In this document: positions 1-64,000 of the stretch, piece after piece | How positions within the stretch are numbered: the stretch's first letter is position 1 | Layout: every line of letters starts with the position of its first letter | Assembly: GCA_016214075.1 (NCBI GenBank) | Contig: JACRPI010000005.1 | Location: 2,662 to 66,661 of the forward strand | DNA: 64,000 bases | Direction of reading: 5' to 3' | Source: Candidatus Woesearchaeota archaeon | GTDB taxonomy: Archaea > Nanobdellota > Nanobdellia > Woesearchaeales > DSVV01 | Position numbers and translations under genes: made by a program | Notes under the pieces: model-generated | Seen by the model: the letters and a program-made list of their open reading frames with translations, nothing else | What the model was told of the DNA's origin: nothing | Databases searched by the model: none

Positions 1-727
1 CATATCCTTTTTTAGGATTAAATTTTGTTTTAAACTTCGGTTCATACAATGTCTGGCTTTTTCGAACTTCTGTCACGAGTTTTCCAGTTCGATCATCAAC
101 CATGTACAAAACCTGTCTGCCTGGTTCTTCTTCATAGGACAAAAATTGTTTAACACCAGGAGCGATTTCCCTGTTCCACGCGGCGGAAGAAATATCACGT
201 TGCGCTTCACCAGTGTGCACAACAACAGCGCCTGCGTTGACATCGCCCGCAAAAACAATCGCTTTTTTGACTTCTTCCATGCTTCGATGTCGAAATTCAT
301 CATTAAAACCACGTTCCTGATAATTGTAGCCGGAAAGGTTTCCAACAGTGTTTGGTGGTGTATGGACGCTTGTATAACTCACGGAGTTTGCGCGGGCAAG
401 TTCGCGGAGTGCTTGTCTCGCTTCATGACCGTATCCTTCTGCGCCTCCTGGTTCGCCTCCTCCTTGAATAGTCGCGAGTTCAATGCTTCCTGCGCCAATG
501 CGAATTGCTTGGGAAGCGGTTTGAACAAGGCTACCGAATCTGCTTCCTTCTGTAACAGAAGTACCAAGGTCATTGACACCTATGGTAGAAGTTTGTGTTC
601 CTTCAATGTTTGGACCGTGTCCTCCTCCTTGACCAGAAGCTTCACCAATGTACGAGTCCGCGACACTTGAATCAGTAAGAGAATGATAATCCCGTGTGGG
701 TCCAAAATAGCCGCTTCCGAAGAACAT
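1..727 (-). CDS. Partial CDS (5' part in window, runs off left edge): xylose-isomerase-like TIM-barrel sugar-phosphate isomerase/epimerase-like protein (tentative)
   Basis: Hand translation of minus strand from ATG at 725-727 (in-frame stop just upstream) stays open to position 1: MFFGSGYFGPTRDYHSL...SVHTPPNTVGN...AGAVVVHTGE, resembling the lsvHap / lGakvvvvHpG motifs of the AP-endonuclease-2 / xylose isomerase-like fold. The listed plus ORF 146..670 reads as antisense noise. Confidence 0.4.
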   Translation of the reverse strand, partial: MFFGSGYFGPTRDYHSLTDSSVADSYIGEASGQGGGHGPNIEGTQTSTIGVNDLGTSVTEGSRFGSLVQTASQAIRIGAGSIELATIQGGGEPGGAEGYGHEARQALRELARANSVSYTSVHTPPNTVGNLSGYNYQERGFNDEFRHRSMEEVKKAIVFAGDVNAGAVVVHTGEAQRDISSAAWNREIAPGVKQFLSYEEEPGRQVLYMVDDRTGKLVTEVRKSQTLYEPKFKTKFNPKKGY

Positions 728-785
728 AGGTCTTTTCTAGAAAAAGAGATATTTAATGGTTTTGGTTCTTAGAGGAAACAAAGAG

Positions 786-1373
786 CTATCTATACATTTC
801 AACATTTTCAAAAGGAATCAGTGCTCGTCGTACAGCGTCTGCTATTTCTTGGCTTCGTTGGACTCTCGCTTGTGTGAGCAAATGAACACATCCATGTTCT
901 TCACCTATTTTTGGAGAATCAGTAAATCCGCATCTTTTATATGCTTCACTAATATCCACATGTTCTTGGAGAACGCAATCTATAACTGCTTTTGGATGTT
1001 CAAATCCTGCAGATGAGCCAAATAAATATGTATCTCCATCATATATAGTGCAAATTGTTTTTTCTTCATAACGCGGGCTTCCGTCAGGGTGAACGAGAAG
1101 AGGGATTTCAAGGAGTCCTGCTTCAATTCCAACTCCAAAGCGGCAATCACCATCATCTTTTCCTTCAGTAAATGCTCCTGATGCTCTGTTTATTGCTCCT
1201 CTCATTGTTTCATCCATTCCAAAAGGTTGGTCACGAACGTGAGAAAGAATGTTGTATGCTCTAATCTCATCAGAAACAAAAGCTGGATAACACTGCACGT
1301 GAGACTCACCATAAATAGCTCTATGTACTGCTTCTCCTTTTGTCCTGTTCATGGATCCAACTGCGATAATCAT
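786..1373 (-). CDS. Non-canonical purine NTP pyrophosphatase, DUF84/YjjX family (inosine/xanthosine triphosphatase-like)
   Basis: 195 aa; N-terminus MIIAVGSMNRTKGEAV and overall layout fit the DUF84 NTPase family. Confidence 0.55.
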   Translation of the reverse strand: MIIAVGSMNRTKGEAVHRAIYGESHVQCYPAFVSDEIRAYNILSHVRDQPFGMDETMRGAINRASGAFTEGKDDGDCRFGVGIEAGLLEIPLLVHPDGSPRYEEKTICTIYDGDTYLFGSSAGFEHPKAVIDCVLQEHVDISEAYKRCGFTDSPKIGEEHGCVHLLTQARVQRSQEIADAVRRALIPFENVEMYR

Positions 1374-1458
1374 AGAAGAAAGGAAAAACCCACTCTTTAA
1401 AAATGTAAAGGAAAGTGGAGTAGTGAAGCAAGGGAAAAAAGCTTAAAGTAGAATAAAA

Positions 1459-1520
1459 GCACGCACTAGTAAACACACCCCTGCCAGAGGGACCCATTGC
1501 AGTGGCAATGGGGTCTTATT
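1459..1520 (+). repeat. Family-B repeat, 3' module copy (B6): cacgcactagtaaa...CCAGAGGGACCC-ATTGCagtgGCAAT-GGGGTCTTATT
   Basis: Shares the acacgcaccagtaaa / GGGGGACCC / hairpin / GGGTATTAT architecture with copies at 20287, 42316, 53748 and 58836. Confidence 0.5.
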
Positions 1521-1568
1521 GAGATGAGAAAGACTAAATAAATAAATCAAAAGAAAAAACAAAAAAAA

Positions 1569-1778
1569 TTAAATAATATCTCCATAATCATCTTCTTCAT
1601 CATTGACAGAAAGGTCTTCTTCAACAGTGTCGACGTTGGTCACGTCATCAACTGTTTGGGAAGTTGTTTCTGTAGTTTCAGAAGGCGTTTCAGAGGTTGT
1701 TTCTTCAACAGTTTCTGTTCCACATCCTGCGACTAAAAGAAGCAAGATGAGAAAAAATGCAAGTGCGTATGATTTCAT
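1569..1778 (-). CDS. Small acidic lipoprotein (signal peptide plus lipobox Cys)
   Basis: MKSYALAFFLILLLLVAGCG..., then an E/T/D-rich tail. Confidence 0.5.
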   Translation of the reverse strand: MKSYALAFFLILLLLVAGCGTETVEETTSETPSETTETTSQTVDDVTNVDTVEEDLSVNDEEDDYGDII

Positions 1779-1789
1779 TGTTTTCCCCT

Positions 1790-3130
1790 CTATTGTTCTT
1801 CAGATGATTCTTGTTCATCTTCTGTATCTTCAGTGTCCTCGTCTTCAGATTCATCTTCGCTTTCTTCAGTTTCACTGTCAGAAGAGTCATCATCAGATTC
1901 TGCAGCTCGAGATTCTTTCGCATTTTTACGCGCTTCCTTTGCTTCATCACGAGAAGCTTTTATCTCTTCACGTGCTTCATCGCGAGCAGCTTTAATTTCC
2001 TCTCGTGCTTCATTACGTGCAGTTTTTATCTCTTCACGTGCTTCATCGCGTGCGGCTTTAATTTCTTCTCGCGCTTCCTCACGTGCTGTTTTCATTTCTT
2101 CTCGTGCAGCTTTTCGTGATTCTTTAACAGCTTCACGCATGTCTTTCGCGAGTTCTTTTGCTTCTTTGACAAGTGCTCGTGCTTCTTCAGTGAGACTCTT
2201 TACTTCTTCTTTGTCAAAGTCAGCTGCGGCAATTGCTATTTCATCAGCGATCGCTTCAAGCTGCGCGATAATTTCATTAAGTTCTGCGGAACCTTCTGCG
2301 TCACCGTAACGGTCAGCGAGTTTTTGAAGATTGTTCAATCGCGCAAGAACAACAGTGGATTTTGCGTGTGCGTAGCCGCTTCGCGCTTCTCCCCAAGCTT
2401 CTTTTGCTTCATCATCTTCAGTGGATTCTTCTTTATAATCTCCAACTGCTTCAACAACAGCACTCACTTCAACATCATTTTCTTCAAATAATGTTTTTGC
2501 TTCTTCGCGTGCATTCTGTATAATCTCTTTGACTTGTTCATGCACTGCTTCAAAATCACTTTCAGGTGTTAAGCTGTCGCGAAGTGCTTCAAGTTCAGCT
2601 ATGTATGCTTCAATAGCGCTGGTATCAACGTCAGGGAAGTTTTCGTTCAAGTATGCGATAACTCCCTCTGCTGTTAAGATTTTCTCTGTCATAAAATAGT
2701 ATGCGCGTGCATATTCAGTTTCATCCTGCGCTTCTTCCATTGCTGTAACGTCTGCTTCAACATCTTCAAGTTCTAATTCTTCAGCTTCTTCTTCAGTGAT
2801 TGTTTCTTCACTTTCAGTTGAATCTTCTTCATCAGCTTCTGCTGTGGATTCTTCATCATCAGCACTTTCTTCAGCTTCTTCGCTTTCTTGTTCAGAATCA
2901 TCAGTTTCAGTGTCTTCAGAACCTGTTTCTTCGGTAGATTCTTCACTATCATCGCTTTCTTCAGTTGTTTCATCTTCTGCTTCTTCAGACGTTTCCTCGT
3001 CGCTGCTCTCGTCATCAGTGGTCTCTTCTGCGTCTTCAGTTTCTTGTCCTTCTTCTGCAGCAACGCTTACTGCGAAAAGAGAAAAGACAACAAGAAACAC
3101 CATCAATAAAGAATACATTGTTTTGTTCAT
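1790..3130 (-). CDS. Secreted, highly acidic protein with tandem AREEIKAARDE repeats
   Basis: Signal peptide MYSLLMVFLVVFSLFAVSVAA from an internal Met. Asp/Glu-rich N- and C-terminal regions. About five 11-aa repeats encoded by 33-bp DNA repeats at about 1925-2115. Confidence 0.7.
   Translation of the reverse strand: MNKTMYSLLMVFLVVFSLFAVSVAAEEGQETEDAEETTDDESSDEETSEEAEDETTEESDDSEESTEETGSEDTETDDSEQESEEAEESADDEESTAEADEEDSTESEETITEEEAEELELEDVEADVTAMEEAQDETEYARAYYFMTEKILTAEGVIAYLNENFPDVDTSAIEAYIAELEALRDSLTPESDFEAVHEQVKEIIQNAREEAKTLFEENDVEVSAVVEAVGDYKEESTEDDEAKEAWGEARSGYAHAKSTVVLARLNNLQKLADRYGDAEGSAELNEIIAQLEAIADEIAIAAADFDKEEVKSLTEEARALVKEAKELAKDMREAVKESRKAAREEMKTAREEAREEIKAARDEAREEIKTARNEAREEIKAARDEAREEIKASRDEAKEARKNAKESRAAESDDDSSDSETEESEDESEDEDTEDTEDEQESSEEQ
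1925..2115. repeat. Tandem 33-bp direct repeats (about 5.5 units) inside the acidic-protein CDS
   Basis: tcttcacgtgcttcatcgcgagcagctttaatt-type units read directly in the sequence. Confidence 0.8.
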
Positions 3131-3345
3131 GTTCTCATCCTCGTTTTTCTTTGTATATCCCAAATACAAAGGTGTTTAAATATTTTATTAGTGGAAAGAG
3201 GAATGCATGCAATGCATGGTCCATGGCGGGTGTGTTGCACAGGATCCATGCATTGCGCATCCATCATACGCACTACAGATTCTGTAGCTGGAAACTATAT
3301 TACTAATTTTATGGAAACTATGGAAACTATAGGTCTTGAAAAATC

Positions 3346-4281
3346 TCAAACCCCTTTCTTCATCTTCTCTCCAAGAGTAAGAATTCGTATTTTTCCTTCT
3401 TTTTTGACAGCAACAAGTCCGCGAAGTTCTAATCTTTTAATAATCTTGCTCATGTTTGATTTTGTGTAACCAAGCTGTTTGATGATTTCATATTGTTTAA
3501 TCTCTATGTTTTTAATAATTAGTGCAAGAACTGCTTTTTCCCGTTCATTAAGAATGTTCGTCGCCTTCAATGCTTTCTGTTGATTACGATACACATAGAG
3601 TTGTTGCGCACCAATCCCAAGACCCGCACCAAAGATAAGAGTAAGAAGAAGAATCGCTGTCCATTTCCAGTAATTGATGCCTGTTTCTTGTGCAAATCGG
3701 ACCAGAAAAACAGATGGAGTATCTTTGGTGAGCGCGCTTTGCCACTGAATCACCACATTGTCTGCGGTCTCGCTGACTGTTGCGTCAGGAACAATAAGAT
3801 AGTTTTCTCCCCCGTCTTGTGCAGTATTATAGAGCACCACATCTTTGTCCAGTTTGACAATATGGACAAAATTTTCAATGTCTGCGGAAGGAACAAGGAC
3901 AAGAAGATATTCAAAATATCCTTCTTTTTGCACAACGTTATGAGTGACTGTTTCAAGGGTGACAACACGAGCTTCATGGGGTTGAACAGGGATAGAAAAA
4001 CTGAAAGAGACTTTTAGATTTTCCTCTTCTTCAGTAACGCTGTACGAAATGGTTCCATAAGAATCCCGTATGCTTTCTATTTCAGCGTCTTTTGCAAGGT
4101 GCAGTATCCCTTGCGTTAATGCACTAGTTTTTGTGTTGTTAATAGTTATTTCTATGCTGTTGGCAACATCATCATTTGAAGGTGCAGCAGTAATCTTATA
4201 GGATTCAATTTCAAATGCGGAAACTATGTGGAAACTCAACAAAAAAATAAGTACTGAAAAATACAACATTCTGATCTTCAT
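3346..4281 (-). CDS. Membrane-anchored winged-helix transcriptional regulator (extracellular N-domain, one TM helix, C-terminal wHTH)
   Basis: Signal/TM MKIRMLYFSVLIFLLSFHIVSA, later TM WTAILLLTLIFGAGLGIG, C-terminal wHTH KAVLALIIKNIEIKQYEIIKQLGYTKSNMSKIIKRLELRGLV. Confidence 0.6.
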   Translation of the reverse strand: MKIRMLYFSVLIFLLSFHIVSAFEIESYKITAAPSNDDVANSIEITINNTKTSALTQGILHLAKDAEIESIRDSYGTISYSVTEEEENLKVSFSFSIPVQPHEARVVTLETVTHNVVQKEGYFEYLLVLVPSADIENFVHIVKLDKDVVLYNTAQDGGENYLIVPDATVSETADNVVIQWQSALTKDTPSVFLVRFAQETGINYWKWTAILLLTLIFGAGLGIGAQQLYVYRNQQKALKATNILNEREKAVLALIIKNIEIKQYEIIKQLGYTKSNMSKIIKRLELRGLVAVKKEGKIRILTLGEKMKKGV

Positions 4282-4616
4282 GAGTTCAGAATAATGAGAT
4301 AAGATTAATAAAGATTTAGGTGCAAACAGATGCAAATTCATAAGATATAAAAAGCAGCCCTTTTTTTAGAAAAAAAGAAAGCAAAATGATCACATGGAAA
4401 GAATATGTAATTATGCAGTTTTTGAACACTATTACATTTCTCATTATTCAGGAATTTTTCTGGTTAAAAATGAGAAAAAGATTTGACTCCATTCTTGGAA
4501 AAGGCAAAATAGCAACCCCTGCGACGCATTTAAAAAATTTCAAGCAGCGCGTGAAAGATTGGCGACAACGAGAAAGAGACGCGCTTGTGCAGAGTCATAA
4601 AAAATTATAAACTTAC

Positions 4617-5180
4617 TCAAGGAAAATACTTCTGCTTTGGCGCGCTCTGTTCTCCAAGTAACTCTTTAGTGAGTCTATACGTTGCGTCAGCAATCTCTTT
4701 CAACTCGTCAGGCATCTCTTTGTATTGTCCGAGGACTTCAATAACCTCTTTCTGTAAATCTTGAAGAACAGTTGTGCGTGCGTAGTCAACAACAGCGTCT
4801 TGCTGTTGGTAATTATAGCGAATGTTTTGCAGTTGGGTATACAAGCCAACAATAGGATGTCCCTGTGGAACGCGCGCGTTTTGCGCCTGTGATTCAAGAT
4901 CCTTGCCTTCTTTTTCAAGATATTTGCTCAGTTCAGCGCGCTGATCATCGAGTTTTTTGCGTTCATCTTGTTCTTTCAATAATTTTTGTTCTTGAAGAAG
5001 TGCATGTTTCAGCAGTTCTTTTCTATTCCTATCAAGAAGTTCTTGTGATTGTTTGACAGCCTGTTCGGTACTTTGAAGATCTTTTTTTGCTTCTGCCGCG
5101 AGCTTTTCAAGATATTTAATGCGCTCTTCAGGACTCATTTTTGCAAGCGCTTGAGCAACCTTGTTCTGGTCGTATTCCAT
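4617..5180 (-). CDS. Coiled-coil hypothetical protein
   Basis: 187 aa, heptad-like K/E/L/Q-rich sequence. Same strand as, and 58 bp from, the next gene. Confidence 0.5.
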   Translation of the reverse strand: MEYDQNKVAQALAKMSPEERIKYLEKLAAEAKKDLQSTEQAVKQSQELLDRNRKELLKHALLQEQKLLKEQDERKKLDDQRAELSKYLEKEGKDLESQAQNARVPQGHPIVGLYTQLQNIRYNYQQQDAVVDYARTTVLQDLQKEVIEVLGQYKEMPDELKEIADATYRLTKELLGEQSAPKQKYFP

Positions 5181-5238
5181 AAGAGAAGAAAATGCGTAAT
5201 CTTATTTAAAGTTCTCTATATATATTTGAGAAAAATAA

Positions 5239-6759
5239 CTACCAATGAACCATTCCATTTTTCTTTTTGAACTCTTTGTAAATCTGATAGCACCCTTCTT
5301 GCGCGACTTTTTCAGCAGCTTTTTTTTCGTTGTCAATAACTTGCTTATCAGGTGCGTGGTCGTGACCATGATCTTTCTCTCCAACACCCATTCCTAATGG
5401 TTTAATAATTTCTCCAAATCCTTTGAATACAGCGACAAAAGGTTCAGCAATTCCACCACCGGACTTCTTTCCATGGCCTCCGTCTCCGTGATCTCCATGC
5501 GCATCTCCCTTTTTCTTTTCTTTTTTCTCACCATAGGGAGAAGGTTCTCCAGCTTCTTGAAGATACCTTTCTAACTCATCGCCAAGAGATTCGAGCGCAG
5601 CTTTGACGCTGCCATCAACAACAGAGAGAAGATCAAAATCTTCTTTCTCTTTCATCTTAATATACTGATCAATCTTTTTTTTATCCCATCCATACGCACG
5701 AAGCGTCAAATCTGTTTTTCCAACATGCAGTGGTCCACGCTGATATTCTTGTTGATATGCCATTTGTGGCGTAGAACGATAAGAGAAATGCAACAACACA
5801 ACAGAGTACACATGTTTGTTGGTAATGAGTTGTCTTCCGAGTCTGAAGTTCGTCGGGAATTTTTTCGCGAGCACTTCAATCTCCACAAGCGATCCTTCAA
5901 ACGCGGAAATCAAATCAACAGATTTTGTCTGATCCATCATTTGAAGTCGTTGAATATTTCGTAAATAGGGTTTGACCCAGTGCATGTACATTTTAATGAT
6001 GTCAAAATGCTGGCGGAGATATTTAATAGTAAAAACACGCCTATTCTTGATTTCGTCATATGTTGTTCGCTTCCACTCCATAAACGTGCGAAGCTTTCTC
6101 TTCAAAACTCTCTTGACTGCTTCGTTGAAATCAAGCGCGTTGACCGCGATTTCAATGTCTTCAACAACTTCAGGATGAACGCTGAAGAATAAATCAGGAA
6201 GCGTGGTAAACTGAAGTTCTCTTGCCATCCCAAAAACAGACGCGGGGTTTTTTGATCCTTGTTCAACAAGATCAATCCAGATTCCTTTGAGAGTAATTTC
6301 CGCGCTCTCTCTGCTTTTACTGTGGGAATAACTATCTTTGTAATAGTTCATTCTTTCGTCGAGAATTCTGATTTCACGGACAAGCTGGAACAATTCTTTG
6401 ACCATCTTCCCAATGGTTGCGAGAAATTGGGAAACTTTATCCTGTTGTAAACCAAGGCGCTGCTGTGCGCTGCCGAAGAATGCGGAATGTTCTGACGCGC
6501 CAAACATATCTGTTATTTTGGTAAGCTCATTAAATCCTTCGTGAGTTCGGAGAAATTCCATTGTCCAAAAATAATTCTCTTCTATGGACTGGTTGAAAAT
6601 CTGATGCACTACTTTGTAGGTGAGTTTTGATTGGGGAAAACCAGTCTTGACATAGATGGTATTCCCTTTAAAATCCATTCCTCCTTCAATCTCTTCTTCA
6701 TCAGGTGATCCATCATCTTTTTTGAAATCAAATTGAGCAAGTAATTCAGGAGACGTCAT
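5239..6759 (-). CDS. Large hypothetical protein with C-terminal His/Gly-rich segments (possible metal binding)
   Basis: Start taken at MTSPELL. C-terminus KGDAHGDHGDGGHGKKSGGG and KDHGHDHAPD. No family recognised. Confidence 0.55.
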   Translation of the reverse strand: MTSPELLAQFDFKKDDGSPDEEEIEGGMDFKGNTIYVKTGFPQSKLTYKVVHQIFNQSIEENYFWTMEFLRTHEGFNELTKITDMFGASEHSAFFGSAQQRLGLQQDKVSQFLATIGKMVKELFQLVREIRILDERMNYYKDSYSHSKSRESAEITLKGIWIDLVEQGSKNPASVFGMARELQFTTLPDLFFSVHPEVVEDIEIAVNALDFNEAVKRVLKRKLRTFMEWKRTTYDEIKNRRVFTIKYLRQHFDIIKMYMHWVKPYLRNIQRLQMMDQTKSVDLISAFEGSLVEIEVLAKKFPTNFRLGRQLITNKHVYSVVLLHFSYRSTPQMAYQQEYQRGPLHVGKTDLTLRAYGWDKKKIDQYIKMKEKEDFDLLSVVDGSVKAALESLGDELERYLQEAGEPSPYGEKKEKKKGDAHGDHGDGGHGKKSGGGIAEPFVAVFKGFGEIIKPLGMGVGEKDHGHDHAPDKQVIDNEKKAAEKVAQEGCYQIYKEFKKKNGMVHW

Positions 6760-6855
6760 TTTTTCCTCTTTTGGTGAAGTTCTGGAGAAGAAGGTATATA
6801 AATCTTTATTTTTTGAAAAGAAAACACATAAAAAGTTGAATCGCTTCACATATTC

Positions 6856-7245
6856 ATGGAAGTTATTATTGTTCTTTTCTTATTATGTACATTTCTTCTC
6901 TTATTCATTTTCTTTTTTGCTCGATTTGAGTGGATCATCAAAGAAGCGCGCCATATATGCTCTTTACCTTCAGGATATTTTAAGTTAGGCCAGATAACTT
7001 TACTCTCTTTCTCTGTAATCATCTTTATCATTTTATTAATACATAATCTTATTATAGAGAGAGAAACATCAAGCCTTGATATTTTTCTTACTGTAATTGT
7101 GGGTTTTTTAGGAACAATATTTGGAATGTTTTTTGGTGGAAAGGGAGAAGGGGAAGTAACAAAAGAAAGAATATTAGCGACAGCTGAGGCAAAGAACCTC
7201 ATTAAAAGTTATGAGGAGATATTTGAGAAATACTTAAAAAAGTGA
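6856..7245 (+). CDS. Small membrane protein (hypothetical)
   Basis: Three predicted TM segments and a charged C-terminal tail. The competing minus ORF 6846..7202 looks less protein-like. Confidence 0.35.
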   Translation: MEVIIVLFLLCTFLLLFIFFFARFEWIIKEARHICSLPSGYFKLGQITLLSFSVIIFIILLIHNLIIERETSSLDIFLTVIVGFLGTIFGMFFGGKGEGEVTKERILATAEAKNLIKSYEEIFEKYLKK

Positions 7246-7425
7246 TTATAAGTAAAAGAGACGATCTAATTTCTCTACAACATGTTTGGAGCGGTCTCGA
7301 AGTAGTCGAAGTTCGCGCAGATCTTTAGGGCTGATTATTATAGTTTGTTCATTTCTCCGATCTTTTGATTTGTTCGTCATGAAAAATATTAAGAGAATCA
7401 TCTATATAAAGAATTCGTTTTACTC

Positions 7426-7743
7426 CTACTTTCTCCAAAGCACAACAGTATTCCCTACAATCGAAATGAGAGTAGAACCAGTTTTGAGAGCAAGTTCCTC
7501 GCCTAACTCCCGCTTGGTCATGGGAATATCATCCATAAAGTTTCTTAAGAGTTTAATTTTCACTAATTTATGTGATTTCAGTTGTTTTATGATCTCTTGA
7601 AAGAGTGTCTGACCAAGTCCAGCTTTTCCAATGCGAACAAGCGGCTCTATTGCGTGTGCTTTTTTTCGAAGGGAAATAAGCTGCAACGTATTCAATTCAG
7701 GAGCTTTTTGTTCAGGTAATGCTGAAATTTCGTGTTCATCCAT
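7426..7743 (-). CDS. YhbY/CRS1 (CRM-domain) RNA-binding protein
   Basis: LRKKAHAIEPLVRIGKAGLGQTLFQEIIKQLKSHKLVKIKL matches the CRM-domain core (GKxGlt...elvKvk). Confidence 0.75.
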   Translation of the reverse strand: MDEHEISALPEQKAPELNTLQLISLRKKAHAIEPLVRIGKAGLGQTLFQEIIKQLKSHKLVKIKLLRNFMDDIPMTKRELGEELALKTGSTLISIVGNTVVLWRK

Positions 7744-7791
7744 TATTCTTTGAAGAATTATAGCTCATTTATATAGATGACTTTGAATATA

Positions 7792-7880
7792 GTAAATATC
7801 CTTAGATTTCGAACCGGCTATAGGATATTTACTATTCAGCAGAAATCCACCAATGTTCGAATCTCATGGATTTCTGCTAT
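7792..7880. promoter_or_regulatory. Two tandem perfect 12-bp-stem hairpins with loops each containing TTCGAA
   Basis: tagtaaatatcc-[ttagatttcgaaccggctata]-ggatatttacta, then agcagaaatcca-[ccaatgttcgaatctca]-tggatttctgct. Confidence 0.45.
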
Positions 7881-7914
7881 AACACGATTTTTGAGCATTT
7901 ATGCAAATGCATCT

Positions 7915-8112
7915 GTCAAGAACCACCAATCATCGCTCACTTCGTTCGCTATAGATTGGTGGCATGATCGAGGTGGTTCTTGAGCATGTTACGAATATAG
8001 CACCTTCAAAAAAACGAAGGTGGACTGATTGAACTATGTTCAATTCATTACGAATCGCAATTCGAAATGTTGTCCACTGGTTACTAAACCAGTGGTATAT
8101 TCGAAACATATT
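7915..8112 (+). repeat. Family-A structured repeat, copy A1 (with an internal ~47-bp insertion relative to A2)
   Basis: aagaaccacc...ggtggttctt outer stem, caccttc...gaaggtg and ccactggtt...aaccagtgg hairpins, ends ggtatattcgaaacatatt. About 90% identical to 13915-14072. Confidence 0.6.
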
Positions 8113-8211
8113 GAGAATTTTGGCAACTTGAAAGATCCTCAACATTATCAATAACTTCACTCCGAAAGTTTTATATGCATGAAGTAGTAAAAACAGGCAT
8201 AAGGGGCGATC

Positions 8212-9966
8212 ATGGCGGAAAATGTATTCATTGAGCTCAGTATAATCATTTTGATAGCAATAGGATTCGCAGCATTAATGCGACTCCTCCGTCAGCCATT
8301 GATTATTGGCTATATTCTGACTGGTATTGTCGTCAGTCCATATTTCTTGGGTTTATTTAGGAGTTCAGAAGATATTACCACATTTGGGCAAGTAGGCGTT
8401 GCGCTTCTTTTGTTTATGGTGGGTTTGAGTCTAAATCCACAAGTCATACGAGAGGTAGGGAAAGTTTCTATTATTACTGGGGTCGGTCAGTTGTTATTTA
8501 CCGCGATTGCGGGGTTTTTTATCGCAAAATTGTTAGGATTTTCCGTCATTACGGCAGTATACATTGCGGTTGCGTTAACTAATTGCAGCACGATTATTAT
8601 TCTCAAATTAATCTCAGATAAAGGAGAGTTAGATAGATTATACGCGAGGATTACTATTGGCTTTCTGCTTGTTCAGGATTTGATCGCGATTCTGATTCTC
8701 ATGTTTATTTCTTCGTCAGCAGGTGGAGGAACATTTGCGCATATTCTCACAGAAACAGTGGTGAAAGGAGTAGGCGTACTTGCGCTATTATTTGTCGTTG
8801 GCATGTATGTGTTGCCTGCGTTAATAGACCGTGTTGCGAAATCGCAGGAGTTCTTGTTATTGTTTTCCATAGGGTGGTGTCTGCTTCTTGCGGCGTTTTT
8901 GTGGTACCTTAATTTTTCACTTGAAATTGGCGCTTTGCTTGCGGGAGTGACACTTTCGCTTTCTCCATATCGTCATGAAATTAGCGCGAGAATGAAACCC
9001 CTCCGAGATTTTTTTATCATCTTATTTTTCATAATCATTGGGTCACAGATGAATTTTCAGAATGTAACGTACTCATTCTGGAGCATTATTCTTTTCTCTT
9101 TGTTTATCTTGATAGGAAATCCATTGATTCTGATGATAATTATGGGCGCGCTTGGCTACACAAAAAAGACAAGTTTCCTCGTTGGGCTTTCTGTTGCGCA
9201 GGTAAGCGAGTTTACATTTATCATGATTGCGCTTGGTATTAAAGTGGGTCACGTCCCGCAGGAAATAATGTCTCTGGTGACAGTGGTGGGTATGATTACC
9301 ATTGCAGGTTCCACATACATGATCATGTACGCAGATAGATGGTATTGCATCTTCGAGCCATATTTGGGAATATTTGAGAGAAAGGGAAAGAAAATAGATG
9401 GCATAAAAAAGCAAAAGACAAAAGCGTACGATATTATTCTTTTTGGGTACAACAAAATGGGATACGACCTTCTGGATTCATTTAAGAAACTCCGCAAAAA
9501 GTTTTTGATCGTTGACTACGATCCTGATATCGTTCGGCGCTTGACGAATGAAGGATACGATTGTCAGTATGGCGACGCAGAGGATATTGAATTATTAGAA
9601 GATCTTAATGTGGGAAAAACAAAAATGTTAGTTTCAACTATACCAGATCTCCGTGTGAATGAGATTATTATTGCAAAAGCGCGAGAGCAGAATAAAAGTG
9701 CAGTGGTGATTGTTCTTTCTAATCATATTGAAGACGCAATCAGTCTCTATAAATCAGGCGCGACATATGTCGTGATGCCGCACATGGTAAGTGGCGGGCA
9801 TGCCTCTTCGCTTATCAAAAAACATGGAATTGATGTAAAGAAATTTTTCAAAGAGCGTGGAGAGCATCTTAAAGTGCTTCGCGAGCGGCAAAAGAGACAT
9901 AATGTGAGGAAAATTAGCGAGTTATACCATAAATATTTCAAAGGAAAGTTTGGAAAGAAAAAATAA
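8212..9966 (+). CDS. Kef-type K+(cation)/H+ antiporter (CPA2) with C-terminal TrkA-N/RCK domain
   Basis: Polytopic N-terminus typical of the Na+/H+ exchanger family. C-terminal Rossmann segment YDIILFGYNKMGYDLLDSF...VDYDPD. Confidence 0.85.
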   Translation: MAENVFIELSIIILIAIGFAALMRLLRQPLIIGYILTGIVVSPYFLGLFRSSEDITTFGQVGVALLLFMVGLSLNPQVIREVGKVSIITGVGQLLFTAIAGFFIAKLLGFSVITAVYIAVALTNCSTIIILKLISDKGELDRLYARITIGFLLVQDLIAILILMFISSSAGGGTFAHILTETVVKGVGVLALLFVVGMYVLPALIDRVAKSQEFLLLFSIGWCLLLAAFLWYLNFSLEIGALLAGVTLSLSPYRHEISARMKPLRDFFIILFFIIIGSQMNFQNVTYSFWSIILFSLFILIGNPLILMIIMGALGYTKKTSFLVGLSVAQVSEFTFIMIALGIKVGHVPQEIMSLVTVVGMITIAGSTYMIMYADRWYCIFEPYLGIFERKGKKIDGIKKQKTKAYDIILFGYNKMGYDLLDSFKKLRKKFLIVDYDPDIVRRLTNEGYDCQYGDAEDIELLEDLNVGKTKMLVSTIPDLRVNEIIIAKAREQNKSAVVIVLSNHIEDAISLYKSGATYVVMPHMVSGGHASSLIKKHGIDVKKFFKERGEHLKVLRERQKRHNVRKISELYHKYFKGKFGKKK

Positions 9967-9995
9967 TGAGATGCAATTTTTATTGACCAGAGGCA

Positions 9996-10865
9996 TTATT
10001 TGTGTAAGCCTTCTTTGCTTTTCACTTCTTTTCCAGTACCATAAAAAGTGTCTTCAACAACAAGACCAATTTTCTTGAGCATATCGCTTGCGACAAGTCC
10101 AGCATGACCTATTTCCCCTTTGACTACGTCACCGCAAAGACCGTTAATGTATGCGGCGGCGATTGCGCTGTGGAATGGATCTTTTGTTTGTGCGTAAAAG
10201 CCAACAGCTAATCCCGCGAGAATATCACCGGTGCCGCCAACAGTCATTGCAGGGTTGCCTGTTTTGTTGTACGCGACTTTGCCATGGCCGTAAATCATAT
10301 CTACATTCCCTTTGAGAATAATGATGTTGGATCCAATATATTTATTCAACTGAAGTTTTCGAATATGCGTATTCTCAAGAAGCATTTGAAATTCGCGTTT
10401 ATGAGGCGTTAAGATGGAGTTTTTTGTCTCTTTCAAACTGATTGCTTTGATAGCGTCAGCGTCAATAACAAGGGGTTTATTTTTCTTGCTGAGTTCTTTG
10501 ATGACATCAATGCAGAATTGGTGTGATTTTCGTCCAATACCATTGCCAATAAGAACTGCGTCAAAATCTTTTGCGAATTTCACGACAGCGTTGACGTGTT
10601 TTTTGTCAAAATACAAGCAATCAAACTTTTTGGTGATGAGATCAGGCGCAAGTGCGTTTAGCGCCCATGCGACTTTTGTCGGAGCTGCGACAGTGACAAT
10701 ATCAACCCCGCTGCGCAGTGCGGCGATACCTGCGAACGCGACAGCGCCAACGTAATCCTGGCTTCCGCCAATGAGAAGAACTTTGCCAAAATCTCCTTTT
10801 TTTGACGTGGGAAGTCGTTGAGGAAGTTTCAATTTTCGAACATCTTGTCGTGTAATATATTTCAT
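9996..10865 (-). CDS. nnrD: ADP-dependent NAD(P)H-hydrate dehydratase (YjeF C-terminal / carbohydrate-kinase domain)
   Basis: GGTGDILAG motif, VLLIGGSQDYVGA, about 289 aa stand-alone NnrD domain. Confidence 0.85.
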   Translation of the reverse strand: MKYITRQDVRKLKLPQRLPTSKKGDFGKVLLIGGSQDYVGAVAFAGIAALRSGVDIVTVAAPTKVAWALNALAPDLITKKFDCLYFDKKHVNAVVKFAKDFDAVLIGNGIGRKSHQFCIDVIKELSKKNKPLVIDADAIKAISLKETKNSILTPHKREFQMLLENTHIRKLQLNKYIGSNIIILKGNVDMIYGHGKVAYNKTGNPAMTVGGTGDILAGLAVGFYAQTKDPFHSAIAAAYINGLCGDVVKGEIGHAGLVASDMLKKIGLVVEDTFYGTGKEVKSKEGLHK

Positions 10866-10928
10866 ATAAGTCTATTTTGGAATATTGAAATATTTAAGCT
10901 TTTGGATTTGTTCAACTTATTAGAAAAT

Positions 10929-11717
10929 CTACTTCTTGATCTTAACATTCCCTGCAGGCAGCATCCGTATAATTTCATCAATCGTTCCTACTTTAAACTG
11001 CGAACGAAGCGTTTTTGCGAGATCGCTTGGTTTTTGTTCTCCTTGTACAATTTCGACAAAATGTTCTGCGTGCGCTTTGATCGCGGCGTAAGGTCCTGCG
11101 ATAATCCTTCCTTGTTGAACACCAAACGCAAATCGCATGTCATGATCAATATAATGCATTTTTCCTGTGATGACAAACGCGCCGCGTTCAACATATTCTC
11201 CTGCTTTTGCGGTTTTGGTGACTTGTTCTGGAGTGACCCAGCCAACTTTGACGTTGACAAAGCCAAGTTTCCATGCCCTGCTGTATAGCGCAGTCGCAGT
11301 CGCGGTTTCGTTTATCGTGCGTTCAGAAGGTTCTTTTCCTTCAGATTTAATGACAAAGAAGGGGCTTCCTTGTAAATCCGTGTGAAATATGAGATCTTTT
11401 GGAGCAGTGTGTTTCTTGATAACAAGTTCGTTGGTGATTGCGTCTCTGCCGCCGATCACTAGAAAACCATCAGAAGAGTAAAACCAGTGAAATTTTTCAT
11501 ACCATTCTTTTTTTGGGACGTTTTGGACAGCTGTTTTGTGCGCTTCTACTTTTTGTTCTACTTTATGTTGTTCGTGGAGCGCTGTTTGGAGTTTTTGTTT
11601 GCTGATCTCGAGTGCTTTTTTTGCGCCTTCGAGTTTTTTCTTTGCTTTTTTCGCTTTGTCAAAGTAGATGCCAGCGTTTTCGTGAATAGTTTTCGTGAAG
11701 TTGAGGGAAATTTGCAT
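10929..11717 (-). CDS. NFACT-R (DUF814) RNA-binding protein with N-terminal coiled coil (short Rqc2/NEMF/FbpA-family homolog)
   Basis: DLIFHTDLQGSPFFVIK matches the DUF814 core (lwfHa.d.pGShvvl). Lys/Glu-rich coiled-coil N-terminus. Confidence 0.65.
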   Translation of the reverse strand: MQISLNFTKTIHENAGIYFDKAKKAKKKLEGAKKALEISKQKLQTALHEQHKVEQKVEAHKTAVQNVPKKEWYEKFHWFYSSDGFLVIGGRDAITNELVIKKHTAPKDLIFHTDLQGSPFFVIKSEGKEPSERTINETATATALYSRAWKLGFVNVKVGWVTPEQVTKTAKAGEYVERGAFVITGKMHYIDHDMRFAFGVQQGRIIAGPYAAIKAHAEHFVEIVQGEQKPSDLAKTLRSQFKVGTIDEIIRMLPAGNVKIKK

Positions 11718-11737
11718 GAGTAATTTCCATCTTCTTT

Positions 11738-11747
11738 CCTTTATATA
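11738..11747 (+). promoter_or_regulatory. TATA-box-like element (ctttatataatt) about 25 nt upstream of the GC-rich structured island
   Basis: Archaeal TATA consensus-like tttatata; spacing predicts a transcription start near 11768. Confidence 0.4.
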
Positions 11748-11764
11748 ATTAGTGAAAAAGTCTC

Positions 11765-11874
11765 ATCCCGCCGTAGGCGCCGACGCGACGGGGGAAGGCC
11801 CCTCGGGGTGTCGCGTAGGACAAAATTCGAAGAATTTTGTCCGTAGGCCGCCTGCTGCGGCGGGATGGCAAAGT
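11765..11874 (+). ncRNA. Candidate structured ncRNA (~110 nt, GC-rich island) with a 10-bp closing stem and at least two internal hairpins
   Basis: catcccgccg...cggcgggatg perfect terminal pairing. Internal gcgac-[gggg aagg cccc tc gggg]-gtcgc and a perfect ggacaaaattc-gaa-gaattttgtcc hairpin. Local GC far above the ~38% background, followed by a T-rich tract. Confidence 0.4.
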
Positions 11875-11905
11875 ATTAATAACTAAAAGAATTATTTTAT
11901 CCAAC

Positions 11906-12211
11906 ATGGCCAAAGATTACAAAAAAAAACATCAATCGCAAATCGAATCGCGAATTCGTCATCTCTTTAACGAAGCGCATGAAGTGCGAATTTCAGATAC
12001 ATCTTCCGCGTCGAGATATGTTTTTCTCGCGAGAAAGCTTGCGGCAAAGGCAAAAGTTCGAATTCCAAGAGAACTTAAAAGACAGTTCTGCAAAGAGTGT
12101 AATACATTCTTCATCCCAGGAAAGAATTACACAGTGAGAACAACAGGGAAAACAATCAGCTATACTTGTAAAGTTTGCAAGAAAATCACGAGAATAGGAT
12201 ATAAAAAATAA
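11906..12211 (+). CDS. rnp4: RNase P protein component 4 (Rpp21/Rpr2 family)
   Basis: Start taken at MAKDYKKK. ASRYVFLARKLAAKAKVRIPRELKRQFCKECNTFFIPGKNYTVRTT...CKVCKKITR is the Rpp21 signature with a CxxC...CxxC zinc ribbon. Confidence 0.8.
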   Translation: MAKDYKKKHQSQIESRIRHLFNEAHEVRISDTSSASRYVFLARKLAAKAKVRIPRELKRQFCKECNTFFIPGKNYTVRTTGKTISYTCKVCKKITRIGYKK

Positions 12212-12418
12212 ATATCATCTTTCTCAAGCCTTCAGCCCCCTGGCAGCCCGTATCTTAAACATTTCGAAATTCTATCTTTAACTTATTTATGCATATTATA
12301 AACACAAACAGAATTTCGTAATGTGTTAAGAACCACCGCATAAGATTTTGAAAGGTGGTTCTAAACAAAATCGAGAATTGGTATACTCACATTCAATAAG
12401 AGTTCAAGAAAAAAGAAT

Positions 12419-12613
12419 CTATGGTTTGAACATATATTTGAACTCGTTTCGTTTGCCTGTATTTTTGTATTTTACTAATTGACTTTTTCTGAGTTTTTTC
12501 AAACTCATCGTGACTGAGCCAATAGAAACATCAATGCTTTCGCTGATCTGTTTAGAGGTGAACCATTTGTTCTTATTCTCCTTCAAAAAGTTGTAAACTT
12601 CCTGTTGTCCCAT
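12419..12613 (-). CDS. Small winged-helix DNA-binding protein (putative transcriptional regulator)
   Basis: 64 aa; WFTSKQISESIDVSIGSVTMSLKKLRKSQLV is HTH-like. Confidence 0.4.
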   Translation of the reverse strand: MGQQEVYNFLKENKNKWFTSKQISESIDVSIGSVTMSLKKLRKSQLVKYKNTGKRNEFKYMFKP

Positions 12614-12690
12614 ACAGGTACTAGTAATCCAAAGTACTATATAAGTCTTTGGGTAGTTTATTTATAAATGACCCCTCCTTATAAACGCGG

Positions 12691-13341
12691 CTAACCACTG
12701 CCAAAAAGCACAATTTTGAGCACAAGAAGTCCTATCCCAAGGCAAACCATGCCGCCCCAGACAAAGTAATTCCATTTGAAGATTTTCGCGCCATCAAAGT
12801 TCATGAAAGGAATCATATTGAAGATTCCAAGCCAGCTGTTAATCAAAAAACCATATTTTGCGGTTGCGAGCACAAAAGGATGAAGAAATAATGCAGAAAT
12901 CAAAAGAAAAAATAATGCGAAAATATAATTTGTAAGTGGACCGACAGCAGAGATAATTCCATTCTGTCGCGGCGTAATGTGCGGCCCATAAATCATGACA
13001 GCGCCGGGCGCGGCGAATAAGAAGCCCATAAACGAAGAAAACACTGCAAACAATAACATCATATTATCCGCGCGAAATTCTGCCCAGCAATGATAATACT
13101 GCGCGACAAGTTTGTGCATGAGTTCATGCAAAAGAAAGCCAGTTCCAACAGTTGTTGCGGCAATAATAAAAATCAATCCCGTTCCGAGACCGAAAGAAAA
13201 GCCATTCAATAAAATAGTAAACGCAAGACTCACGAAGAACCATGCTTTCAAGAGTTCATGGATTTCAACATCAGAAGTCCTAATTCCCCATATTTTCTTT
13301 TGATGCGGCGCTTGTGCGAAGTACATTGTTCTCTTTCTCAT
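12691..13341 (-). CDS. Site-2-protease-like membrane zinc metalloprotease (M50 family)
   Basis: HELMHK (HExxH) in a TM helix plus downstream NMIPFMNFDG (NxxPxxxxDG), both S2P hallmarks. Multiple TM segments. Confidence 0.65.
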   Translation of the reverse strand: MRKRTMYFAQAPHQKKIWGIRTSDVEIHELLKAWFFVSLAFTILLNGFSFGLGTGLIFIIAATTVGTGFLLHELMHKLVAQYYHCWAEFRADNMMLLFAVFSSFMGFLFAAPGAVMIYGPHITPRQNGIISAVGPLTNYIFALFFLLISALFLHPFVLATAKYGFLINSWLGIFNMIPFMNFDGAKIFKWNYFVWGGMVCLGIGLLVLKIVLFGSG

Positions 13342-13358
13342 GTCAGTCTATTTAAAAG

Positions 13359-13781
13359 TTACTCAAACACAAGAGAATCTCCAATAGCAATCTCCTTTTT
13401 CGCAACAAAGCCCGCGTTCACTTCCAACGCATAGAGTGCAGGTTTTGAGTAATATTTCTCACAATCAGCAACAACACACGGTTCAAAATTCTCCTTAATA
13501 TCAACAATAGTACCAGTACTCTCAACAAAAATAATATCAAGTGGAATCTTTGTATTTTTCATCCAAAACACGCGCTGCTTTTCTTCAGAAAAAACAAACA
13601 ACATGCCAGAATCAGCGGCAAGTTCTGTTCGATACATCAAGCCGATTGCTTGCTCATCAATCGAATCAGCAATCTCAATAATAATAGGAATTTCACTTGT
13701 TACTGTTTTAATGATAACAACATCTTGTGAAGCACAGCTAAGTAAGAAAAAGAAGCAAATGAAGACAAATATTTTTTTCAT
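13359..13781 (-). CDS. DUF192-domain lipoprotein
   Basis: Signal/lipobox FFFLLSCAS; GLMYRTELAADSGMLFVF matches the DUF192 core. Confidence 0.65.
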   Translation of the reverse strand: MKKIFVFICFFFLLSCASQDVVIIKTVTSEIPIIIEIADSIDEQAIGLMYRTELAADSGMLFVFSEEKQRVFWMKNTKIPLDIIFVESTGTIVDIKENFEPCVVADCEKYYSKPALYALEVNAGFVAKKEIAIGDSLVFE

Positions 13782-13914
13782 TACACAACTTGAGGGGTTG
13801 CAGTTCTTATGCTTTACGTTTTCATTCTGTAAACACGCATCATCTTAACATAAACAATCGCTCCACAAAGTCCACATGCACAATTCATCTCTTTTTTATT
13901 AACTTATTTTTGTC

Positions 13915-14072
13915 AAGAACCACCGATCACCGCTCCCTTCGGTCGCTATAGATAGGTGGCATGATCTCGGTGGTTCTTGAGCATGTTACGAATATAGCAC
14001 CTTCAAAAAAACGAAGGTGGACTTGTCCACTGGTTACTAAACCAGTGGTATATTCGAAACATATTAAAATAT
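13915..14072 (+). repeat. Family-A structured repeat, copy A2
   Basis: Near-identical to 7915-8112 apart from the insertion. A third, partial copy of the aagaaccacc...ggtggttct hairpin lies at about 12338-12378. Confidence 0.6.
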
Positions 14073-14197
14073 ATAAAAAAGCATAGGGATTCAGAAGCGA
14101 TAGGGCAAACCAAAAATGATAAGGCGAATCTAAAAGTAATAAAGCGAATAAAGAAGTGAGACAACAACTTTATATATCTCTGCAGCAAAATAACTGT

Positions 14198-14839
14198 ATG
14201 CAAATCATCTTAATAATTTTCATCATTCTCGCGGCAATAATCACAACCCTCTTGCTCCTATGGAAATTCTTCTTCCTCAGAAATCCAACTCCAAATATTC
14301 CAAAGGAAAACAATCTCGTCATAAGCCCAGCAAACGGAAATATCGCGAGAATATACGAATTCAAGAATGAAAAGCAAGCAAAACCAATAATCGCGGAAAA
14401 AGGTTTCTTTGGGAAAATCCCTTTAATCACAAAAGACGTTGCGAAAGAAGGATATATCATTCTTATCCGTTTGCACGTCTATAATGTTCACTGGCAACGC
14501 GCGCCAATTGCGGGAAAAATTACAGAAACAAAATACATTGAAGGAAAATTTCTCAACGCGGTAAAAGATGTCCAAAACATGCAATGCTTTTTTGAGAATG
14601 AAAGAAACGAAATTATAATAAAAGGCAAGATTACCTGTAAAGTCATTCAGATCGCGGGATATCTCGCGAGAAGAATTGAATGCTTTGTCAAACAAGGCGA
14701 TGCAGTAAACGCAGGAGAAATAATTGGACTTATTAATCTAGGAAGCCAAACAGCGCTTATCGTTCCAAAAGTAAAATTAAAAATTAAAGAAGGAGATATA
14801 GTACACGTAGGAGAAACAGTTATTGGTGAAATGAAATGA
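14198..14839 (+). CDS. psd: Archaetidylserine/phosphatidylserine decarboxylase proenzyme (pyruvoyl-dependent, archaeal short form)
   Basis: N-terminal TM, conserved LGSQT self-cleavage-type motif (LINLGSQTALIVP), about 210 aa. Start taken at MQIILIIF, inside the longer ORF. Confidence 0.75.
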   Translation: MQIILIIFIILAAIITTLLLLWKFFFLRNPTPNIPKENNLVISPANGNIARIYEFKNEKQAKPIIAEKGFFGKIPLITKDVAKEGYIILIRLHVYNVHWQRAPIAGKITETKYIEGKFLNAVKDVQNMQCFFENERNEIIIKGKITCKVIQIAGYLARRIECFVKQGDAVNAGEIIGLINLGSQTALIVPKVKLKIKEGDIVHVGETVIGEMK

Positions 14840-15363
14840 AAATGAGAGATATCATCAAAGTTGCGGATTTCTTTACTATTGGAAACCTTCTTTTTGGTAT
14901 GCTCTGTATATTTTACGCAATAAATAGCAAATTCATTTACGCGGCAATTTTCTTGTTCATCGCGATGATTTTTGATTTCCTTGATGGTAAAGTCGCGCGA
15001 ATAAGCAAAAAGATAACTGATCAAGGAAGACATTTTGGAAAAGAATTGGATTCATTGTCCGATGTGGTTTCGTTTGGAGTAGCGCCAGCAATTTTTGGGT
15101 ACACACTCGGTCTCCAAGCATGGTGGGAAATTCTTATTCTCCTCTTCTTCACTACAGCGGGAATGTTGCGATTAAGCAGATTTAATATCACAGAAGGTCA
15201 TGGTTATTTTGAAGGGCTTCCTATTACAGTGAACGGCTTTTTATTTCCTATCTTATTTCTTCTCCATCTCAAAACAGCGTATCACATAGAGTATGTATTG
15301 ATCGCGTATGTCTTCATGGGTTTTGCGATGATGAGTTCGAGAAAAGTGAAGAAGGTCATTTAA
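14836..15363 (+). CDS. pssA: CDP-alcohol phosphatidyltransferase (archaetidylserine synthase-like)
   Basis: DFLDGKVAR...G...LDSLSDVVSFG is the CDP-OH phosphatidyltransferase signature. Start overlaps psd by 4 bp. Confidence 0.8.
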   Translation: MKMRDIIKVADFFTIGNLLFGMLCIFYAINSKFIYAAIFLFIAMIFDFLDGKVARISKKITDQGRHFGKELDSLSDVVSFGVAPAIFGYTLGLQAWWEILILLFFTTAGMLRLSRFNITEGHGYFEGLPITVNGFLFPILFLLHLKTAYHIEYVLIAYVFMGFAMMSSRKVKKVI

Positions 15364-15918
15364 ATGAACCCCACCACGCAATTCCTATTAACCGCGTTCT
15401 ACGTCATCATCCCTGCGGCAATCGCAAACATGATGCCTGTTTTTGTAAGAAGCATTAATTTCCTCAACATTCCAATAGACTTCAACAGAAAATGGTATGA
15501 CAATAAGCCAATCTTCGGAAATCACAAAACATATCGCGGATTTTTCTTTGGCATCCTCGCTGCAATAGTCATCACCTCCATCCAAAGTCTTCTCTATCAA
15601 TATCCGTTTTTCCAACAAATCAGTTTTTTTAATTACAATGAAATCTCTTTCTTTACAGTAGGATTTCTTATAGGATTTGGCGTTTTGTTTGGAGATCTTG
15701 TCAAAAGTTTCATCAAAAGAAGAGTCAACGTCAAGCCAGGAGATAGTTTCTTTCCATGGGATCAACTGGATCTAGTTATTGGCGCAATCGTCTTCATTTC
15801 ATTTATCCAAAGAATTCCGTGGAGCATGATCATATTTTACATCATCGTTGGTCCAACACTGCACGTCTTTTTCAATCATTTAGGTTACTGGTTGAAAATT
15901 AGGGAGACGAAGTGGTAA
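15364..15918 (+). CDS. carS: CDP-archaeol synthase (CarS; DUF46 family)
   Basis: Polytopic protein with GNHKTYRGFFFG (the KTwEG-type CarS motif), 1 bp after the pssA stop. Confidence 0.75.
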   Translation: MNPTTQFLLTAFYVIIPAAIANMMPVFVRSINFLNIPIDFNRKWYDNKPIFGNHKTYRGFFFGILAAIVITSIQSLLYQYPFFQQISFFNYNEISFFTVGFLIGFGVLFGDLVKSFIKRRVNVKPGDSFFPWDQLDLVIGAIVFISFIQRIPWSMIIFYIIVGPTLHVFFNHLGYWLKIRETKW

Positions 15919-15922
15919 TTTA

Positions 15923-17125
15923 CTAAACTGCACACAACTCAGGAAACAACTTCTTATTCTCAACAAGCGCGGAAATTCCAGGCAAAAGAGTTCCCTGTAA
16001 TAACTCAAGAGAAGCGCCGCCACCAGTAGAAACAAGACTCATGTGATGGCTAAAACCAAAATGTTCCACAGCAGCTGCGCTATCGCCGCCGCCAATAATT
16101 TTGACAGCGGAAGACGCGGCGACCATGCCTGCGATATATTTTGTGCCGTGTCCAAATTTTTCAATTTCATACGCGCCAACAGGTCCAGCCCAGACAATCG
16201 TTGCGGCATGCTTCAGTGTTTCCGTATATCGTCGTAGTGTTTCAGGACCCAAATCAATTGCCATCCAATCAAAAGGAATCGCGTCAACAGAAACTACTTT
16301 GATAGAAGCGTCTGCGCCAAATTTGTCAGCCACAACAACATCAACAGGAAGCAAAAATCGTTCATCTTTTTCTTTCAAAAGTTCCGTTGCGAGAGGAAGT
16401 GATTCTTCGTCAAACGCGGATGCGCCAATATTTTTGCCAGCTGCTTTCAGAAATGTGTTTGCTAATTTCCCGCCAATCAGCAAATGATCAAGATGCGGCA
16501 GTAAATTATGAATCACGCCAATTTTGTCTGCTTTTGCGCCGCCGATAATCGTGACAAATGGTTTTCGCGCGTGCTTCACAAGTGTTCCTAATCCTTCAAG
16601 TTCTTTTTGCAAAACAAAACCAGAACAGGCAGGAATAAACTGCGCAATTTGCGTGACAGACGCGTTTGCTCTATGGCAAACACCGAACGCGTCCTGCACA
16701 AAAAAATCTGCGAGAGTAGCAAGCTGCCGAGCAAAATCATTATTATTCTCTCCTTCTTCTTTGTAGAAACGAACATTCTCGAGCATAAGCACATCGCCTG
16801 GCTTCATAGAATAAACTTCTTTTTTAACTGCGTCGCCGATGCATTCATCCAACTTCTTAATATACATTCCAAGAAGTTGACTCAGGCGGTGCGCAATCCC
16901 GTCTGTCTGAAGTTTTAGTTCTCGTCCTTTTGGTCTGCCGATATGCGTCAATAAGATGATCATTGCGCCTTGTTGCCTGAGATATTTGATGGTCGGCAAT
17001 GTTTCACGAATCCGTTTATCATTAGTCACATCGCCGTGCTCATTCATCGGCACATTAAAGTCGACTCTCACGAGAACTCGTTTCTGTTGAAAATCGCAGT
17101 CGTAAAGTGTTCGAAAGTTGTACAA
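15923..17125 (-). CDS. pgk: Phosphoglycerate kinase
   Basis: 400 aa; RVDFNVP, hinge and C-terminal nucleotide-binding motifs typical of PGK. Confidence 0.9.
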   Translation of the reverse strand: MYNFRTLYDCDFQQKRVLVRVDFNVPMNEHGDVTNDKRIRETLPTIKYLRQQGAMIILLTHIGRPKGRELKLQTDGIAHRLSQLLGMYIKKLDECIGDAVKKEVYSMKPGDVLMLENVRFYKEEGENNNDFARQLATLADFFVQDAFGVCHRANASVTQIAQFIPACSGFVLQKELEGLGTLVKHARKPFVTIIGGAKADKIGVIHNLLPHLDHLLIGGKLANTFLKAAGKNIGASAFDEESLPLATELLKEKDERFLLPVDVVVADKFGADASIKVVSVDAIPFDWMAIDLGPETLRRYTETLKHAATIVWAGPVGAYEIEKFGHGTKYIAGMVAASSAVKIIGGGDSAAAVEHFGFSHHMSLVSTGGGASLELLQGTLLPGISALVENKKLFPELCAV

Positions 17126-17282
17126 AACTCATCCCTCAAGAAGATCATACAAAGTGTGATGTTTTTAAAGGTTGTGAAAGCATACTTGTAATGCGTAACT
17201 ACTCTAAAGTACTAACAAAACCAAAAACTATATAAATAAGTGCCTTCACTACTATTGCTAAGTAACACATTAGGGGACGATG

Positions 17283-17555
17283 ATGACAGAGACGACGACA
17301 CAAGAAAAAGCACCAATTCCAGCAGCAGATATTGCTATGATTGTGCAAAACGCGGTGAAGGAAAAAGTTCCTCAAAATGCGGTTATTATTGAGGCAAAAC
17401 CTCTTCTCGCTCGTGATTATGTTGATCCAGTTGATGAGCAATACAAGCTCGAGAGAAAGAACAAAATAGGAACTATAGAGCACAGAGAATCCGCTGAAGG
17501 AATCGGATCCTTACATGCGTTTTTCCTAAGCGCTGGCGACATGCCAGAACTATAG
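17283..17555 (+). CDS. Small hypothetical protein
   Basis: 90 aa ORF preceded by aggggacg (RBS-like), in an otherwise gene-free gap. Confidence 0.3.
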   Translation: MTETTTQEKAPIPAADIAMIVQNAVKEKVPQNAVIIEAKPLLARDYVDPVDEQYKLERKNKIGTIEHRESAEGIGSLHAFFLSAGDMPEL

Positions 17556-17735
17556 TGAACGCACCAAATTATCGTAATAAAAATAGTGCGTTCACTATTC
17601 CGCAGACGCAAATAAGTTACGATAATTTATTGCGTCTACCATATAATCATACTCATCCCAGAGGTGGAGCAAGGCACAAGGATTTTACTCGCATCATCCC
17701 TCCGTGTGTTTATTGCTCCACCGCTTTTTTTTCTC
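17556..17735 (+). other. Hairpin cluster ending in an oligo-T tract (candidate small RNA or terminator cluster)
   Basis: 13-bp inverted repeat tagtgaacgcac...gtgcgttcacta, second hairpin gacgcaaataa...tttattgcgtc, then ggtggagcaa...ttgctccacc followed by TTTTTTTT. Confidence 0.35.
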
Positions 17736-17776
17736 TATCAAAAACTATTTAATATCAGCTTCTTAATTTTTCTATC

Positions 17777-18550
17777 ATGTGGCCATTTGGAAAAAAGACT
17801 GCGAAGGATTATATCGAACAGATTATTCGTCTGGCAAAAGCAGTGAAGGATGATTTTCCAGATGTTTATGAGACTGGAAAAATAAAAAACATTCGAAAGC
17901 TTCTTCTCATTATTCAGCGTTTTAATATAAAACAATTTGCTGCGATTAAAGAAGAAACAGGGTCTGCAAATTTAATGAAGGCGGCGGAAGCAATTGCTCG
18001 TGCGGCTGATGAAGCACTCATGGATATAGAGAATCAATACAACTTCACGAAAGCAGAAACTCTTGTGCAAAAAATTATTGAGTTAGAAGCGTATATTGCG
18101 AACAATTTTGAAACAGAATTGCGCTTTGCCCCATCAAAAGAGTTAGGGAAAATCTTGAAATATTCTCCGCAAGATGCAATCGCGAAAGGATATCTCTTTC
18201 GTGGGTTGTCAGATGCAGACTATCAGAAGGTACTTAAAGGGGTAGGCATAACCGCGAAAAAACCCGACGGAAAGGTTTCTGTTCTGGACCATATTCTTAA
18301 TCCAGCGAATGATCCAAACACGCAATTCATCTCTCTTACTGCTGATGTTGACACTGCTCGACATTTTGGAAGGCCAGTCGCAGTGAACGTCGCAAAAGTA
18401 AAAGGTCATCTCATGCCTCCTGACGAAATTCGCCGTGCAACTGGACGAGATACAAGGGTAGAAAGATTACGAAAAAAGAATGTGGAATTTTTGCTAGCGC
18501 CAACAAAAACAAGCGTTGCGGAAATCCCTGCTGATGCAGTAGTAAGATAG
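17777..18550 (+). CDS. Hypothetical protein with C-terminal ADP-ribosyltransferase-like motifs (putative ART-fold toxin-like domain, tentative)
   Basis: C-terminal GYLFRGLSDADY (aromatic-Arg), FISLTAD (S-x-T) and NVEFLLAP (Glu then h-LL-P, like the ARTT/EXE region of C3-type ARTs), in R-S-E order and spacing. Confidence 0.35.
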   Translation: MWPFGKKTAKDYIEQIIRLAKAVKDDFPDVYETGKIKNIRKLLLIIQRFNIKQFAAIKEETGSANLMKAAEAIARAADEALMDIENQYNFTKAETLVQKIIELEAYIANNFETELRFAPSKELGKILKYSPQDAIAKGYLFRGLSDADYQKVLKGVGITAKKPDGKVSVLDHILNPANDPNTQFISLTADVDTARHFGRPVAVNVAKVKGHLMPPDEIRRATGRDTRVERLRKKNVEFLLAPTKTSVAEIPADAVVR

Positions 18551-18559
18551 TAAGAAAAA

Positions 18560-19129
18560 TTAAGCAACACGTTTTAGTTTTCTGAAAATATGCTCTCTAT
18601 ACAAATACGCAGGATTTTGATGAGCAGCACCTTCTATGCGTTCAGGAATAGGTACAAATGGAATAACATTCGAAGTACCTAAATAATCTCTTTGCATGTG
18701 TAATTCTCGACGAACTTCACCAAGGATGACTCCAAGCATGTTTCTTCCTCTTCCGTCTCTTCCGACACCCCAGTAATTGTCTTTAGGAGTTGCTTCGATA
18801 ATTCTTTCATCTCCTGTTGATAAGAGTAGATCACCAAGATCAGGGTACTGCGCAAATTTCTCCAACACGACCCATCGCATATAATCATCTTTGACAGTGT
18901 CCCAATCTCGTCGAATTGGATAGTTTCTATCGCGACCAAGATCTGCTGCAAAATGTGGTGTTCTAGCCCCCCGTATTTTTTCTTGATAACGAGAATTATG
19001 CGAAAATTTTTGTGCCTGAAAAAAATGTTCAGATGTAGGCCAGACTTTATCATCTATTGTTAATTCATAAAGTGCAAAATTAGAAAAACACCCAAATGCA
19101 TCATCGACGTGATAAAATCGAATTGCCAT
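18560..19129 (-). CDS. NADAR-domain protein (YbiA-like N-glycosidase / ADP-ribose-processing hydrolase)
   Basis: FYHVDDAFGCFSNF...WPTSEHFFQAQKF...LLLSTGDERIIEATPKDNYWGVGRDGRGRNMLGVILGEVR matches the NADAR/DUF1768 signature almost motif for motif. Confidence 0.85.
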   Translation of the reverse strand: MAIRFYHVDDAFGCFSNFALYELTIDDKVWPTSEHFFQAQKFSHNSRYQEKIRGARTPHFAADLGRDRNYPIRRDWDTVKDDYMRWVVLEKFAQYPDLGDLLLSTGDERIIEATPKDNYWGVGRDGRGRNMLGVILGEVRRELHMQRDYLGTSNVIPFVPIPERIEGAAHQNPAYLYREHIFRKLKRVA

Positions 19130-19566
19130 TAGTTTCCCTCGAGTTCCAAAAGAAGGATATTAATTCTTTCATCTAAAGCAATTCTCTCTTCACTTCCAAC
19201 TGTTTTGGGAATATAAGTTCTACTCATATTATAAGCATGTTGCGCCTTGTCTTTAAGAGAAAGCTCTTGTGTTTGCTGGTGCTGTGCTGCGTAACATTGG
19301 CCGAGAAGGAGTTGCAAGTCATATCGTCGTTCATAAACTTCAGCTGCTTGTTCTCCATGAGCTATCGCATTTTCAAGAGCAGCTGTATCTGAGTTTTGTC
19401 TATACAGACCAAAATAAGATAATGCTAAACCATACTGAATGTTAAAGGATGGGGCAGGCGGTAAGCCTTCAGAAATACAAGGAGTAAAAGATGATAGCGC
19501 AGCAGTATAATCTCCAGAATCAAGAGCCCTAAACCCTGCGTCAATAAGCGAAGTAATATCTGCCAT
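19129..19566 (-). CDS. Helical-repeat (TPR-like) hypothetical protein, co-operonic with the NADAR gene
   Basis: Stop overlaps the NADAR start by 1 bp. Start taken at MADITSLID. Confidence 0.45.
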   Translation of the reverse strand: MADITSLIDAGFRALDSGDYTAALSSFTPCISEGLPPAPSFNIQYGLALSYFGLYRQNSDTAALENAIAHGEQAAEVYERRYDLQLLLGQCYAAQHQQTQELSLKDKAQHAYNMSRTYIPKTVGSEERIALDERINILLLELEGN

Positions 19567-19696
19567 GAGGGATCTTAGAAACAAAACTCTATTTATAAAT
19601 GTTGTCATAATTTATCATTAAGGAGGGGTGACATAAAACAAACACGTAGTCTCGAATTCAGTAACCCTTATTAATTCCATCCCCTCAAGAATTGTC

Positions 19697-20221
19697 ATGG
19701 TCATCCATCTCATTCAGCAAGTACTAGGGATAAGCAATCCGTATCATGATTTCACGTCAAACATTACGCGAATTTCTGCCATTCTCTCGTCGATGGAAGA
19801 TAATGCAAAGGCAGCAAATCATGCTGCGGTAAAAGAGAAAACAGATGCAATAAAAAGAATGATTGGCATTCCTGTTGCGAGTAATAGTCAGTGTCTCATT
19901 CATTTAATGCAAAAAAAGACAGACAAGCTGCATGCGCTGCATCAGTCCGGCGAGAAAACGCAGTTGCAGACAATGGAAAAAGACATGCGTCATGCGCTGC
20001 AATATTTAATCAATTATATCGTCCAGATAGGAACAGTTTCTCAGGAATTATCAAGACAAAGTCAAAAGCAAAGAGTTCCTGTCCTTGAGCAGCATATTAA
20101 TCATGCGCGGCATTATGTCATTAAAATGAAAGCACGCTGTCACATTGAGATGAAGGCCTATGATGCGGCAAAAAGGCAGAAACCGCAAGTGCGTCAGGTA
20201 GTCCATAGAAAAGCGGCGTGA
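19697..20221 (+). CDS. Hypothetical protein
   Basis: 174 aa ORF, helical, Q/H-rich; no family recognised. Confidence 0.4.
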   Translation: MVIHLIQQVLGISNPYHDFTSNITRISAILSSMEDNAKAANHAAVKEKTDAIKRMIGIPVASNSQCLIHLMQKKTDKLHALHQSGEKTQLQTMEKDMRHALQYLINYIVQIGTVSQELSRQSQKQRVPVLEQHINHARHYVIKMKARCHIEMKAYDAAKRQKPQVRQVVHRKAA

Positions 20222-20286
20222 GTAATAGTCTGATTTTCTTATTCTCTTTCATTTCATTCTCATTATTTAAGTATGTTTTCTCTCTA

Positions 20287-20440
20287 AAATTAAATAATAA
20301 AAGAATGGAGATTCAAAAGGACTGTAAGGCGAATAAAATGCAGAGGCAGCTATTTATTTCAGCCTACAAGAAAAAACACGCACAAGCAAAGCAAAATGTC
20401 AGGGGGACCCAATGCTCCTTAAGGAGCATTGGGGTATTAT
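20287..20440 (+). repeat. Family-B repeat, full copy B1
   Basis: aaattaaataataaaagaatggagattcaaaaggactgtaaggcgaat...acacgcacaagcaaagcaaaaTGTCAGGGGGACCC-AATGCTCCttaaGGAGCATT-GGGGTATTAT. Confidence 0.6.
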
Positions 20441-20542
20441 GGAAGTAAAGACAATAAAAAATTATCTAAAACATATCAAACGAAAAAGAGAGCATAGACC
20501 AAGCTTTCAATATCTTTAAATAGAACAGATGTAGAGATAAAA

Positions 20543-22258
20543 GTGATAATCGTGACAAATATAGTAACGCTGAAAAAAGCAACAAAAGAGTCCTTGCATA
20601 TTGTTGGAGAAAAAGCAATACGTCTTGCAGTACTTTCGCAAAAATTCTCCGTTCCTCCCACATTCATCATCACAGCCACAGCGTTTGATCAATTTCTCAC
20701 AAACAATCACATAAAAAAACAGGCAAAAGAAATGCTTGAGAAAATAGAAGAAGAGAATGAGACAAAAATACAAGAAGCAAGCGACGCGATAAAACTACTC
20801 ATCCTCAACGCGCCATTACCAGAAGAATTACGAGAAGAAGTTCATGACGCGTATTATGCGTTGAACATTGACGAAACACATTCTTTAAACGATCTGATGG
20901 AAACAGGCGAAGAACCAATAGTGGTTCTACGACCTTCTCCAATCCATGATGAACAAGCAAATCTACACGAATCTATGTTAGGAGTTCAAGGGATGCAAAA
21001 CATAGAAAATGCGATTCTCAATGTCTGGGCATCTTTTTACAATCCAGAAGCCATATCTGTAATGATTAAAAGTAAAATAGAAGAACAGAAAAAAGAAGAA
21101 CCCAAACAAACACAAAAAGAAACGCAGTTTGCGATCATCGTCCAAAAAATGATAGACAGCCAAGCGTCAGGAGTAATTCACACGAGTTACAAAATGAATA
21201 AAGAAGAAGTGCTTATTCTCGGCTGTAAAGGATTAGGAACAGCGTTAAATTCAGGATTAATCAGTCTAGACAAATATTTCATCACAAAAAAATCATTGAA
21301 CATTGCGTCGATTGAAGTAGGCAAACAGCCATTCATGTTAGAACGAGATTTTGACACCAATAAAATTGCGAAAATTTACATGCAAGAAGAATACAGTAAA
21401 AAGCAGAAAATTACAGACAGGCATATTGGCGAGCTCACGTTGCTCGGAAACACAATAGAACAAATATTTGGCAAGCCGCAGGAAGTGGATTTCGCGATTT
21501 ACAAAGAAGTAATTTCTATTCTTGGCGCGAGAGACGCGGAATGGTACAAGGAGAGTCTGCAAAAAGCAGCGCAGCCACAAGAAGCAGCGCCGCGGTGGAA
21601 AGAGCCAACGCCAGAAGAAGTAGAACAAAAAGAAAAAGAAATATCAACTTCTATTACACACGAGCTTGAGCAGGATACGTTAGTGGTCAATGCATTAAGT
21701 GGAACGCAGCATATTTTAGGCGAATCGCCAGAAGCAGTACATCTTGTTTATCCAGAAGAGAGCATGGTCATCCAGGGAAACACTTCAAATGATCCAAATG
21801 ACATTAACGCGGTAATTCTGGGCATTGATTTCAATGCCGCGTTGAATGAAGTTACGCAGACAGCAGGCACAGAAATCGCGGCAGTGTCAGCGGCGATGAA
21901 TCCCGCGCAATCCCCCTCCCAAACAGCAGCTGTTATTCTTGAAAAGCAGATTCCTTCCATAATTACTGAAGCAGTAGAACAGGAAGCTGCGGAAGAAAAG
22001 CGAGAGGAAGAAGAAATAATCGCAGAACAAGTGCGAACAGTCCAAAAAAAAGAATTGTCTGCGTTTGAAAAAGCATCAGGAAATCTCATTATTCATTGTT
22101 TTAAAGAAGTAAAAGAAAAAATTCCAAAAGAACAGTGGGCAGCGTCTCCAGAGCTCCGCCACCTTGCGGTTCTTGCGCAGAATTTCTCACAAAAAAATGT
22201 CGCGCCAACGCCAGCGCAGGTGAAATTTGCGTTGGATGCGATGGAAAAGGTCAAATAA
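20543..22258 (+). CDS. PEP/pyruvate-binding (PPDK_N-like ATP-grasp) domain protein with low-complexity C-terminal region
   Basis: N-terminal similarity to the nucleotide-binding domain of PEP synthase/PPDK (IVGEKAIRLAVL...). No GGRTSHAA swivel-His motif. E/K/Q-rich tail. Confidence 0.6.
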   Translation: MIIVTNIVTLKKATKESLHIVGEKAIRLAVLSQKFSVPPTFIITATAFDQFLTNNHIKKQAKEMLEKIEEENETKIQEASDAIKLLILNAPLPEELREEVHDAYYALNIDETHSLNDLMETGEEPIVVLRPSPIHDEQANLHESMLGVQGMQNIENAILNVWASFYNPEAISVMIKSKIEEQKKEEPKQTQKETQFAIIVQKMIDSQASGVIHTSYKMNKEEVLILGCKGLGTALNSGLISLDKYFITKKSLNIASIEVGKQPFMLERDFDTNKIAKIYMQEEYSKKQKITDRHIGELTLLGNTIEQIFGKPQEVDFAIYKEVISILGARDAEWYKESLQKAAQPQEAAPRWKEPTPEEVEQKEKEISTSITHELEQDTLVVNALSGTQHILGESPEAVHLVYPEESMVIQGNTSNDPNDINAVILGIDFNAALNEVTQTAGTEIAAVSAAMNPAQSPSQTAAVILEKQIPSIITEAVEQEAAEEKREEEEIIAEQVRTVQKKELSAFEKASGNLIIHCFKEVKEKIPKEQWAASPELRHLAVLAQNFSQKNVAPTPAQVKFALDAMEKVK

Positions 22259-22309
22259 ACATATTTGCAAGTCAAAAATTTTATAAAGCAGTGGAAAGTT
22301 CTGAATTTT

Positions 22310-22759
22310 ATGGATATTGGAAAATATGTAGGTATACTTGATGATCGTGCATCAAAAGCGCAAAGAGACATTCTTGCAAATCTTGAAGCAGTAAACGGCA
22401 GTATTTATGGAAGAAGTGGAATAGAAACAGCGCTTCATTATGCAGGTGTTTTGAGAGCAGGTGCAATTGTGAGTAGCGATAAGGTGGGAGATATATTAGG
22501 CTCCATAAGTCCATCAGAAGTGAGCGAATTTGGAGATGTAAGATTTTGGTATGCTGGTTTCAGACCGATTCATGCGGGAATTGTTGTTGATGCAGAGCAT
22601 GTTTTCCATGCAAGGGCGAGTATAGGCTTAATTGAACCCCATGAAGCAGTTACTCAAGCTCTCCAACAATTACGAGGAAGCGTTCTTGTAACAAGTAAAG
22701 ATTACGGGCTTGCAAAACTCATGATAAAGTATGGAGAGTTCAATACCTCATTATTCTAA
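22310..22759 (+). CDS. Hypothetical protein, co-operonic with the PPDK_N-like gene
   Basis: ORF begins 6 bp after the upstream stop. Start taken at MDIGKYV. Confidence 0.4.
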   Translation: MDIGKYVGILDDRASKAQRDILANLEAVNGSIYGRSGIETALHYAGVLRAGAIVSSDKVGDILGSISPSEVSEFGDVRFWYAGFRPIHAGIVVDAEHVFHARASIGLIEPHEAVTQALQQLRGSVLVTSKDYGLAKLMIKYGEFNTSLF

Positions 22760-22766
22760 ATATTAT

Positions 22767-23714
22767 TTATCTTTTCACTCTCTTCAACACAACAACATGT
22801 TTCGATAATGTCTGATGCAAATACCATCGAAAATCATGTATTATGTTCCACCCAGTTTTTCTGCAAATCTTTTTGTAATCCACAAAATCAGGAAATCCCA
22901 CCACAATCGTGTTTGTATTTTTCTTTGCGTTTTCCAAAAAGCGCGTATACAAAGAAAGAAGATTCTGTGATCGAGTATTTTTTCCAAAGGGAAGTTCTGT
23001 CACAATCGCGGCGCATTTTTTTCTGAATGTTGTCGCGTCTCCTGCTGCAATAGAAACAACTTTTTTCGTAATCTTGTAATGGTGCAAATTCTGTTTACAT
23101 TTCTCGAGCATCCAGGGGCTAATGTCAAAGCCAACTGCCTTCCGTCCAGAAAAAGCAGCTTCCAGTAAAATGCCGCCAGTGCCGCAAAAGGGATCAACAA
23201 CAACAGCATTTTTTTTTGCAGAAGATAAATTCACAAGCCCAAGCGCAAGTTGCGGATCAAGGGATGCGGGATAAAATCCAGGGCGAAGTTGTGCTTTTCG
23301 CTGCAAAAACGCGTTATCATTTTTCCATAAGCGCAAGCCAGCATACACAGTATTCCCAAGAAAAAAGAAGTGAATCAAACTATCTGGATGTTCAAGATCA
23401 ACGACAGGTTTCTTCAATGTATCCCAGATCATACCTCCTAATTTTCGTTCAATTTCTTGTATATCGCTCCGCACGCAAAAGCTTCCTTTGATTTTTTTGT
23501 TCCAGGCATATTTCTTAATCTGCTTTTCAAGATTTTTTTTAGAGCAGGAAAAAAGAATAGCATGAGTTTCTTTGGTGAACGCGAGTGGAAGGTCAATTTT
23601 CTTTTTAGAAGACACAAAAGCATAGTTTTCTTTGGTTTTGTGAAGAGTATAAAACGAAGCAACCTCTGCCTGGGCAAGAGGCAAATTCTTTTGTGATAAA
23701 ACAAAAAGCATCAT
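22767..23714 (-). CDS. THUMP-domain class I SAM-dependent tRNA (guanine-N2) methyltransferase (Trm-G10/Trm14-like)
   Basis: VVDPFCGTGGILLEAA (SAM motif I) and ELPFG (DPPY-like motif IV). Start taken at MMLFVL to avoid overlapping ppsA. Confidence 0.75.
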   Translation of the reverse strand: MMLFVLSQKNLPLAQAEVASFYTLHKTKENYAFVSSKKKIDLPLAFTKETHAILFSCSKKNLEKQIKKYAWNKKIKGSFCVRSDIQEIERKLGGMIWDTLKKPVVDLEHPDSLIHFFFLGNTVYAGLRLWKNDNAFLQRKAQLRPGFYPASLDPQLALGLVNLSSAKKNAVVVDPFCGTGGILLEAAFSGRKAVGFDISPWMLEKCKQNLHHYKITKKVVSIAAGDATTFRKKCAAIVTELPFGKNTRSQNLLSLYTRFLENAKKNTNTIVVGFPDFVDYKKICRKTGWNIIHDFRWYLHQTLSKHVVVLKRVKR

Positions 23715-23778
23715 AGGAGAGCAACGAGACACTCCATTATAAAAAGATTTATATTTATGAAGTGACAAAAAAACAGGC

Positions 23779-26700
23779 ATGAACACAAAAGCAACAAAAT
23801 TTATTCTCTGGTTTGATGAGTTAGGTATTGAAGACGTCCCAATCGTGGGCGGCAAAAACGCGTCGTTGGGTGAAATGTATAGAATTCTTGTTCCGCAAGG
23901 AGTACGGATCCCCAATGGCTTTGCGGTAACCGCGTACGCGTATCATTATCTTGTGGAGAAAGCAGGAATTAAAGCAAGTATCCAGCAAATTTTGAAAGGA
24001 TTAGATACACAGAATGTTTCTGATCTTGCGGAACGAGGGCATAAAGTACGAGAGATTATCAGAACCGCGAAGTTTCCAGAAGAGCTTGCGGTGGAAATCA
24101 TAGCGGCATATCAAAAGATGTGCAAGCTATATGGGAGCAGAACAGATGTCGCGGTGCGATCGAGCGCGACAGCAGAAGATTTGCCAGACGCGAGTTTTGC
24201 GGGCCAGCAGGAGACCTATCTGAATATTCGTGGAGACAGTGACTTGATTAACGCGTGTAAGAATTGTTTTGCGTCTCTCTTCACCAATCGTGCGATTTCC
24301 TACAGAGTGGACAAGGGCTTTGACCATTTTTCTATTGGATTAAGTATTGGTGTCCAGAAGATGGTGCGTAGCGATAAGGCGTGTTCTGGCGTTATGTTTT
24401 CAATTGATACAGAAACAGGATTTCAAAACGCGGTCTTCGTTACAGCGGCGTATGGTCTTGGAGAAACCGTCGTTCAGGGCGCAGTCAACCCAGATGAGTA
24501 TTATGTGTTTAAGCCAACATTAAAAACAGGGCATAAATCAATTTTATCAAAACGTGTTGGCGAGAAAAAAATAATGATGGTGTATAGTGATAAAGTGCAG
24601 CAGACAACAAAGACTGTCGCGGTTTCAGAAGACCAGCGAAAGAAATTCGTGCTCACTGATGATGAAATTTTAACCCTCTCAAAATGGGCGTGCATTATTG
24701 AAGATCATTATTCGCGAAAAGCAGGAAAGTTCAAACCAATGGATATGGAATGGGCAAAAGATGGCGTCACAAACCAATTATTTATTGTGCAGGCTCGTCC
24801 AGAAACAGTGCATTCACAACAGGATTTGACGCAGTTAAAAGAGTATGGGCTCGCGAAAAAAGGAAAAGTAGTGGTTATTGGAAAAGCGGTTGGCGAAAAG
24901 ATTGGTCAAGGAGCGGCGGCAATAATCAAGGATGTCAAGGATATTTCGCAGTTCAAGAAAGGGCAAGTTTTGGTCACAGAAATGACAGATCCGGATTGGG
25001 AACCAATTATGAAGATTGCGAGTGCGATTGTCACGAATAGTGGGGGGAGGACGTGTTTTCCAGCAGGCACTAAAATTTTAACAAATAAAGGATTTAGAAA
25101 TATTGAAGAGATTTATGACAATCATGAGGAGATTGAAGTTCCTTCGTTAAACAGGAAGACGCTCAAAGTAGAGTGGAAGCCGGTTATTGCTTCCATGAAA
25201 AGAAGAGCAGAAGTTATTGAAATTGAAACATCATTGACAGGGAGAATGAAGGGCAACACATTGCGGCTTACGCCAAATCATAAAATGCTCACCTTTAATG
25301 ATGCTCAATTAGTTGATAAAGAAATTCAACAGATGCTTCATGAACAGCAAATGCTTTTGTGTGCGCAAAAAATTCCAGCGCTTACAGAATCAACTGAAAA
25401 ACAAAAAGCACTAGCATACCTTTTAGGTGCAATAAGCACAGATGGGAGCATTTATACCTCTAGAACACATGGTGAAGTACAGTTTATTCAGAAAGAAACA
25501 GAAGAAAAAAAAGAATTTATTGAATATGTAAATACATGCTTAAATGAAACATACAATAAAGAGTTTAGCGTGTCAGTCAAAAAAACAAGTAGTGGAGAGA
25601 TTAGAGGAAAACCAGCGATTGGCAATGCGAATGCGTATCGCTGTTATAGCAAAGAGGTTGCGTATACGCTGCTTCGGGAACAGCAGACAATAACGCAAAC
25701 GCTCCTGAAAGCGGATGAATCTCTTATTTATTCTTTCCTTGCGGGAGTTATTGATGGCGATGGGTCATTAAGCGCAGAAAAAAATAGAATTAATATTTAT
25801 TGTTCTAAGGAATATCTGTTTCAGGCAATAATCGTGGGCTGCCTTAGAATTGGAATTGTTCCGCAAGCAACAGTAAACAGAACAATTTGGAACATCCAGA
25901 TTGTTGAAAAAGTAGATGAAATTTGTAAATGGACAAAAAGAGTTAAAGGGAAAGAAGAAAGAAAAAGAATAGGAACAAGATTTTTTAGTGCAAGGCAGCT
26001 TTTAGGAGGAAGCAAGTACATTGGACATTTCTCCACAAGTTTAGGTAAAAATCTTTTATTAGATGCAAAAAAAATAGATGCTGCAAAAAAGTTTCTTTCT
26101 CCAGAGTATGCGCAAAGAATTGAACATGTTTTACTATCAGATACAAGAATGCAGAGAGTTTCATTCGCTCATGATTGTGGTGAGCAGGATGTGTACAATA
26201 TTACTGTCGCGGATAATCATAACTATGTTGTCTTTACAGAGAGATATACTCCAGTTGTAGTCAATAACTGTCACGCGGCGATTGTCAGCAGAGAGTTAGG
26301 AGTCCCATGTGTCGTCGGAACAAATAATGGGACAGAAAAAATAAAGCAAGGTCAAAAAGTGACAGTAGACTGTTCGAGTGGCGATGAAGCAATCGTTTAT
26401 GATGGATTGTTGAAAATAAATGTTAAGGTCACGGATCTGAAAAAAATTCCAGAAACAAAAACAAAAATCATGATGAATCTTGCGGCGCCTGAGCAGGCGT
26501 TTGAGAAATCATTTTTGCCAAATAGCGGCGTGGGATTAGCGCGACAAGAGTTTATTATAAGTTCGTACATTAAAGTGCATCCAAAAGCGTTAATTCATTT
26601 TGATGAATTGAAAGATAAAAAGCTCAAAGAGGAGATTGAAGAAATAACATACAATTACAAAGATAAAAAGGAATTTTTTATTGACAAACTCAGCCAGGGC

Positions 26701-27402
26701 ATCGCGACAATTGGTGCAGCGTTTTATCCAAAAGATGTGATTGTCAGGATGAGTGACTTCAAGAGCAATGAGTATGCGAATCTTATTGGGGGTCATTTGT
26801 ATGAACCAAAGGAAGATAACCCAATGATTGGCTGGCGTGGCGCGTCTCGGTATTATACAGATTATCAGGAAGGATTTGAGTTAGAATGTAAAGCAATGAG
26901 AAGAGTCAGAGAAACAATTGGCTTGACCAATGTCAAAGTCATGATTCCGTTCTGTCGAACAATTGAAGAAGGGAAAAAAGTATTGGACGTCATGAAAAAA
27001 CAAGGACTGGTACAGGGCAAGAATGGCTTGCAGGTCTATGTGATGTGCGAAATCCCCTCTAATGTCATCTTGGCAGAAGAATTCCTCAGCATTTTTGATG
27101 GATTCTCGATTGGTTCAAATGATCTCACGCAACTCACGTTAGGAGTTGATCGTGATTCAGCGTTAGTCGCGCATGTCTATAACGAGAGCAACGAAGCGGT
27201 CAAGCTTCTTGTTCAGCGTGTTGTCCATGTCGCGAATAAAATGAAGAAGCACATGGGTTTCTGTGGGCAGGCGCCAAGCGATAATATCGAATTCGCGAAG
27301 TTCCTCGTCGAGTGTGGAATTGAGTCCATGTCTTTGAATCCAGATTCTGTGGTGAAGACAACGTTGGCAGTTGCGGATGTGGAGAGGAAAGTGAAGAGGT
27401 AA
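23779..27402 (+). CDS. ppsA: Phosphoenolpyruvate synthase (pyruvate, water dikinase) interrupted by a 405-aa LAGLIDADG intein
   Basis: Canonical PpsA N-terminus (WFDELGIEDVPIVGGKNASLGEMY), phospho-His motif GGRT|...|CHAAIVSRELGVPCVVG split by the insert, C-terminal PEP-binding TIM barrel. Confidence 0.9.
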   Translation: MNTKATKFILWFDELGIEDVPIVGGKNASLGEMYRILVPQGVRIPNGFAVTAYAYHYLVEKAGIKASIQQILKGLDTQNVSDLAERGHKVREIIRTAKFPEELAVEIIAAYQKMCKLYGSRTDVAVRSSATAEDLPDASFAGQQETYLNIRGDSDLINACKNCFASLFTNRAISYRVDKGFDHFSIGLSIGVQKMVRSDKACSGVMFSIDTETGFQNAVFVTAAYGLGETVVQGAVNPDEYYVFKPTLKTGHKSILSKRVGEKKIMMVYSDKVQQTTKTVAVSEDQRKKFVLTDDEILTLSKWACIIEDHYSRKAGKFKPMDMEWAKDGVTNQLFIVQARPETVHSQQDLTQLKEYGLAKKGKVVVIGKAVGEKIGQGAAAIIKDVKDISQFKKGQVLVTEMTDPDWEPIMKIASAIVTNSGGRTCFPAGTKILTNKGFRNIEEIYDNHEEIEVPSLNRKTLKVEWKPVIASMKRRAEVIEIETSLTGRMKGNTLRLTPNHKMLTFNDAQLVDKEIQQMLHEQQMLLCAQKIPALTESTEKQKALAYLLGAISTDGSIYTSRTHGEVQFIQKETEEKKEFIEYVNTCLNETYNKEFSVSVKKTSSGEIRGKPAIGNANAYRCYSKEVAYTLLREQQTITQTLLKADESLIYSFLAGVIDGDGSLSAEKNRINIYCSKEYLFQAIIVGCLRIGIVPQATVNRTIWNIQIVEKVDEICKWTKRVKGKEERKRIGTRFFSARQLLGGSKYIGHFSTSLGKNLLLDAKKIDAAKKFLSPEYAQRIEHVLLSDTRMQRVSFAHDCGEQDVYNITVADNHNYVVFTERYTPVVVNNCHAAIVSRELGVPCVVGTNNGTEKIKQGQKVTVDCSSGDEAIVYDGLLKINVKVTDLKKIPETKTKIMMNLAAPEQAFEKSFLPNSGVGLARQEFIISSYIKVHPKALIHFDELKDKKLKEEIEEITYNYKDKKEFFIDKLSQGIATIGAAFYPKDVIVRMSDFKSNEYANLIGGHLYEPKEDNPMIGWRGASRYYTDYQEGFELECKAMRRVRETIGLTNVKVMIPFCRTIEEGKKVLDVMKKQGLVQGKNGLQVYVMCEIPSNVILAEEFLSIFDGFSIGSNDLTQLTLGVDRDSALVAHVYNESNEAVKLLVQRVVHVANKMKKHMGFCGQAPSDNIEFAKFLVECGIESMSLNPDSVVKTTLAVADVERKVKR
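25054..26268 (+). mobile_element. Intein in ppsA (Cys1 ... terminal Asn, +1 Cys) with LAGLIDADG homing-endonuclease domain
   Basis: Begins CFPAGTKILT right after GGRT and ends VVVNN before CHAAIV. Two dodecapeptide motifs LAYLLGAISTDGSI and FLAGVIDGDGSL. Confidence 0.85.
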
Positions 27403-27404
27403 GA

Positions 27405-27734
27405 ATGAGCATCCTCGACACCATTTTGGACACATTTCGAAGTCCAGATCCTAAAAGAGTCAAAGAAAGAATAGTGATACAGATTCAAGACTATCAAGCA
27501 ACAAAAGCAGAGCTCCAAGAACAAAGGCGAAAATTACAGCTTGCAATACTTAATTTAAATAGAAGATTAATGCATCTGCGGAAAAACAATCCTTCTCTAT
27601 TAGCAGAAATCAGAAGTGTCAGTAGGCAAAAGACAGATGTAGAATATCAAGATCTTGAAGTAAAAACAGCTATTGAAAAACTAGATAGAGAAATTGCTCA
27701 ATTAACTGCAAGGTATCGTCAGGTAGCGGCCTAA
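27405..27734 (+). CDS. Coiled-coil hypothetical protein (immediately after ppsA)
   Basis: 109 aa, starts 3 bp after the ppsA stop. Confidence 0.45.
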   Translation: MSILDTILDTFRSPDPKRVKERIVIQIQDYQATKAELQEQRRKLQLAILNLNRRLMHLRKNNPSLLAEIRSVSRQKTDVEYQDLEVKTAIEKLDREIAQLTARYRQVAA

Positions 27735-27774
27735 ACAACAAATCATTTAAACAGCGCAGCCCTTCGTTTTTCTC

Positions 27775-30297
27775 ATGGAATTCATCGCGGACATGCACAT
27801 TCACAGCAAATATTCACGAGCATGCTCAAAAGATCTCACCATTCTCAATCTCGAAAAGTGGGCAAAAATAAAAGGCGTCAATCTCTTAGGCACAGGAGAT
27901 TTTACCCATCCAAAATGGATTCAGGAACTCAAATCCTCTTTAACAGAAACAGAAAAAGACAGTGGGTTCTTTCAAACAGCGACAGGATTTAATTTCATTC
28001 TGCAAACAGAGATTTCCTTAATTTACACGCATAATAACAAAGGCAGAAAAATTCACAATCTCATTTTCGCGCCAAGTTTTCAGGCAGTGGACGAAATCAC
28101 AAAATTCTTGCTCACCAGAGGAAGAGTAGACTACGATGGCAGACCAATTTTCAAAATTCCTTGTCCAGAATTAGTTGAAAAAATGAAAGCAATAGATGAG
28201 CGCATCCAGGTTATCCCCGCGCATTGTCTTCTACCCAATGAAAAAGTTGTTTGTAATCCAAAAGCAAAAGCCATCTCTAATATAAAAGTAGGTGATATGG
28301 TTTTAACACACAAAGGTAATTTCAAAAAAATAAAACAGATATTCAATAGGCAATATAAAGGTAAAGCTTATAAAATTCAGCCTTATTATTTTAGAGAAGG
28401 AGTAGCGGTAACTGAAGAGCACCCATTTCTCGCCATAAAACCTGTTAAAAACTGTAGTTTTGTAGGAGGGCTCTGTAAACCTAATAGTACTGCTCAGGGA
28501 AAACATAGTTGTACTAAAAAACATTATAATTATTATAAATCAGAATGGATACAGGCAAAAAATTTAGAAAAAAATGATATTATATTATATCCCCGAATTA
28601 AAGAAATAAAAGATTCAAAAAATATTAATTTATCGGATTTTATAGAAAAGTGTAATTATAAAATCTCTGAACTTACCATAATCCCAAAATCAGGAAGACA
28701 AGATAAACCTATAAAGAATATCATAGAAACAGATAATGATTTCTGTCGGCTTGTTGGATATTTCTTAGCAGAGGGTTATATTAATAAAAAAAATAGTGTA
28801 TTACAATTTTCCTTTGGTCCTACTGAAAAAGGGTATATAGACGATGTCACTCTTCTCATGGAAAGATGTTTTGGGATAAAAATAACAAAAGTGAGGGAAA
28901 GAAATGGGTATGAATTATATTTCTTCTCTAAGCCATTAGTGGAGATGTTTGAAACTTTATTTTATGAAAAAGAAAAACCTAAAAGAGCATTTTCTAAACA
29001 GCTCCCTCAATGGATGCTCTATCTGCCATTATCTAAACAAGCTGAAATTTTAAGGGGGTGGTGGAGAGGTGATGCTGGATGGACAACTTCTGAGGTTCTT
29101 GCAGAAGAAATGAAAATTATTTGTTTACGGTTAGGCATACTTCCTTCCATCTCTAGAATAACTAAAGAGACGCATAATAAGAAACCACATCTTTTAGGTG
29201 AAAGGACAATAACTGCAAAAAATGATTTTATGATCTTTGAAAGATTATCCTTTTACAGAGATGAATTTTCGTTACTGGAAGATGCATCATTTCATAAATT
29301 CAAATCAAAATTAGAGAGAAAACATGGATGGATGGATGATCATTATTTTTATATTCCTATTAAAAAAATAGAAACTTTTGATTACTCGGGGTTCGTCTAT
29401 AATTTAGAAGTCGAAGACGATAATTCTTATGTTACTTCGGCAGCAACAGTACATAATTGCTGGACACCATGGTTTGGCTTATACGGCGCGAATGGTGGTT
29501 TCGATAGCATAAAAGACGCGTTTCAGGATCAGATAAAAAATGTCCATGCAGTTGAAACTGGTCTCTCAAGCAATCCTGAAATGAATTGGCGCTTGAAAGA
29601 GTTGGACAACATCAATCTCGTAAGCTTCTCAGACACGCATAGCTTTTGGCCGTGGAGATTGGGAAGAGAAGCGACAGTTCTCAATATCGAACCAACGTTC
29701 AACGCGCTCGCAAAAGCGTTGGAAACAGGAAATGGTTTGAAAGAAACGATTGAAGTCAATCCAAATCTTGGAAAATATCACATGACTGGACATAGAGTTT
29801 GCAATGTTTCTTTCCATCCAGATGAAGCAAAAAAGCTGAATGATGTCTGTCCAAAGTGCGGCAACAAATTAACAGTTGGTGTTGATCAGCGCATTGAACA
29901 ACTCGCGGATCGTCCGTTAGGATACAAGCCAGAAAACGCGAAACCGTTTCGCTCTTTAATTCCAATCTCAGAACTTCTTGCGCAATTTCATGGAAAAGCA
30001 GTTGCGACAAAGAAAGTTTGGGAAGAGTACAGAAAATTAGTAACAGACAAACAATCCGAATATGATGTGCTTCTTCGAATGCCAATAGACGAGATTGCCA
30101 AAGCAACAAGCGCGGAGTTTGCAGAGATCATGGAAAGAAACAGAGCAGGAAAAATAAACGTCAAAGGCGGCTATGATGGTGTCTATGGTGTTCCATTATT
30201 GGATGAGAAAGCAGAAGAGAAATATCAGGAAGAGCACCAGAACGTGATGGCAAGTATGAAAAAAAAGCAGACAGGATTGCAGGAGTTCTTGAGTTAG
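27775..30297 (+). CDS. endoQ: Endonuclease Q (EndoQ, PHP-domain nuclease with C-terminal zinc ribbon) interrupted by a 411-aa intein
   Basis: N-terminus MEFIADMHIHSKYSRACS (PHP motif); exteins VIPAH|...|CWTPWFGLYGANGGF; C-terminal CPKCGNKL zinc finger. Extein length ~429 aa matches EndoQ. Confidence 0.7.
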   Translation: MEFIADMHIHSKYSRACSKDLTILNLEKWAKIKGVNLLGTGDFTHPKWIQELKSSLTETEKDSGFFQTATGFNFILQTEISLIYTHNNKGRKIHNLIFAPSFQAVDEITKFLLTRGRVDYDGRPIFKIPCPELVEKMKAIDERIQVIPAHCLLPNEKVVCNPKAKAISNIKVGDMVLTHKGNFKKIKQIFNRQYKGKAYKIQPYYFREGVAVTEEHPFLAIKPVKNCSFVGGLCKPNSTAQGKHSCTKKHYNYYKSEWIQAKNLEKNDIILYPRIKEIKDSKNINLSDFIEKCNYKISELTIIPKSGRQDKPIKNIIETDNDFCRLVGYFLAEGYINKKNSVLQFSFGPTEKGYIDDVTLLMERCFGIKITKVRERNGYELYFFSKPLVEMFETLFYEKEKPKRAFSKQLPQWMLYLPLSKQAEILRGWWRGDAGWTTSEVLAEEMKIICLRLGILPSISRITKETHNKKPHLLGERTITAKNDFMIFERLSFYRDEFSLLEDASFHKFKSKLERKHGWMDDHYFYIPIKKIETFDYSGFVYNLEVEDDNSYVTSAATVHNCWTPWFGLYGANGGFDSIKDAFQDQIKNVHAVETGLSSNPEMNWRLKELDNINLVSFSDTHSFWPWRLGREATVLNIEPTFNALAKALETGNGLKETIEVNPNLGKYHMTGHRVCNVSFHPDEAKKLNDVCPKCGNKLTVGVDQRIEQLADRPLGYKPENAKPFRSLIPISELLAQFHGKAVATKKVWEEYRKLVTDKQSEYDVLLRMPIDEIAKATSAEFAEIMERNRAGKINVKGGYDGVYGVPLLDEKAEEKYQEEHQNVMASMKKKQTGLQEFLS
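28225..29457 (+). mobile_element. Intein in the EndoQ gene (Cys1 ... His-Asn, +1 Cys) with degenerate LAGLIDADG-type endonuclease domain
   Basis: Starts CLLPNEKVV and ends SAATVHN before CWTPW. LVGYFLAEGY and ILRGWWRGDAGW are dodecapeptide-like motifs. Confidence 0.7.
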
Positions 30298-30364
30298 GTC
30301 AATTCTTACTAAAATAAAAAATTAAGAAACCAAGAAAAATAAATAAAAGAAAAAATAATTCTTA

Positions 30365-30877
30365 CTAATTGCTCTGACCAAAACTCATGCCAGCGACCAT
30401 AAACTTAAACAGTTCATCGCCAGTGTTTTTGTCAGTGAAGTAAAAGACGCCTTCTTCATTTGTTTCGATAGTGAGTTCAATAGTTCTTGCTCTGTCCACA
30501 TTTTCGTCAACAAGAAGATCTTCATTGTAAACCTGTGTTGGTTTTACTCGTTCGCTGTATACAACAAGCGTGACAAGTTCTCCTTTTTCAACAACAATAG
30601 TGGAAGGGCTTGCGCCATCAATAGTAACAGTAACTTCTTCTCGTGCTTTGCCTGTCTGGACAAACGCTTCTTCATCTGCGTTGACATCAACATTTTCGTC
30701 TGCAGTTTCTGTTTCAGTAGTTTCGCTATCTTCTGCGTCTTCGTTGTCTGCTCCCTCAGAATCAGTGTCTGCGGACTCAGTTGTTTTCCCAGTAGTATTT
30801 GCTTCCTGTCTGCATGCGCCAAGTGCAAGAAGAAGCACTGCAATAACAATAACCATTAGAATTTTCCTCATGAACAT
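30365..30877 (-). CDS. Secreted lipoprotein with acidic linker and C-terminal beta-rich domain
   Basis: MFMRKILMVIVIAVLLLALGAC lipobox, then a D/E/T-rich segment. Confidence 0.55.
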   Translation of the reverse strand: MFMRKILMVIVIAVLLLALGACRQEANTTGKTTESADTDSEGADNEDAEDSETTETETADENVDVNADEEAFVQTGKAREEVTVTIDGASPSTIVVEKGELVTLVVYSERVKPTQVYNEDLLVDENVDRARTIELTIETNEEGVFYFTDKNTGDELFKFMVAGMSFGQSN

Positions 30878-30949
30878 CATCCTCCTTAACTCCTGTCTGT
30901 TTTTCCTCTTTGTTTTCCTATATAAAATTTTCCAGTTTTCCTGCAAGAA

Positions 30950-31321
30950 TCAGAGGCGAAGTAATTCGCGGACTTTTTCTTGCAATTCAATAGGACTGAA
31001 TGGTTTGGTGATGTAAGCGATTGCTCCTTTGTCAATGCCTGTTAAAATATCATGATCTTCTTTTTTCGCGGAAACCATTGCGATGACAATGTCTTTTGTC
31101 GCGGGGTTTTGCCGAAGTCTTCTGCACACTTCGTAGCCATCAAGGCCAGGCATCATGACATCGAGAAGAATGAGATCAGGTTTTTTCTTTGCGACGAGTT
31201 TGAGAACTTCTTTGCCGTCTGTTGCTTCGATAATTTCATAGTCTTCAGCACCTAAACTGAGTTTGATAAGATCGACAATGTGTGGTTCATCGTCAGCAAC
31301 AAGGATGATCTTTTTTATCAT
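30950..31321 (-). CDS. Stand-alone response-regulator receiver (CheY-like) domain protein
   Basis: ILVADDE...DLILLDVMMPGLDG...KPF: canonical REC motifs including the phospho-acceptor Asp. Confidence 0.85.
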   Translation of the reverse strand: MIKKIILVADDEPHIVDLIKLSLGAEDYEIIEATDGKEVLKLVAKKKPDLILLDVMMPGLDGYEVCRRLRQNPATKDIVIAMVSAKKEDHDILTGIDKGAIAYITKPFSPIELQEKVRELLRL

Positions 31322-31405
31322 ACAAAATTATGAGGGAGTGCAGTTTATATAGTTTATTGATCGAATAAAAATAAGATAAACATAATGAAGAAAATAACAA
31401 AGAAT

Positions 31406-31831
31406 TTATTCCTTATTCGCTTCTTTCTTTGGCTTTGCTTTAGTTTCTTTCTTTTCAGAAGTGACTTCTGCGTCAACAATATTTTCTACTGATTTCTCAG
31501 CTTTCTTTTCTTCTTTCGCAGCTTTTCCTTCCTTTTTCTCATCTTTGCCAAATTTGAGTGGCTTGCCGAAAAGTTCTGCGTAAACAGTTCCTTCTGGAAC
31601 TTTCACAACATTCACGCGTACGTGATGTGGCGGGTTTTTCATACCATGCATCCAAAGATGTTCGTTAAGAAATTTGCCGATTCTGATATTTTCAGATTTC
31701 ATATGTTTGACGAGGAATTCGCGAAGCGCGCGAGATGCTTTTTCAGTTCGTCTGTATTGAGGAACTTTGAGGTATTCTCTTCGGAGTGGAATGGTGTATG
31801 TTCGTTCTAGTTTTTCAGCCATAGGATTCAC
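31406..31831 (-). CDS. rpl31e: 50S ribosomal protein L31e (with Lys-rich C-terminal extension)
   Basis: RTYTIPLRREYLKVPQYRRTEKASRALREFLVKHMKSENIRIGKFLNEHLW is the L31e core. Confidence 0.85.
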   Translation of the reverse strand: MNPMAEKLERTYTIPLRREYLKVPQYRRTEKASRALREFLVKHMKSENIRIGKFLNEHLWMHGMKNPPHHVRVNVVKVPEGTVYAELFGKPLKFGKDEKKEGKAAKEEKKAEKSVENIVDAEVTSEKKETKAKPKKEANKE

Positions 31832-31833
31832 AT

Positions 31834-32007
31834 TTATGCTTTTGTTTTAACGCGGCGCCAGTTTCTTTTGACAACAGTGAGTCGTCCAGGGTGCACTCGT
31901 CTTCCTTTGCCGTACTTTTTAGGAACTGCCCAGAAAGGTGCCCATCGAGTCTGTTTGCCGACTTTTGCTAATCGTAATTTTCTGCTTACATGAATATTTC
32001 GTGCCAT
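31834..32007 (-). CDS. rpl39e: 50S ribosomal protein L39e
   Basis: MARNIHVSRKLRLAKVGKQTRWAPFWAVPKKYGKGRRVHP is a typical L39e. Confidence 0.85.
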   Translation of the reverse strand: MARNIHVSRKLRLAKVGKQTRWAPFWAVPKKYGKGRRVHPGRLTVVKRNWRRVKTKA

Positions 32008-32012
32008 AATAA

Positions 32013-32441
32013 TCACTGGTTTTTGACTGTTTTCGCGACTTTGTCAAGGAAAGAAAGTCCTTGTGGAGTAATGATTCGTCCTTTTTTGATGCCTTTGTCT
32101 TTATATTTAACATATCCCGCTGTTTGGAGTTGCTGCAATACTTTTCTGATTGCGCTTCCGCCTGTTTTTCTGAATTCCGCGGGTTGGTGTCCTCGTCGTT
32201 TTCTGCCGCCGTAGATAACACGGAGCTTTTCTGTTCCGATTGGACCGCGAACTGCGATTTTACGAAGAAGTGCTGCTGCGCGAGCGTACCACCAGTCAGG
32301 ATCCATAGGAGGACGTGCTGCGTTAGCGCCTGTTTTTGCGAATGATGCCCACACGGGAGCTTTGAACGTGCTTTGTTTTTTCAGTTCTTGTGCTACTGCG
32401 GTAATAAGTTTCTGAGGATCAGATTCTTGGAATTTTGGCAT
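32013..32441 (-). CDS. rps19e: 30S ribosomal protein S19e
   Basis: WYARAAALLRKIAVRGPIGTEKLRVIYGGRKRRG...IRKVLQQLQTAGYV is the S19e signature. Confidence 0.85.
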   Translation of the reverse strand: MPKFQESDPQKLITAVAQELKKQSTFKAPVWASFAKTGANAARPPMDPDWWYARAAALLRKIAVRGPIGTEKLRVIYGGRKRRGHQPAEFRKTGGSAIRKVLQQLQTAGYVKYKDKGIKKGRIITPQGLSFLDKVAKTVKNQ

Positions 32442-32536
32442 GAAACTTTTGAAATTGCAAGTCATTTATATATGTTTCGAATGAAAATGGCGTTCAAAAG
32501 GCATTCTTTTTATACACTTATGAAATTCTCAGGGCA

Positions 32537-33589
32537 ATGGCAACAATATTTTATGGCGTCGCGGGAGAAGGCAACGGGCACGCAATCCGCGCGAAAACAA
32601 TTATCGACGAATTAAGAAAAGACAACGCCGTGCATATTTTCAGTCATGGAAAGGGCTACAAATTTCTCAAACAATACTTCCCTATCAAGCGAATTCTTGG
32701 TTTCCATATGTATTACATAAACAATACAGTGAGCAGTTTTCTGACAGGAATAGTCAATATAGCGAAATTACCGTTCATGGCGATTGCTTCACTGCAATAT
32801 CCAATCGCGTTCATAAAAAACAAACCAGATGTAATAATCACAGACTTCGAGCCATTTGCGTTGTATTGGGCAAAATTCTTCAATATTCCGACAATCAGCA
32901 TCGACAATCAGCATAGTATTACGAACACAAAAATTGACAAGATAGGAGGGCAGTGCCTGACAGAATTATACTCCAAAATAATCATTCACACGTTTCTTCC
33001 AAATCCAGATCAGACAATTATTACAACCTTTTTTCCAACTGAAATAACAAAAAAAAATACAGTGCTTGTTCCTCCAGTGATAAAGCGGGAAGTGCAGGAA
33101 ATAAAGAACAAAAAAACAAAAAACAAAAAACACATTTTTGTCTATCAAACCTCGCCGAGTTACAAACGAATGCTTCCCATATTAAAGAAGATCAACAAAC
33201 AATTTATCATCTACGGATTCAATAAAGAAGCAAGAGAAGAAAATCTGCTCTTCAAAAAATTCAACAAAGAAGAGTATGTGAAAGATCTTGCAACAGCGGA
33301 TGCAGTGATAATCAATGGTGGTTTTACAACGTTAAGTGAAGCACTGTGTTTGCAAAAACCAATTTTTTCCATTCCAATAAGGCGGCAGTTTGAGCAGATT
33401 GTAAATGGACATTATATCAACAAACTGCAGTATGGCATGGCAGTGAAGGAGATTACAGAAGAAAATTTCAACATGTTTCTCGAAAAACAAGAGCAGTACA
33501 AAAAGAATATCAAAAAGATAAAGTTGGAGGGGAATAAAGAATTATTTAACATAATAAGCAATACTCTAAAACTTCTAAAGAAAGCCTAA
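32537..33589 (+). CDS. GT-B fold glycosyltransferase (MurG/GT28-like, MJ1255-type family)
   Basis: N-terminal GEGNGHAIRAKTII (MurG-like G-loop), C-terminal ADAVIINGGFTTLSEAL... nucleotide-sugar binding region. Confidence 0.65.
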   Translation: MATIFYGVAGEGNGHAIRAKTIIDELRKDNAVHIFSHGKGYKFLKQYFPIKRILGFHMYYINNTVSSFLTGIVNIAKLPFMAIASLQYPIAFIKNKPDVIITDFEPFALYWAKFFNIPTISIDNQHSITNTKIDKIGGQCLTELYSKIIIHTFLPNPDQTIITTFFPTEITKKNTVLVPPVIKREVQEIKNKKTKNKKHIFVYQTSPSYKRMLPILKKINKQFIIYGFNKEAREENLLFKKFNKEEYVKDLATADAVIINGGFTTLSEALCLQKPIFSIPIRRQFEQIVNGHYINKLQYGMAVKEITEENFNMFLEKQEQYKKNIKKIKLEGNKELFNIISNTLKLLKKA

Positions 33590-33630
33590 AACACAAAAAC
33601 AATATAAAGCACCGCAGGTAAACAATACTC

Positions 33631-34278
33631 ATGCGAATCATCTTTCTCGGTCCACCTGGTGTTGGCAAAGGAACACAAGCACAGCGCATCTGTAAAAAAT
33701 ATACCATTCCCCAGATTTCTACAGGCGATATGTTTCGGCAAGCGATTAAAGAACAAACTCCTTTGGGGAAAAAAGCAGACGCGTTGATGAAAGAAGGAAA
33801 GCTCATCGATGACAGCATCACCATTGGCTTAGTCAAAGAACGATTGCAGAAATCAGATTGCAAAAACGGTTATCTTCTTGATGGATTTCCGCGAACAATT
33901 CCGCAGGCAGAAGGGTTTGATCATTTACTTAAAGAAATAAAACAAAAATTAGACGCAGTAATTTCTCTCATCGTGGATGAAGCAGTGCTCATCAAACGAC
34001 TCTCAGGAAGACGTTCTTGTCCAAAGTGCAGTGCTGTATTTCACATCGAGACAAATCCTCCAAAGAAGAAAGACATCTGTGACAAATGCGGAGAAAAGCT
34101 CATGCAGCGCGATGATGACAAGCCAGAAACAGTGCACAAACGTATGGAAACCTACAGAACACTGACTGCTCCATTAATTCAGTATTACAAAAAGAAAAAA
34201 ATGTTGCGTGAAGTGAACGGAGATCAGGAAATTCAAGTAGTGTTCAACGAAATTGTAAAAATTCTTGAAAAGAAATAA
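33631..34278 (+). CDS. adk: Adenylate kinase (long form with zinc-binding LID)
   Basis: P-loop GPPGVGKGTQA, LLDGFPRT, LID with CPKC...CDKC. Confidence 0.9.
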   Translation: MRIIFLGPPGVGKGTQAQRICKKYTIPQISTGDMFRQAIKEQTPLGKKADALMKEGKLIDDSITIGLVKERLQKSDCKNGYLLDGFPRTIPQAEGFDHLLKEIKQKLDAVISLIVDEAVLIKRLSGRRSCPKCSAVFHIETNPPKKKDICDKCGEKLMQRDDDKPETVHKRMETYRTLTAPLIQYYKKKKMLREVNGDQEIQVVFNEIVKILEKK

Positions 34279-34294
34279 TTTCTTTCTACAAGAA

Positions 34295-34741
34295 TTATTG
34301 CACCTTAATCCTTTCTTCTTTCATGGTCTTCAAAACTAATTGTGTATTTGTTCGCAACACAAAATCAAACGTCTGAATATGTTTCAAAAATGCGTCCATA
34401 AGTTTCCTATTTCTAAATCGTGCAATAATCACCACATCAAATGCGCCAGTCACATCGTAGACAGCAACAACATTGGGATGTAACGCAATCTTTTTCTCCA
34501 CTTGCTCCAGTTTTCCTTTGCTGACTTGCACTTCAACGATAATAGTGATGTCGTATCCTAATTTTTCATAATCGAGCTGCGCGCCATAATGTCCAATTAT
34601 TTTTTCTTTTTCAAGAGCATGCATCCGATGCATAACAGTTGCAGTGCTCATCCCTGTCTTTTTTGCAATTTCTCGAAGACTGAGTCTGCTGTTTTCGAGA
34701 AGCGCGTTGAGAATCGCTTTGTCTTTATTGTCGATATTCAT
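34295..34741 (-). CDS. Lrp/AsnC-family transcriptional regulator
   Basis: HTH LSLREIAKKTGMSTATVMHRM plus C-terminal RAM domain. Divergent from the glutamine synthetase gene. Confidence 0.85.
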   Translation of the reverse strand: MNIDNKDKAILNALLENSRLSLREIAKKTGMSTATVMHRMHALEKEKIIGHYGAQLDYEKLGYDITIIVEVQVSKGKLEQVEKKIALHPNVVAVYDVTGAFDVVIIARFRNRKLMDAFLKHIQTFDFVLRTNTQLVLKTMKEERIKVQ

Positions 34742-34920
34742 TTTGTTGTTTTGTTTAGTCTGTTGCAATTTATATGTCTTTTGTTCAACAAATATTCATT
34801 TTTCATAAAATTAAGAAACATTTGTTTCAAAAATTCTAAAATAAGTATTAATACCATACAATCCAAATAATTCTAGTTTGTCCCAGCAAACAAGAAGTAA
34901 AAAAAAGGAGGGGTTTAGGT

Positions 34921-36000
34921 ATGAAAGTAATTGCAGAATATTTGTGGTTGGATGGGGTAAATCCAACAGCATCGATCCGTGGAAAGCCAAAAGTGTTTGA
35001 TGGAGAAGATGGAACAACAATAGATGCATTAACGCTTCCTGATGAAGGGATAAAAAGAATTCCAACATGGGGATTTGATGGGAGTAGCACAGAGCAAGCA
35101 GAAGGTCATGCATCTGATTGCGTTCTAAGACCAGTTCGTGTTTATCATGATCCAATACGATCTCGAATACGACCAGAATATCTTTCTATCTTAGTATTAA
35201 ATGAAGTCATGATTGTTCCAGGAGACACACCGCATCCTTCTAACACTCGTGCGTTACTTCGTGCACAAGTGGAGGCGCATAAAGCAGCAGAATTTTGGTT
35301 TGGCTTAGAACAGGAGTATACATTTATGAGAGCAGATCAAGGAGGAGTTGGAAGACCATTAGGCTTCCCAAAAAAAGGTTTTCCAGGAAAACAAGGTCCA
35401 TATTATTGTGGAGTAGGAGGAGATAGAATTTTTGGAAGAGAGATTATGGAAAAACATCTTTTCGCGTGTCTCGATGCAAAGTTAGTAATTGCGGGAGCAA
35501 ATGGAGAAGTTATGCCTGGGCAATGGGAGTACCAAATGGGTAACGGAACACCAGCAAGTGACCCATTGAGAGTAGCGGATGATTTAATCATTGCAAGATA
35601 TCTTATGAACAGAATCGCGGAAGAGTACGGCGTTATTGCGTCTCTTGCTGCAAAACCAGAGAAAGACTGGAATGGTGCGGGCATGCATACAAACTTCTCA
35701 AACAAAGCAATGCGAGAAAGTGATGTAGGTTTCTCTGAGATAATTGAGCGGTTGCGAAGAAATCATGACGCGCATATTAGAGTGTATGGCGATGGAATTC
35801 AAGATAGATTAACAGGCCATCATGAAACGTGTAGTTTCAGAGAGTTCAGAGCAGGAGTTTCTGATAGAGGAGCAAGCATAAGAATCCCATGGCAAGTTGC
35901 AGTGGACCATAAAGGATACCTTGAAGACAGACGACCTTGTGCAAATGTTGATCCATACGTTGTTGAAGCAAGAATAATGGAAACAGTAATGGGCAAATAA
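34921..36000 (+). CDS. glnA: Glutamine synthetase, type II-like (short, eukaryote/GSII-type)
   Basis: IAEYLWLDG N-terminus, GPYYCGVGGD, GANGEVMPGQWEYQMG, about 359 aa, characteristic of GSII rather than the ~450-aa GSI. Confidence 0.75.
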   Translation: MKVIAEYLWLDGVNPTASIRGKPKVFDGEDGTTIDALTLPDEGIKRIPTWGFDGSSTEQAEGHASDCVLRPVRVYHDPIRSRIRPEYLSILVLNEVMIVPGDTPHPSNTRALLRAQVEAHKAAEFWFGLEQEYTFMRADQGGVGRPLGFPKKGFPGKQGPYYCGVGGDRIFGREIMEKHLFACLDAKLVIAGANGEVMPGQWEYQMGNGTPASDPLRVADDLIIARYLMNRIAEEYGVIASLAAKPEKDWNGAGMHTNFSNKAMRESDVGFSEIIERLRRNHDAHIRVYGDGIQDRLTGHHETCSFREFRAGVSDRGASIRIPWQVAVDHKGYLEDRRPCANVDPYVVEARIMETVMGK

Positions 36001-36034
36001 TTTTCTCTTCATTTTCTTTTTTTAATTTCTTTTT

Positions 36035-37849
36035 CTACACAATCAATCTTCGTAAAATCTCATTGATCTTTTTTCCATCAGCTTTGCCGCGAAGTTCTTT
36101 CATCGCAAATCCCATGAGCGTTCCAAGCGGCGCTCCTTTGCCATCCGCAACAATTTTCTTCAAGATATTCTCAAGCGCAGCATCATTCATACTTTGATAT
36201 TTGGAAAAATCACACGTTTCTTCTTTTGCGAGATCAAGAAGCACATCATCAAGTGCTTCTTTTGGAACACTGCCTTTATCAAGTTGCGCAAAGACTTCTT
36301 CAAGTTTCTCATCAGTAATTTTCTCAATCTCAACATTGTATTTTCTTTTCACTTCACGAATTTTTGGGATCATAGTTTCCGCGATAAACGCGGGTTTTAG
36401 TTGGGAGAACTGCGCTATCCATTTTTCAAAAACAGCAGCCTTGCCAGATTTCGCAATTAAATCCGCAAGATCTTTTGCGAGCCCAAGCTTGACAAAATCA
36501 GCAGAACTTTCTTCAAGTAATTTTGGTAATTTTAAGTCACTCACATCAGCAACAAGCGGCATGACATCTGTTTCAGGATACATACGGCTAGCGCCAGGGA
36601 TTGGTCGCATGAAGGATGTTGTTCCATCTTCATGTGCGTTGCGAACTTCTTTGAGTACGCCATGCTGCAAAGAAAGTACACGATCATACACTGCTTCAAG
36701 TGCGCGTAATACTTTCTCGCGTTGATCAGCGATAATCACAAATCCATCTTTCACACCACAACCTAACTTCTTCTTGACAAGATCAACATACTCTTGTTCA
36801 ATGCCATATTTAGGAAGTTCATCACTGTGAAATAAGCCACCAACGCCTGCCGCGGCTTTCGCGTACATCGAGAGTTCAGAGCCAATTCGTTTGCCAGGCA
36901 TTGTTTCTTTGCCAAGCAATCCTGCAAAACCGTCTAACTTTAATCCATAAATCACGCCATTTTCATTTAATATATTCTGGACAATCTTAGATGAACACTT
37001 CTCAAGAACAGGAGTAACGTCAATAAAATCTTTTTCAATCGCGAATTTACCAAGTTGTTTTTGAACATCAAGCAGTGTTTGTTGTCGCTGCATTTCATTT
37101 TTAACAATAGTGGGAACCAACTTCAAATCTTGCGCGCCTTTAATTTCTACCCGTTGTCCTCCTGTAATCGAGACATTGACGTCTTGTCGAATAGTGCCAA
37201 GACCTCGTTTAACCTTTCCGGTAGAACGAAGGACCATGCCAATTTTTTCAGCGACTTTTTGCGCGAGTTCAGGACTGTCGATGCTTGCGTCAGTCGCGAT
37301 TTCAATGAGTGGAACACCAAGCCGGGATAAATCATAAACGTCAAAGTCACCTTTTCTTTCAACGATTTTTGCGGAATCTTCTTCTAAGCAAATCGTGTCA
37401 ACTCCTATTTTTCTGCCATCGACTTCGATAAAGCCATTTTGCGCGACGAGAGAGGTTCGTTGAAAGCCAGTCGTGTTGGAACCATCGACAACAGTTTTTC
37501 GCATCACTTGAATTTCATCAACAATATGCGCGTGCAATAATTGCGCGACAACAAGCGCGGTTTCGAGCGCTTCTTTGTTTATTGGTTGTGGGGGTTCTTC
37601 ATCAATGTCCACAAGACAATTATACGCGTCGTAACAATTATAGAGGAAATATTTTTGTTTTTTTTGTTCGTGTGCAGCGGCAATATCTATTTCACCAGTT
37701 TCCCCGACAACTGCGCGAAGGAATCGTTTGACTATGAGGTTTGGTTTTTCATCTTCAGTTGCAAGTTCAGCAGGGCAATTGCAGAATAATTTTTTTCCAG
37801 CGACTTGCTGATGAATTTCAAGACCTACTTTGAGTCCTTTGGTTGGCAT
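36035..37849 (-). CDS. gatE: Glutamyl-tRNA(Gln) amidotransferase subunit E (archaeal GatE)
   Basis: N-terminus GLKVGLEIHQQV...KLFCNCP and ~600 aa length typical of GatE. Confidence 0.8.
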   Translation of the reverse strand: MPTKGLKVGLEIHQQVAGKKLFCNCPAELATEDEKPNLIVKRFLRAVVGETGEIDIAAAHEQKKQKYFLYNCYDAYNCLVDIDEEPPQPINKEALETALVVAQLLHAHIVDEIQVMRKTVVDGSNTTGFQRTSLVAQNGFIEVDGRKIGVDTICLEEDSAKIVERKGDFDVYDLSRLGVPLIEIATDASIDSPELAQKVAEKIGMVLRSTGKVKRGLGTIRQDVNVSITGGQRVEIKGAQDLKLVPTIVKNEMQRQQTLLDVQKQLGKFAIEKDFIDVTPVLEKCSSKIVQNILNENGVIYGLKLDGFAGLLGKETMPGKRIGSELSMYAKAAAGVGGLFHSDELPKYGIEQEYVDLVKKKLGCGVKDGFVIIADQREKVLRALEAVYDRVLSLQHGVLKEVRNAHEDGTTSFMRPIPGASRMYPETDVMPLVADVSDLKLPKLLEESSADFVKLGLAKDLADLIAKSGKAAVFEKWIAQFSQLKPAFIAETMIPKIREVKRKYNVEIEKITDEKLEEVFAQLDKGSVPKEALDDVLLDLAKEETCDFSKYQSMNDAALENILKKIVADGKGAPLGTLMGFAMKELRGKADGKKINEILRRLIV

Positions 37850-37898
37850 GAAGAAATGAGAAAGTGTATTCTTATTAATGTTTTTGGTTTTGAAAGAA

Positions 37899-38588
37899 CT
37901 ACATCCTCACTGCAGTAATGTAATAATAATCTTGCGGAATTAAATTTGCCTTTTTTTCATTATACACTGCTCGTTCAACAGGAGTATGATCAATAAATCT
38001 ATACTGTCGAAGCACATCAAGCACGTCATCAAGATTTGTGGTTGTCTTCTCTGTTGTAAAAGCAACGACTGCTCGCTGTCTAAGATAAGGCAATGCGCGT
38101 TGCAGCGCAAGAACAGGTGGCACATATTCCCCAAAAACCCCGACAGAAATGAGCGCGTCATATTTTCTGTCTTTGAGGTCTATTCCATGGACAATATTTT
38201 GTTTCCACGTATCTCTATATCCTCGTTCTTTTGTTTTTTTCAGCATTTCTCGAGAAATATCAATGCCATCAACAGTGTGCCCAGATGCAACAAATGGTGC
38301 TCCTACTAAACCCGTTCCGCACCCCACGTCAAGAATTTCTGATGCAGGTCGGAGAAGAGGAAGCACCATCTCAGAAAAAAGTAAATGCACTTCTGGCGCT
38401 TTTGCGAGTTGTACGTCATATGTATTCCCAAAATAGTCTGATGCCCAGTCATTAAATTTATCAGCAACATCATCATAATGGGCATAGTTATGGACTGGAG
38501 CCCAGCGTGTTTGGGCAAGGATTGCTCGCTCTCGCTGGAGGCGGCGCAGCGCGTCAACGGGATTTTCTAGTGGTATTCTTATCTCCAT
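37899..38588 (-). CDS. Class I SAM-dependent methyltransferase
   Basis: ILDVGCGTGLVGAPF motif I. Start taken at MEIRIP to abut the upstream gene. Confidence 0.7.
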   Translation of the reverse strand: MEIRIPLENPVDALRRLQRERAILAQTRWAPVHNYAHYDDVADKFNDWASDYFGNTYDVQLAKAPEVHLLFSEMVLPLLRPASEILDVGCGTGLVGAPFVASGHTVDGIDISREMLKKTKERGYRDTWKQNIVHGIDLKDRKYDALISVGVFGEYVPPVLALQRALPYLRQRAVVAFTTEKTTTNLDDVLDVLRQYRFIDHTPVERAVYNEKKANLIPQDYYYITAVRM

Positions 38589-38645
38589 AAAGGAGAAAAA
38601 TAGCAGCTGTCTTAAATAGTTTATCCTTTGGGAGTGGTGAATCAA

Positions 38646-39293
38646 CTAGAAAGTAGCGGTCTTATCTCCATGCGCGATGAGATGTTTCATATTCCACCAA
38701 AGATATCGTGCCATGCTTGTTTCTTCTTTTGTCGCTTCACTGGAGAGAAGCCGCTGTATATTTTCCTTAAACATATTTTTTGTTCTTCTCTCTGCTTCTT
38801 CTACTGTATTGCCTTTTATAAGAGAAAGCATCGCTTCGTGAGATGGTTCTAAAAAGAGTTCTGCGGTTTTGTCTGTAAGTGGTTCGGTTATTCTTTTGGG
38901 TTCATAGAAAAAAATAAAATCCTCTTCATAACCAAGATATGCTTTTGCTCCTTGTTTAATGCTTTCAGAGCCTAATACTTTTGCGGAACGGCAAGAAATT
39001 GCGTAGGTTATCTTTTCTCTTAAGAGTGCGTCATTTTGTTTTGCAATAACGAGCGGTTCATCTTTATGACCTCCAACAGCATCTTCTCTGCCATGCCCAT
39101 TAAAAATAACCAGTCCAGGTTCTTGTTTTTTCAAGATTCCTTCTGTTTTATCTCTGTTTGCTTTCTCTCGTGAAAGATCAAAGACAGTAATTCCTTTTTC
39201 TTGTGCTAGAGCAATTGCTTTTTTACTCCAATGGGATAAATAATGTGTAGTGTCATCATGCTCCGGACGGGTGATAAGCATTTTCTTATTCAT
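38646..39293 (-). CDS. Hypothetical protein (215 aa)
   Basis: ORF in an apparent 5-gene minus-strand operon (39689 down to 36035). No family recognised. Confidence 0.5.
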   Translation of the reverse strand: MNKKMLITRPEHDDTTHYLSHWSKKAIALAQEKGITVFDLSREKANRDKTEGILKKQEPGLVIFNGHGREDAVGGHKDEPLVIAKQNDALLREKITYAISCRSAKVLGSESIKQGAKAYLGYEEDFIFFYEPKRITEPLTDKTAELFLEPSHEAMLSLIKGNTVEEAERRTKNMFKENIQRLLSSEATKEETSMARYLWWNMKHLIAHGDKTATF

Positions 39294-39496
39294 GTTGTGA
39301 CGATCCCTTCTTTTAATGCTTGTAAGAATTCGAGCTCAATCTGGATCATCTTTCTTCCAATTGCGTCTTCTCTTTTAACGCTCTCAATGAGTTGTTCTTT
39401 TGTAAATTCACCTATAGAGCCAATAGAAATCTTTTTGTCAGAAGGCAAGACTTCTAGCCGTGCAATAATCAGTTTTTTTATATCTTCATCTATCAT
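39290..39496 (-). CDS. Small hypothetical protein (68 aa)
   Basis: Overlaps the downstream gene by 4 bp (operonic). Confidence 0.4.
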   Translation of the reverse strand: MIDEDIKKLIIARLEVLPSDKKISIGSIGEFTKEQLIESVKREDAIGRKMIQIELEFLQALKEGIVTT

Positions 39497-39497
39497 C

Positions 39498-39689
39498 TTA
39501 GATAATCCTCAGTTTTTCAAGTTTCTTTAATATCATGTCTCCAATCTTTGTTTTATTTTGTATTTCTAAATACGCGACATCCCAGCTAATCGGACCTGTT
39601 TTATCTAACACCGCAATAATCTCCTTTCTTATATTCAAGGGAAGGTTTGCGTAAACTTTTAAGAATCTTTCTCTGAGCATATGCTTCAT
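39498..39689 (-). CDS. Small hypothetical protein (63 aa)
   Basis: First gene of the minus-strand run; 1-bp spacing to the next ORF. Confidence 0.4.
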   Translation of the reverse strand: MKHMLRERFLKVYANLPLNIRKEIIAVLDKTGPISWDVAYLEIQNKTKIGDMILKKLEKLRII

Positions 39690-39791
39690 ACTGTTTTTTT
39701 AGTTAATATAGTTTTGGGTTCCTGTCAGTTTATCCTTTTAAAGTGGTAAAAATGCATAACCTTTAAAAAACAGGGTGCGTTTCTCTGGTGT

Positions 39792-40739
39792 ATGACAGTG
39801 GGAATTTCGTTGACGAATGGAAAAGAAGCGATTGTTATTGCTGATAGCAGAGTTTCCGCAGCAGGAAGACAAAGCGATTCCGCAAATAAGCTTGATACAT
39901 TTAGCTGTAATAATTATGCCGGAGTTTTGTTTGGTGCAGGTTATGGGAATCTTGTTCTCGGTGTTCTTAAGTCTCTCTCGAGTTTCAAAGGTGGTTCTCT
40001 GGATCAATTTATTGAGGTAGTAGTCAGGGATCATCAACAGAGAGTAAGAAATGCGGATTGTTCTTATCTTGAGTATGTTAAAGGAGAAATTCAAAAAAAA
40101 GCAGAAGTGATCGCAGATGAGGAGCAAAAACGACGATTCATCTATGAGGAGCAGCATAAGGCAATGGAAAACTATGCTCGTAATAAACAAGTGGCAGATA
40201 CTATTTTTACGGTTGTTGCGTATGATCAGCAAGCAGATAAAGTAAGGCTTTTTTCAATTAATGAAGCGTCTGCAATGCAAAATTTTCAAGATCATAGTGA
40301 AATAGGTTCCGGAGCAGATGGCGCGCATATGTACCTTTCTACAAAATTACAAGGTGTTGATACTACACAACTTCCTCTTCAAGATTTGATTTTTTTTGCT
40401 CTTAATGCATATAACCAAGCAACAGTCAATCAAGGTGTTGGTGGAACACCTAAAATTGCAGTAGTTTCAAAACAAGGTATAAAAGTGCTTGAATATGAAA
40501 GAACAGTTGCGTTGGCGAACCTTAGTGGTGCATGCCTTTCTGGTTTTCCTGAAGGTGTGACTAGCGATACTGTCCGAAAATCATTGGCAGCAATTGCAAC
40601 AGGGGAAAATCCTCAATATCCCGAAATCGCCGCAATTGTAGGAATTGAACCAACAGTATTAAGTGGACTTTATGTTCCTTACTCCTCATGGCAAGAACGA
40701 GCAAACAGACAACTCTTTCCGCATAAAGCAGAACAATAA
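39792..40739 (+). CDS. Divergent proteasome-beta-like Ntn hydrolase (peptidase T1 fold; Anbu/HslV-like) with C-terminal extension
   Basis: Met-Thr start MTVGISLTNGKEAIVIADSRVS (Thr1, Asp17-like, Lys33-like NKLD) and GSGADGAHMY (the GSG motif of proteasome beta/HslV). 315 aa. Confidence 0.55.
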   Translation: MTVGISLTNGKEAIVIADSRVSAAGRQSDSANKLDTFSCNNYAGVLFGAGYGNLVLGVLKSLSSFKGGSLDQFIEVVVRDHQQRVRNADCSYLEYVKGEIQKKAEVIADEEQKRRFIYEEQHKAMENYARNKQVADTIFTVVAYDQQADKVRLFSINEASAMQNFQDHSEIGSGADGAHMYLSTKLQGVDTTQLPLQDLIFFALNAYNQATVNQGVGGTPKIAVVSKQGIKVLEYERTVALANLSGACLSGFPEGVTSDTVRKSLAAIATGENPQYPEIAAIVGIEPTVLSGLYVPYSSWQERANRQLFPHKAEQ

Positions 40740-40771
40740 ACTATAAAAACAACCCTTGAACCCAAACAACC

Positions 40772-41833
40772 ATGGCAATTCCAACAATCTTACAACTGAC
40801 TTTTTTCAACAACACATTACTTCAATACATTATTTTCTTTAGTATTATCACAGGTGCAATTCTCATTGGAAAAATTGCGTACTATCTGATAAAAAATTTC
40901 GTTAAAGTATTAACAAAGAAAACACAGACAGTTGCGGATGACATGTTGATTGAAGTCTGCGAACATCCAGTAGTCTTCCTCATTTTTATAATTGGATTTT
41001 ATATCGCGTATAAATCACTCACGCTGACAGAAGCAATAGAGCATACATTCTTTAACATTGTGCTCGTGATGTTCATCTTTAATCTCACGTGGTTCTTCAC
41101 CAGATTAATCGATGGTGTAATCAAATATTATCTTATTCCATTCAGTCAGAAAACACAAACTGATTTAGATGATGCGTTAATTCCTATCTTGCGAAGAATG
41201 AGTAAAATAATTCTCATCTTCATTGCGGCAATAATTGTGCTCGACAAGTTCGGCTACAATGTCGCGTCACTGGTCGCAGGTCTTGGTATTGGTGGTCTTG
41301 CGGTCGCGCTCGCGGCGCAGGAAACACTAAGCAACGTCTTTGGTGGCGTTACTATTCTCACTGACAAACCTTTTGCGCTTGGCGATAGAATTAAAGTCTC
41401 TGGAAACGATGGGTTTGTCAAGGAAATTGGCATGCGTTCTACAAAAATCACCACGTTAGATGGTTCAGAGTTAGTGGTGCCAAACGCGACAATCGCGAAA
41501 GAGATTATTGAGAACGTGACAAGAGAAAAATCAAGAAGAGTCAAGTTGACCGTGGGATTAGTGTATGAGACAGATCTCAAAAAGTTAAAAAAAGCAATGG
41601 AGATTGTTAAGAAGATAGTCGTGGATCAGGAAGGCGTTGAGGATAAATGTGATGTTTTTTTTGATGAGTTTGCTGATTTCTCCTTAAACTTTGTCATCGT
41701 CTATTGGGTAACAGACATTCCGAGAATCTTTGAAATAAAGAGCGCGATCAACCTGAAGATCAAAGAAACCTTTGAGAAAGAAGGCTTGGAATTCGCGTAT
41801 CCGACACGAGTTATTTACAACAAGAAAGGATAA
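40772..41833 (+). CDS. Small-conductance mechanosensitive channel (MscS family)
   Basis: Three N-terminal TM helices, pore-lining LVAGLGIGGLAVALAAQETLSN, then the beta-domain. Confidence 0.85.
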   Translation: MAIPTILQLTFFNNTLLQYIIFFSIITGAILIGKIAYYLIKNFVKVLTKKTQTVADDMLIEVCEHPVVFLIFIIGFYIAYKSLTLTEAIEHTFFNIVLVMFIFNLTWFFTRLIDGVIKYYLIPFSQKTQTDLDDALIPILRRMSKIILIFIAAIIVLDKFGYNVASLVAGLGIGGLAVALAAQETLSNVFGGVTILTDKPFALGDRIKVSGNDGFVKEIGMRSTKITTLDGSELVVPNATIAKEIIENVTREKSRRVKLTVGLVYETDLKKLKKAMEIVKKIVVDQEGVEDKCDVFFDEFADFSLNFVIVYWVTDIPRIFEIKSAINLKIKETFEKEGLEFAYPTRVIYNKKG

Positions 41834-41859
41834 ATAGGAGTTCTTCCTAATAACCCATT

Positions 41860-42267
41860 ATGGAACTCAATCTTTCTATTAAAACAAAGCTCATTCTTGC
41901 GATTATTACAGTGATCATCAGTTTGGTCATGGGTCTTTATACAAAGTTCATGTTCTTTCTTCATTTGCCATACTATATTGATTGGTGGAATTTGGTTTGG
42001 TATATTATCAGTTGGATTATGCTTTTTGTCGCGGGTTTTTTTGTGGGAAAAGAAGCGTTGCAAATCGCGGACCTTTATGTCAAAAAAAAATTGCAGGAAA
42101 CCTATACTGCGACAGTGGATTTGCATAAAGAAGGATTGAAGCGTGGCATTGAAACAACAAAAAAAGGTTTCGAAACAACAAGAGATATTGGGAAAAAGAC
42201 AATCCATTTTCACAAGAGGATGTTGGGGATAGATGAATTAGAATTTCAGAAGAAAAGGAAGAAGTAG
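41860..42267 (+). CDS. Small membrane protein (hypothetical)
   Basis: Three TM helices plus a basic C-terminal tail. Confidence 0.45.
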   Translation: MELNLSIKTKLILAIITVIISLVMGLYTKFMFFLHLPYYIDWWNLVWYIISWIMLFVAGFFVGKEALQIADLYVKKKLQETYTATVDLHKEGLKRGIETTKKGFETTRDIGKKTIHFHKRMLGIDELEFQKKRKK

Positions 42268-42315
42268 AATTATTCATGTTGTGTCATATTCTTCATCTCT
42301 TAATACGTTTTGAAA

Positions 42316-42467
42316 AATAAATAATAAAAGAATAGGGATTCTCAAGGACTGTCAGGCGATTCACACAGCAACAAGGCGATTGTTTGCCTAGCAACAGAGC
42401 AAATACACGCACCAGTAAAAGCTAAATTGTCAGGGGGACCCATCACGTAGTGATGGGATTATTATGA
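42316..42467 (+). repeat. Family-B repeat, full copy B2
   Basis: gaaaaataaataataaaagaatagggattctcaaggactgtcaggcgatt...aaggcgatt...acacgcaccagtaaaagctaaatTGTCAGGGGGACCC-ATCACgtagTGAT-GGGATTATTAT. Confidence 0.6.
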
Positions 42468-42518
42468 AAAGATATAATCATTTTAAAAATAGAAATAAAT
42501 CAAATAAGTAAACCAGCC

Positions 42519-44123
42519 CTACGTCGTTGGACATGTCGCTTGACTTACAGTAACGCCGCTCATTTCATCCATATGATAAAATTCTATTGATGCATAATCA
42601 AACCACGGTTTCATCGTTGAGATAGCACTGCTTAAAGAACCAGAAGAAGACGGATAATACAATGGATCAGTCACACCATCTGCGTTACATTGTGTTGATT
42701 CTTGAAACATGTAGTCAACAAAGCTATAGCCCGTATCATCTTCAGCAACATCACCAGAAATATGGCTTGATTGATATACTGCTTGTATCCCACAACAACT
42801 ACTTCCATCAGCATCTTCTCCTTTAAATCGTTCTAGGAAACTTGGTGCATCTTCATTGAAGACAAAGGTATGCTCAACGATGTGCTGATACATATCGTCT
42901 TCACTAAAATCATCACTGACATTTTGTACAACAATTGGAAAATATCTTCCATCATCAGAGAGCAAATCAGTGCGTAAAATACTGTACGGATCATACAACC
43001 CCACAATCGGAATCGTCGTAAATCCTTCTCCAGTAATTCCAGAGAATGAAACAGTAGTCTTTGTTGTAGAAATCGCAAACGTGGTATTCACATCAATCTC
43101 CCATGGTCCAGTTTCATCAATAACAATGGAAGTCACATTAATATCCACGTCAATCGCGAGCTGTTCTTCTGCAAGCGCTTCGAAGGAATTCAGTAATCCT
43201 AAGAAAAATCCTTCTCCAACAATGGGAGAATCAAGGTAAAAATCAATGGGAATGTTCTCTGTCCCGGTTGTTTCTGTAATATCCCATTCCCATGATTCAG
43301 TACCACAGTCAAAATCACCTGATGCGCAACTAAAATCAGAGGCACCACTCGTAATACTATAATCACTGTCACTCTCTGTAAACGGCGCAGCGATCACCAC
43401 GTCATAATAGGTCTCTTGAGTAAGAGGCAGTTCCCCGCCAAAGGTAAAAGTGTATGAACCATCGCTTCCAAAATATTGAATATCCAATGCAACAAGTGAA
43501 CCAGTTTCGTTGTACACCACAGCATACAAAACGTTGGATGTTGCGGAAGAAGTATTCTCGAGAGTAACAGTCATGGAATGAAGTGATTCCAATTCTTCAT
43601 ACGAAGAAGGAAGCGACACCCGTTGTACAACAGCAAGAGTATCGCCAAAGGATTCTGATGATGGGCTAGAAGAAGTCTCTGCGATTGTAATAAACTCCGT
43701 ATCATTCCACGCAGTCAGTGTCATCGCGAAATCATCAGAAAGAGAAGTAACGTCATACGTTCCAGAAACAGTGCCGTTCATCATAACCTCACGGTAAAAT
43801 GCTTCAGGATCATCAATTGCGGTTTCAGTCGCATTCACATAAGAAACCATTGCCCGCAAACTGTTTGCGCCAGCGACTTTCACAATAGTAGTCAAAACAT
43901 CATCGCTCAATGATTTCGTAAACATATTCACGACAACTGCTTCAGTGCGTTCAGCTGCTGCGTTTTGTTTGTCCATCATGACGTGGCTCGATGCTGCGTA
44001 CAGAACAAACGCGAAAATAGAGATGAGAAAAATGCTGACAAACGTAAACATGAATCCTTTTTTCCAAAATCTATCTTTCAAAATTATTGCCATATCCGAA
44101 TCTCCCCGACGTATGGTCCCCAC
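42519..44123 (-). CDS. Large extracellular pilin-like/adhesin-like protein with class-III (type IV pilin-like) signal peptide
   Basis: KKG|FMFTFVSIFLISIFAFVLYAA N-terminal anchor, then a ~480-aa Thr/Ser/Asp-rich ectodomain. Overlaps the upstream pilin-like gene. The true start may be the internal Met at 44093. Confidence 0.55.
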   Translation of the reverse strand: MGTIRRGDSDMAIILKDRFWKKGFMFTFVSIFLISIFAFVLYAASSHVMMDKQNAAAERTEAVVVNMFTKSLSDDVLTTIVKVAGANSLRAMVSYVNATETAIDDPEAFYREVMMNGTVSGTYDVTSLSDDFAMTLTAWNDTEFITIAETSSSPSSESFGDTLAVVQRVSLPSSYEELESLHSMTVTLENTSSATSNVLYAVVYNETGSLVALDIQYFGSDGSYTFTFGGELPLTQETYYDVVIAAPFTESDSDYSITSGASDFSCASGDFDCGTESWEWDITETTGTENIPIDFYLDSPIVGEGFFLGLLNSFEALAEEQLAIDVDINVTSIVIDETGPWEIDVNTTFAISTTKTTVSFSGITGEGFTTIPIVGLYDPYSILRTDLLSDDGRYFPIVVQNVSDDFSEDDMYQHIVEHTFVFNEDAPSFLERFKGEDADGSSCCGIQAVYQSSHISGDVAEDDTGYSFVDYMFQESTQCNADGVTDPLYYPSSSGSLSSAISTMKPWFDYASIEFYHMDEMSGVTVSQATCPTT

Positions 44124-44725
44124 ATTTGTGTATTATTGACAGTGCCAAAGAGAATGGTTTTGTACGGAAATAAGACAGTCGCGTTCTCCTGGTTAAATGT
44201 TGCGTTGTTTGTGTAAAAAGATGTTCCTTCAATGCGAACATCGATGTTCACATCATCAAGGTTTCTGTAAGAAACATAATCCGCGATGCAGGTGCTAAGC
44301 ATTTCTGTGCAGTATGTACAGTCTTCTGTTGTGGAGCGAAAATAATATTCTCCTAATTGTTGAAAGAGTGTATTGGAAGTGTCAGTAATGTATCCTTCTT
44401 CAATTGCGGTGCTGTTGATGCTGCAGTTTCCTTGACTAATATCTTGAATCTCCACCATGAACAGATCCGCGGTGTCATAAAGTTCTGTTTGCACAATCCC
44501 CACAGGTGGTTTAGACAGGACAACAAAGAGATACAGAATGATTCCAAAGCCAATGCTGATCACCATGAGGGAAAAGATTGCTTCGAGAGTGAAATAGATT
44601 CCTTTTTTGTGAGAACGCATAAATTTCATGTTCTGAGGAAGACGCATTGCATTTTCCAGCAAACTGATGTATTTATGCTTTCTTGTTCTGTGATGGTAAA
44701 TAAGATTCTTTTCTTGTCGGTTCAA
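44084..44725 (-). CDS. Type IV pilin-like protein (class III signal peptide)
   Basis: MKFMRSHKKG|IYFTLEAIFSLMVISIGFGIIL resembles a prepilin leader plus FTLIE-like N-terminus. Probable start at an internal Met near 44626. Confidence 0.55.
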   Translation of the reverse strand: MNRQEKNLIYHHRTRKHKYISLLENAMRLPQNMKFMRSHKKGIYFTLEAIFSLMVISIGFGIILYLFVVLSKPPVGIVQTELYDTADLFMVEIQDISQGNCSINSTAIEEGYITDTSNTLFQQLGEYYFRSTTEDCTYCTEMLSTCIADYVSYRNLDDVNIDVRIEGTSFYTNNATFNQENATVLFPYKTILFGTVNNTQMWGPYVGEIRIWQ

Positions 44726-44731
44726 AATTCC

Positions 44732-46264
44732 TTATATGCTTGGTTCAAATCCTCCTATCTGCTCAGGTCTTAAGTAGTGACAACACATTTCAACAAATCT
44801 CTGTTGATGCAATTTCAAATCTTTATTCGTCAATCCCTTTGGATGATAGTATCTTAAACTCGCATCTCGTAAAACATCACTATCTATATCAATATGTTCA
44901 GGTAAATCTTTCCCTGTTTCTTGAAGATAAAATCTACGGACTTCCGGAATTCTCACTAACCTCTGATACCAAAAAGTATCACGTAATGGCATTGCCAGAG
45001 AAAAATCAACTCGTACCAACTTTCCATGCCCATATGTTCTGCTTCCAAATTCTCGAAGAAGGCGCTCCATACATTCTAAATTATATCTATGCGATTCTTC
45101 AGAATCTCCTGGTAACCCTGCCATAACTGGTAAAAACATATCTATTCCTATCTCTGTTGCTCCTTTGACAATATCATATACTTGTTGATATGCAAAACTA
45201 GGTTTATTAGAAAGCGCATTGACCCTCCCATCAAAATTTTCAACACCGACAAAAAGATTCTTGACTCCAAGATCCTTTAATTGAGTCATCATGCTTTTGC
45301 TTTCTGATTGATAAAAGAAGGGGACATACCCGTAGACTCGAAATTCTATTTCTGAAGGAATGGAAAAATCTTCTTTCGCGCGAAGTAACAACTCAAGTTT
45401 TTGTGGTGTAGCAAGAACATTGTCAGCAATAAAATATTCAGTAATTCCATGTTTGTCATAAAGCTGAAGAACTTGTTTCCAAAACGTATGAGCATTTCTC
45501 GTCACAACGTTCGGATTGCGAGCACTGACGCAATAGGAACACGGTCCACTTTGTTCCGCTTTTTCACACCCTGTTGAAAACTGCACAGCAACCATACCAA
45601 GGAAATTACCCTCTTTTTCTCGTAACTCGCGATATAATCGGGTCCTTGAATCAAATGCTTTCATCACTTGTGTATAATCTGGTGCGGAAGTAAAATCCCA
45701 GATTGGTCTATCAACAAGATCCGAGACACTGCTTTTTTTTGATTTGACAACTTTACCATCACGGTCTCTGTAAAAAAGGTTTGGAATATCAGCTGGATTC
45801 TCTCCACGGACAATGTCAACAAGCGCGTGTTCTCCATCGCCTGCAACCACGTAATCAATAGGGGAGTTTTGTTGTAAAAGTAATCTTGCGGTAGAACTAT
45901 AAGAGGCGCTAGGTCCACCAAGAACTATTATTTGATGAGGATTCTCTCTTTTAAGTTGTTCTGCAATTCTTAGGCTGTTTTCCAAATTAATGAGAATAGT
46001 GCTGAGACCAACAATATCTGAACCACCACACGAAGCTTGCATATCCTCTTTTGTTTTATATCGAAATTCAAAATCCTCTGCAGTTTCTCCATGCACTTTT
46101 TGAGCTCCAATACACTCTACATCAATCCCTTCACAATGATTTCTAATATTCTGTGCAAGAATTGCTAAGCCAGACGATAAGGGATGATTTATGTTTTCAA
46201 TAGACCATGGACGATCATATCGTTCAGATGGTGGTGGAAAAGCGAGTGTCACCTTTTTTTTCAT
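44732..46264 (-). CDS. B12-binding domain radical SAM protein
   Basis: N-terminal cobalamin-binding Rossmann segment (IIVLGGPSASY...DYVVAGDGEHAL), Cys cluster CEKAEQSGPCSYC, ~510 aa. Ends 7 bp before the pilin-like gene. Confidence 0.75.
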   Translation of the reverse strand: MKKKVTLAFPPPSERYDRPWSIENINHPLSSGLAILAQNIRNHCEGIDVECIGAQKVHGETAEDFEFRYKTKEDMQASCGGSDIVGLSTILINLENSLRIAEQLKRENPHQIIVLGGPSASYSSTARLLLQQNSPIDYVVAGDGEHALVDIVRGENPADIPNLFYRDRDGKVVKSKKSSVSDLVDRPIWDFTSAPDYTQVMKAFDSRTRLYRELREKEGNFLGMVAVQFSTGCEKAEQSGPCSYCVSARNPNVVTRNAHTFWKQVLQLYDKHGITEYFIADNVLATPQKLELLLRAKEDFSIPSEIEFRVYGYVPFFYQSESKSMMTQLKDLGVKNLFVGVENFDGRVNALSNKPSFAYQQVYDIVKGATEIGIDMFLPVMAGLPGDSEESHRYNLECMERLLREFGSRTYGHGKLVRVDFSLAMPLRDTFWYQRLVRIPEVRRFYLQETGKDLPEHIDIDSDVLRDASLRYYHPKGLTNKDLKLHQQRFVEMCCHYLRPEQIGGFEPSI

Positions 46265-46299
46265 TTTTACCCTCTTATTCTTCTTTTGAAAATACCAAA

Positions 46300-46612
46300 C
46301 TAATCATTATCTCCGTCCTCATCCCTTATCCCATCCCTCATACAATCCTTTTCCCAGATGCAATCCATTATTCCGTCCATTGTCTCCTTCATTATTCCAT
46401 TTTCATTCATCATTCCATTCTCGTACTTCCTGTTCATATCTAGGGTTTTGTCTTCCAAGTCCATCATATCTTTGAGGTGCTTGTGAAGGAGACCTACGCA
46501 GAAGACCATCTTCACAAATTCCTGCTGGATAATAAGCACCAGGAATTTGTCTCAAAAATCCATCATATACGGGTTGATTAGTTACCTTTTCATCTAATGT
46601 TCTTTTACTCAT
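46300..46612 (-). other. Two overlapping small ORFs in different frames over an imperfectly repetitive CT-rich DNA stretch upstream of the radical SAM gene (candidate leader/precursor peptide)
   Basis: ORF 46403..46612 has a gaggt RBS-like sequence 7 nt upstream and internal repeats (YDGFLRQ / YDGLGRQ). ORF 46300..46539 encodes NGMMNENGIMKETMDGIMDCIWEKDC. Confidence 0.25.
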
Positions 46613-46740
46613 TTGATTTACCTCTTGTGTTTTACTACTAAAAAGTAAAATAAGTGAAGAGTAGAGATTAATAAGAATATCTAAATAAAATACTAATAAT
46701 TCCGTAAAATTTATAAGTTTATTCCAATTTAATAAGAAAT

Positions 46741-47700
46741 ATGGTCATTTTAGATAAAAAAGACAAAAAACTACTCTTTGAATTAAGTCAGAATAGCAGG
46801 CAGACGAATAAAGAAATTGCAAAAAAGATTGGATTATCAGAACCAAGTACTGCGTACAGAATCAACAGATTAATGGGAAATAAAATAATAGAACATTTTT
46901 ATGTTATCACAAACAATGCAAAATTAGGATATTTTCATTACAAAATTTTCCTTCGCGCAGCGCAGATGAACGAAGAAACAGAAAAAATGTTTATCAAAGG
47001 AGTGAAAGAAAATAAGAATGTCATCTGGTTTGTTTCTACAAGAGGGAATTATGATTATGTTATTTCGATTTTAGCGAAGGATATTCATGAATTTAGTACC
47101 GTGTACAAACAAGTAACGGAAAAATTTGGAAGTAATATTCTGCAGAGAAATGTGTGTGTTGTAGAAAAAGCAGGAATTTATTCCAGGGGGTATTTATTAA
47201 ATCAGGTTTCCAAAGAACACAAATATGGTATGAAAGAAGAAGCAATTATTTTGGATGACGATGATAAGAGATTACTTCAGGTAATTTCCACAAATGCAAG
47301 AATGCCTTCTGTTGAAATAGCTCGTGAGCTGCGGATAAGCGCAGATAAAGTCATATATCGGATGAAGAAACTCATTGGTCAACAATTTCTTCTGGGTTTT
47401 GGAACAAAACTTACTTTAAAAAATTTAAATATAAAACAATATCTTGTTTCTTTCAAATTTCAAAATTTCAGCGAACAAAAATATAATATACTTAAAGAAA
47501 TTGCCAAAAAAAATCAATCTCTTCAATATTTTATTTCCATTATAGGAGACCATGATCTGGAGTTAGAGTTAGAAGTGCAGGATACAGAGCAGGTAGACAA
47601 TGTATTCAGAGAAATTAAGAGATTTTTTACGAACGAATTGAGAGGATATGAAATCTTAGAAATTACAGAAGAGTATAAATTGAACTATTTTCCGTTTTAA
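46741..47700 (+). CDS. Tandem (duplicated) Lrp/AsnC-family transcriptional regulator
   Basis: Two consecutive HTH+RAM units (LDKKDKKLLFELSQNSRQTNKEIAKKIG... and LDDDDKRLLQVISTNARMPSVEIAREL...). Divergent from the radical SAM operon. Confidence 0.75.
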   Translation: MVILDKKDKKLLFELSQNSRQTNKEIAKKIGLSEPSTAYRINRLMGNKIIEHFYVITNNAKLGYFHYKIFLRAAQMNEETEKMFIKGVKENKNVIWFVSTRGNYDYVISILAKDIHEFSTVYKQVTEKFGSNILQRNVCVVEKAGIYSRGYLLNQVSKEHKYGMKEEAIILDDDDKRLLQVISTNARMPSVEIARELRISADKVIYRMKKLIGQQFLLGFGTKLTLKNLNIKQYLVSFKFQNFSEQKYNILKEIAKKNQSLQYFISIIGDHDLELELEVQDTEQVDNVFREIKRFFTNELRGYEILEITEEYKLNYFPF

Positions 47701-47896
47701 TAGAAAAAGTCATTCACTTATTATGAGAAAACTGACAAAAACAAATCTGCGAAGTTCCGAATATTAATGTTTTCTCATATAATTTAACAAAGAAGAGAAT
47801 GCGCTAATTTTTATATAAAAACCCCTCCAACTATATAGGAACCCCCTTTTTTCTACAAGGAATGTTTATATAATCTAAGCGGCAATCTTATTTTTC

Positions 47897-48005
47897 TGTT
47901 CAAATAGTAATTTCTTGGTTTGCTGGGACTGTTCTTCGGAACAGGGTTGCACCGGGGTTATTATTTAACTCGGCAAAAGGCTCTCCTTTTGCCTTTATTT
48001 TTCTA
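47897..48005 (+). ncRNA. Candidate small RNA (TATA-like tttatataat at about 47863, internal hairpins, terminal hairpin plus T-tract)
   Basis: ctgttcttcggaacag hairpin, ggcaaaagg...ccttttgcc hairpin followed by tttatttttct. No ORF explains the region (minus ORF 47900..48094 is low quality). Confidence 0.25.
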
Positions 48006-48073
48006 ACTGCGATAACAGTATTTGAACGCGTACTATCGTAAATTATATATAGTTCTTTGTGTAAAATAATTCC

Positions 48074-48292
48074 ATGCGAAAACAGCTTCAGCATACCACA
48101 ATTGTTGTCATGGTACTTCTTCTTGTATTAGGCGGTGCGTTGTATCTTGTAGAAACAACGACAGGAAGCGATGGGAACACGCTCACTGCGGCAACAGTTG
48201 GCGCGCAAGCGGTAAACTGCGATGAGCCGCTCGCGAAAGACGCGTCTTCTTTTGAAAAACAGGAATATTATGATCAATGCACAAAAGCATAG
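48074..48292 (+). CDS. Small membrane/secreted protein (hypothetical), first gene of the pilin cluster
   Basis: TM segment TTIVVMVLLLVLGGALYLV. Confidence 0.35.
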   Translation: MRKQLQHTTIVVMVLLLVLGGALYLVETTTGSDGNTLTAATVGAQAVNCDEPLAKDASSFEKQEYYDQCTKA

Positions 48293-48725
48293 AAAAGCGC
48301 AAGCAGCGATAGAATTTTTGTTTGTTGTTGGTTTTGCGATGCTGCTGCTCATTCCGTCGCTTGCGTTATTTGGCAGATTTGTGCAGGAATCATCCTACAC
48401 AGTGACCACAAGTCAAGTCAATAAAATTGGAAATTACATGTTGAGCACAGCGAAAACAGTGTATCATGGAACAAACGGAACAGTAATAGTCATTGAAGTA
48501 AATTTTCCTGAAGGAGTTACTGATATGGAAATTCCTGAAGAAACGCATGATCAGATTATTTTCACGATGGATATTGGTGGCGCGGAAACACAGCAGGTGT
48601 ATTATTCCGATATTCCGATCAATGGCACGTTCAGTAGTAGTGATGTGCTAGAAGGAATAAAAAAATTCAGATTAGAAGCAATAAACAATGGCGCGCTTGT
48701 GCAGATAGAGAGATTGATACAATGA
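48270..48725 (+). CDS. Archaeal type IV pilin-like protein (class III signal peptide, DUF361-like QAAIEFL motif)
   Basis: MINAQKHRKAQAAIEFLFVVGFAMLLLIPSLALF fits the archaeal prepilin consensus [KR]-x-Q-(A/V)-x-(I/L)-E-(F/Y)-L. Confidence 0.65.
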   Translation: MINAQKHRKAQAAIEFLFVVGFAMLLLIPSLALFGRFVQESSYTVTTSQVNKIGNYMLSTAKTVYHGTNGTVIVIEVNFPEGVTDMEIPEETHDQIIFTMDIGGAETQQVYYSDIPINGTFSSSDVLEGIKKFRLEAINNGALVQIERLIQ

Positions 48726-49690
48726 AAGAAAAAGTAAACGCGGTTATTCTTGCGGGAACAAAGAATTGTGAACCCTTTATAATTGGGAAACAGCAAGAAT
48801 ACAAACAATATCTTGAGTTAGAAAAAAAACCAATTGTTTCGTATGTCATTGACGCGGCATTGCGTGCAAAGCGCGTGGATAAGATTTTTATTATTGCGGA
48901 TTCCAAGCGAATGAACAAGCTTCTTGGAAAATATAATGGCAAAGAGCGATCCAGAATTCACCTTATTGAAAATCAGGAATCTTTAATGCAAAGTTTGCTG
49001 TATTGTTTTCAAGAGTGGACGCCAAAAGGAATCTTGCTTCCCTCAGACGCGCCGTTTCTTCAGGCAAAAGATATTGACAAATTCATAAAAGCGGTTGATC
49101 CAAAAGTGGATTATGTCATGGGGTTTACTGATGGGAGAAAAATAGATACTCTTTTCAGCGAGCTTTCTTTGTACGTAAAGAAAGACAAGATAAAGTACGG
49201 TCTGTTTCCGATATACCATGCGCATGTCCGAATTAGCAATCTTCATTATATTGATTTTACACGAATAACAACCAATGAGCTTGCGTTCAGCCAGACGGTT
49301 TTTGATCATAGAAAACTGTTGAAAGAAGATGGAAGGAAAGACAGGAAGAATTGGAGAAAGATTGCGTGGGCATGTTTTCGGTATCTTCATAAAAGAAAAT
49401 ATCATCCCGCGATAATCATGGGAAGTTTTTTTGCGCTAGTTTATGGGATTTTGTTTTATTGTAGCCACAAAACAAAAGGAACAAGATTGGAAAAATTCTA
49501 CACCTTTTTCTTGCGTCCTTCTTTTATCGCAATAATTATAACAATGCTGACGGGGTGGAGAATAAAGTGCCAGATCATTGTGAATGAAGATTTATCGCCT
49601 ATGCTTGACGTTGATGTTCCGGAAACCTATCTTCTTTTCGCGAAAAACAAACATTTTGAAGAAGTAAGAAGTATTCTAAAGCAAGTATAG
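48722..49690 (+). CDS. Nucleotidyltransferase-fold protein (MobA-like NTP transferase) with C-terminal TM segment
   Basis: AVILAGTKN...KPIV (G-x-G-T-R-like NTP-transferase N-terminus). Overlaps the pilin gene stop by 4 bp. Confidence 0.5.
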   Translation: MKEKVNAVILAGTKNCEPFIIGKQQEYKQYLELEKKPIVSYVIDAALRAKRVDKIFIIADSKRMNKLLGKYNGKERSRIHLIENQESLMQSLLYCFQEWTPKGILLPSDAPFLQAKDIDKFIKAVDPKVDYVMGFTDGRKIDTLFSELSLYVKKDKIKYGLFPIYHAHVRISNLHYIDFTRITTNELAFSQTVFDHRKLLKEDGRKDRKNWRKIAWACFRYLHKRKYHPAIIMGSFFALVYGILFYCSHKTKGTRLEKFYTFFLRPSFIAIIITMLTGWRIKCQIIVNEDLSPMLDVDVPETYLLFAKNKHFEEVRSILKQV

Positions 49691-49783
49691 TTCTTTAAAA
49701 GCTGTTTAAAAAGTAACCTTTATATAGGATTACACTTAAAAAAGAATGCATATCACAGAATCGCAAAAAAAAGAGGGGATAGT

Positions 49784-51382
49784 GTGGTAATGCATTTTTC
49801 GTTGAACAAAAAAATACTCAACAGTATTATTTCTTTTTTGATTTTTATTTCAATTCTTACAGCAGTTTCCGCGCAGGATTATCTTGCGTTGCAGGGAAGC
49901 GCGGCAGGTTCTGGTAGAGGAATAGGAAGTGGGACTGGGCAAGGAAATATTACTATTGAGATTTGGGGTGCAGCAACAGGAGGTTCTTTGCTTTATAACT
50001 CTACATCAGATTTTTGGGGTGCGTTAAATAATAGTAGATATGATATTTTACTTGGAAATGGGTCGCAGCCATTAAATCTCAATTTTTCAAATACATATTT
50101 CATGGAAATCTACATTAATGAGAGAGAATTGGATTTTAATGGAACTGAACGACAGGTTTTTCAGAGTCCAGTAGGAAATATTACAGTGACGACGCCGATT
50201 AAAACAACAAATAGTTTGAACGTGAATGATTTCTTTAATGTAACTGGGTCAACGAGTGTAGTTAGAACAAATGGGACAGTGATGATTTTGAATGCTGATG
50301 TTGATGATGCGTTGAACGTCTCTGGTGCAGTTTTCTCAGACACTCAATTTAAAACAGATGGACCAATTATTAGTATAGCGGCAGCAACAGCATTAGGTTT
50401 GGATGTCAGCGGCTTTGCGACCGTTGCCAATTTCTTCAACGTGACTCCAGCAACAAGCGCAGTACGAACAAATGGGACAGTAACTATAATTAATGCAGAC
50501 GTAGATGACGCGTTGAACGTGACAGGAGCTACATTTTCAACATTGCAAGTTAAGACAGATGGTGGATTCATTAGCCGTGCGGCAGCAACAGCGCTAGGTT
50601 TGGATGTCAGCGGCTTTGCGACCGTTGCCAATTTCTTTAACGTGACTCCAGCAACAAGCGCAGTACGAACAAATGGGACAGTAACTATAATTAATGCAGA
50701 CGTAGATGACGCGTTGAACGTTTCAGGTGGGTTAAAGATGGGTTCAGAACCAGGGTCAGCATTCACCTTTGCAAGTTTTACTATCAGCGACCAAGGTGTC
50801 GTCACAACTGATGCAAACATTGGACCAGTTGCAGGAAGAGGGAATGTGATCATCAATAGTCTCACAGAGCCAGCGTTGAGAATTAACTCAGGATTCAACG
50901 TGAGTGGGACAACAGGAAATCTCAAAACAAATGGGACAATTACCATTACAAATCTTGATTCAGACGATGCGTTCAACGTTAGCGGTGCCTCTATCTTTAA
51001 AGATAAGGTCTTTATCTCGGGTCCTGCTCCAGATCCTATATTTACAGTGAACAATGGGTTTAATATCAGCGCAAGTAATGGTGCAGTTAGAACAAATGGA
51101 ACAATTACCATTACAAACCCTGATACAGACGATGCGTTGAATGTCACAGGAAGCATTGCGCAGCAAGGACCTGCGTTCACTATTGGCAATGCAGATTCAA
51201 CGACACAAAATCATGTTGATATTTATGATGGGGGATCAAACAAATGTGCGTATCTTACATTATACGATGAGAATGGTGGTCCACATTATTTCTGGACGAA
51301 TACGACTGGTGGTCTTCTCACTGCGTCTCTTCCACCAATTAATTGTGATGGAGAAGGAACAACTGTAGGTTCACAAGCATAG
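49784..51382 (+). CDS. Secreted tandem-repeat surface protein rich in N-glycosylation sequons
   Basis: Signal peptide, then about six ~56-aa repeats (NVTxxTSxVRTNGTVxIxNADVDDALNVSG). Near-identical 168-bp DNA repeats at about 50393-50560 and 50561-50730. Confidence 0.75.
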   Translation: MVMHFSLNKKILNSIISFLIFISILTAVSAQDYLALQGSAAGSGRGIGSGTGQGNITIEIWGAATGGSLLYNSTSDFWGALNNSRYDILLGNGSQPLNLNFSNTYFMEIYINERELDFNGTERQVFQSPVGNITVTTPIKTTNSLNVNDFFNVTGSTSVVRTNGTVMILNADVDDALNVSGAVFSDTQFKTDGPIISIAAATALGLDVSGFATVANFFNVTPATSAVRTNGTVTIINADVDDALNVTGATFSTLQVKTDGGFISRAAATALGLDVSGFATVANFFNVTPATSAVRTNGTVTIINADVDDALNVSGGLKMGSEPGSAFTFASFTISDQGVVTTDANIGPVAGRGNVIINSLTEPALRINSGFNVSGTTGNLKTNGTITITNLDSDDAFNVSGASIFKDKVFISGPAPDPIFTVNNGFNISASNGAVRTNGTITITNPDTDDALNVTGSIAQQGPAFTIGNADSTTQNHVDIYDGGSNKCAYLTLYDENGGPHYFWTNTTGGLLTASLPPINCDGEGTTVGSQA

Positions 51383-51393
51383 TTTAGATAAAA

Positions 51394-52668
51394 ATGGGAC
51401 TAACCATGAAGGAAAAAATAGTATTAAAAGGTTTTCTCTTTTTTCTAACTATTTTATTTTTCTCATCTTTTGTTTTCGCAATTCAAGGCAGCGATAGTTC
51501 TGGAACAGTTACGAGTTATAGCGGGACAACAGGAGCGGCTGCTGCGAGTGGAAGTTCTTCAGATAGCGCAGTAAGTGGAGGAAGAGTTTCTGCAGGAGGA
51601 TCTGCGGTTTCAAGCGCGTATTCTGATGGAACAATTTCAGGAAGTCCTGGCGCGGACCTTTCGACAACAGATACAAGCACTTCTTCAGAGGGTGGATCAG
51701 AGAGTGGATCGGGCACAGAAACAGAAAGCGGTTCTCTCAACAGTATTCCTTCGGGTGGAGGCGGTGGTGGAGCAGGACCAACAGCAGAAGCAGCGACAGA
51801 ATCAGCCGAAGCTGCTACTGAACAGACTACTGTAGAAGCAGAAGCACAAGCAGCGGCAGAAGCAGCAACAGAAACAACAGCTCCTGCGGAAAATGCAGTC
51901 ACTATTGCGATAGAATTAAGTGCAGGAGATTCTGTAACATTAGCTCCACAGACAGGGGCGGCAGGCATGTCTGTAATTGCAGTGACTGATACAACAGCGA
52001 CAATTGTTATCACAAGTGATAGTGCAGGAAACGCAATCACAGGTGGTGCGATTTATCAAGCAGAGCAAGAAGTAACAATGGAAGTAGGACAAACCATTGA
52101 TGTGGATAGTGATAACGATGGCATTGCGGACTTACAAGTAACATTAACACAAATAAATTATAACTCTGAGGCAGGAAAATATGAAGGCATTTTCACGTTA
52201 ACATATTTGAATCCCACAGAAGAGATTGTTTCTTTTGTCAAAGAGCAGATTGATCGAGGAGAAGTCGCGTTTGTGAAAGGTCCAAGTGAAGAAGAAATCT
52301 CTTTTGCGTATTGGATATGGATTCTTGTCGCGTTTATTGTCATAAGTGTTCTTACGCTTGTAGGATGGGTACTCTTTGATAAGAAGAACAAGAAACATTT
52401 TCCTACAACAATTCCAACACATTATTTTGAAAAGCTCATGCGGCAAGAAGTAGGTACACATAAAAAACCAGAAGAGCAAAAGAAAGAAATAACACAAATA
52501 GAAGTAAAAAAAGAAAATAATGTTGGAAAAGAACAACCTATTGGAACACAGACAATTCTTTCAGAAATAAAACAGCCAAAAAAGAAAAAAGGCAAGAGAA
52601 AGAAGAATAAGAAAGCAGCAAAAATAAAGAGAAGTAAGAAAGCAAAAAATAAGCGCAAAAAAGTATAA
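51394..52668 (+). CDS. Secreted Ser/Gly/Thr/Ala-rich low-complexity surface protein with C-terminal TM anchor and Lys-rich tail
   Basis: Signal peptide; long low-complexity region; TM YWIWILVAFIVISVLTLVGWVLF; KKKKGKRKKNKK tail. Confidence 0.65.
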   Translation: MGLTMKEKIVLKGFLFFLTILFFSSFVFAIQGSDSSGTVTSYSGTTGAAAASGSSSDSAVSGGRVSAGGSAVSSAYSDGTISGSPGADLSTTDTSTSSEGGSESGSGTETESGSLNSIPSGGGGGGAGPTAEAATESAEAATEQTTVEAEAQAAAEAATETTAPAENAVTIAIELSAGDSVTLAPQTGAAGMSVIAVTDTTATIVITSDSAGNAITGGAIYQAEQEVTMEVGQTIDVDSDNDGIADLQVTLTQINYNSEAGKYEGIFTLTYLNPTEEIVSFVKEQIDRGEVAFVKGPSEEEISFAYWIWILVAFIVISVLTLVGWVLFDKKNKKHFPTTIPTHYFEKLMRQEVGTHKKPEEQKKEITQIEVKKENNVGKEQPIGTQTILSEIKQPKKKKGKRKKNKKAAKIKRSKKAKNKRKKV

Positions 52669-52673
52669 ATAGT

Positions 52674-53138
52674 CTACTCTTTCGAAGCGGACAATTCATC
52701 AATATCTTTTTTCTTTAAATTTAAGTGCTGTGCGGGTCGCCGTAATTCCTGCATCCACAAAATGCCAATTTTGATCATTGCTTTGTTAAATTTATCAGAA
52801 ATTTTGTAATGTTTTTTGTATAAATCGTAATCAATAAGTCCCATGCTTTTCATCGGCGTTAAAATTCTGTCGTAAAACTGTCGTTTGTTATAACTCAGTT
52901 TCACCTGTTTTCCGCGATATAATGGATCATCAATTTCAGCGAGAATTTCGCCTTCGTGAAGGTGCGTCGCGAAAAGAGACATAGTGGTTTTTGTGAGAAT
53001 GCCATCATTTTCTTTCATGCGTTGGATGAGAAGCTTGCCAACGACAACTTGTTGTTTGGTCGCGAAGATGATTTCAAAAATATCTTCAGGCATGTTAAAT
53101 TGATCAAATAAAATAACCATAGAATCACTCATTGCCAA
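52674..53138 (-). CDS. Hypothetical protein (154 aa)
   Basis: Clean ORF; no family recognised. Confidence 0.45.
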   Translation of the reverse strand: MAMSDSMVILFDQFNMPEDIFEIIFATKQQVVVGKLLIQRMKENDGILTKTTMSLFATHLHEGEILAEIDDPLYRGKQVKLSYNKRQFYDRILTPMKSMGLIDYDLYKKHYKISDKFNKAMIKIGILWMQELRRPAQHLNLKKKDIDELSASKE

Positions 53139-53221
53139 ACCAGTATATAAATCTTTCGGAGCAGTATGGTTTTTCGTATACTGGAGAAAGTTATTTATAG
53201 TGGTTTATTCTTCGTTATCTG

Positions 53222-53680
53222 ATGCCGCAGTATTCTTTTCAGTATTGTCAGAAGTTGGTTATCTTTTCAAAGGATAAAACCAAAATTCTTCTTGGAAAAA
53301 GGAAAGGAGAAGCGGATTATGATGGCGTCTTTTCTTTTTTTGCTGGAAAGATGGAAACAAAAGACGCGTCAATTCTTGAAGGGCTGAAAAGAGAGAAAGA
53401 GGAAGAGCTTGGAAATGATTTCAAAATCGACGTGTATCCTCTTTTTACGCATAATTTATTTTATACAAGCGTTGGTGGAAGAAAAATGATTTTGCCGCAT
53501 TATTATGCGGTCTATAAAAGTGGAGAAATTACTCTGAATGACGAGTATTCAGAAGCACGATGGGTTTCAGTAAAAGACTTGGATTCTTTCGAGCCAAAAG
53601 TGGAAACAATTCCAGATGTGGTCAGGCAGATGGCAAAACTGGAAAAAATGATGAAAAAAGAAGATTTTGTCGTGATGTAA
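53222..53680 (+). CDS. NUDIX hydrolase
   Basis: Nudix box GKMETKDASILEGLKREKEEELG (Gx5Ex7REUxEExGU). Confidence 0.8.
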   Translation: MPQYSFQYCQKLVIFSKDKTKILLGKRKGEADYDGVFSFFAGKMETKDASILEGLKREKEEELGNDFKIDVYPLFTHNLFYTSVGGRKMILPHYYAVYKSGEITLNDEYSEARWVSVKDLDSFEPKVETIPDVVRQMAKLEKMMKKEDFVVM

Positions 53681-53747
53681 TTTATAGTTGGGTGTTTTAT
53701 TTTTCTTTTGAGTGTTTCTCATCTGTATTCTTCATAACTTCATCATT

Positions 53748-53912
53748 CATCATAAATACCCCATTACACTTTAGTGTAATGGGTCCCCCTGACATTTTTG
53801 CTTTACTGGTGCGTGTATTCTTCTTTACTATTAAACAATAATTCGCCTTACTACTACATGAATCGCCTTATTGTCCTTTTGAATCCCCATGTCTTTATTA
53901 TTTATTTTTTAA
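53748..53912 (-). repeat. Family-B repeat, full copy B3 (reverse orientation)
   Basis: Reverse complement reads aaataaataataaagacatggggattcaaaaggacaataaggcgattc...aaggcgaatt...acacgcaccagtaaagcaaaaaTGTCAGGGGGACCC-ATTACACtaaaGTGTAAT-GGGGTATTTAT. Confidence 0.6.
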
Positions 53913-54066
53913 AATACTGATTATTTTTCTAAACATCGTACGAAAACAAACAAAACAACAATCAAATACTCTCTTTCATTCCCGAGTGGTTATAAAACTT
54001 TAAATAAGGCAAGTAGCAGAAAAAGAAAATACCTGAGATCAAAGATTTCAAGGAGGGGTGTTTATT

Positions 54067-54288
54067 ATGGCAAAGAAAGCAATGAAAGCGATGGGCGGAA
54101 CGTGCCCAACAGAAGGAAAGTGTCCGTGCTGGTTTAGCTGGGCAGTATTAGGAGTAGGTATATTATATTTATTGAGCGACCTTTTTCCAATGACTATATT
54201 TGGATGGTTCGGCGCGACATTCAGCTGGTGGACAGTAGCGTTTGTCTTATTTGGCTTGAAATGCGTTTGTAAACAAATGTGCAAGTAA
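54067..54288 (+). CDS. Small Cys-containing membrane protein
   Basis: Strong RBS aggagggg 8 nt upstream of the ATG. Two TM helices. Confidence 0.45.
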   Translation: MAKKAMKAMGGTCPTEGKCPCWFSWAVLGVGILYLLSDLFPMTIFGWFGATFSWWTVAFVLFGLKCVCKQMCK

Positions 54289-54461
54289 CGAAAACCAAAG
54301 TTTGGTTTTCGGTATTACAAATCTCGATCTGAAGGTTATAATAAGCGAGATTTGAAATAAGTTTGCACTTTTTTCTTTTTTCATTTCACTATTCTCTCAA
54401 AATTTTCTCAAAAATATTTTTCAAAGCATCTCCCGTTACCTTTATATAGCAATTCATTCTC

Positions 54462-57005
54462 TTGAGAACCATGCCAACTGACAAAGAAATAAAAAAGGAG
54501 TTCAAAAGCAAAACCTCCAAAAATCCAGAAAAATATTATGCGGTGGATGTTCTGAAAGGAGAAGGCTTTGAAAGAAAGCAATGCGAAAAATGCAGTATCT
54601 TTTTCTGGACAACAACAGGCAAAACAGTTTGCGGCGATCCAAGCTGCAGTGGTGGATTTCAATTCTTCGGCAAATCTCCAGCGTCAGAAAATCTCGATTA
54701 CATCCAAGTCTGGAAAAAATTCTCCAGCCAATTCCAAGATTTAGGATACACACCTATCAAGCGCTATCCTGTCGCGGCGCGATGGCGAGACGACACGGAT
54801 TTCGTCCAAGCGTCAATATACAATTTTCAGCCCTACGTCGTGAGCGGAGAAGTTGCGCCACCAGCGAATCCATTAGTGGTCCCGCAATTCTGTCTCAGAT
54901 TCAATGATATTGATAACGTTGGAATAACAGGCGCGCATTACAGCGGCTTCATTATGATTGGTCAGCACGCGTTTATGCCGCCAGAACGTTGGGATCAAAA
55001 ACAATATTTCCAAGATATTCACGGTTGGTTAAAAAAAGGATTAGGACTTCCAAATAATGAGATCACGTTTCATGAAGATGCGTGGGCGGGTGGCGGTAAT
55101 TTTGGACCCTGCATGGAATTTTTCAGCAGAGGATTAGAGCTCGGAAATCAAGTATATATGATGTACGAGCAAACCCCAAGCGGTCCAAAAGAACTCAAGA
55201 TCAAAGTCCTCGACATGGGCATGGGCCATGAACGAAACGCGTGGTTTACAAAAGGAACATCCACAAGCTACGAAACAACGTTCCCTACAGTGTGTCAATT
55301 CTTAAAACAAAAAACAGGAATAAAAGTAAATGAATCATTAATTCAAAAATTCCTTCCTTATTCTTCCTACCTCAACGCGGATGAAGCGGAAGATCTTAAT
55401 GTTGTGTGGAGAAATATCGCGACAAAGCTCGACATGAATATGTTTGAGTTAAAAGAAAATATTCTTCCGCTCGCGGCAATGTACAGTGTGGGAGAACATA
55501 CACGATCATTGCTTGTCGCGATTCATGATGGCGTTCTTCCGAGCAATGTCGGTGGTGGGTATAACTTACGACTCATCTTACGCAGAGCGTTAGGATTTAT
55601 CGACAAATACAAGTGGGATATTGATCTCGCGGATGTTGCGGAAAAACACGCGGCGTATCTCAAGCCATTGTATCCAGAACTCACTGAAAATCTCGACCAT
55701 GTCAATAAAATCTTGGAAGTTGAAAAGCTCAAGTATCAGGCAAACAGAGATAAAGCAAAACAAATAGTAATAAGGCTCATTGAAAAAAATGAAGAGATTA
55801 ATGAACAAAAACTCCTCCTCCTCTACGACACACAAGGTATTGCTCCAGAAATTGTCAAAGAAGTAGGAATAGGGCTCCAGAAACAAATTACAATCCCTGA
55901 TAATTTCTATGCGCAAGTTTCGCAATTACACGAAAAAAGAAAGCAGGAGCACCAAACAACACAAGAAGAAAAACTGCAACTAGTTGGAATTCCTCCAACA
56001 AGAGCGTTGTATTTCCAGGATTATGCGGTCACAAAAGCAAAAGGAAAAATTCTTGCGGTGATCGGTAACAACATTGTCTTCGATCAAACAGTCTTTTATC
56101 CAACAAGTGGAGGACAGCTGTATGATACAGGAATGCTCACCACAGAAACAGGAAAAAAAGCGCGCATAATAACCATCTTCAAACAAGGAGCGCATATTGT
56201 GCATGTTGTTGATTCTATTGAAGGATTTTCTGTAGGCGAAGAAGTCAAGCAAGAAGTGGAGAAAGAACGCAGGCAGCAGCTCAGCCAGCATCACACCGCG
56301 ACGCACATCGTGAATGCGGCGGCAAAAAAAGTGCTTGGTGCACATGCGCAGCAGGCAGGAGCGAAAAAAGACATAGACAAAGCGCATATTGATCTCACCC
56401 ATTACGAAAGTCTCACAGAAGAACAATTGAAAGAGATTGAGCGGGTGGCGAATGAGATTGTCAAAAAAGATATTATTGTAAAAACAGAATTTATGTCGAG
56501 AGACGATGCGGAGAAAAAGTATGGCATGGAAATCTATCAAGGAGGAGCAGTGCCAGGCGCGGAATTGCGCATGGTTCAAATTCCAGAAATAGATGTGGAA
56601 TGTTGTGGAGGAACACATTTGCATTCCACAAAAGAAGCAGAAGAAATTAAGATCATAAAATCGTCAAAAATTCAGGATGGAGTGGTAAGAATTACGTTTA
56701 CTGCAGGAAAAGCGGCGAAGAAAACAGAATCACAGAATGAAGGAGTTTTGGATGCGGTCAAGAAACTCATGAACGCGCCAGAAAATCAGTTGCCTGGAAA
56801 AACAATTGAACTCTTTGAAAAATGGAAGAAAGCAGTAAAAAAGAAACAGGAAATAACAGCGGCAGAAGCGCAATTAACATCCACAACAATCTTTGAAGGA
56901 GATGTGCTTGCGGAACTCGCGAAAATTCTAAAAACACAGCAAGAGCATGTCCCAAAGACAATTGAGCGGTTTATGAAAGAATTGAATGACGCAGTGAAGA
57001 AGTAA
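54462..57005 (+). CDS. alaS: Alanyl-tRNA synthetase (archaeal type)
   Basis: N-terminal GFERKQCEKCSIFFWT (archaeal AlaRS zinc motif), editing-domain HTATHIVNAA and CCGGTHL, ~850 aa. Confidence 0.9.
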   Translation: MRTMPTDKEIKKEFKSKTSKNPEKYYAVDVLKGEGFERKQCEKCSIFFWTTTGKTVCGDPSCSGGFQFFGKSPASENLDYIQVWKKFSSQFQDLGYTPIKRYPVAARWRDDTDFVQASIYNFQPYVVSGEVAPPANPLVVPQFCLRFNDIDNVGITGAHYSGFIMIGQHAFMPPERWDQKQYFQDIHGWLKKGLGLPNNEITFHEDAWAGGGNFGPCMEFFSRGLELGNQVYMMYEQTPSGPKELKIKVLDMGMGHERNAWFTKGTSTSYETTFPTVCQFLKQKTGIKVNESLIQKFLPYSSYLNADEAEDLNVVWRNIATKLDMNMFELKENILPLAAMYSVGEHTRSLLVAIHDGVLPSNVGGGYNLRLILRRALGFIDKYKWDIDLADVAEKHAAYLKPLYPELTENLDHVNKILEVEKLKYQANRDKAKQIVIRLIEKNEEINEQKLLLLYDTQGIAPEIVKEVGIGLQKQITIPDNFYAQVSQLHEKRKQEHQTTQEEKLQLVGIPPTRALYFQDYAVTKAKGKILAVIGNNIVFDQTVFYPTSGGQLYDTGMLTTETGKKARIITIFKQGAHIVHVVDSIEGFSVGEEVKQEVEKERRQQLSQHHTATHIVNAAAKKVLGAHAQQAGAKKDIDKAHIDLTHYESLTEEQLKEIERVANEIVKKDIIVKTEFMSRDDAEKKYGMEIYQGGAVPGAELRMVQIPEIDVECCGGTHLHSTKEAEEIKIIKSSKIQDGVVRITFTAGKAAKKTESQNEGVLDAVKKLMNAPENQLPGKTIELFEKWKKAVKKKQEITAAEAQLTSTTIFEGDVLAELAKILKTQQEHVPKTIERFMKELNDAVKK

Positions 57006-57368
57006 AAGTAGAGTAAACTATTAATAGAAGTATTAACGAGTAATATGAGGTGGTATTTATGGAAAGCATAATCAAGACATATGGCTTAAAGGATTGGGAA
57101 TATTATTTGGCGTTGACACTGAGTGTTATTGCGGTTATAGCGATTGTTGCTGTCGCATTGCGAGTCTTTGGTTTGATATGAAAGATAAAATTATTTTTTT
57201 CATTACACTTTTAGACTTTCTTCTGATTCTAATGACCGTTCTTATGATACTTATAACTCTTCATACAAGTTCTTTATTTAATCTTTTTTATAATATTGTT
57301 TATGTTACTCTCAATAGTGTTTCTTTGCTTCTAAACATTCATGTGATTAACAGAACAAGAAATATTTC

Positions 57369-57875
57369 TTAATCCTTCGTCGTCGTAAACTCTCCACCAC
57401 CCACGTGAAATAATCGTTTTGCGCTAGAAATTAATTCTCGTGAAGCGACAACGTTCCCAATAAAAAGAACATACTCCTCAAAAGCATGCTGTTCAACAAC
57501 ATGACAACTGATATACGCGACAGCGTCTTTCAGCCGACAGCAATCAACGCCATCCGCTTCTTCTTTCGCGATAGAATAAATAGCAAATTTATCAATAGTG
57601 TGTCCGCTTGCTTTTCCAAGCAATCGAACAGTATCAGCAAATCCAACGCCAACAAAATTGACGACAAACACGCCGCTTTGTACGATCAACTGCGCGGTAA
57701 AAGAGTTCTTAGAAACGCTTATCGCAAAATGAGATGGAGAAATAGGCATGTGCCAATCAGTGGGTGCAACATTATCTTTCAAGAACTCTTTGCCAAATTG
57801 TATAAGAGTTCCACGAGAAGTAATAAGGACAGTTTCACGTGGTGTAATAAAAGTAAGCATAACCAAAACCCTCAA
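57369..57875 (-). CDS. Flavin reductase-like (FMN-binding split-barrel) domain protein
   Basis: PTDWHMPISPSHFAISVSK resembles the flavin reductase family core (aaWhmpvs..pp.vavsv). Confidence 0.6.
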   Translation of the reverse strand: MRVLVMLTFITPRETVLITSRGTLIQFGKEFLKDNVAPTDWHMPISPSHFAISVSKNSFTAQLIVQSGVFVVNFVGVGFADTVRLLGKASGHTIDKFAIYSIAKEEADGVDCCRLKDAVAYISCHVVEQHAFEEYVLFIGNVVASRELISSAKRLFHVGGGEFTTTKD

Positions 57876-58720
57876 TGCGGATGTTTAAAGTGATGGAATG
57901 GCTTTTCTGAAACCATATACGTTGAAACCATAAAGAGCAACAATGACGCGGCGTACGGAACATAATATGTTTCATAATAAAAACCAAAGATGGTCTCAGA
58001 AAGGATGGTGGGCGTCATTGAAAAAACAGCAACTAAAAAGAGTTGTCGGCCATGCACTTCATATCTGATCGCGGTAGTATAAATAAATCCAAAAAGAAAA
58101 AAGAGTAAAACAACAATGAAATATTTGGCAAGGAGGAAGAGGAATAATAAGATAAATATCCCTGGAAGCATCAAGAGAATAAAAGTAAATGCAATGTTAG
58201 TAAACTTGTCTCTGTCTTCAACAAGTATTTGCGCTTGTGAAAAGTCAAGCTGATGAGGATCATTGTCAAACAAACAAGCTATTCTGCTCGTGAGGCATAA
58301 ATTATTTTTCCAGTAAACACTTTGTTGAGTGAGGAGTAAAGATTCACCATCATAGGGTTTTTCATTTGCGACAACAATCCCAAAATCTTCAAACGCGATA
58401 ACTTGATTGATTTCCATTTGCGGTGCGAGCGTGAAATTATTCAGATGATTTGTTTCTTCACGGAGTTCGTCATAAAAACTAAATAGGTAAGGAATCGTAA
58501 AGAGAATGAAAAGCAGAAAAGAAAGCGCAAGGATGTGAACGTAGTAGCGAAGTCCTTGACCAGTAGAAGCCATGCATAATTTTTTGTAAGAAAGCGGATT
58601 AAAAGTTCTGATCACAACACCCATAAACCCGACAAAAGTAGTGTATTCTTTATGTGCTTCTTCTTTGACTTTCTTTTTGATTTCATCAAAGATTTCAGGT
58701 TTGACTTCTTCCTTTGCCAT
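57872..58720 (-). CDS. Polytopic membrane protein (hypothetical)
   Basis: Six or more TM helices. Stop overlaps the flavin-reductase-like gene by 4 bp. Confidence 0.55.
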   Translation of the reverse strand: MAKEEVKPEIFDEIKKKVKEEAHKEYTTFVGFMGVVIRTFNPLSYKKLCMASTGQGLRYYVHILALSFLLFILFTIPYLFSFYDELREETNHLNNFTLAPQMEINQVIAFEDFGIVVANEKPYDGESLLLTQQSVYWKNNLCLTSRIACLFDNDPHQLDFSQAQILVEDRDKFTNIAFTFILLMLPGIFILLFLFLLAKYFIVVLLFFLFGFIYTTAIRYEVHGRQLFLVAVFSMTPTILSETIFGFYYETYYVPYAASLLLFMVSTYMVSEKPFHHFKHPH

Positions 58721-58835
58721 AAGGTATTTTTTGCGCAGTTCTTGTTTATATGTTTTGTTGAAGGAAGGATATCATTTATCTTTTCCGTTGTTTTGTGGGG
58801 ATTTTGTGTATTCATCTATTTTTACAAACTCCATA

Positions 58836-58946
58836 AAACCCCATTGCACTCAAGTGCAATGGGTCCCCCGGGCATTTTGCTTTTGCTGGTGCGTGTTTTG
58901 AAGCTTGTCGTAGCCCAGTGTAGCTTTGAATCGCCATACTCCTTTA
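58836..58946 (-). repeat. Family-B repeat, truncated copy B4 (reverse orientation; CCCGGG variant of the TGTCAGGGGG box)
   Basis: ccCCATTGCACtcaaGTGCAATGGgtcccccgggcattttgcttttgctggtgcgtgt...ggcgattcaaag. Confidence 0.55.
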
Positions 58947-59003
58947 CTGTCAGGGGGACCCATTCCAACGCGCTTTTGCGTTGGAATGGGGTATTATTAA
59001 GGT
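58947..59003 (+). repeat. Family-B 3' module copy B5, head-to-head with B4
   Basis: cTGTCAGGGGGACCC-ATTCCAACGCgcttttGCGTTGGAAT-GGGGTATTATTAAGG. Confidence 0.55.
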
Positions 59004-59045
59004 GTAAACATATTAAAGAGAATCATAATTACAAAATAACACGAA

Positions 59046-59525
59046 TCAATACTTCCGACAAAAGAAAATAATATCTTTCTCTTCTTCAATTGCTTTGAAT
59101 GAAGGAAATATTTTTCCCATCAATTCTTCAATCAATCCAATCTTTGGACTTTTTTTCAGAGCGCTAATAACAATAAATTCTTTCGCGACTCGTTTCATTT
59201 CCAATAATCCTTGTTCAATGTCATCGAAGTTCTGCAGTGCGGTGATAGACACAACAACCATGAAAGCGTTTGTTCGAAACGGCAGCATTTCTCCTTTTCC
59301 AAGAGCAGCAAGAATTTTTTGCTTTGCGAGTTTCAATAATTGAAAAGAAGGATCAATGCCAACAACTGTTCCAGGAAAGTCTGCGAAATAAGGACCGCAA
59401 CCCACGTCAAGAATCTTCCATTTCTCGTGAAAAGGGATATGTTTCTTAATCAGCGCAATTTTCTTGAGTTGTTCTTCTCGATGCAGTTCAGAATAGCCAG
59501 ACGCGATCGTATCGTAGTAGGTCAT
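59046..59525 (-). CDS. Small class I SAM-dependent methyltransferase
   Basis: ILDVGCGPYFADF motif I; about 159 aa. Confidence 0.6.
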   Translation of the reverse strand: MTYYDTIASGYSELHREEQLKKIALIKKHIPFHEKWKILDVGCGPYFADFPGTVVGIDPSFQLLKLAKQKILAALGKGEMLPFRTNAFMVVVSITALQNFDDIEQGLLEMKRVAKEFIVISALKKSPKIGLIEELMGKIFPSFKAIEEEKDIIFFCRKY

Positions 59526-59573
59526 GAAATGATAATGAAAGATTTATATATAAGTATTCCTAAAAAAAGAGCC

Positions 59574-60158
59574 ATGGATAAGACTAGTGCGTATCTTCTT
59601 GGTGTAGTGGGGATTGTAGCAATTGTGGCAGTTGCAGTATTATTGATGAACAGTGAGGCATCAGCTGATCTTTCTGGACAAGCGGTAAAGATAAGCAAAG
59701 TCTCCAAACCTTCTTTCGGAGCGTTCGCAAAATATCCGGATCTCATTATTACAAGTATAAACTCTATTTATATAAATGGTACTACACTTAACGAAACCCG
59801 AGTTAATTTTACTATCAAGAATCAAGGAAGAGGAGACCCATATGATAACGGAAAAACAGTTGTATGGGTTTCCGGACAACAAACGTATCTCACTATAGAT
59901 GGTATTTCTGAAGTAGGTTGGGGAGGTCCGGATTATTCAAGTCTCTCAAGTACTTCTTTAGATCCTGGAAGTAGTATGACTATGAAGCTGCTATTTGATT
60001 TAGATACAGATGTTATAAACGCAATTAATGGTGGTACTTCGTGGGATTTGGAAGTTACTTTAGAAGTAGATGAGTGGAATTTGATCACTGAATCCGACGA
60101 AACAAACAATGAATACACAACAACAGTGACGCTAACAGCAGCTGATATTGTCAGTTAA
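59574..60158 (+). CDS. Secreted/anchored CARDB-domain protein
   Basis: Start taken at MDKTSAYLLGVVGIVAIVAVAVLLM (signal/TM). C-terminal ESDETNNEYTT is the CARDB E-x-N-E-x-NN signature. Confidence 0.6.
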   Translation: MDKTSAYLLGVVGIVAIVAVAVLLMNSEASADLSGQAVKISKVSKPSFGAFAKYPDLIITSINSIYINGTTLNETRVNFTIKNQGRGDPYDNGKTVVWVSGQQTYLTIDGISEVGWGGPDYSSLSSTSLDPGSSMTMKLLFDLDTDVINAINGGTSWDLEVTLEVDEWNLITESDETNNEYTTTVTLTAADIVS

Positions 60159-60227
60159 GTTTTTCATTTTCTTTTTTCTTCTTTTTCTCTTAAAATTTTA
60201 TAAACAAGAAGTCATTAATTCCCATTC

Positions 60228-61094
60228 ATGGACGAAAAACAGTTGAAAGATCAACAAGAGAAACACCTCAAAGACAAATGTCTCAAACTCTTGCAAACAT
60301 ACACAAAGCATCCTGTGGTAAAAATAACAAACAGTGGAAACGCTGCGATATTCGGCGCGTTATCAATCGCAAAACAGCGTGGCTGTAAAGAAGTACTCAT
60401 CCCCGATCAGGGAGGATGGCTTTCCTATAAAACATTCCCAAAACTTCTCGATTTAAAAATCACAGAACTCAAAACAACCTACGGACTCATTAGCACAAAC
60501 GAACTCCAAAAGCACAAGAACGCGGCATTACTCTTCTCGAGTTTTGCAGGCTATGCGGCGCCGCAGGATATCGAAGCAATCGCGCAAGTCTGCAAAGAAA
60601 ATAATATCCTCATAATCGAAGACGCTTCAGGCTCCTTAACACATTCAATATTATGCAATGGAAACCTATCCGACATCATCGTCGCAAGTTTTGGAAAATG
60701 GAAGATCGCGGATGTCGGTCATGGGGGCTTTCTGAGCGCAAAAGAAGGCATTATAACAAAGGAAATTAAGGAATCAGATATTCTGAGTCTCATCAGCATA
60801 AACATCATAGACTACGCTATCCTGCTCGAAAAAATCAAAGCTGCTCCGCAACGATTACAATTCATACTAAAAAAGACAAAGGAAATCAAAGCATTGTGTA
60901 AACAAGAACACTTCGAAATGATTCATGAAGACGCGGAAGGGTTAAGTATTTTTGTCACGTACAAAACAGACAAAGAAAAAGAACACATAATAGAGTTCTG
61001 TAAAAAACAGAAACTGGAGTACAAAGAATGTCCATTATACATTAAGGTTTTAGAAAAAGCGATTTCTATTGAAGTGAAACGATTGACAGAATAA
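60228..61094 (+). CDS. PLP-dependent transferase-like protein (fold type I, short form; tentative)
   Basis: ITNSGNAAIFGALSIA..., IIEDASGS and SFGKWK (candidate PLP-Lys) resemble DegT/class-V aminotransferase-like motifs. Only 288 aa. Confidence 0.4.
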   Translation: MDEKQLKDQQEKHLKDKCLKLLQTYTKHPVVKITNSGNAAIFGALSIAKQRGCKEVLIPDQGGWLSYKTFPKLLDLKITELKTTYGLISTNELQKHKNAALLFSSFAGYAAPQDIEAIAQVCKENNILIIEDASGSLTHSILCNGNLSDIIVASFGKWKIADVGHGGFLSAKEGIITKEIKESDILSLISINIIDYAILLEKIKAAPQRLQFILKKTKEIKALCKQEHFEMIHEDAEGLSIFVTYKTDKEKEHIIEFCKKQKLEYKECPLYIKVLEKAISIEVKRLTE

Positions 61095-61104
61095 AAAAAA
61101 TCCC

Positions 61105-61140
61105 TGCTGAGCAACGTCCGTCACTCAGCAAAAAAACAAA
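61105..61140. terminator. Bidirectional hairpin terminator between convergent genes
   Basis: aaaaaaaatccc-TGCTGAG-caacgtccgtca-CTCAGCA-aaaaaaac: 7-bp stem flanked by A-runs on one strand and T-runs on the other. Confidence 0.45.
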
Positions 61141-61216
61141 TTCTTCGATTGAGCCATCGAATGTTTTGTTCAAAGTTAATTCTGGATGAACCAACCATAA
61201 ACAAAGCCTATGATCA

Positions 61217-63019
61217 TTATTGAGCTTTTTTCTGCGCAAATCCTTTTGGCGCTGTTCTGTACACTTCCTGAGATTTGTACAATTGCTGTAAGCTAATCCC
61301 ATTGTATAATCTACCGCTTGCGTAATTGTTTGTCTTATACGTGCTCAAGATGCGCGTTGTCAAGTTGAAAAAGGCAAAGCTAATGCCGAGCAACACAAAC
61401 GAAACAACATTTGTCCATGTAGGGAAATGTGCAATGTACATGATCAAGGGGAAAAACAATGCGCTGACAAAAAACACGCTGACAAAAAACAGGTTTTGTA
61501 AAATGCGCTGTGATTTTCTGTGGTTCATCATGCGGTCAATGCCAGTAAGGACTTTGACAAGCGTTTCCTGGGTGTGGCGTATTTTTTTGTAGATCACGAC
61601 AAGCGCGAGGAGAGTGATAACAACAAAGCCAGCATGGATCAAATAGATGATTGTTGAAGAGAGTTCAAATGTCTGTGCAAGACCAACTCCTTTGTCCCAG
61701 CCAACAAAAATGTATGCAAGCAGCAATAAGGAAAATGCGGTGCTGAAAAATGCTGTTTTGAATTTCTTTGTTTCAGCGTTTTCTGTGTCAATCTGGTCAA
61801 AAAAGCTGCGGACATACGTTGCGAGCTGTGAAAAGCTGTTGTTCAAATACATAGGGGTTTTTGTTGCGCTCCATACATCACTGACACGGCTGCTGGACGC
61901 GACGCTGATCGACATAATGATTGCAGTTGCGAAGATAATGACGGAAGTAATGGTCACAATATCAATGGACATGCCAAAGCCGCTGCTTTGTTTTGCGATG
62001 AGCAATGCGAATTCTCCGACAGAGATCATCGCGAGGCTGGAAAAAAAGATTTGGTTTCCTCGGAAGCCAGCGAAGACATAGCTGACAAGTCCGACTGCGA
62101 TGAATCTGGATATGATGACTGCGATAAGGAGCGCGACAATGAACCATGCGTTTGGAGCGATGCTTTTGAAATTCACGAGTGTTCCCATCGCGATGAAAAA
62201 TAAGGAACTAAAGATAAGAGAGTATGGAGCGACTGCATGCTCAAATGATTTTGCTTGTGGTAATGATGCGATGATGCTTCCTGCGAGGAACGCGCCTGCG
62301 CTTGGAGATAATCCAAGAAAATATGCAAGCGTGCTGAATCCAATGCAAAACCCAAGCGCGAGGAATGTCGTGATATCATCGCTGCCGTTTTTGATAAGCC
62401 ATCTGAAAAGATACGCGGAAACGCGAAGCATAATAAAATATGCGATGAGCAATGTGCTTAACGCGATGATCATATGTTCAACCATCGCGAGAATGTTTGC
62501 GTCCGTGCTGTTTTGAAGGCTGGAGAAGAAAATTAATGCGATGACTGCGAGAACATCTTCAATAACAAGAACAGTGAGGAGCAATGGTGTTTCTTGTCTG
62601 TTATACAATGCTTTTTGTTCTAAAACTTTGACAATGACAACAGTGCTGGAGAAAGATAATACTGCGCCAGCGAAAATACCCACGATTGGTTCATACCCAA
62701 ATAATGATGCGGTTTGATAGCCAATGAAAAATGCGATGCCTGTTTTTAAGACAGCGATGGTCACTCCTTTGAAACCAAGTTTAACAAGTTTTGAAAGGTC
62801 AAACTCTAATCCAACAACGAACAACAATAATATTGCGCCAAATTCAATGATCATGTCGATCCATTCTTGATTGGAAACAATGCCTAGCGTGTTTGGTCCG
62901 ACGATTGCGCCGACGAGAAGAAGACCAAGGACAGCTGGTTGTTTGAAGCGTTTTGCGATGACTCCACCGACTATTGCGAAGAAGAACAAAATTCCCAATG
63001 TTAACAATTCACTTTCCAT
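61217..63019 (-). CDS. Cation:proton antiporter (CPA/Kef-type Na+/H+ exchanger family) with extended C-terminal membrane domain
   Basis: MESELLTLGILFFFAIVGGVIAKRFKQPAVLGLLLVGAIVGPNTLGI is a typical Na+/H+ exchanger family N-terminus. 600 aa polytopic. Confidence 0.8.
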   Translation of the reverse strand: MESELLTLGILFFFAIVGGVIAKRFKQPAVLGLLLVGAIVGPNTLGIVSNQEWIDMIIEFGAILLLFVVGLEFDLSKLVKLGFKGVTIAVLKTGIAFFIGYQTASLFGYEPIVGIFAGAVLSFSSTVVIVKVLEQKALYNRQETPLLLTVLVIEDVLAVIALIFFSSLQNSTDANILAMVEHMIIALSTLLIAYFIMLRVSAYLFRWLIKNGSDDITTFLALGFCIGFSTLAYFLGLSPSAGAFLAGSIIASLPQAKSFEHAVAPYSLIFSSLFFIAMGTLVNFKSIAPNAWFIVALLIAVIISRFIAVGLVSYVFAGFRGNQIFFSSLAMISVGEFALLIAKQSSGFGMSIDIVTITSVIIFATAIIMSISVASSSRVSDVWSATKTPMYLNNSFSQLATYVRSFFDQIDTENAETKKFKTAFFSTAFSLLLLAYIFVGWDKGVGLAQTFELSSTIIYLIHAGFVVITLLALVVIYKKIRHTQETLVKVLTGIDRMMNHRKSQRILQNLFFVSVFFVSALFFPLIMYIAHFPTWTNVVSFVLLGISFAFFNLTTRILSTYKTNNYASGRLYNGISLQQLYKSQEVYRTAPKGFAQKKAQ

Positions 63020-63267
63020 ATCCTACACCCTCGATTTATTGCACATCAGTCCCTTTCAAGCGACAAAATCGTTTTTGCCACACAACTGATATACTTTTTC
63101 GTATACTCGTTTGCTTTTTAGGATATTAATATACGCACTGCTTATATATAAACCTTTTGTTTTGGCCGGATGTTTTAAGCGCTCAGAAATGTGCCGTTTA
63201 ATCAGTTGTCATTGGAAAGTGGTTATTGTAATAAACTTTATAAATTAAGGTTATCTACTCTCATAAA

Positions 63268-63567
63268 ATGTCAAGTAAATTATCTAAATATGTTGGTGAA
63301 ATTGCTATAGTAATGCAACTTACTTGTGCAGGAGCAATTGTTGGTGGAGTATACAATGGTCATGCGCATACGCCTGATGATTATGAAACTCAAAAAGGAG
63401 AAAGTGCGTATGTTGTTAATTCTGATGGTCAGAGAATATTAACTCACAAATACCTTGATGCAAAAGTAAGTGCTTTTTTTCAGGGAGTAGGAATAGGCGC
63501 GTTAGTTGCTGCAAGTGTTGGAACTGCGGGAATTACTTATGTAAGGGGAAAATATTTTAAAAAATAA
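63268..63567 (+). CDS. Small membrane protein (hypothetical)
   Basis: 99 aa, two hydrophobic segments. Confidence 0.4.
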   Translation: MSSKLSKYVGEIAIVMQLTCAGAIVGGVYNGHAHTPDDYETQKGESAYVVNSDGQRILTHKYLDAKVSAFFQGVGIGALVAASVGTAGITYVRGKYFKK

Positions 63568-63568
63568 A

Positions 63569-63922
63569 TTAAAGGATCTTCTTCCTAAACGCTCCAATAT
63601 CATTCTCACTAAGCCCACTCACTTGCGCGTCAAACTGAATAACAAATACTTTTGCATCTCGCAACATCGTTGCAACTTCTTCTTGTTTATCCACGCGCAT
63701 GTAATACTGTGCGTCAATGCGTTTGTTTTTGTGCGTATTTATTGTGTTTACTACGTCTTCCCCAAGAAGAATACTCGTAGCCAAGATAGAGCACGTATGA
63801 TTCTCACATTTTATCCCAATTCGTTGAAGAAAAGAATAGAGTGCATAGTATTCAGCGTAATAAATAACAACAGTTGTCCAGAGTAAATCTCCATCAGCAA
63901 AATTCTTCTCTGCTCGCTTCAA
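63569..63922 (-). CDS. HEPN-like domain protein (tentative)
   Basis: All-helical 117-aa protein; VVIYYAEYYALYSFLQRIGIKCENHTCSILA resembles HEPN helix 1-2. The upstream partner would lie beyond the window end. Confidence 0.3.
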   Translation of the reverse strand: MKRAEKNFADGDLLWTTVVIYYAEYYALYSFLQRIGIKCENHTCSILATSILLGEDVVNTINTHKNKRIDAQYYMRVDKQEEVATMLRDAKVFVIQFDAQVSGLSENDIGAFRKKIL

Positions 63923-64000
63923 AGACGCTTTTGCTTCTTCTAAGTATGATTTTGCAAGCCGTTCGCTCGGCTCTTCAATTTTCAGACCATCTTTTAGTCC

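Follow-up and report, generated by a model that had tools for sequence, protein, structure and literature searches.

MITEs that duplicate a TA dinucleotide and are related to IS630 are known from bacteria, among them Correia/NEMIS of Neisseria, RUP of Streptococcus pneumoniae, Nezha of cyanobacteria and MITEEc1. They are non-coding units of about 100 nt with inverted ends and TA flanks, mostly intergenic, often adjacent to promoters and forming hairpins if transcribed. Each is a single foldback in which the outer ends pair. Archaea have MITEs of the Sulfolobus SM type and the MITEs/PATEs of haloarchaea, small non-autonomous elements in intergenic DNA. The same description fits the elements of the census in PMC11602168, which names MITEEc1_IS630 and finds the highest MITE densities among archaea in DPANN genomes, including a Woesearchaeon. 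REP doublets (BIMEs, REPINs) and their RAYT (PMC3116915, PMC3733652, PMC6006769) follow another plan: inverted palindromes lie a few nucleotides apart, occasionally within ORFs, and their stems evolve by compensatory change around constant feet (PMC3733652). Among Archaea, the REP-associated Y1 subclasses have not been seen; only the IS200-type subclass 1.1 occurs there (PMC6006769).

Here we describe a pair of hairpins in a 64-kb stretch of DNA (64,000 nt, referred to as the window) from a Woesearchaeon, and we put the probability that the pair is one copy of a mobile miniature element at roughly 80%. The unit resembles the IS630-related MITEs in its size of about 100 nt, its inverted, though imperfect, ends, its TA flanks, its mostly intergenic, often promoter-adjacent location and its capacity to form hairpins if transcribed. 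Unlike them, it is built of two hairpins with their own co-varying arms, its outer ends match at only 9 of 12 positions, and its host is a DPANN archaeon with no related IS known. With REP doublets it shares closely spaced inverted palindromes, compensatory stems, a conserved foot and an occasional insertion within an ORF; unlike them, it appears to be present in units rather than hundreds of copies per genome, its TA flank is symmetric, its GTAG-like foot is paired and variable, and no linked Y1 gene was found. We regard the family as a new MITE-like (REP-doublet-like) one, on comparison with the PMC11602168 census at the level of description. We know of no earlier account of twin-hairpin elements accompanied by sister families with variant stems.

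Genes for Rpr2, NFACT and CRM-domain proteins mark the window as archaeal, as do its promoter-like AAAGnTTTATATA boxes. The twin hairpins lie between a yhbY-like gene and a divergently transcribed gene for a Kef-type exchanger. The features of this region are:

7426–7743, minus strand: yhbY-like CRM-domain gene (Pfam PF01985, E = 1.3e-21), with a TATA box at about 7766–7776
7776–8153, no strand: block of about 378 bp missing in syntenic relatives, made up of 12 nt followed by the twin hairpin, 33 nt of spacer, repeat element A1 and a 41-nt tail
7788–7789, no strand: left flanking TA, a putative copy of a target-site duplication; TA precedes TAGTA in 10 of 10 aligned copies
7789–7835, plus strand: hairpin H1, a perfect 14-bp stem (7789–7802 with 7822–7835) and a 19-nt loop with TTCGAA at 7808
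7790–7879, plus strand: 90-nt core of the proposed twin-hairpin mobile element, TAGTAAAT...TTCTGCTA; homology is confined to 7787–7881
7838–7878, plus strand: hairpin H2, a perfect 12-bp stem (7838–7849 with 7867–7878) and a 17-nt loop with TTCGAA at 7856
7880–7881, no strand: right flanking TA, from the sequence and the alignment of copies
8212–9966, plus strand: Kef-type Na+/H+ exchanger with a TrkA-N domain; promoter-like AAAGTTTTATATG at 8165–8177

The two hairpins had been described in a preliminary description as perfect 12-bp twins whose loops carry TTCGAA. Both are perfect, they are adjacent, they go far beyond chance, and the loops contain the motif (TTTCGAACC in H1 and GTTCGAATC in H2). 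The stem of H2 (agcagaaatcca/tggatttctgct) has the described length; that of H1 (tagtaaatatcc/ggatatttacta) can be extended to 14 perfect base pairs. Only two bases separate H1 from H2. The fold is not random: as RNA it has a z-score of −7.25 and as DNA one of −6.9, and none of 200 shuffles folds equally well. There are 11 perfect hairpins of at least 10 bp with loops of 3–30 nt across the 64-kb window, and 12 hairpins when one mismatch is tolerated, compared with 3.3 in shuffles. H1 and H2 are the sole adjacent hairpin pair in the window, with one mismatch allowed, compared with none in 20 shuffles. The plus strand of H1 aligns with the minus strand of H2 (TATAG.A.A.ATCC...TTCGAAC...GGAT), and the H2 loop repeats that of H1 in inverted form. 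By this alignment, the hairpins are inverted copies of a single ancestral module.

The unit belongs to a dispersed repeat family. A degenerate one-hairpin pattern, run against 185,579 species-representative genomes, matched four loci, all in archaeal MAGs and two of them on different contigs of a single Woesearchaeota MAG; all four also have the second hairpin, which was no part of the pattern. A metagenome scan with an H2 pattern yielded seven further full or truncated copies (L011, L012, L013, L017, L018, L020 and L023) together with six chance matches that lack H1. In total, the unit of about 95 bp recurs with unrelated flanks in at least ten other archaeal MAG or metagenome contigs. In an all-against-all BLAST comparison, the copies in L007–L013, L017, L018, L020 and L023 begin and end their similarity within window positions 7787–7881. 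The covariance model built for the family scores the window core at 117 bits.

The element has the layout TAGTAAATATCC-loop-GGATATTTACTA, then 1–3 nt, then (T)AGYAGAAATCCA-loop-TGGATTTCTRCTA. The family consensus, bounded by TA on either side, reads TAGTAAATATCC-ATAGAWWTCGAACA..AATT-GGATATTTACTA-T(T)-AGTAGAAATCCA-CAAATGTTCGAAAGTNA-TGGATTTCTACTA. With a 90-nt core in a 95-bp homology block, the element has no coding capacity, so a mobilising enzyme must be encoded elsewhere. Few copies are visible, one of each family in 64 kb and two matches to the strict pattern in one MAG, and this counts against a MITE.

The insertion sites are varied and partly disruptive. The L023 copy interrupts an ORF for a four-helix bundle (resembling the 23S-IVS protein) beside the 3′ end of a 23S rRNA. 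The L013 copy separates the S19e and L39e genes, which in the window are spaced by about 5 nt. Start codons lie 8–31 nt downstream of the copies in L007, L008 and L012; the L020 copy is flanked by two convergent stop codons, and the L010 copy overlaps the final codons of a radical-SAM gene. Judged from translations, the neighbours of other copies include ribosomal protein L1, methionine aminopeptidase, a Fic-domain protein and radical SAM proteins. Two scans of viral contigs with hairpin patterns, aimed at viral carriage, returned only unrelated chance palindromes or coding sequence. The earlier suggestion that the hairpins are linked to the repeat and insertion biology of the region is borne out.

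Ten copies (window, L025, L011, L008, L023, L009, L012, L017, L020 and L007) were aligned. TA stands at the left end of all ten and at the right end of nine. Removing 92 nt from L023 (90 nt plus one TA) rejoins the interrupted ORF in frame as ...KEFVHFLNTAFASAKEVE..., and the rejoined product aligns without a gap across the junction to the homologous helix of PDB 2gsc_A. At a second insertion in the window, described below, the filled site is 91 nt longer (89 nt plus TA; window 17551–17643) than its empty counterpart at the orthologous position of L037 and L038. These two reconstructions fit a TA target duplication, which is formally indistinguishable from a TA-ended element inserting beside a TA without duplication. 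The four empty sites that could be reconstructed read GTTATA/TAAATG, GAACTG/TAATC, CTTAA/AAAATCG and GGAC/TTGTCC. The flanks have two exceptions, a left TG in L035 and a right AT in L003. The insertions at the yhbY locus of the window and in L003 are not clean TA events and are embedded in a larger block.

At the yhbY locus, the insertion polymorphism is seen in the length of the spacer between the yhbY-like gene and the antiporter, which is 468 nt in the window compared with 91 (L002), 92 (L003), 32 (L005), 82 (L024) and 90 nt (L027). Alignment to these relatives shows that the extra bases, about 378, break the shared TATA-box sequence GTTATA/TAAATG. Both flanks of the block align to overlapping portions of the empty site, and in L003 a diverged copy of the yhbY 3′ end stands on either side of the element. 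These arrangements give hints, with weak statistics, of possible diverged target duplications of about 20 nt at the window block and at the L003 element. A terminal inverted repeat of the whole block, or a long target duplication for the 378-bp insertion, was also considered and rejected, the similarity being weak and statistically unconvincing.

Positions 7776–8112 of the block are 98–99% identical in L025 and L026, yet the adjacent yhbY coding sequence is 85% identical; beyond A1, the L025 and L026 sequence cannot be aligned to the window. This difference is not explained by simple vertical descent of junk DNA and is a point against the mobile-element reading. Identities to the window vary from gene to gene: YhbY is 92% identical in GCA_964385055 and 86% in the ERZ27254754 strain, and a 257-aa protein is 86% and 95% identical, respectively. 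The two insertions are also incongruent in their presence and absence among related lineages. The lineages are mosaic. The mosaic identities and incongruent insertions make lateral spread by recombination a plausible explanation for the conservation of 7776–8112, which purifying selection may also account for.

The two-hairpin structure is supported by its stems. Across the ten aligned copies, 96.4% of cells are paired, and sliding the 3′ partner by 1–3 columns as a control reduces pairing to 32–43%. Four alignment pairs change on both sides, 19–48 and 23–44 in H1 and 62–98 and 64–96 in H2; pair 62–98, for example, has gone from UA to CG in the window clade. Such compensated changes arose in at least two clades, and none of 500 shuffles reached the observed covariation score. 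The outer arms, TAGTAAATATCC and TAGTAGAAATCC, behave differently, matching at 9 of 12 positions and pairing with each other in 77.5–80.8% across the ten copies, with no compensated change. A single long foldback with paired outer arms was therefore rejected: each arm co-varies with its inner partner.

The covariance model also recovers relatives with variant stems, at window positions 17544–17650 (43 bits, E = 1.4e-5), in L035, at 6327–6430 of L003 and at 6253–6351 of L007. The first of these contains a second twin-hairpin element:

17553–17641, plus strand: twin-hairpin element of a sister family, with feet TAGTGAA...CACTAT tcc GCAGA... and TA at 17551–17552 and 17642–17643

Bounded by TA on both sides, it reads TAGTGAACGCAC-21 nt-GTGCGTTCACTA-ttcc-GCAGACGCAAATAA-loop-TTATTGCGTCTACCA. 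The feet are those of the first element, the upper stems and loops differ, and the fold has a z-score of −7.1. It is present in L035, and the exact empty site, GAACTG/TAATC, is found in L037 and L038. Its TAG is the stop codon of an upstream ORF (17280–17555), and the G/A difference in its left flank is synonymous, falling at the third base of a Leu codon. The L003 element reads TATAGTAAACGACAC...GTGTCGTTTACTAT-TC-TAGTAACGGACA...TGTCCGTTACTA; that of L007 is degenerate, with an H2 loop that is again AAATGTTCGAAAA. Yet another twin-hairpin repeat, with ends TATAATGG...CATTATA, lies about 100–200 nt from the first element in L007 and L023. Across families, the feet (TAGTRRA and TYYACTA), a linker of 1–4 nt (TC/TCC) and the two-hairpin layout are constant, and the upper stems and loop sequences vary.

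A strong predicted fold with compensatory changes would also be expected of a structured non-coding RNA gene, and the H2 loop of the window, GTTCGAATC, resembles a T-loop, as would that of a tRNA-derived fragment (a T-arm remnant or an integration att site). We consider either origin extremely improbable. ARAGORN found no tRNA in the window and no tRNA genes near the copies at 13 related loci, and Rfam gave no match at the gathering threshold, nor at E ≤ 10 over 7000–14500. The preliminary remark that no tRNA fold is present despite the T-loop-like sequence is thus borne out. The tRNA-like GTTCGAATC is limited to the window lineage, the consensus loop of the family being ATGTTCGAAAG. The stems are A+T-rich, compared with the G+C-rich genuine structured RNA nearby, and the element is missing at orthologous positions of close relatives and sits within an ORF in L023. 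As a separate candidate, origin-of-replication repeats were considered and rejected: there is no Orc1/Cdc6 among 20 Pfam-screened ORFs of the window, and the GC skew is not clean.

The twin hairpin is not the only repeat in the region. Next to it lies a member of a separate family, the A family, which is represented in the window by the following features:

7912–8112, plus strand: repeat element A1, with AAGAACCACC as its 5′ hairpin and CATGTTACGAATATA/TATATTCGAAACAT as its 3′ stem, the latter with TTCGAA at 8100
8027–8069, plus strand: mini-element of 43–44 nt nested in A1, ending in ...CATTACGAATCGCAATTCGAAATG, with TTCGAA at 8061 (from comparison of A1 with A2)
12260–12366, minus strand: 107-nt insertion missing in L002 and L003, a short A-family member with TTCGAA at 12263
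13909–14065, plus strand: repeat element A2, with TTCGAA at 14053 and no adjoining twin hairpin

A1 is 94–100% identical to A2 and 98% identical to the L026 copy, and Logan contig L001 terminates within the A1 repeat. Read on the minus strand, the 12260–12366 insertion consists of a AGAACCACC hairpin and a CACATTACGAAATTCTG/CAGAATTTCGAAATG stem. Members of the family end in an imperfect stem, in which CATT-A-CGAA pairs with TTCG-A-AATG around a conserved A.A mismatch. Their insertions duplicate at most 1 nt, and the same limit holds for the target duplication of the nested mini-element.

The recurrence of TTCGAA in these elements had led to the proposal that it is a binding site for a host protein, common to the structured regions, or an insertion target of the repeat families. 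The sites cited for this exist (7808, 7856, 8061, 8100, 14053, 12263 and 11826); that at the apex of the GC-rich RNA candidate, given as 11841, is really at 11826, and 11841 is the end of its hairpin. In favour of the proposal, the motif is found in both loops and in the 3′ stems of the A family, and the nested mini-element and the insertion at 12260 contain it too. The twin hairpin and the A-family 3′ end have a similar loop core, TTCGAA(A)CAT. Intergenic sequence contains 11 sites compared with 4.9 expected, about twofold enrichment, and ten sites cluster within 4.6 kb (7665–12268; scan p ~1e-4).

Several results make this proposal highly improbable. The motif is depleted overall, with 23 sites in the window compared with 39.95 ± 5.55 expected and at least 23 in each of 100 shuffles. 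Coding sequence has 12 sites compared with 34 expected. (Many other 6-bp palindromes are likewise depleted in the coding sequence of the window.) Paralogous copies of repeat elements account for six of the 11 intergenic sites, and four of the ten clustered sites fall in ordinary coding sequence. A frequency above expectation was thus not found; the positional association with repeats is real, because two repeat families each carry TTCGAA in a conserved stem or loop.

Conservation of the motif is also limited. H1 loops read TTTCGAAC in five of the ten aligned copies (window, L025, L011, L008 and L023), AATCGAAC in four (L009, L012, L017 and L020) and TTTTGAAC in one (L007). The loop is again AATCGAAC in L013, outside the ten-copy alignment, and in the truncated L018 copy the contig end removes it. 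The conservation of TTCGAA in H2 is biased, since the search patterns demanded the motif, at least in degenerate form. The conserved loop core of the family is the asymmetric TCGAACA, sister families carry TTATCGTAA or other loops in place of TTCGAA, and the apex of the GC-rich RNA candidate changes from TTCGAA in the window to TTTAAA in L002. A shared protein-binding site is not supported in view of the depletion, the unconserved H1 loops and the L002 apex. As a target, the motif is largely refuted: none of the four reconstructed empty sites has it where the element inserted, and so it is internal to the elements. TTCGAA is a family-specific, partly conserved piece of the loop and not a general signal.

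Returning to the mobile miniature element, the unit is probably a twin-hairpin MITE, a transposable element of miniature size that is non-autonomous and inserts at a TA dinucleotide, so that TA then flanks both ends of the inserted copy. The mover would most likely be a TA-duplicating DDE transposase (IS630/Tc1-mariner-like or of a TA-specific IS5 subgroup) that would recognise the conserved feet TAGTRRA at the element ends. Drawn from the TA flanks and from the two reconstructions with two additional nucleotides, this mechanism has, within the mobile-element reading, about an even chance of being correct. The stems are kept complementary by selection or by correction of one arm against the other, so that a folded single-stranded DNA or RNA form probably matters, either to mobility or to how well the host tolerates the element. 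The window copy is part of a block of small insertions, about 378 bp in all, that landed in the TATA-box region between divergent promoters. The repeat family, the insertion polymorphism, the TA flanks and the compensatory stem changes are observed, and the class of transposase, the role of folding and any effect on the promoters are inferred. A Pfam screen of 20 of the ~61 ORFs of the window found no transposase, only housekeeping genes, and inspection of ORF lists and translations near the other copies found no transposase or full-length IS. The outer terminal repeats, imperfect and co-varying with their inner partners and not with each other, count against a DDE transposase, as this is not predicted for an enzyme that binds double-stranded ends.

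The outer ends without covariation speak for a rival origin, in which the element would be the archaeal version of the REP doublets (REPIN/BIME) of bacteria. A Y1 HUH enzyme, either RAYT-like or like the TnpA of IS200/IS605, would cut and rejoin inverted single-stranded DNA hairpins, and these would insert beside TA without true duplication. The unit does consist of inverted doublets of palindromic units with compensatory stem changes, as REP sequences do: two short palindromes lie 1–3 nt apart with loops that are inverted copies, the stems change by compensation but the feet do not, nor does the loop in some copies, and GTAG or GTAA stands at the hairpin foot in most copies. The A-family elements, with their imperfect terminal hairpin and insertions that duplicate no more than 1 nt, point in the same direction, as their style of insertion suggests that a system of the single-stranded DNA type may be active in the genome of the window. 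We nevertheless judge this origin unlikely. Only Y1 subclass 1.1, of the IS200 type, is known from Archaea (PMC6006769), and no Y1 gene was found near any copy among the ORFs inspected. The conserved flank is symmetric and only 2 nt long, whereas HUH elements normally need a one-sided target of 4–5 nt. The foot is GTAA in H1, GTAG or GCAG in H2 (GCAG in the window) and GTGA in the sister family. It is base-paired within the stem, so there is no conserved unpaired GTAG/CGTC tail. The apparent copy number is low for a REP family too. Quite unlikely, and a step further, is that these hairpin doublets represent the first archaeal equivalent of REPIN–RAYT, with single-stranded DNA moved by a Y1 HUH enzyme in DPANN, the A family perhaps included, the sister families tracking enzymes of their own, and the 7776–8112 block, 98–99% conserved across lineages whose flanking genes differ by 15%, selected or co-opted by the host, for instance to serve as a promoter-proximal module.

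Active selfish repeats in tiny, streamlined DPANN genomes inform on genome dynamics and on recombination between strains. The 90-nt unit with its TA flanks and two co-varying hairpins is diagnostic for insertion polymorphisms. It helps to explain assembly breaks such as that of L001, which ends in A1, and guards against annotating such hairpins wrongly as terminators, regulatory palindromes or pieces of tRNA. In several copies the downstream start codon is 8–45 nt away, and the elements may therefore rewire leaderless archaeal promoters. Finally, if the mobilising enzyme were an HUH protein, REP-type systems would be extended to Archaea.

Twin-hairpin elements occur as several stem variants, in the window and in related contigs.

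Stem-variant twin-hairpin elements
Window 17551–17643, including TA flanks: second twin-hairpin element, sister family; compared with L035, L037 and L038
L007 7806–7901 and L023 963–1058: another twin-hairpin repeat, TATAATGGCGA...TCGCCATTATA ttc TGAGGAACGCA...TGCGTTCCTCA
L003 6327–6430: fourth stem-variant twin-hairpin element, immediately downstream of yhbY

The second element is like the first (window 7790–7879) in its feet (the conserved TAGTRRA and TYYACTA hairpin bases) and its linker, whereas the upper stems and loops differ. It is flanked on both sides by TA and supplies the stop codon of the ORF at 17280–17555. Among the relatives compared at this locus, L035 has the element and L037 and L038 precisely lack it. 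The TATAATGGCGA-type repeats of L007 and L023 are 86% identical at unrelated loci, and each lies 100–200 nt from a copy of the first element. In L003, a syntenic relative, the fourth element has a diverged copy of the yhbY 3′ end on each side; the spacer at this position is 45 nt in other relatives.

The A-family repeats (window 7912–8112 (A1), 13909–14065 (A2), 12260–12366 and 8027–8069), a separate family, are insertions too.

Shorter A-family members
Window 12260–12366: 107-nt member, missing from L002 and L003 (syntenic relatives)
Window 8027–8069: 43-nt mini-member, nested in A1

Members have in common a AGAACCACC hairpin at the 5′ end and, at the 3′ end, the stem CATT-A-CGAA/TTCG-A-AATG, in which the A·A mismatch is conserved; duplication at the insertion is at most 1 nt. 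These features recall elements that are mobilised in single-stranded form. The composite insertion at 7776–8112 is 98–99% identical to L025 1–300 and L026 31–372, with similarity ending exactly at the 3′ end of A1, but the adjacent yhbY coding sequence is merely 85% identical in the lineages that share it. An identical YhbY protein is encoded in one public contig only, L001 (Logan SRR12113407); because this contig ends at window position 8001, within A1, a repeat-induced assembly break is suggested.

Other repeats in the window
53755–53819, 58835–58899 and 58959–58990: CCCATT(A/G)CAC...GTG(T/C)AATGGG hairpins, followed by TCCCCC
20286–20332 and 42313–42359, and L011 717–768: 47–52-nt repeat, AAAAATAAATAATAAAAGAATRGRGATTC..AAGGACTGT.AGGCGA
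1907–2137: in-frame tandem repeat, 33-nt period, inside the large ORF 1790–3169
50229–51152: in-frame tandem repeat, 165–258-nt units, inside the large ORF 49790–51382

The CCCATT(A/G)CAC family is located in the window's two largest intergenic gaps, and a similar hairpin, CCCATTCCAACGC, is found nearby. The AGGCGA repeat, with two window copies, recurs at 88% identity in the metagenome contig L011, ~110 nt from its twin-hairpin copy.

Structured RNA candidate and conserved hairpin
Window 11760–11870: G+C-rich candidate for a structured RNA, located upstream of the gene for Rpr2 (RNase P)
Window 17655–17745: hairpin CCCAGAGGTGGAGCAAG...CTCCACC, then a T8 run

The RNA candidate is ~96% conserved in L002 and L003, the L002 copy carrying a 48-nt additional hairpin insert; an Rfam search with it gave no match. 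Since every relative aligned keeps the hairpin, it does not count as an insertion; a terminator and a small RNA are possible identities for it.

The window as a whole strongly avoids many 6-bp palindromes: CCTAGG, CGGCCG, GCCGGC, GGGCCC and TAGCTA are absent, ATCGAT occurs at 4 sites (22 expected) and TTCGAA at 23 (40 expected). This avoidance may reflect restriction-modification pressure.

Follow-up and report, generated by a model that had tools for sequence, protein, structure and literature searches.

Three copies of a short hairpin-rich repeat lie in intergenic DNA of the window (here the whole stretch of 64,000 nt that was analysed), and they belong to a family of small, hairpin-built mobile elements that is widespread in Woesearchaeota and that we refer to as family A. 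The copies share a single anatomy with conserved pairing, differ in presence and absence between orthologous sites, insert without duplicating their target next to a one-sided motif that covaries with an internal spacer, and include nested mini-copies. Broadly speaking, this makes family A probably a mobile DNA element of the PATE or IS200/IS605 type, non-coding and non-autonomous, as same-polarity palindromes and duplication-free insertion beside the motif T-W-T-n-A-A are hallmarks of both. A limited literature search found no earlier description of the motif or of the family, which as far as that search goes is undescribed.

The DNA of the window is archaeal (GC ~39%, encoding the RNase P subunit Rpp21 as well as an NFACT protein), and its promoters take the BRE/TATA form AAAGnTTTATATA. 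As the preliminary description had proposed, it holds two long and near-identical copies (A1 and A2, Table 1), which are 94% identical over their first 113 nt and 100% identical over their last 43 nt. Their substitutions were rightly said to cluster in the inner stem, since all of them are confined to the inner part of hairpin 1, and the nested stems listed there (aagaaccacc/ggtggttctt, caccttc/gaaggtg and ccactggtt/aaccagtgg) are all present. Other points needed correction: the insertion in the first copy, given as 47 bp, is a block of 44 bp and itself a two-hairpin mini-element, and the third, partial copy (A3), placed at 12338-12378, shares the outer stem (and only that) with the others and sits slightly to the left of that position. 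The “tggtatactc” following A3 is ordinary flank, kept in a relative that lacks this hairpin, and the quoted 3′ motif ran past the end of the element, its final bases (..aca|tatt) belonging to the target flank. Finally, all three copies had been placed just upstream of gene starts, which holds for A1 and A2 (both in divergent intergenic regions) but not for A3, whose neighbours, the Rpp21 gene (11837-12211, +) and a wHTH gene (12419-12613, -), converge on it with their 3′ ends.

Table 1. Coordinates of family-A copies and of other features in the window and in comparison contigs.
Feature	Sequence	Position	Strand	Description
A1	window	7914-8108	+	full element, two modules
A1 module 1	window	7914-7986	+	TGTCAAGAACCACC...GGTGGTTCTTGAGCA
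A1 module 2	window	7987-8108	+	TGTTACGAATATAGC...GGTATATTCGAAACA
Nested mini-element in A1	window	8026-8069	+	44 bp; two short hairpins, TGATTGAAC-TATG-TTCAATTCA and TTACGAAT-CGCA-ATTCGAAATG
A2	window	13911-14061	+	full element, two modules
A2 module 1	window	13911-13983	+	
A2 module 2	window	13984-14061	+	
A3	window	12324-12367	+	one-hairpin module TGTTAAGAACCACC-16 nt-GGTGGTTCTAAACA; ends TG...CA
Right target flank of A1	window	8109-8115	+	TATTGAG; fits family flank consensus T-W-T-n-A-A
Right target flank of A2	window	14062-14068	+	TATTAAA
Possible solo degenerate module-2-like hairpin	window	7839-7877	+	GCAGAAATCCA...TGGATTTCTGC; weak nhmmer match; within the 386-nt block missing in L128; assignment uncertain
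Region holding A1	window	7775-8161		L128 equivalent 18 nt
Region holding A3	window	12259-12374		L128 equivalent 7 nt
Region holding A2	window	13853-14112		L128 equivalent 80 nt, with family-B hairpin
Family B copy	window	20286-20440	+	
Family B copy	window	42313-42465	+	
Family B copy	window	53755-53890	-	
Family B copy	window	58835-58990	-	
Family B, partial	window	14085-14150		
Family B in L128	L128	16693-16784		hairpin at the psd upstream site where the window has A2
Logan contig L001	window	8083-13938		
Logan contig L132	window	up to ~8001		
3′ end GGAAAAT..ACA				flank TTTT
3′ end GGTATAT..ACA				flank TAT
3′ end GGCAT..ACA				flank TGC or TGT
Y1 gene and leader	L110	4341-5070	-	
Y1 gene and leader	L134	2330-3058		
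Y1 gene and leader	L140	2330-3112		
Y1 gene and leader	L144	377-1094		
Phycisphaerales repeat copy	L052	3422-3479		
Phycisphaerales repeat copy	L059	2894-2951		
Phycisphaerales repeat copy	L063	91-148		
Phycisphaerales repeat copy	L081	617-674		

Within the window, AAGAACCACC was matched 14 times at up to one mismatch (2.9 expected) and the 3′ 19-mer twice (0.03 expected). A further copy, ~90% identical to A2, was found on contig L107; the flanks of this copy are absent from the window, so that it offers no comparison with an empty site. Look-ups of exact proteins for strain variants of the window locus returned the same sample only. In the Logan assembly of that source sample (SRR12113407), contigs start or stop inside both A1 and A2, from which it follows that these repeats break assemblies and that family A also accounts for assembly breaks.

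Several other repeats were observed in the window. To the left of A1, a hairpin AGTAAATATCCT..AGGATATTTACT occupies positions 7790-7833, inside a 386-nt block missing in the related contig L128. A second repeat family, family B, combines a 5′ module (..AAAAGAATGGAGATTCAAAAGGACTGTAAGGCGA..) with a 3′ module (..ACACGCAC..AAATGTCAGGGGGACCC-hairpin-GGGGTATTATGG). Two regions carry in-frame repeats, namely 1907-2137 (six overlapping 66-nt tandem copies with 33-nt spacing) and 50229-51152 (several 201-nt units, 63-77% identical), and both look like repeat-containing protein genes.

The distribution of family A was evaluated with the pattern CAAGAACCACC-N25-55-GGTGGTTCTTG (exact outer stem), searched in 185,579 species-representative genomes. 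This strict pattern recovered 93 loci, against ~1 expected by our own estimate, and 82 of these 93 came from 44 Woesearchaeota/Nanoarchaeota assemblies (some of them mislabelled “Methanosarcinales”), with up to 8 loci per assembly, to which the window adds three. Genome GC of the element-bearing assemblies, as read from isolate names, spans 33-52%. No match to the strict pattern was found in 2.9 million viral contigs, and the 33 viral-contig matches to a looser one (AAGAACCACC-N16-46-GGTGGTTCT) were taken as chance without inspection. Retrieved loci were further searched for the family with nhmmer and the family alignment. Subfamilies are common to several genomes, best identity being 0.80 within an assembly and 0.78 between assemblies. 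In a Phycisphaerales MAG (DAOVLE01, GC ~0.59), a palindromic repeat that has the identical 13-nt stem (GTCAAGAACCACC..GGTGGTTCTTGAC) and adjoins GGTGGCATG is present in four copies or more; it is either a chance match multiplied by a local repeat family or a remote relative.

Once oriented and aligned, the copies follow one common asymmetric architecture of two head-to-tail hairpin modules. The consensus reads T|GTCAAGAACCACC - nGTCAnAGACnGGTGG(C/A)ATG - variable hairpin - GGTGGTTCTTGAGCA for module 1, and TGCTCAGAAAT(spacer)CC - variable hairpin - CCACCAGTCAnAGACTGGTGG - (spacer)TTTCTGACA for module 2. Each module starts with TG(T/C)..CA(A)GAA, ends with TTC(T)TGA..CA, and includes a near-terminal palindrome (CCACCnGTC-loop-GACnGGTGG); on the left, 9 nt separate the palindrome from the end of the element, and on the right ~13-16 nt. 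The termini themselves are short and imperfectly inverted (TGTCAAGAA / TTCTGACA), while the palindromes adjacent to them are direct and not mirrored. Elements measure 44-230 nt, too short for a transposase. Additional mini-hairpins of the same type occur between or inside modules in L041, L056, L061, L067 and L113, the first three of which hold nested mini-elements like that of A1, and mini-copies of 44-54 nt are found without the conserved palindromes.

Comparison with relatives revealed orthologous sites with and without the element. The metagenome contig L128, which encodes a kef protein 92% identical to that of the window, is collinear with window positions 1-17.7 kb at ~83% DNA identity, and A1, A2 and A3 are all missing from it (Table 1); no family-A sequence was found anywhere in L128-L131 (65 kb total). 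The same contig (15167-16252) has ~1.1 kb extra between the M50 peptidase and DUF192 genes relative to the window (13326-13386). Two clean filled/empty pairs were found, and only two. The first comes from syntenic MAG loci with 86-89% nucleotide identity, where the empty site of L067 reads ...caggc|tttaaatactttttt (tttaaatac) and the filled site of L106 reads ...gtagc|TGTCAAGAACC...GGAATTCCGATG|tttaaatactttttt (TGTCAAG..CCGATG). The second lies within the window, A2 being the empty version (GGTGGAC|TTGTCCAC) and A1 the filled one, with its 44-bp block between GGTGGAC and TTGTCCAC. Neither pair includes a target duplication, and in both the boundary is ambiguous by one T. Likewise, a search for target-site duplications (TSD, k = 2-5, every offset) detected no flank repeat above shuffles. 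Next to a tRNA gene, L106 (2236-2441) contains a full family-A copy that includes nested modules, and the orthologous site in L067 (4863-5092) contains a different set of mini-hairpins (..ACTCAGAAATCAAGATTTCTGAGTGATGT..), so that elements turn over frequently at this tRNA-adjacent hot spot.

The two sides of the insertion are not equally informative. On the left, a sharp 5′ boundary is preceded by T (position -1) in 96% of copies and the flank is otherwise essentially uninformative; the right flank displays T-W-T-n-A-A at up to 1.6 bits per position. As it is already present in the empty L067 site, this motif corresponds to the target flank and not to the element. Of 58 independent copies, 36 had complementary bases at element position -11 and flank position +2, where 18.5 are expected (the observed number was reached by none of 500 shuffles, mutual information z = 11.3): +2 was T in 18 of the 22 copies with A at -11, and A in 17 of the 18 copies with T at -11. 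This spacer-flank rule also separates subfamilies inside one assembly (examples of 3′ ends and flanks are listed in Table 1), and no one pairing register fits all copies, the AAAG and AATT subfamilies being off an antiparallel reading. A flank that pre-exists in empty sites and covaries with the spacer points to element-directed target selection, a view that these data support without proving. The element end plus flank, CCGACA|TATAAA, resembles a BRE followed by a TATA box.

A1 and A2 are predicted to fold as two domains (z ~ -8.5 versus shuffles), and their reverse strands fold equally well. The preliminary description had let its structured repeats stand or fall with conservation of the structure in additional copies, and this conservation is strong: in a 40-sequence alignment, 92.5% of cells were paired (33-46% with slid partners), the covariation score was 0.265 (vs. 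~0.05), and both-sided changes occurred in 141 cells, a number reached by 0 of 500 shuffles. In the closing helix of module 2, double changes affect 8 of 11 pairs and one-sided (wobble) changes none. In a set of 65 copies, neither strand folds better than the other (MFE, Wilcoxon p = 0.86) and G-U pairs are rare to the same degree (175/3397 vs. 191/3405), such that neither G-U counts nor MFE allow a putative RNA strand to be assigned. Conserved pairing with no strand or G-U bias suggests selection as DNA complementarity rather than as a one-strand RNA, and fits a pairing constraint acting at the DNA level. In both palindromes it is the same strand that carries the A-rich loop (A83/T30 and A95/T42), which indicates that the palindromes are direct and not inverted; this shared polarity implies that the structure is not a mirrored TIR and that one strand is special.

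These results bear directly on the RNA and regulatory readings, two of which (sRNA genes and cis-regulatory RNA leaders) had been offered in the preliminary description. Trans-acting structured small RNAs (guide or scaffold, omega-RNA-like), their genes multi-copy by chance, would account for strong conserved pairing with compensatory changes, for a strand-asymmetric sequence with A-rich loops on one strand, and for its preservation across genomes of 33-52% GC. We nonetheless consider this improbable, since positions are not conserved (copies are missing in the close relative L128), mini-copies of 44-54 nt exist without the conserved palindromes, and neither G-U enrichment nor strand energy asymmetry is seen. 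In addition, no upstream TATA peak or fixed-distance promoter was found, composition upstream of the 5′ boundary being flat, and a search against Rfam returned no match at gathering score in the 64-kb window and nothing meaningful at E ≤ 10 (best psRNA14, 25.2 bits vs. 60). No recurrent linked protein gene was found among 535 neighbouring ORFs either, these forming 474 singleton clusters and representing unrelated housekeeping genes. On sequence grounds, family A is thus unlikely to be an independent sRNA gene. Control of kef, psd and the wHTH gene in cis, by an RNA leader or a DNA operator, appears very improbable: A1 and A2 do precede the kef and psd start codons by ~100-140 nt and on the same strand, but the BRE/TATA boxes of kef (~8165-8179) and psd (~14166-14178), ~25-35 nt before the ATGs, are downstream of the elements, and both promoters are conserved in the element-free L128. 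With transcription starts inferred from the promoter consensus, elements upstream of these boxes are outside the kef and psd mRNAs, which excludes a cis-regulatory RNA leader. Moreover, A3 is downstream of both its neighbours, and elsewhere neighbours are unrelated and all orientations are seen (23 divergent, 31 tandem of which 18 antisense and 13 sense, and 5 convergent).

The remaining alternatives accept a DNA-level repeat. In a classical DDE-transposase MITE or an “SMR-A-like” repeat, the inverted termini TGTCA(A)GAA...TTC(T)GACA would be bound by a cut-and-paste or other enzyme acting on double-stranded DNA, and such an origin could explain why TG opens and CA closes each module and the whole element, the inverted termini being imperfect, and why stems change by strictly Watson-Crick double changes with no strand bias. 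The Haloquadratum SMR-A (~110 bp) likewise has ITRs and no target duplication, its route being unknown (PMC3119063). We still find this reading doubtful given the absence of target-site duplication, the same polarity of palindromes that are not mirrored, and a one-sided target motif covarying with an internal spacer; no DDE transposase was noticed in ~1 Mb of loci, in which the explicit search was for Y1 proteins. A second MITE family, the third option of the preliminary description, was its nearest one as far as a mobile element is concerned, although a classical TIR-MITE was rejected because family A shows neither a TSD nor mirrored subterminal palindromes. A domesticated repeat with a structural role (protein-binding site, insulator/terminator or promoter donor) would be compatible with a mobile origin, and could be reflected in termini conserved across 44 species-level assemblies, in subfamilies common to several genomes, and in the promoter-like end and flank, followed by an ATG 28-39 nt past the element end in a few copies (L043, L068, L066, L117). 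It would seem an improbable main explanation, as a gene begins at promoter distance from only ~4-6 of 59 copies and orthologous sites differ in presence and absence. Separately, H/ACA, C/D-box, ribozyme, retron, integron attC and ORB candidates were dropped, their defining motifs being absent or paired in covarying stems, as was a DGR, the differences not being adenine-specific. No tRNA or tmRNA was found.

For the preferred reading, a PATE or IS200/IS605-type element, an enzyme was sought by a phmmer screen of the retrieved loci, which identified one IS200-type Y1 ORF (L110 4341-4901), 3.3 kb from an element. This protein scores 126.9 bits against NCBIfam transpos_IS200 (cutoff 55), falls below threshold for RAYT, and is related to the solved ISHp608 and ISDra2 TnpA structures; the Y1 proteins tested score 121-127 bits against transpos_IS200 and 20-26 bits against REP_Tyr_transpos (RAYT, cutoff 80). 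At E ≤ 1e-10, 619 homologues were counted, of which the best 120 are 62-85% identical, and several named Woesearchaeota/Nanoarchaeia transposases are among the homologues listed, the protein being widespread in the clade. The gene is solo (no tnpB) and keeps the same context in 24 contigs, with neighbours abutting its 3′ end, hence no right end is visible. Short Y1-bearing contigs were rejected as stand-alone IS copies because they hold neighbouring host genes. The Y1 gene and family A were found together in one assembly, that of L110; no family-A motif was found beside the Y1 gene in L134, L140 and L141, nor any HMM match in L134-L142, and when ORFs lying between distant half-sites were sought as autonomous elements, only a few solo half-sites and no IS with the same ends turned up. 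The Y1 gene is preceded by a conserved and structured leader of ~170 nt, which begins with AAAA|TGAC and includes a compensatory hairpin (CCAGC-TAAA-GCTGG or CACCC-TAAA-GGGTG) and an ACCACC..GGTGGT stem spanning the start codon. It resembles family A weakly, through its TGAC start after an A-run and its TAAA-loop hairpin. In L140, four tandem ~54-nt units (tcgagcgctagtgagaaaactaaaactatgaatgtaatgaatttgtttttgtttt) lie directly upstream of this leader (~2150-2340). Across 256 Nanobdellota proteomes, K07491 (annotated as REP-associated tyrosine transposase) is the sole transposase KO with strict hits (bioRxiv 10.64898/2026.05.13.725050). The Woesearchaeal solo Y1 TnpA may thus be regarded as a candidate enzyme for family A.

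The following mechanism can be proposed, in which we infer the single-strand intermediate, the identity of the enzyme and the active strand. The element would move as single-stranded DNA, its hairpins being recognised by a Y1 (HUH) tyrosine transposase supplied in trans. This transposase would cut at the ...GACA|T end and paste the element, with no target duplication, beside a short A/T-rich sequence (T-W-T-n-A-A on the strand shown), and the 4-5 nt spacer by the foot of the module-2 hairpin would partly set the target choice. Because this target resembles an archaeal TATA box, copies would pile up in promoter-containing intergenic regions, which may explain their promoter-proximal location, and could alter expression there.

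DPANN archaea are usually portrayed as streamlined, with few mobile elements. A family present in at least 44 species-level Woesearchaeota/Nanoarchaeota assemblies suggests an overlooked layer of intergenic turnover in these genomes. The spacer-flank covariation, if confirmed, would represent a natural case of transposon-directed and reprogrammable target choice. For annotation, family-A repeats should be masked as mobile elements, and not reported as sRNA genes or riboswitch-like leaders.

Several known systems share part of this anatomy. Correia elements of Neisseria have TIRs and a TA duplication, and pneumococcal BOX repeats have no defined insertion signature. Family A is similar to both in its modular hairpin units of variable number near promoters, with possible incidental effects on transcription, but differs by a duplication-free and sequence-directed insertion. 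REP/REPIN sequences are thought to be moved in trans by a single-copy, vertically inherited Y1 transposase (RAYT), and like them family A consists of dispersed intergenic hairpin repeats, often in doublets. However, the Woesearchaeal Y1 scores as an IS200 TnpA (RAYT 22 bits vs. 80), its gene is not flanked by family-A repeats, no GTAG head is present and the host is archaeal; membership in REP/REPIN-RAYT was rejected on the below-cutoff RAYT score and the lack of repeats flanking the Y1 gene. It is tempting to speculate, as a possibility we would hold only tentatively, that family A and the solo, fixed-context IS200-type TnpA form an archaeal counterpart of bacterial REPIN-RAYT, in which a vertically inherited Y1 would maintain tiny hairpin elements, with spacer-programmed insertion by TATA-like sequences and promoter remodelling in streamlined DPANN genomes.

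The Y1 TnpA proteins of IS200/IS605 elements (ISHp608, ISDra2) operate by “peel and paste” with transposon-directed target-site selection, a mode of transposition reportedly described by Barabas and colleagues in 2008. Family A likewise combines strand-specific subterminal hairpins, a one-sided oligonucleotide flank, no duplication, and a flank correlated with the spacer by the hairpin foot. In contrast to these elements, its target is longer (6-7 nt) and more degenerate (TWTnAA), the spacer-flank register is not uniform, and the candidate tnpA is solo in a fixed context rather than within a complete IS; the short imperfect inverted termini also depart from textbook IS200/IS605 ends. In haloarchaea, PATEs are non-autonomous relatives of IS200/IS605 (IS605-type) transposons, with no ITRs, near-terminal palindromes that are sometimes identical, no target duplication, and 52-bp terminal-only versions still moving (Dyall-Smith et al. 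2011, PMC3119063). Family A, found in DPANN Woesearchaeota and likened to PATEs by described features and not by sequence, adds long stems that close each palindrome as well as short TG...CA termini in inverted orientation, and differs in that no IS605-type transposon sharing its ends was found as a parent, nor was a TnpB noticed in the loci examined. Both are of non-coding size, carry near-terminal palindromes in the same orientation, and are dispersed through duplication-free and strain-specific insertions. In both, one element can be nested within another, and very short versions (52 bp and terminal-only for PATEs, 44-54 bp for family A) are apparently mobile.

Follow-up and report, generated by a model that had tools for sequence, protein, structure and literature searches.

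Within the 64-kb stretch of DNA analyzed here (referred to as the window), the genes for NFACT-R (RqcH/Tae2-like; 10929 to 11717, minus strand) and the RNase P protein Rpp21 (rnp4; Pfam Rpr2; 11906 to 12211, plus strand) are divergently oriented. Homologues of the flanking proteins are annotated as Candidatus Woesearchaeota (DPANN). The spacer between the two genes contains a GC-rich closed multi-hairpin element of 104 nt, which we refer to as element A (11764 to 11867, plus strand). An earlier note on this DNA had described a GC-rich, highly structured island between these neighbors; both neighbors were confirmed, and all sequence features listed for the island were found where that note had placed them. 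The GC content of element A is 0.65 over 80 nt and 0.75 over 60 nt, compared to 0.39 for the window. Of the 30 intergenic gaps in the window, the one with element A has the highest GC content, none of the others exceeding 0.60, and by BLAST, element A is single-copy within the window.

Element A is predicted to fold into a three-way junction, all parts of which are given here for the plus strand. The terminal helix P1 is formed by the inverted repeat CATCCCGCCG (11764 to 11773) and its complement CGGCGGGATG (11858 to 11867), which pair perfectly over 10 bp and over 13 nt at 92% complementarity when the helix is extended. Pair checks placed helix P1b between GGCG (11776 to 11779) and CGCC (11849 to 11852), and the P2 arm at 11785 to 11814, where GCGAC (11785 to 11789) pairs with GTCGC (11810 to 11814) around a GGGG-GAAGG-CCCC hairpin. 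P3 is the hairpin GGACAAAATTC-gaa-GAATTTTGTCC (11818 to 11842), which has 11 bp without mismatch and is preceded by TA and followed by GT. Thus, the 10-bp terminal helix, the gcgac...gtcgc helix enclosing GGGG/CCCC, and the perfect 11-bp hairpin with a gaa loop, as originally described, are all present. The plus strand has a minimum free energy of −67 kcal/mol (z-score, −5.79), and 0 of 200 dinucleotide shuffles folded as well, while the minus strand reaches −58 kcal/mol (z-score, −5.42). The proposed topology of a terminal helix plus two arms is, therefore, what 11764 to 11867 folds into, far beyond chance (z-score, −5.8).

The spacer also contains the core promoters of both flanking genes. 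On the NFACT-R side, a TATA box, TTTATATA (11740 to 11747), is adjacent to a BRE-like ATTAGT (11748 to 11753). The box is located 22 nt from the NFACT-R start codon in 8 of the 8 relatives that retain this start, and it is part of a conserved block with the structure TGCAT-(22 nt)-TTTAWATA-NTTARTGAAAA in eight relatives (seven sequence variants, as L103 equals L092), in which TGCAT holds the NFACT-R start codon on the complementary strand. Both the TATA box and ATTAGTGAAAA are conserved, and the spacing to the NFACT-R ATG is fixed at 22 nt. On the minus strand, ATTAGT reads ACTAAT, which we take to fit the consensus RNWAAW of the archaeal BRE (TFB-recognition element). Based on the constant 22-nt spacing and the minus-strand BRE reading, the TTTATATA box is at least the promoter of NFACT-R, i.e., 11740 to 11753 form the minus-strand core promoter of a leaderless gene. 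Because the box is symmetric, rightward firing may also occur. The earlier note had assigned element A its own TATA box ~25 nt upstream; a box is indeed present, and the pairing of element A begins 24 nt after the first base of this box, but its use by the element was not borne out, as spacing and BRE point to NFACT-R.

On the other side, the rnp4 TATA box ATTAATAA (11875 to 11882, plus strand) begins 8 nt past the end of element A and is conserved in relatives. This ATTAATA box lies 23 nt before the ATG in the window and across relatives, a spacing that fits a leaderless mRNA. With the geometry calibrated on the two leaderless genes, a plus-strand start from TTTATATA is predicted near 11770, i.e., inside the 5′ arm of P1, and 6 of the 10 P1 pairs of element A would be lost. 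A terminator scan identified no terminator-like site on the plus strand after element A, and this region has no run of ≥5 T. As for the T-rich tract that had been noted 3′ of the element, the only such sequence is a T4 run at 11894 to 11897, which is part of the AT-rich core promoter of rnp4 and does not resemble a terminator.

The NFACT-R/rnp4 spacer in related strains

Divergent adjacency of NFACT-R and rnp4 is limited to relatives in which NFACT-R is at least 69% identical. Among 80 more distant Woesearchaeota loci, rnp4 is not adjacent, no element homologous to A was found upstream of NFACT-R, and a GC island in this position is almost absent. In relatives with adjacency, spacer length ranges from 13 to 535 nt.

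In relatives with 89 to 97% identical flanking proteins, element A is inverted, enlarged to 235 nt, or replaced. Besides the window, element A was found in L102, L088, and L090. In L102 (NFACT-R 95% identical), it is reverse-complemented and followed, 7 nt on, by a second element, B, in rnp4 orientation. In L088 (NFACT-R 97% identical), the first ~38 nt of element A are present before the sequence diverges, and L090 (Rpp21 96%) supplies the remainder of the long form begun in L088; the 235-nt long form is, thus, pieced together from these two loci. Compared to element A, the last 64 nt of the long form are identical, its 5′ end matches at 34 of 38 positions, and ~126 extra nt are located in the apex of P2, in place of TC at 11803 to 11804 of the window allele. 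Among the remaining relatives, L089 has element B alone, L085 and L091 have element C (two hairpins plus U6-U7), L084 has element E, L092 to L100, L103, and L106 have element D, and L185 has element F. No obvious element was detected in the spacer of L082. The 69% relative L086 has a spacer of 13 nt with no element; there (L086, 2950 to 3003), the Rpp21 open reading frame (ORF) starts at an ATG that belongs to the conserved TTAATGAAAA block and is separated from the start of NFACT-R by 13 nt, which implies that the divergent promoters are interleaved without a spacer element. In a separate observation, a non-coding block of approximately CTGCGTnGTCATGTAGTAGCATC..GAATGTGCGTGTAG is conserved 60 to 100 nt upstream of rnp4/Rpr2 in relatives of 62 to 75% identity (L082, L092 to L100, L106, and L185); L185 has two copies, and none was seen in the window spacer.

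The earlier proposal of a novel ncRNA gene is not supported as far as a conserved gene is concerned, given the inverted, 235-nt, and replaced forms in the 89 to 97% relatives and the absence of an element in the 69% relative. Judged by this comparison of sequences, element A is unlike a dedicated, vertically conserved ncRNA gene.

We identified element A only at this locus when 81 loci were searched with BLAST and nhmmer and, subsequently, 108 loci with BLAST. A six-frame concatenated query against 5.8 billion predicted proteins yielded no further copies, and BLAST against phages and plasmids as well as pattern scans of viral contigs yielded nothing similar to element A. The bare inverted-repeat pattern gave 76 viral matches, which were discarded as chance matches; those loci average 62% GC. 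Altogether, in 585 kb of DNA from relatives, elements A, B, and E were identified at no other locus.

Architecture shared by elements A, B, and E

Elements A, B, and E have the same P1/P1b/P2/P3 layout despite unrelated helix sequences. In all three, the order is P1, P1b, the hairpin P2, a linker ending in UA, and P3 framed by GGAC...G(U/G)CC-GU. P1b, for instance, is GGCG/CGCC in A, GCAAAC/GUUUGC in B, and CAGAC/GUCUG in E. The pairs were checked by script; MAFFT gave no structural alignment of the three elements. Using a motif regular expression on both strands, we found the frame TAGGAC...G(T/G)CCGT, which is common to A, B, and E, nowhere else in the 585 kb. The 5′ end of P1 lies 24 to 27 nt past the first TATA base in A (window), B (L089), and E (L084). 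Element B ends in a U6 run and element C in a U6-U7 run. Moreover, most relatives, including those with no more than 51 to 63% identity, have a closed double-hairpin element close to NFACT-R or rnp4.

Allele comparisons bear on whether the fold matters. The window and L102 alleles of element A differ at six positions, of which four are unpaired and the other two make up one compensatory change in the outermost P1 pair (C-G in the window and A-T in L102), with 0 of 34 pairs broken (Fisher p = 0.013). The two B alleles have three differences; two constitute a compensatory change from C-G to U-A, and one is in a loop. Element B contains four G·U pairs, has a z-score of −9.1, and folds 11 kcal/mol better on the plus (rnp4-sense) strand. 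Because the allele differences are confined to loops or are compensatory, they show that the fold of one strand is under selection and that the element is structure-constrained. Since all 34 core pairs of element A are Watson-Crick pairs, its sense strand cannot be called.

These comparisons make it improbable that element A is a neutral relic of foreign, higher-GC DNA that resides without function in a recombination-prone spacer. Such a relic would be in line with a GC content of 65 to 75% in a 39% genome, with the single copy, and with the high plasticity of the spacer. Against it, the allele differences spare all 34 pairs and include one compensatory pair, the AT-richer elements B and E share the layout, and the phage, plasmid, and viral-contig collections contain no similar sequence.

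The main alternative to the reading that we favor below is that a fast-evolving small RNA gene exists at this locus, of which A, B, and E would be alleles or paralogues. Its product would be a three-way-junction RNA with a putative protein-binding junction, transcribed rightward from TTTATATA and functioning either in trans or within a ribonucleoprotein particle. We regard this as possible but somewhat unlikely. The layout kept despite unrelated helices, the invariant frame, the compensatory changes and G·U pairs, the distance of P1 from the first TATA base in the window, L089, and L084, the U runs at the ends of B and C, and the recurrence of a closed double hairpin near NFACT-R or rnp4 in most relatives all agree with an RNA gene. 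However, in L102, where element A is inverted, only 7 nt separate the 5′ ends of A and B, which leaves no room for a promoter. Likewise, presence, absence, and replacement of the element vary among strains with 89 to 97% identical neighbors. In the window itself, the calibrated start near 11770 would remove 6 of the 10 P1 pairs, and element A is not followed by a run of ≥5 T. The 34 of 34 Watson-Crick core pairs, which leave the sense strand of A uncallable, also speak against this alternative. Measured against the promoter and terminator expected of an independent archaeal sRNA gene, the picture is mixed: a TATA box is present near element A but is shared with NFACT-R and oriented toward it by its BRE, and U6-U7 runs are present in B and C but not after A.

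Alternatively, element A could be a cis-acting RNA of rnp4, either as the leader of a longer mRNA isoform (e.g., an autoregulatory mimic of the Rpp21-Rpp29 site on RNase P RNA) or as an insulator against divergent transcripts. Element A ends 8 nt and element B 27 nt before the rnp4 TATA box, in the same orientation as rnp4; in L102, the more stable strand of A points to NFACT-R and that of B to rnp4; and C and B have their U runs on that strand. A similar arrangement is found for two further elements, F2 and G, in the YhbY/Na-H exchanger spacer (see below). Nevertheless, we give this idea little credence. The rnp4 TATA box is conserved at a leaderless distance, which places the element upstream of the promoter and outside the main transcript, and element A has no U tract. 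The sequence turnover and the absence of an element in L086 and L082 oppose a specific protein-binding mimic, and strings resembling GAGGAAAG are confined to the long form and B, where they lie in ordinary hairpins. We note a regularity, recognized post hoc, that the elements are located 4 to 70 nt upstream of a TATA box and that the callable sense strands point to the corresponding gene, which would fit a cis role in read-in transcripts.

Other structured repeats of the window and the proposed accessory-module reading

When every intergenic gap was screened for folding energy in excess of expectation, structured elements other than A emerged, among them three more dispersed structured repeat families (F, G, and H) with covarying stems. 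Family F has copies at 7782 to 7884 and 17545 to 17646 (minus strand), each a closed double hairpin, and in L185 (108 to 209, plus strand); using a covariance model, we detected a weak copy in the 51%-identity relative L056 (2357 to 2479), directly upstream of the NFACT-R TATA box. Copies share the frame TATAG-stem-loop-stem-CTGAATAG-stem-loop-stem-CTAT, and the stems covary fully, with 11 of the 26 pairs compensatory. The covariance model scores 105 to 116 bits on the sense strand versus 37 to 46 bits for the antisense orientation. Elements A, B, and E are not picked up by this model, which, therefore, does not establish a direct link between the families. Family F has no Rfam match. Its two loops could form a kissing interaction, as they are complementary to each other over 12 nt (17.5-kb copy) or 7 nt (7.8-kb copy). 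Copies are found a short distance upstream of the TATA boxes of YhbY and, in L056, NFACT-R, whereas the copy in L185 precedes Rpr2.

Family G consists of a long copy (7914 to 8112), which has a 44-nt internal insertion between GGAC and GTCC, and a short copy (13911 to 14065). The copies are 94 to 100% identical, each comprises a long hairpin and a closed double hairpin, and their short and long forms parallel those of element A. Family H is a repeat of ~160 nt with five copies of 75 to 82% identity to each other, of which three are full-length (20286 to 20443, plus strand; 42308 to 42466, plus strand; and 53751 to 53914, minus strand) and start with the TATA-like AAATAAATAATAAAA; the others are at 58830 to 58899 (minus strand) and 58943 to 59006 (plus strand). 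In this family, CAGGGGGACCCA and TGGGGTATT are near-invariant around a hairpin in which 5 of the 10 stem pairs are compensatory. Family H could be a multicopy sRNA or a repeat element.

The divergent spacer between the genes for YhbY and a Na-H exchanger is 468 nt long in the window (7744 to 8211), where it holds F2 and the long copy of G, versus 85 nt in the 69%-identity relative (L086, 6476 to 6560). It is, thus, a second spacer with presence/absence of structured modules.

With regard to the coding content of the window, none of its 63 ORFs contains a transposase, integrase, or reverse transcriptase domain based on Pfam. Two large ORFs (23779 to 27402 and 27775 to 30297) contain intein splicing and LAGLIDADG domains, and the former encodes a pyruvate phosphate dikinase/PEP-utilizing enzyme interrupted by the intein. 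Tandem direct repeats of ~200 nt (83% identical) are present at 50229 to 50729, with weaker copies to ~51145, inside a 532-amino acid ORF (49784 to 51382), and a repeat with a 66-nt offset is present at 1940 to 2138 inside the ORF at 1790 to 3169. These features indicate that the latter two ORFs would encode repetitive proteins, for which there are no Pfam matches.

The reading that we prefer, and hold tentatively at somewhat below an even chance, is that element A is an accessory, structure-constrained spacer cassette, REP/BIME-, ERIC-, or MITE-like, between the divergent core promoters of NFACT-R and rnp4 in one Woesearchaeota species group. It is based on the finding that element A is flipped, enlarged, swapped, or missing in sister strains. 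Accordingly, A, B, and E (possibly also C, D, and F) would be interchangeable closed double-hairpin modules that may be gained, lost, flipped, enlarged by internal insertion, and placed in tandem between strains. Element A would be transcribed passively, either by rightward firing of the symmetric NFACT-R TATA box, with a start near 11770, or by read-in from upstream, and the transcript would fold into a stable three-way junction before the rnp4 TATA box and serve at most as a local insulator or stabilizer. Rearrangement could occur via the terminal inverted repeat, by hairpin/cruciform-mediated recombination or by an enzyme acting in trans and encoded outside the window.

Several lines of evidence agree with an accessory module. 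The locus varies between strains, including the flipped element A in L102, the long form from L088 and L090, and the 13-nt spacer in L086; the alleles of A and B indicate a constraint on the fold; NFACT-R and rnp4 each have their own TATA box, and no terminator follows element A; and families F, G, and H occur in the same window, with the YhbY/Na-H exchanger spacer also variable. Other observations count against it. The 64 kb contain one copy of element A, the 585 kb contain A, B, and E at one locus only, and the six-frame search of 5.8 billion predicted proteins gave no further copies; there is no evident target-site duplication; and the 63 ORFs of the window include no transposase, integrase, or reverse transcriptase. 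In addition, a layout kept over fully diverged sequences, together with UAGGAC...GKCCGU and G·U pairs, is more typical of a functional RNA, and P1 begins 24 to 27 nt past the first TATA base in A, B, and E, near the expected transcript start.

To our knowledge, the structured non-coding elements of DPANN archaea are almost uncharted. In a single 64-kb window of a small Woesearchaeota genome, we found at least four intergenic hairpin-module families with covarying stems, and element A was seen flipped, enlarged, swapped, and deleted among near-identical strains. With considerable doubt, we propose that A, B, and E, perhaps together with the F and G modules, might represent an undescribed class of closed double-hairpin (three-way-junction) elements in DPANN archaea that lie immediately upstream of core promoters, face the downstream gene, are selected on one strand, and are exchanged as cassettes. 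Such a class would be either an archaeal counterpart of REP/BIME or a small-RNA family with a UAGGAC/GKCCGU protein-binding junction. If mobile, these modules would be REP/MITE-like elements in a lineage without described ones; if RNAs, they would constitute a new promoter-proximal RNA class. For annotation, the lesson is that a location beside the gene for an RNase P protein does not by itself make a well-folding GC-rich island a housekeeping RNA or one related to RNase P.

Comparison with known RNAs and repeat elements

At the gathering score, Rfam 15 (including RNaseP_arch, RNaseP-T, 5S_rRNA, tRNA, Archaea_SRP, hammerhead, and riboswitches) gave 0 matches in the whole 64-kb window. At E ≤10, there were only chance-level matches in 11650 to 11950 and in L085, L088, L089, L090, and L091, including 198 nt of the long form. 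ARAGORN identified no tRNA/tmRNA gene in the 64 kb. These results are in agreement with the failure of the earlier note to match the element by eye to tRNA, 5S, SRP, or RNase P RNA, and the Rfam scan that it had suggested detected no known RNA family at element A. The window as a whole (1 to 64000) contains no tRNA, rRNA, or other RNA gene recognized by Rfam.

The proximity to an RNase P protein gene was considered noteworthy in the earlier note, but a link to RNase P is not supported, as rnp4 has its own TATA box, the adjacency is found only in close relatives, and CR-I/CR-V are lacking. Specifically, the short form of element A has neither CR-I (GAGGAAAGUCC) nor CR-V, the strands that form helix P4. 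The long form carries GAGGAAAGG but no complementary CR-V-like strand, and when we threaded it by eye on the P1-P4 scheme, RNase P RNA was rejected for want of a CR-V/P4 partner. Moreover, rnp4 is retained in L085, L086, L089, and L091, where element A is absent or replaced, whereas an RNase P RNA would be essential and present in every strain with genes for the protein subunits.

Based on these analyses, the idea that element A is a degenerate or miniaturized RNase P RNA, 5S rRNA, tRNA, or other known RNA is effectively refuted. Its attraction lay in the adjoining rnp4, in the GAGGAAAG string of the long form, which resembles CR-I, and in the terminal helix with a three-way junction; like element A, RNase P RNA and 5S rRNA have their 5′ and 3′ ends paired in a terminal helix and contain a multi-helix junction. 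In contrast to these RNAs, neither element A nor any variant has a covariance-model match or the core motifs: no strand resembles CR-V or the 3′ strand of helix P4, the CR-I-like string is missing from the short form, and the element is dispensable in sister strains.

Other candidates were also rejected. By eye, the junction strands fit none of the hammerhead, bulge-helix-bulge (BHB), K-turn, H/ACA, C/D box, and integron attC motifs, none of which is conserved between A and B. We also considered whether a small ORF might be conserved, with its start at the conserved GTG/ATG-AAA after the TATA box. ORFs of 13 to 57 amino acids exist, but a comparison of L085 with L091 by eye showed that homologous DNA is read in different frames, yielding peptides unrelated to each other.

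Hgc RNAs and H/ACA guides are ncRNAs of AT-rich archaea that reside in GC-rich islands and were found through their GC bias. Element A resembles Hgc-type ncRNAs in being a structured GC-rich island in an AT-rich archaeal genome that is visible from composition alone. However, Hgc-type ncRNAs are conserved genes with families now in Rfam, while element A matches none of these and varies even within the species group.

Among bacterial repeats, REP/BIME, i.e., GTAG-tagged repetitive extragenic palindromes, are 20 to 40 bp long, high-copy, and mostly located downstream of genes, and all reports of them come from bacterial phyla (Di Nocera et al. 2013, PMC3733652). They are intergenic non-coding hairpins with complementary stem changes, G·T/G·U pairs, and variable loops in which palindromes may be nested, and they occur singly, as opposed dimers, or as mosaics (PMC3733652). 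The elements described here are similar in being non-coding intergenic hairpin modules with compensatory stems, variable loops, and tandem or opposed arrangement. In element A, GTAG-GACAAAATTC..GAATTTTGTCC matches the REP format of a palindrome with an unpaired terminal GTAG, and with two further CGTAGG-plus-helix modules, there are three (C)GTAGG-plus-helix modules; the whole unit, however, is a 104-nt closed junction. In B and E, ATAG/GTAG precedes P3. The threefold CGTAGG is only weakly unusual, as 4.5% of the shuffled versions of A also contain some 6-mer three times. Across the window, a REP-style TAG before a hairpin is not enriched, and the GTAG tag is considered a resemblance only. Different from REP, element A has a length of 104 nt and a terminal helix that closes it, is present once in 64 kb, and is located between divergent promoters of an archaeon. 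No Y1 (RAYT; Y1_Tnp) transposase domain, the kind of gene with which GTAG-tagged REPs are associated, is encoded in the window.

MITE/ERIC/Correia-type repeats are ~100 to 250 bp long, have terminal inverted repeats, and occur in either orientation, in short and long forms, and with strain polymorphism. Element A shares with them its size, terminal inverted repeats, strong fold at the RNA level, occurrence in both orientations, short and long forms that arise from internal indels, and presence/absence between strains. Specifically, it has a perfect 10-bp terminal inverted repeat within 104 nt without coding capacity. By contrast, there is one copy in 64 kb and none elsewhere in 585 kb of related loci, no related autonomous element was found, and the 63 ORFs of the window include no cognate transposase. 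With regard to a target-site duplication, AAAGT flanks both arms in the window at a distance of 2 nt, but L102 does not share this feature. Also, DDE-type MITEs would not be expected to keep their internal architecture across fully diverged sequences, as A, B, and E do. As far as the 64-kb window tells, membership of element A in REP/BIME or MITE fails on copy number and cognate transposase, and no target-site duplication is evident.

Finally, flip/flop inversions at hairpin arms are known from parvovirus terminal repeats and as minute inversions at chloroplast hairpins. Element A lies in a chromosomal spacer rather than at a replicative telomere, and a shared mechanism can be suggested only by analogy; the likeness is that the window and L102 have the same arms but carry the segment enclosed by them in opposite orientations.

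Follow-up and report, generated by a model that had tools for sequence, protein, structure and literature searches.

A vertically inherited, modular intergenic repeat in one archaeal lineage, with a conserved motif and hairpin at its 3' end

The intergenic repeat analysed here, family B, is an undescribed, lineage-specific, vertically inherited and modular element. Six copies lie in the window, the whole 64,000-nucleotide stretch of DNA under analysis. The host lineage given for the family is one uncultured Methanosarcinales genus with three sister species; outside the window, copies were found in just two sister species, at 77–90% nucleotide identity, bringing the total to about 100. We tentatively interpret family B, with a confidence somewhat short of even, as a set of transcript 3'-end modules and small-RNA units of about 110–130 nt rather than as an active transposon. 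Structured intergenic repeats of high copy number are well studied in bacteria (REP, BOX, Correia) and little known in archaea. That the family is undescribed agrees with the database comparison, as Rfam 15 gave no match at gathering thresholds. At E ≤ 5, only four unrelated weak Rfam matches appeared, including rli32, which partly overlaps the sixth copy at 58956–59123 and whose 21.4 bits fall far below its gathering score of 100. A tRNA/tmRNA scan of the sequence and a motif scan of viral contigs returned nothing, and the literature searched contained no description of the family and no mention of the sample or assembly identifiers.

The long form of family B consists of a promoter-like AT leader, a 5' domain, a variable body, a ACACGCACC block and a 3' module. 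The 5' domain comprises GGGATTC followed by GGCGATT boxes spaced 20 nt; over all GGGATTC, GGCGATT and GGCGAAT boxes the spacing is 20–21 nt, and the number of A(A/G)GCGAAT units differs between orthologues. The 3' module reads TGTCAGGGGGACCCA, a hairpin of 8 or 10 bp, and TGGGGUWUUWU, with A4 present within 30 nt before the hairpin in 65% of copies. Both GGGACCC and the stem are palindromes at the level of double-stranded DNA. Three architectures occur: long (with leader), short (3' module only) and inverted doublets such as that formed by B5 and B6. The conserved unit, including leader and non-palindromic blocks, measures about 70–160 nt. Copies are strictly intergenic and occur at a density of at least one per 10–25 kb, with six in the 64 kb of the window and, by exact-pattern match, at least 64 in the species-3 contigs (1.6 Mb).

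A covariance model built from 101 copies recovers exactly the six window copies that had been listed at these places, with 52–84 bits. The next best match scores 12.6 bits, and the only others above this value are palindromic stems read on the opposite strand; a weak match lies at 13822–13855, in the region of an alternative end termed 'module 2'. With up to one mismatch, GGGGGACCC occurs six times in the window compared with 1.13 expected, and none of 100 shuffles reaches six. The four shared blocks are as the first-pass annotation described them: the AT leader, GGGATTC..AAGGCGAWT, ACACGCACCAG, and TGTCAGGGGGA-CCCAT-hairpin-ATGGGGTATTAT. Three copies (B2, B3, B4) are full length; two (B1, B6) comprise the 3' part only, and B5 is without leader. 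The stem generally starts with CCCAT, as had been noted, but that of B2 begins CCCAAT. The features of the window are as follows.

B1, 1448–1521, plus strand (model match identical, 62.9 bits): short form with ACACGCAC block and 3' module; core GCCAGAGGGACCCA, with two changes; hairpin CCCATTGC-AGTG-GCAATGGG; located between two minus-strand genes.
ACACGCA block with 'module 2', 13833–13901, plus strand: ends in ..CAAAGTCCACATGCACAATTCATCTCTTTTTTATT, including a T6 run; the corresponding site of species 3 is occupied by a hairpin module.
Stand-alone 5' domain, 14064–14155, plus strand: AT leader, GGGATTC at 14086 and three A(A/G)GCGAAT units, without 3' module; upstream region of the open reading frame 14156–14839, with the same layout at loci L055 and L011.
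B2, 20286–20443, plus strand (model match 20365–20442, 76.9 bits): long form; leader 20286–20307; 5' domain starting with GAGATTC at 20308, one AAGGCGAAT box; ACACGCAC at 20376; core 20397–20411; hairpin 20408–20433, 11 bp, loop TTAA; U-rich tail ending at 20443. Its positional orthologues L011 (species 2) and L068 (species 3) each have a different hairpin type.
B3, 42313–42466, plus strand (model match 42394–42466, 68.8 bits): long form; leader 42313–42334; GGGATTC at 42335; two GGCGATT boxes spaced 20 nt; ACACGCACC at 42405; core 42428–42442; hairpin 42439–42457, 8 bp, loop GTA. The orthologues L027 and L056 carry CCCATTGCAC..GTGCAATGGG, from which the window copy has symmetrically lost TG and its partner CA.
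B4, 53751–53912, minus strand (model match 53751–53827, 84.2 bits): long form; leader about 53912–53888; GGGATTC from 53887; two GGCGAWT boxes; ACACGCACC at 53816; hairpin CCCATTACAC-TAAA-GTGTAATGGG. In species 3, the corresponding intergenic region (L040) lacks it and carries a short copy of opposite orientation.
B5, 58831–58946, minus strand (model match 58831–58907, 78.9 bits): doublet member with ACACGCACC block, body and 3' module, no leader; core GCCCGGGGGACCCA; hairpin CCCATTGCAC-TTGA-GTGCAATGGG. The module is absent in species 3 (L067), where the ACACGC block alone remains.
B6, 58913–58999, plus strand (model match identical, 52.5 bits): inverted doublet partner, GAATCGCCATACTCCTTTAC-TGTCAGGGGGACCC, with a 13-bp hairpin.

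The six hairpin sequences of the window had been listed correctly, but over the roughly 100 copies of the family the hairpin varies less freely than these six imply, and two forms dominate: CCCATTGC-NNNA-GCAATGGG with 8 bp and CCCATTGCAC-NNNN-GTGCAATGGG with 10 bp. Covariation in the hairpin is significant. Of all hairpin cells 99.6% are paired, both sides have changed in 41 cells compared with 3.3 ± 1.7 in shuffles, and none of 500 shuffles reaches the observed covariation score. The first-pass annotation took such compensatory variation as the mark of a selected RNA or single-stranded DNA structure. Pairing is indeed kept, but the 950 stem pairs comprise 937 Watson-Crick, 6 G.U and 7 A.C pairs, and the near-equal mismatch classes make the pattern strand-symmetric, as expected of a DNA-level palindrome or of a hairpin used in both directions of transcription. 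Compensatory change by itself is no proof of RNA, and G.U not exceeding A.C is unusual for a helix selected purely as RNA, unless both transcripts make use of the hairpin. The loops are strand-specific: CGCA occurs 12 times and its reverse complement never, with ratios of 7:0 for AGCA, 9:1 for GAA and 5:0 for CAAA. The hairpin base CCCAUU/AAUGGG is fixed and the tip is free, accepting inserts of 45 nt and 95 nt as well as a stem of 16 bp, an arrangement that resembles the peripheral stems of functional RNAs. Structure in the body does not exceed that of shuffles (z = 0.06), and folding is equally good on the reverse and forward strands (z of −2.5 and −2.1, respectively). Most of the variation in CACGCACCAGCA still permits pairing to UGU..GGGGG if wobble pairs are allowed. 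Several further candidates were rejected. In a global RNA fold of the long form, the 3' hairpin is accompanied by no more than a weak CACGCACC/GGGGG helix that does not covary and a short GGCGA/UUGCU hairpin; K-turn, C/D-box and H/ACA motifs, judged by eye only, do not fit. A small open reading frame after GGGGTATTATG has an unconserved ATG and frames that stop at once, and in ATGTCAGGGGGACCC, considered as coding, the ATG is CTG or TTG in many copies.

Comparison of the three species reveals constraint at the individual locus. For at least 24 of 33 species-2 modules (at least 73%), the positional counterpart in species 3 retains the exact 20-base search pattern, compared with a neutral expectation of 0.72^20, or about 0.001 (about 0.1%). 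Flanking identity between orthologous loci is 66–75%, while GGGGGACCCA is 100% identical and the tail 87%. A core kept so far above neutral at each locus is not how decaying transposon relics would behave, and a motif and hairpin left intact at more than 70% of sites, though neutral DNA has diverged by 25–30%, imply that each copy does something for the cell. The bodies of orthologues are conserved no better than the flanks, which leaves a 'variable guide' role unsupported. The notion of recent insertion does not hold: the best body matches are positional orthologues between species, near-identical paralogues are absent among the copies, and five comparisons of occupied and empty sites revealed no convincing target-site duplication or clear target motif. 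Gain and loss of copies between species is rare. We observed mosaic exchange between copies, as hairpin types and bodies are swapped at orthologous sites and loops flip from TTGA to TCAA. At two orthologous sites, 'module 2' stands in for the hairpin module in a sister species. The T-run at the end of 'module 2' (TTTTTT, TTTATT) is the classical signal for termination in archaea.

The head-to-head pair at 58.8–59.0 kb, which had been labelled B4/B5, is B5/B6 by the order of the same list. It had been attributed to insertion or recombination at the hairpin; it is instead a recurrent third architecture, present at six loci in the three species, always with the partner GAATCGCC..CTTTAYTGTCAGGGGGACCC and with 84–102 nt between the modules. 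In the window, B5 and B6 form a 14-nt inverted repeat, GGGTCCCCCGGGCA on the left and TGTCAGGGGGACCC on the right, complementary at 13 of 14 positions and about 84 nt apart. The whole doublet (58835–59039) is inverted in species 2 (L008, 2070–2261) between collinear flanks. This 200-bp inversion is the single one seen, and its ends fall outside the repeats. A strain-level inversion was also considered and rejected: the sole other assembly of the window's genome compared (Logan, SRR12113407) has the identical orientation, its contigs merely breaking in the B5 hairpin.

With respect to neighbouring genes, 24 copies have the stop codon of a co-oriented open reading frame (at least 100 amino acids) within about 140 nt upstream of the G-run, at a distance of 45–90 nt in 17 of them. 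The genes concerned are housekeeping genes of unrelated kinds (agmatinase, LspA-like, RibH-like, ATP-grasp), and identical gene pairs recur in two species. Of 46 long forms, 36 lie behind a co-oriented gene and start 26–96 nt past its stop; by a crude gene call, 23 of 45 short forms are not downstream of a co-oriented gene. The leader contains a conserved aaaaAaTaAAtaAaAAA at positions −19 to −8 relative to GGGATTC, in a consensus of 75 pattern matches that includes a minority of chance matches within coding sequence. In related loci, the same leader and 5' domain precede protein genes about eight times without a 3' module. The earlier proposal of small-RNA genes with their own promoter gains from this promoter-like leader at a fixed distance and is the best reading for the long copies, though compensatory change, on which it also drew, does not establish an RNA. 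The tail has U at +2, +4, +5 and +7 in 75–96% of copies; 45% have a T4 run within 25 nt. An archaeal oligo-T terminator calls for at least five T; of 101 hairpin modules, 15 (15%) have a T5 run within 25 nt, and such a run is present in 'module 2'.

The copies are also oriented along the chromosome. The sense strand is the A>T strand at 53 of 61 loci (87%) and the G>C strand at 46 of 61, and within contigs the choice between strands falls 46:9. At third codon positions, AT skew is +0.075 in co-oriented genes and −0.12 in opposite genes. As 87% of loci lie on one strand compared with 60% of coding bases, the bias exceeds what simple co-transcription predicts. The sense strand thus lies on the presumed lagging-strand template, as does the active strand of IS200/IS605 elements, and the orientation would offer a convenient guide to the direction of replication in draft genomes from this lineage.

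We postulate that the functional heart of family B is the 3' module, in which an invariant and probably single-stranded UGUCAGGGGGA leads into a perfect 8- or 10-bp hairpin and a U-rich tail (GUWUUWUKGA). Hairpin and tail would stop or protect the 3' end of a transcript, possibly in both directions, while the invariant 15-mer could serve as a docking site for one specific factor, either protein or RNA. The short form may provide the mRNA end of ordinary genes. In the long form, the promoter-like leader and 5' domain joined to the 3' module would yield a small RNA of about 110–130 nt, with predicted 3' ends 5–12 nt past the hairpin and 5' ends about 10–15 nt into GGGATTCNNNAGGAC. A doublet presents two modules facing each other, and the same 5' domain also heads some protein genes. 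This 3'-end interpretation draws support from the per-locus constraint, placement after stop codons, replacement by 'module 2', the leader, the tail, the strand-specific loops, the tip insertions, the wobble-compatible CACGCACCAGCA and the absence of a transposase or multi-copy protein around the copies and of recent paralogues. Counting against it are the half of short forms lacking a co-oriented gene upstream, the equality of G.U and A.C, the unstructured body, the equal folding of the reverse strand, the few T5 runs, the strand bias and the 20–21 nt box spacing, which looks like a DNA-face periodicity.

The strand-symmetric stems and the strand bias also suit a REP/REPIN/BIME-like single-stranded DNA element, whose hairpin and 5' tag would be read on the lagging-strand template by a single-copy domesticated HUH protein (RAYT-like) or another structure-specific enzyme that maintains and occasionally copies the modules, RNA effects being secondary. 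We regard this as unlikely, albeit a serious contender. It would account for the density and strictly intergenic location, the almost perfect Watson-Crick palindromes with a conserved non-palindromic tag directly 5' of the stem, the six inverted doublets, spaced as in REPINs, the mosaic architecture, as in BIMEs, and the loop flips and 200-bp inversion, which are DNA-level events. Long vertical persistence with rare gain and loss is likewise reported for REPIN-RAYT systems (10.1101/2022.05.22.493013). Against it, a crude motif screen over all sampled loci found no Y1/HUH-like open reading frame, though a single-copy gene could lie elsewhere, and no multi-copy protein is encoded in the ~745 kb around the copies; an all-against-all BLASTP of open reading frames from the window and the first 29 loci agrees on the latter. 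With its leader and non-palindromic blocks, the unit (about 70–160 nt) far exceeds a REP in size, near-identical copies that would indicate recent copying are absent, and the tag is TGTCAGGGGGA and not GTAG or CGTC, the tags of the known REP superfamilies (PMC3733652). To our knowledge, no REP-RAYT system has been established in archaea. A paper that covers archaea lists generic palindromes only (PMC12306157). Much of the same symmetry could reflect double-stranded sites for a chromosome-level or transcription factor, in which a dimeric or arrayed protein occupies GGGWCCC, the hairpin palindrome and the 20-nt GGCGATT boxes, either polar with respect to replication (KOPS/Chi-type) or as a regulon operator. 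The palindromic GGGACCC and stem, the strand-symmetric mismatches, the direct repeats of 20–21 nt period with varying unit number and the replication-type strand bias are in line with this, and the invariant GGGATTC would sit between the TATA-like box and the expected start site. It is nevertheless improbable, as the loops are strand-asymmetric (12:0, 7:0, 9:1), compensatory change keeps pairing and not sequence, and a sequence-reading protein would not tolerate stems that vary in sequence and length and accept insertions of 45–95 nt.

Mobility was the other proposal of the first-pass annotation, in the form of non-autonomous IS200/IS605-type elements (PATE/MITE); a related version would be a TnpB guide-RNA scaffold, with the flank after GGGGUAUUAU as guide. 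The hairpin about 10 nt from a sharp 3' boundary with unrelated flank beyond, and the promoter-like leader with a ~130-nt scaffold, would fit, as would the bias to the presumed lagging-strand template, which is reported for IS608/ISDra2 (PMC6006769). We consider this very improbable. A defining feature of these elements is a pair of subterminal hairpins, one at each end (LE and RE) of the same strand. In family B the hairpin is at the 3' end only, the 5' end being an AT leader and GGGATTC without palindrome; terminal inverted repeats are absent from long and short forms; and no transposase, TnpA/TnpB or parent IS200/IS605 element sharing ends was found in the ~745 kb around ~100 copies. A search for a TnpB-like or recurrent open reading frame upstream of short forms returned only unrelated housekeeping genes. 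Recent copies are lacking, most copies are positionally conserved with intact cores, and neither a target motif nor a duplication is clear from occupied and empty sites. Site-specific recombination sites at which the segments in between are exchanged or inverted, whether folded hairpins like attC or sites for an invertase, are more doubtful still. The conserved flanks around a central stem of variable length (as in attC), the doublet inverted in a sister species, the swapped hairpin types and bodies, and a resemblance that we read between the 5' end AATAGGGATTC and the 3' half-site AATGGGGTATT speak for them. Yet neither cassette arrays nor an adjacent integrase or invertase were seen, copies being scattered among syntenic housekeeping genes; the single inversion ends outside the repeats, and the Logan assembly has the window's orientation.

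Family B may represent an archaeal REPIN-RAYT counterpart, or a regulon whose members, mRNA 3' ends and small RNAs numbering more than 100, share an invariant 15-nt handle and hairpin read by one dedicated factor; we hold this pair of possibilities with low confidence. In either case, the modules are near-uniformly oriented to replication and exchanged between loci as cassettes. We know of neither having been described in archaea. A transcript-end or factor-binding module would mean a new archaeal 3'-end signal not covered by the oligo-T rule, as well as a large family of small RNAs, whereas a single-strand DNA element would extend REPIN-like systems to archaea.

Among known systems, haloarchaeal IS200/IS605 PATEs and TnpB guide (omega/reRNA) scaffolds share with family B a hairpin at one end, strand bias and a structured RNA of about 130 nt that would end at the element boundary. 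Family B differs in lacking a left-end hairpin and recent transposition, its cores being conserved in place, and no parent element with the same ends was found in the ~745 kb around the copies. In integron attC sites, too, conserved outer half-sites enclose a central stem that varies greatly in length; family B, like them, would act as a folded single strand and lies at gene 3' ends. No cassette arrays or integrase were seen with family B, and its neighbouring genes are fixed housekeeping genes. Intrinsic terminators (hairpin and U-tract), bidirectional ones among them, and archaeal oligo-T terminators resemble it in the stable hairpin, U-rich tail and preceding A-rich stretch, in following stop codons and in being interchangeable with a T-run module at orthologous sites. 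Generic termination, however, requires neither an invariant 15-nt motif nor a fixed stem base, and the U-tract here is interrupted (UWUUWU). Pneumococcal BOX elements (boxA-boxB-boxC) and Neisseria Correia/NEMIS elements, which can act as promoters and terminators and are transcribed together with adjacent genes, also combine modules in variable combinations and numbers. They have no sequence relation to family B, and Correia elements carry terminal inverted repeats and TA duplications, neither of which is found in its long and short forms. Compared with bacterial REP, BIME and REPIN (RAYT) sequences, family B is archaeal, 70–160 nt long, and has a promoter-like leader, non-palindromic blocks and perfect stems, and no RAYT was found in the loci sampled. 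REPs in 3' untranslated regions stabilise or terminate mRNAs, and family B resembles these systems in its intergenic palindromes of high copy number, which carry a conserved tag next to the stem, and in inverted doublets, mosaics, vertical persistence and placement in 3' untranslated regions.

Family B, a modular intergenic hairpin repeat, occupies six places in the window (copies B1 to B6). Direct reading of the six places shows the blocks described in the first-pass annotation, and the copies align. With at most one mismatch, GGGGGACCC occurs six times against 1.13 expected, a count of six or more being reached in 0 of 100 shuffles. A covariance model built from 101 copies gathered later was run on the window without filters; it recovers the six copies and no others, with scores of 52-84 bits, the next-best score being at most 12.6 bits, opposite-strand readings of palindromic stems aside.

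Family B copies in the window
1448-1521: B1, 3' part only
20286-20443: B2, full length
42313-42466: B3, full length
53751-53912, minus strand: B4, full length
58831-58946, minus strand: B5, head-to-head with B6
58913-58999: B6, head-to-head with B5

Some 100 copies define the anatomy of the element. In the long form, a T-rich stretch and the leader aaaaAaTaAAtaAaAAA at -19..-8 come first, followed by the 5' domain, GGGATTC-NNN-AGGAC-TGT-AAGGCGATTC, often with a second GGCGAAT box exactly 20 nt downstream. The body has a short hairpin, either GGCGA/UUGCU or AGCAA/UUGCU, that closes with CAGCAAC; an A-rich spacer, ACACGCACCAGCAAA and 8-14 variable bases follow. The 3' end consists of TGTCAGGGGGA-CCCATTGC(AC)-loop-(GT)GCAATGGG-G-T-W-T-T-W-T-K-G-A. 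Across 101 copies, C.G.GGGACCCA and GGG are invariant, and TGTCA, TT.C, G.AAT and G-T..T are conserved at 90% or more. GGGATTC is separated from the G-run by 75-119 nt, a distance that grows to ~190 nt in copies with another small repeat nested in them.

The window is archaeal chromosome (genes for GatE, PGK, AlaRS and an intein-bearing PEP synthase; G+C ~39%). Scanning one genome for each of 185,579 species with GTCAGGGGGACCCAN{6,30}TGGGGTNTT returned 27 loci, every one in the single MAG CAYLMH01 ('uncultured Methanosarcinales archaeon'), which is a sister species (species 2) and not the window's genome, since syntenic blocks are 86-90% identical. A metagenome scan gave 57 loci; ~50 from JGI Ga0247727 and one from Ga0209541 belong to a third relative (species 3, 77-89% identity), and six GC-rich loci were dismissed as chance matches. 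The viral contigs scanned contained none. The window's own genome was recovered elsewhere solely in the Logan assembly of SRR12113407. The contigs of this independent short-read assembly (L028 and L029) end exactly inside the palindromic B5 hairpin; family B repeats therefore fragment assemblies of this lineage. Within the collections searched, family B is confined to one uncultured genus. The earlier impression that it is not a described family is borne out: Rfam holds no match at gathering score or E<=5, and none of the papers surveyed gives a description of it.

Four arrangements other than the long form were observed. Short forms start near the ACACGCACC block, with ragged 5' limits, and a rearranged long form carries the ATTCGCYCAGCAA box after ACACGCACC instead of before it. 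In inverted doublets, two modules 84-102 nt apart face each other, one of them ordinary and the other preceded by GAATCGCC..CTTTAYTGTCAGGGGGACCC, and they share the 14-nt inverted repeat TGTCAGGGGGACCC; such doublets occur in the window (B5/B6, complementary at 13 of 14 positions) and at loci L007, L008, L031, L041 and L045. Finally, the 5' domain stands alone at 14064-14155, ahead of ORF 14156, and before about eight more protein genes elsewhere. The leader of ORF 14156 (14100-14155) contains three ~20-nt A(A/G)GCGAAT units in the window versus one in species 3 (L055), where the start codon is ATG instead of GTG. There are about a dozen instances of an alternative end, 'module 2' (..CAGYAAAGTCC..ACAATTCATCC-TTTTATT), usually with a 5' domain 20-35 nt downstream.

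The hairpin of the 3' module has stems of 8 bp (41 copies) or 10 bp (40 copies) and loops of 4 nt (78 copies) or 3 nt (17 copies). The claim that compensatory change always preserves pairing holds almost without exception: 99.6% of stem cells are paired, both sides change in 41 cells versus 3.3 in shuffles, 0 of 500 shuffles reach the observed covariation score, and slid controls are only 22-50% paired. Otherwise invariant pairs co-change too (CCC/GGG to TCC/GGA in L018), and in B3 both TG and the CA that pairs with it have gone, symmetrically, by comparison with the two orthologues. The hairpin tip tolerates a 45-nt insert in L017, a 95-nt insert in L048 and a 16-bp stem in L042. Two facts qualify the earlier inference of a selected RNA or ssDNA structure. 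First, the stems comprise 937 Watson-Crick, 6 G.U and 7 A.C pairs, and thus carry no sense-strand wobble signature; both strands retain a perfect palindrome. Second, loops on 8-bp stems show strong strand specificity (CGCA 12:0, AGCA 7:0, GAA 9:1), and among loops on 10-bp stems there are reverse-complement pairs (TAAA 8 / TTTA 9; TCAA / TTGA), one such flip distinguishing orthologues.

For element bodies, the best matches are orthologues at the same position in another species and not paralogues, and no near-identical copies were found within one genome. Of 33 species-2 modules, at least 24 are matched at the same site in species 3 by a copy retaining the exact 20-base pattern. At 66-75% identity a neutral 20-mer would survive in ~1 of 1000 cases, so the core is constrained locus by locus.

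Segment identity over 25 orthologue pairs
Flanks and body: 66-75%
GGGGGACCCA: 100%
Tail: 87%
Hairpin interior: 69%

Around this core the element is mosaic. The B2 site has three hairpin types across three species, with a different body arrangement in species 3; L069 and L018 have exchanged bodies while retaining 5' domain and hairpin; and two orthologous sites have a hairpin module in one species where another has module 2, the replacement running either way. Gain or loss is seen in the copy at L008 5026, without counterpart in the window, in a clean 88-nt indel between L051 and L024 starting directly after an AATCGCTCAGCAACA box, in B4 and the L040 copy, mutually exclusive within one intergenic region, and in L067, which lacks the B5 module. 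None of these sites has an evident target duplication. The B5/B6 doublet as a whole is inverted in species 2 within collinear flanks; species 3 has the window's orientation.

Two further repeats were noted. One, ~155-190 nt and highly structured, lies at 7914-8105 (with a ~50-nt internal insert) and 13911-14064; it begins TGTCAAGAACCACC.., has the long-range stems CAAGAACCACCGA/TCGGTGGTTCTTG, GCACCTTC/GAAGGTG and CCACTGG/CCAGTGG, lacks an Rfam match, and recurs as 93-98% identical pieces in species-3 locus L032. Its 13.9-kb copy occupies the exact site of a species-3 family B hairpin module. The other (7787-7881; L001 ~1900-1990; L026) has two hairpins with TTCGAA in each loop and likewise compensatory stem differences, and is nested at the same point of the family B bodies of L001 and L026 (AAAATA^TACACGC, TA-flanked). 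Among the genes, PEP synthase and a neighbouring 840-aa ORF (23779-27402 and 27775-30297) carry inteins with LAGLIDADG domains, and a shorter PPDK_N paralogue (20543-22258) lies immediately downstream of B2. Syntenic species-3 locus L056 has ~190 nt in place of a 3.1-kb region (44690-47804) that contains ORF 46741-47700 and a B12-binding radical-SAM gene (44732-46264); the window's lowest G+C (0.326 at 46-48 kb) lies in this region.

Every family B copy is intergenic. In 24 copies, the G-run is preceded within ~140 nt by the stop of a co-oriented ORF no shorter than 100 aa (45-90 nt in 17 of them); these ORFs are unrelated housekeeping genes, with the same pairs of genes in two species. Of 46 long forms, 36 lie behind a co-oriented gene and begin 26-96 nt past its stop; for short forms the split is 22:23. 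About half of all copies face a convergent downstream gene only 50-80 nt away. On species-3 contigs, 46 copies lie on the majority strand versus 9 (single contigs include 11/12, 6/6, 5/5 and 4/4), a bias that gene strand does not explain. The sense strand has positive GC skew at 46 and positive AT skew at 53 of 61 loci, and holds 60% of coding bases. Third-codon AT skew is +0.075 in co-oriented and -0.12 in opposite genes, so the asymmetry is a property of the DNA strand, not of transcription. By the usual rules, the sense strand would be the leading strand, identical in sequence to the lagging-strand template. Within window positions 1-20000, cumulative GC skew has a minimum at ~4-18 kb and rises steadily afterwards, which may mark a replication-related turning point.

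Per-locus conservation, the lack of recent copies and the lack of a transposase in ~745 kb speak for a function of each copy and against a transposon, whether active or recently dead. The IS200/IS605 PATE model put forward in the first-pass annotation fares poorly: the left-end hairpin that defines it is missing, and ~745 kb around the copies show no parent element, transposase, integrase or recurrent ORF. Five features suggest that the 3' module would act at transcript ends and that long forms would be self-contained small-RNA units: the module lies after stop codons, it is interchanged with a T-run module, an A-rich stretch (A4 upstream of the hairpin in 65% of copies) is followed by the hairpin and a U-rich tail, the hairpin tip tolerates change, and the promoter-like leader is shared with protein genes. 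The invariant 15-mer would require a putative specific reader.

Ranked second, a REP/REPIN-like single-strand DNA element kept up by a putative, unseen single-copy enzyme would also fit, given the perfect strand-symmetric stems, inverted doublets, mosaicism, loop flips, doublet inversion and extreme replication-type strand bias. It and the transcript-end role are not mutually exclusive; integron-like and dsDNA-operator readings explain fewer facts. The general kind, modular, hairpin-bearing, high-copy intergenic repeats that affect transcripts, is known from bacteria. Family B is an undescribed, archaeal one, set apart by an invariant tag, a long form with a promoter-like leader, and an orientation that is nearly uniform.
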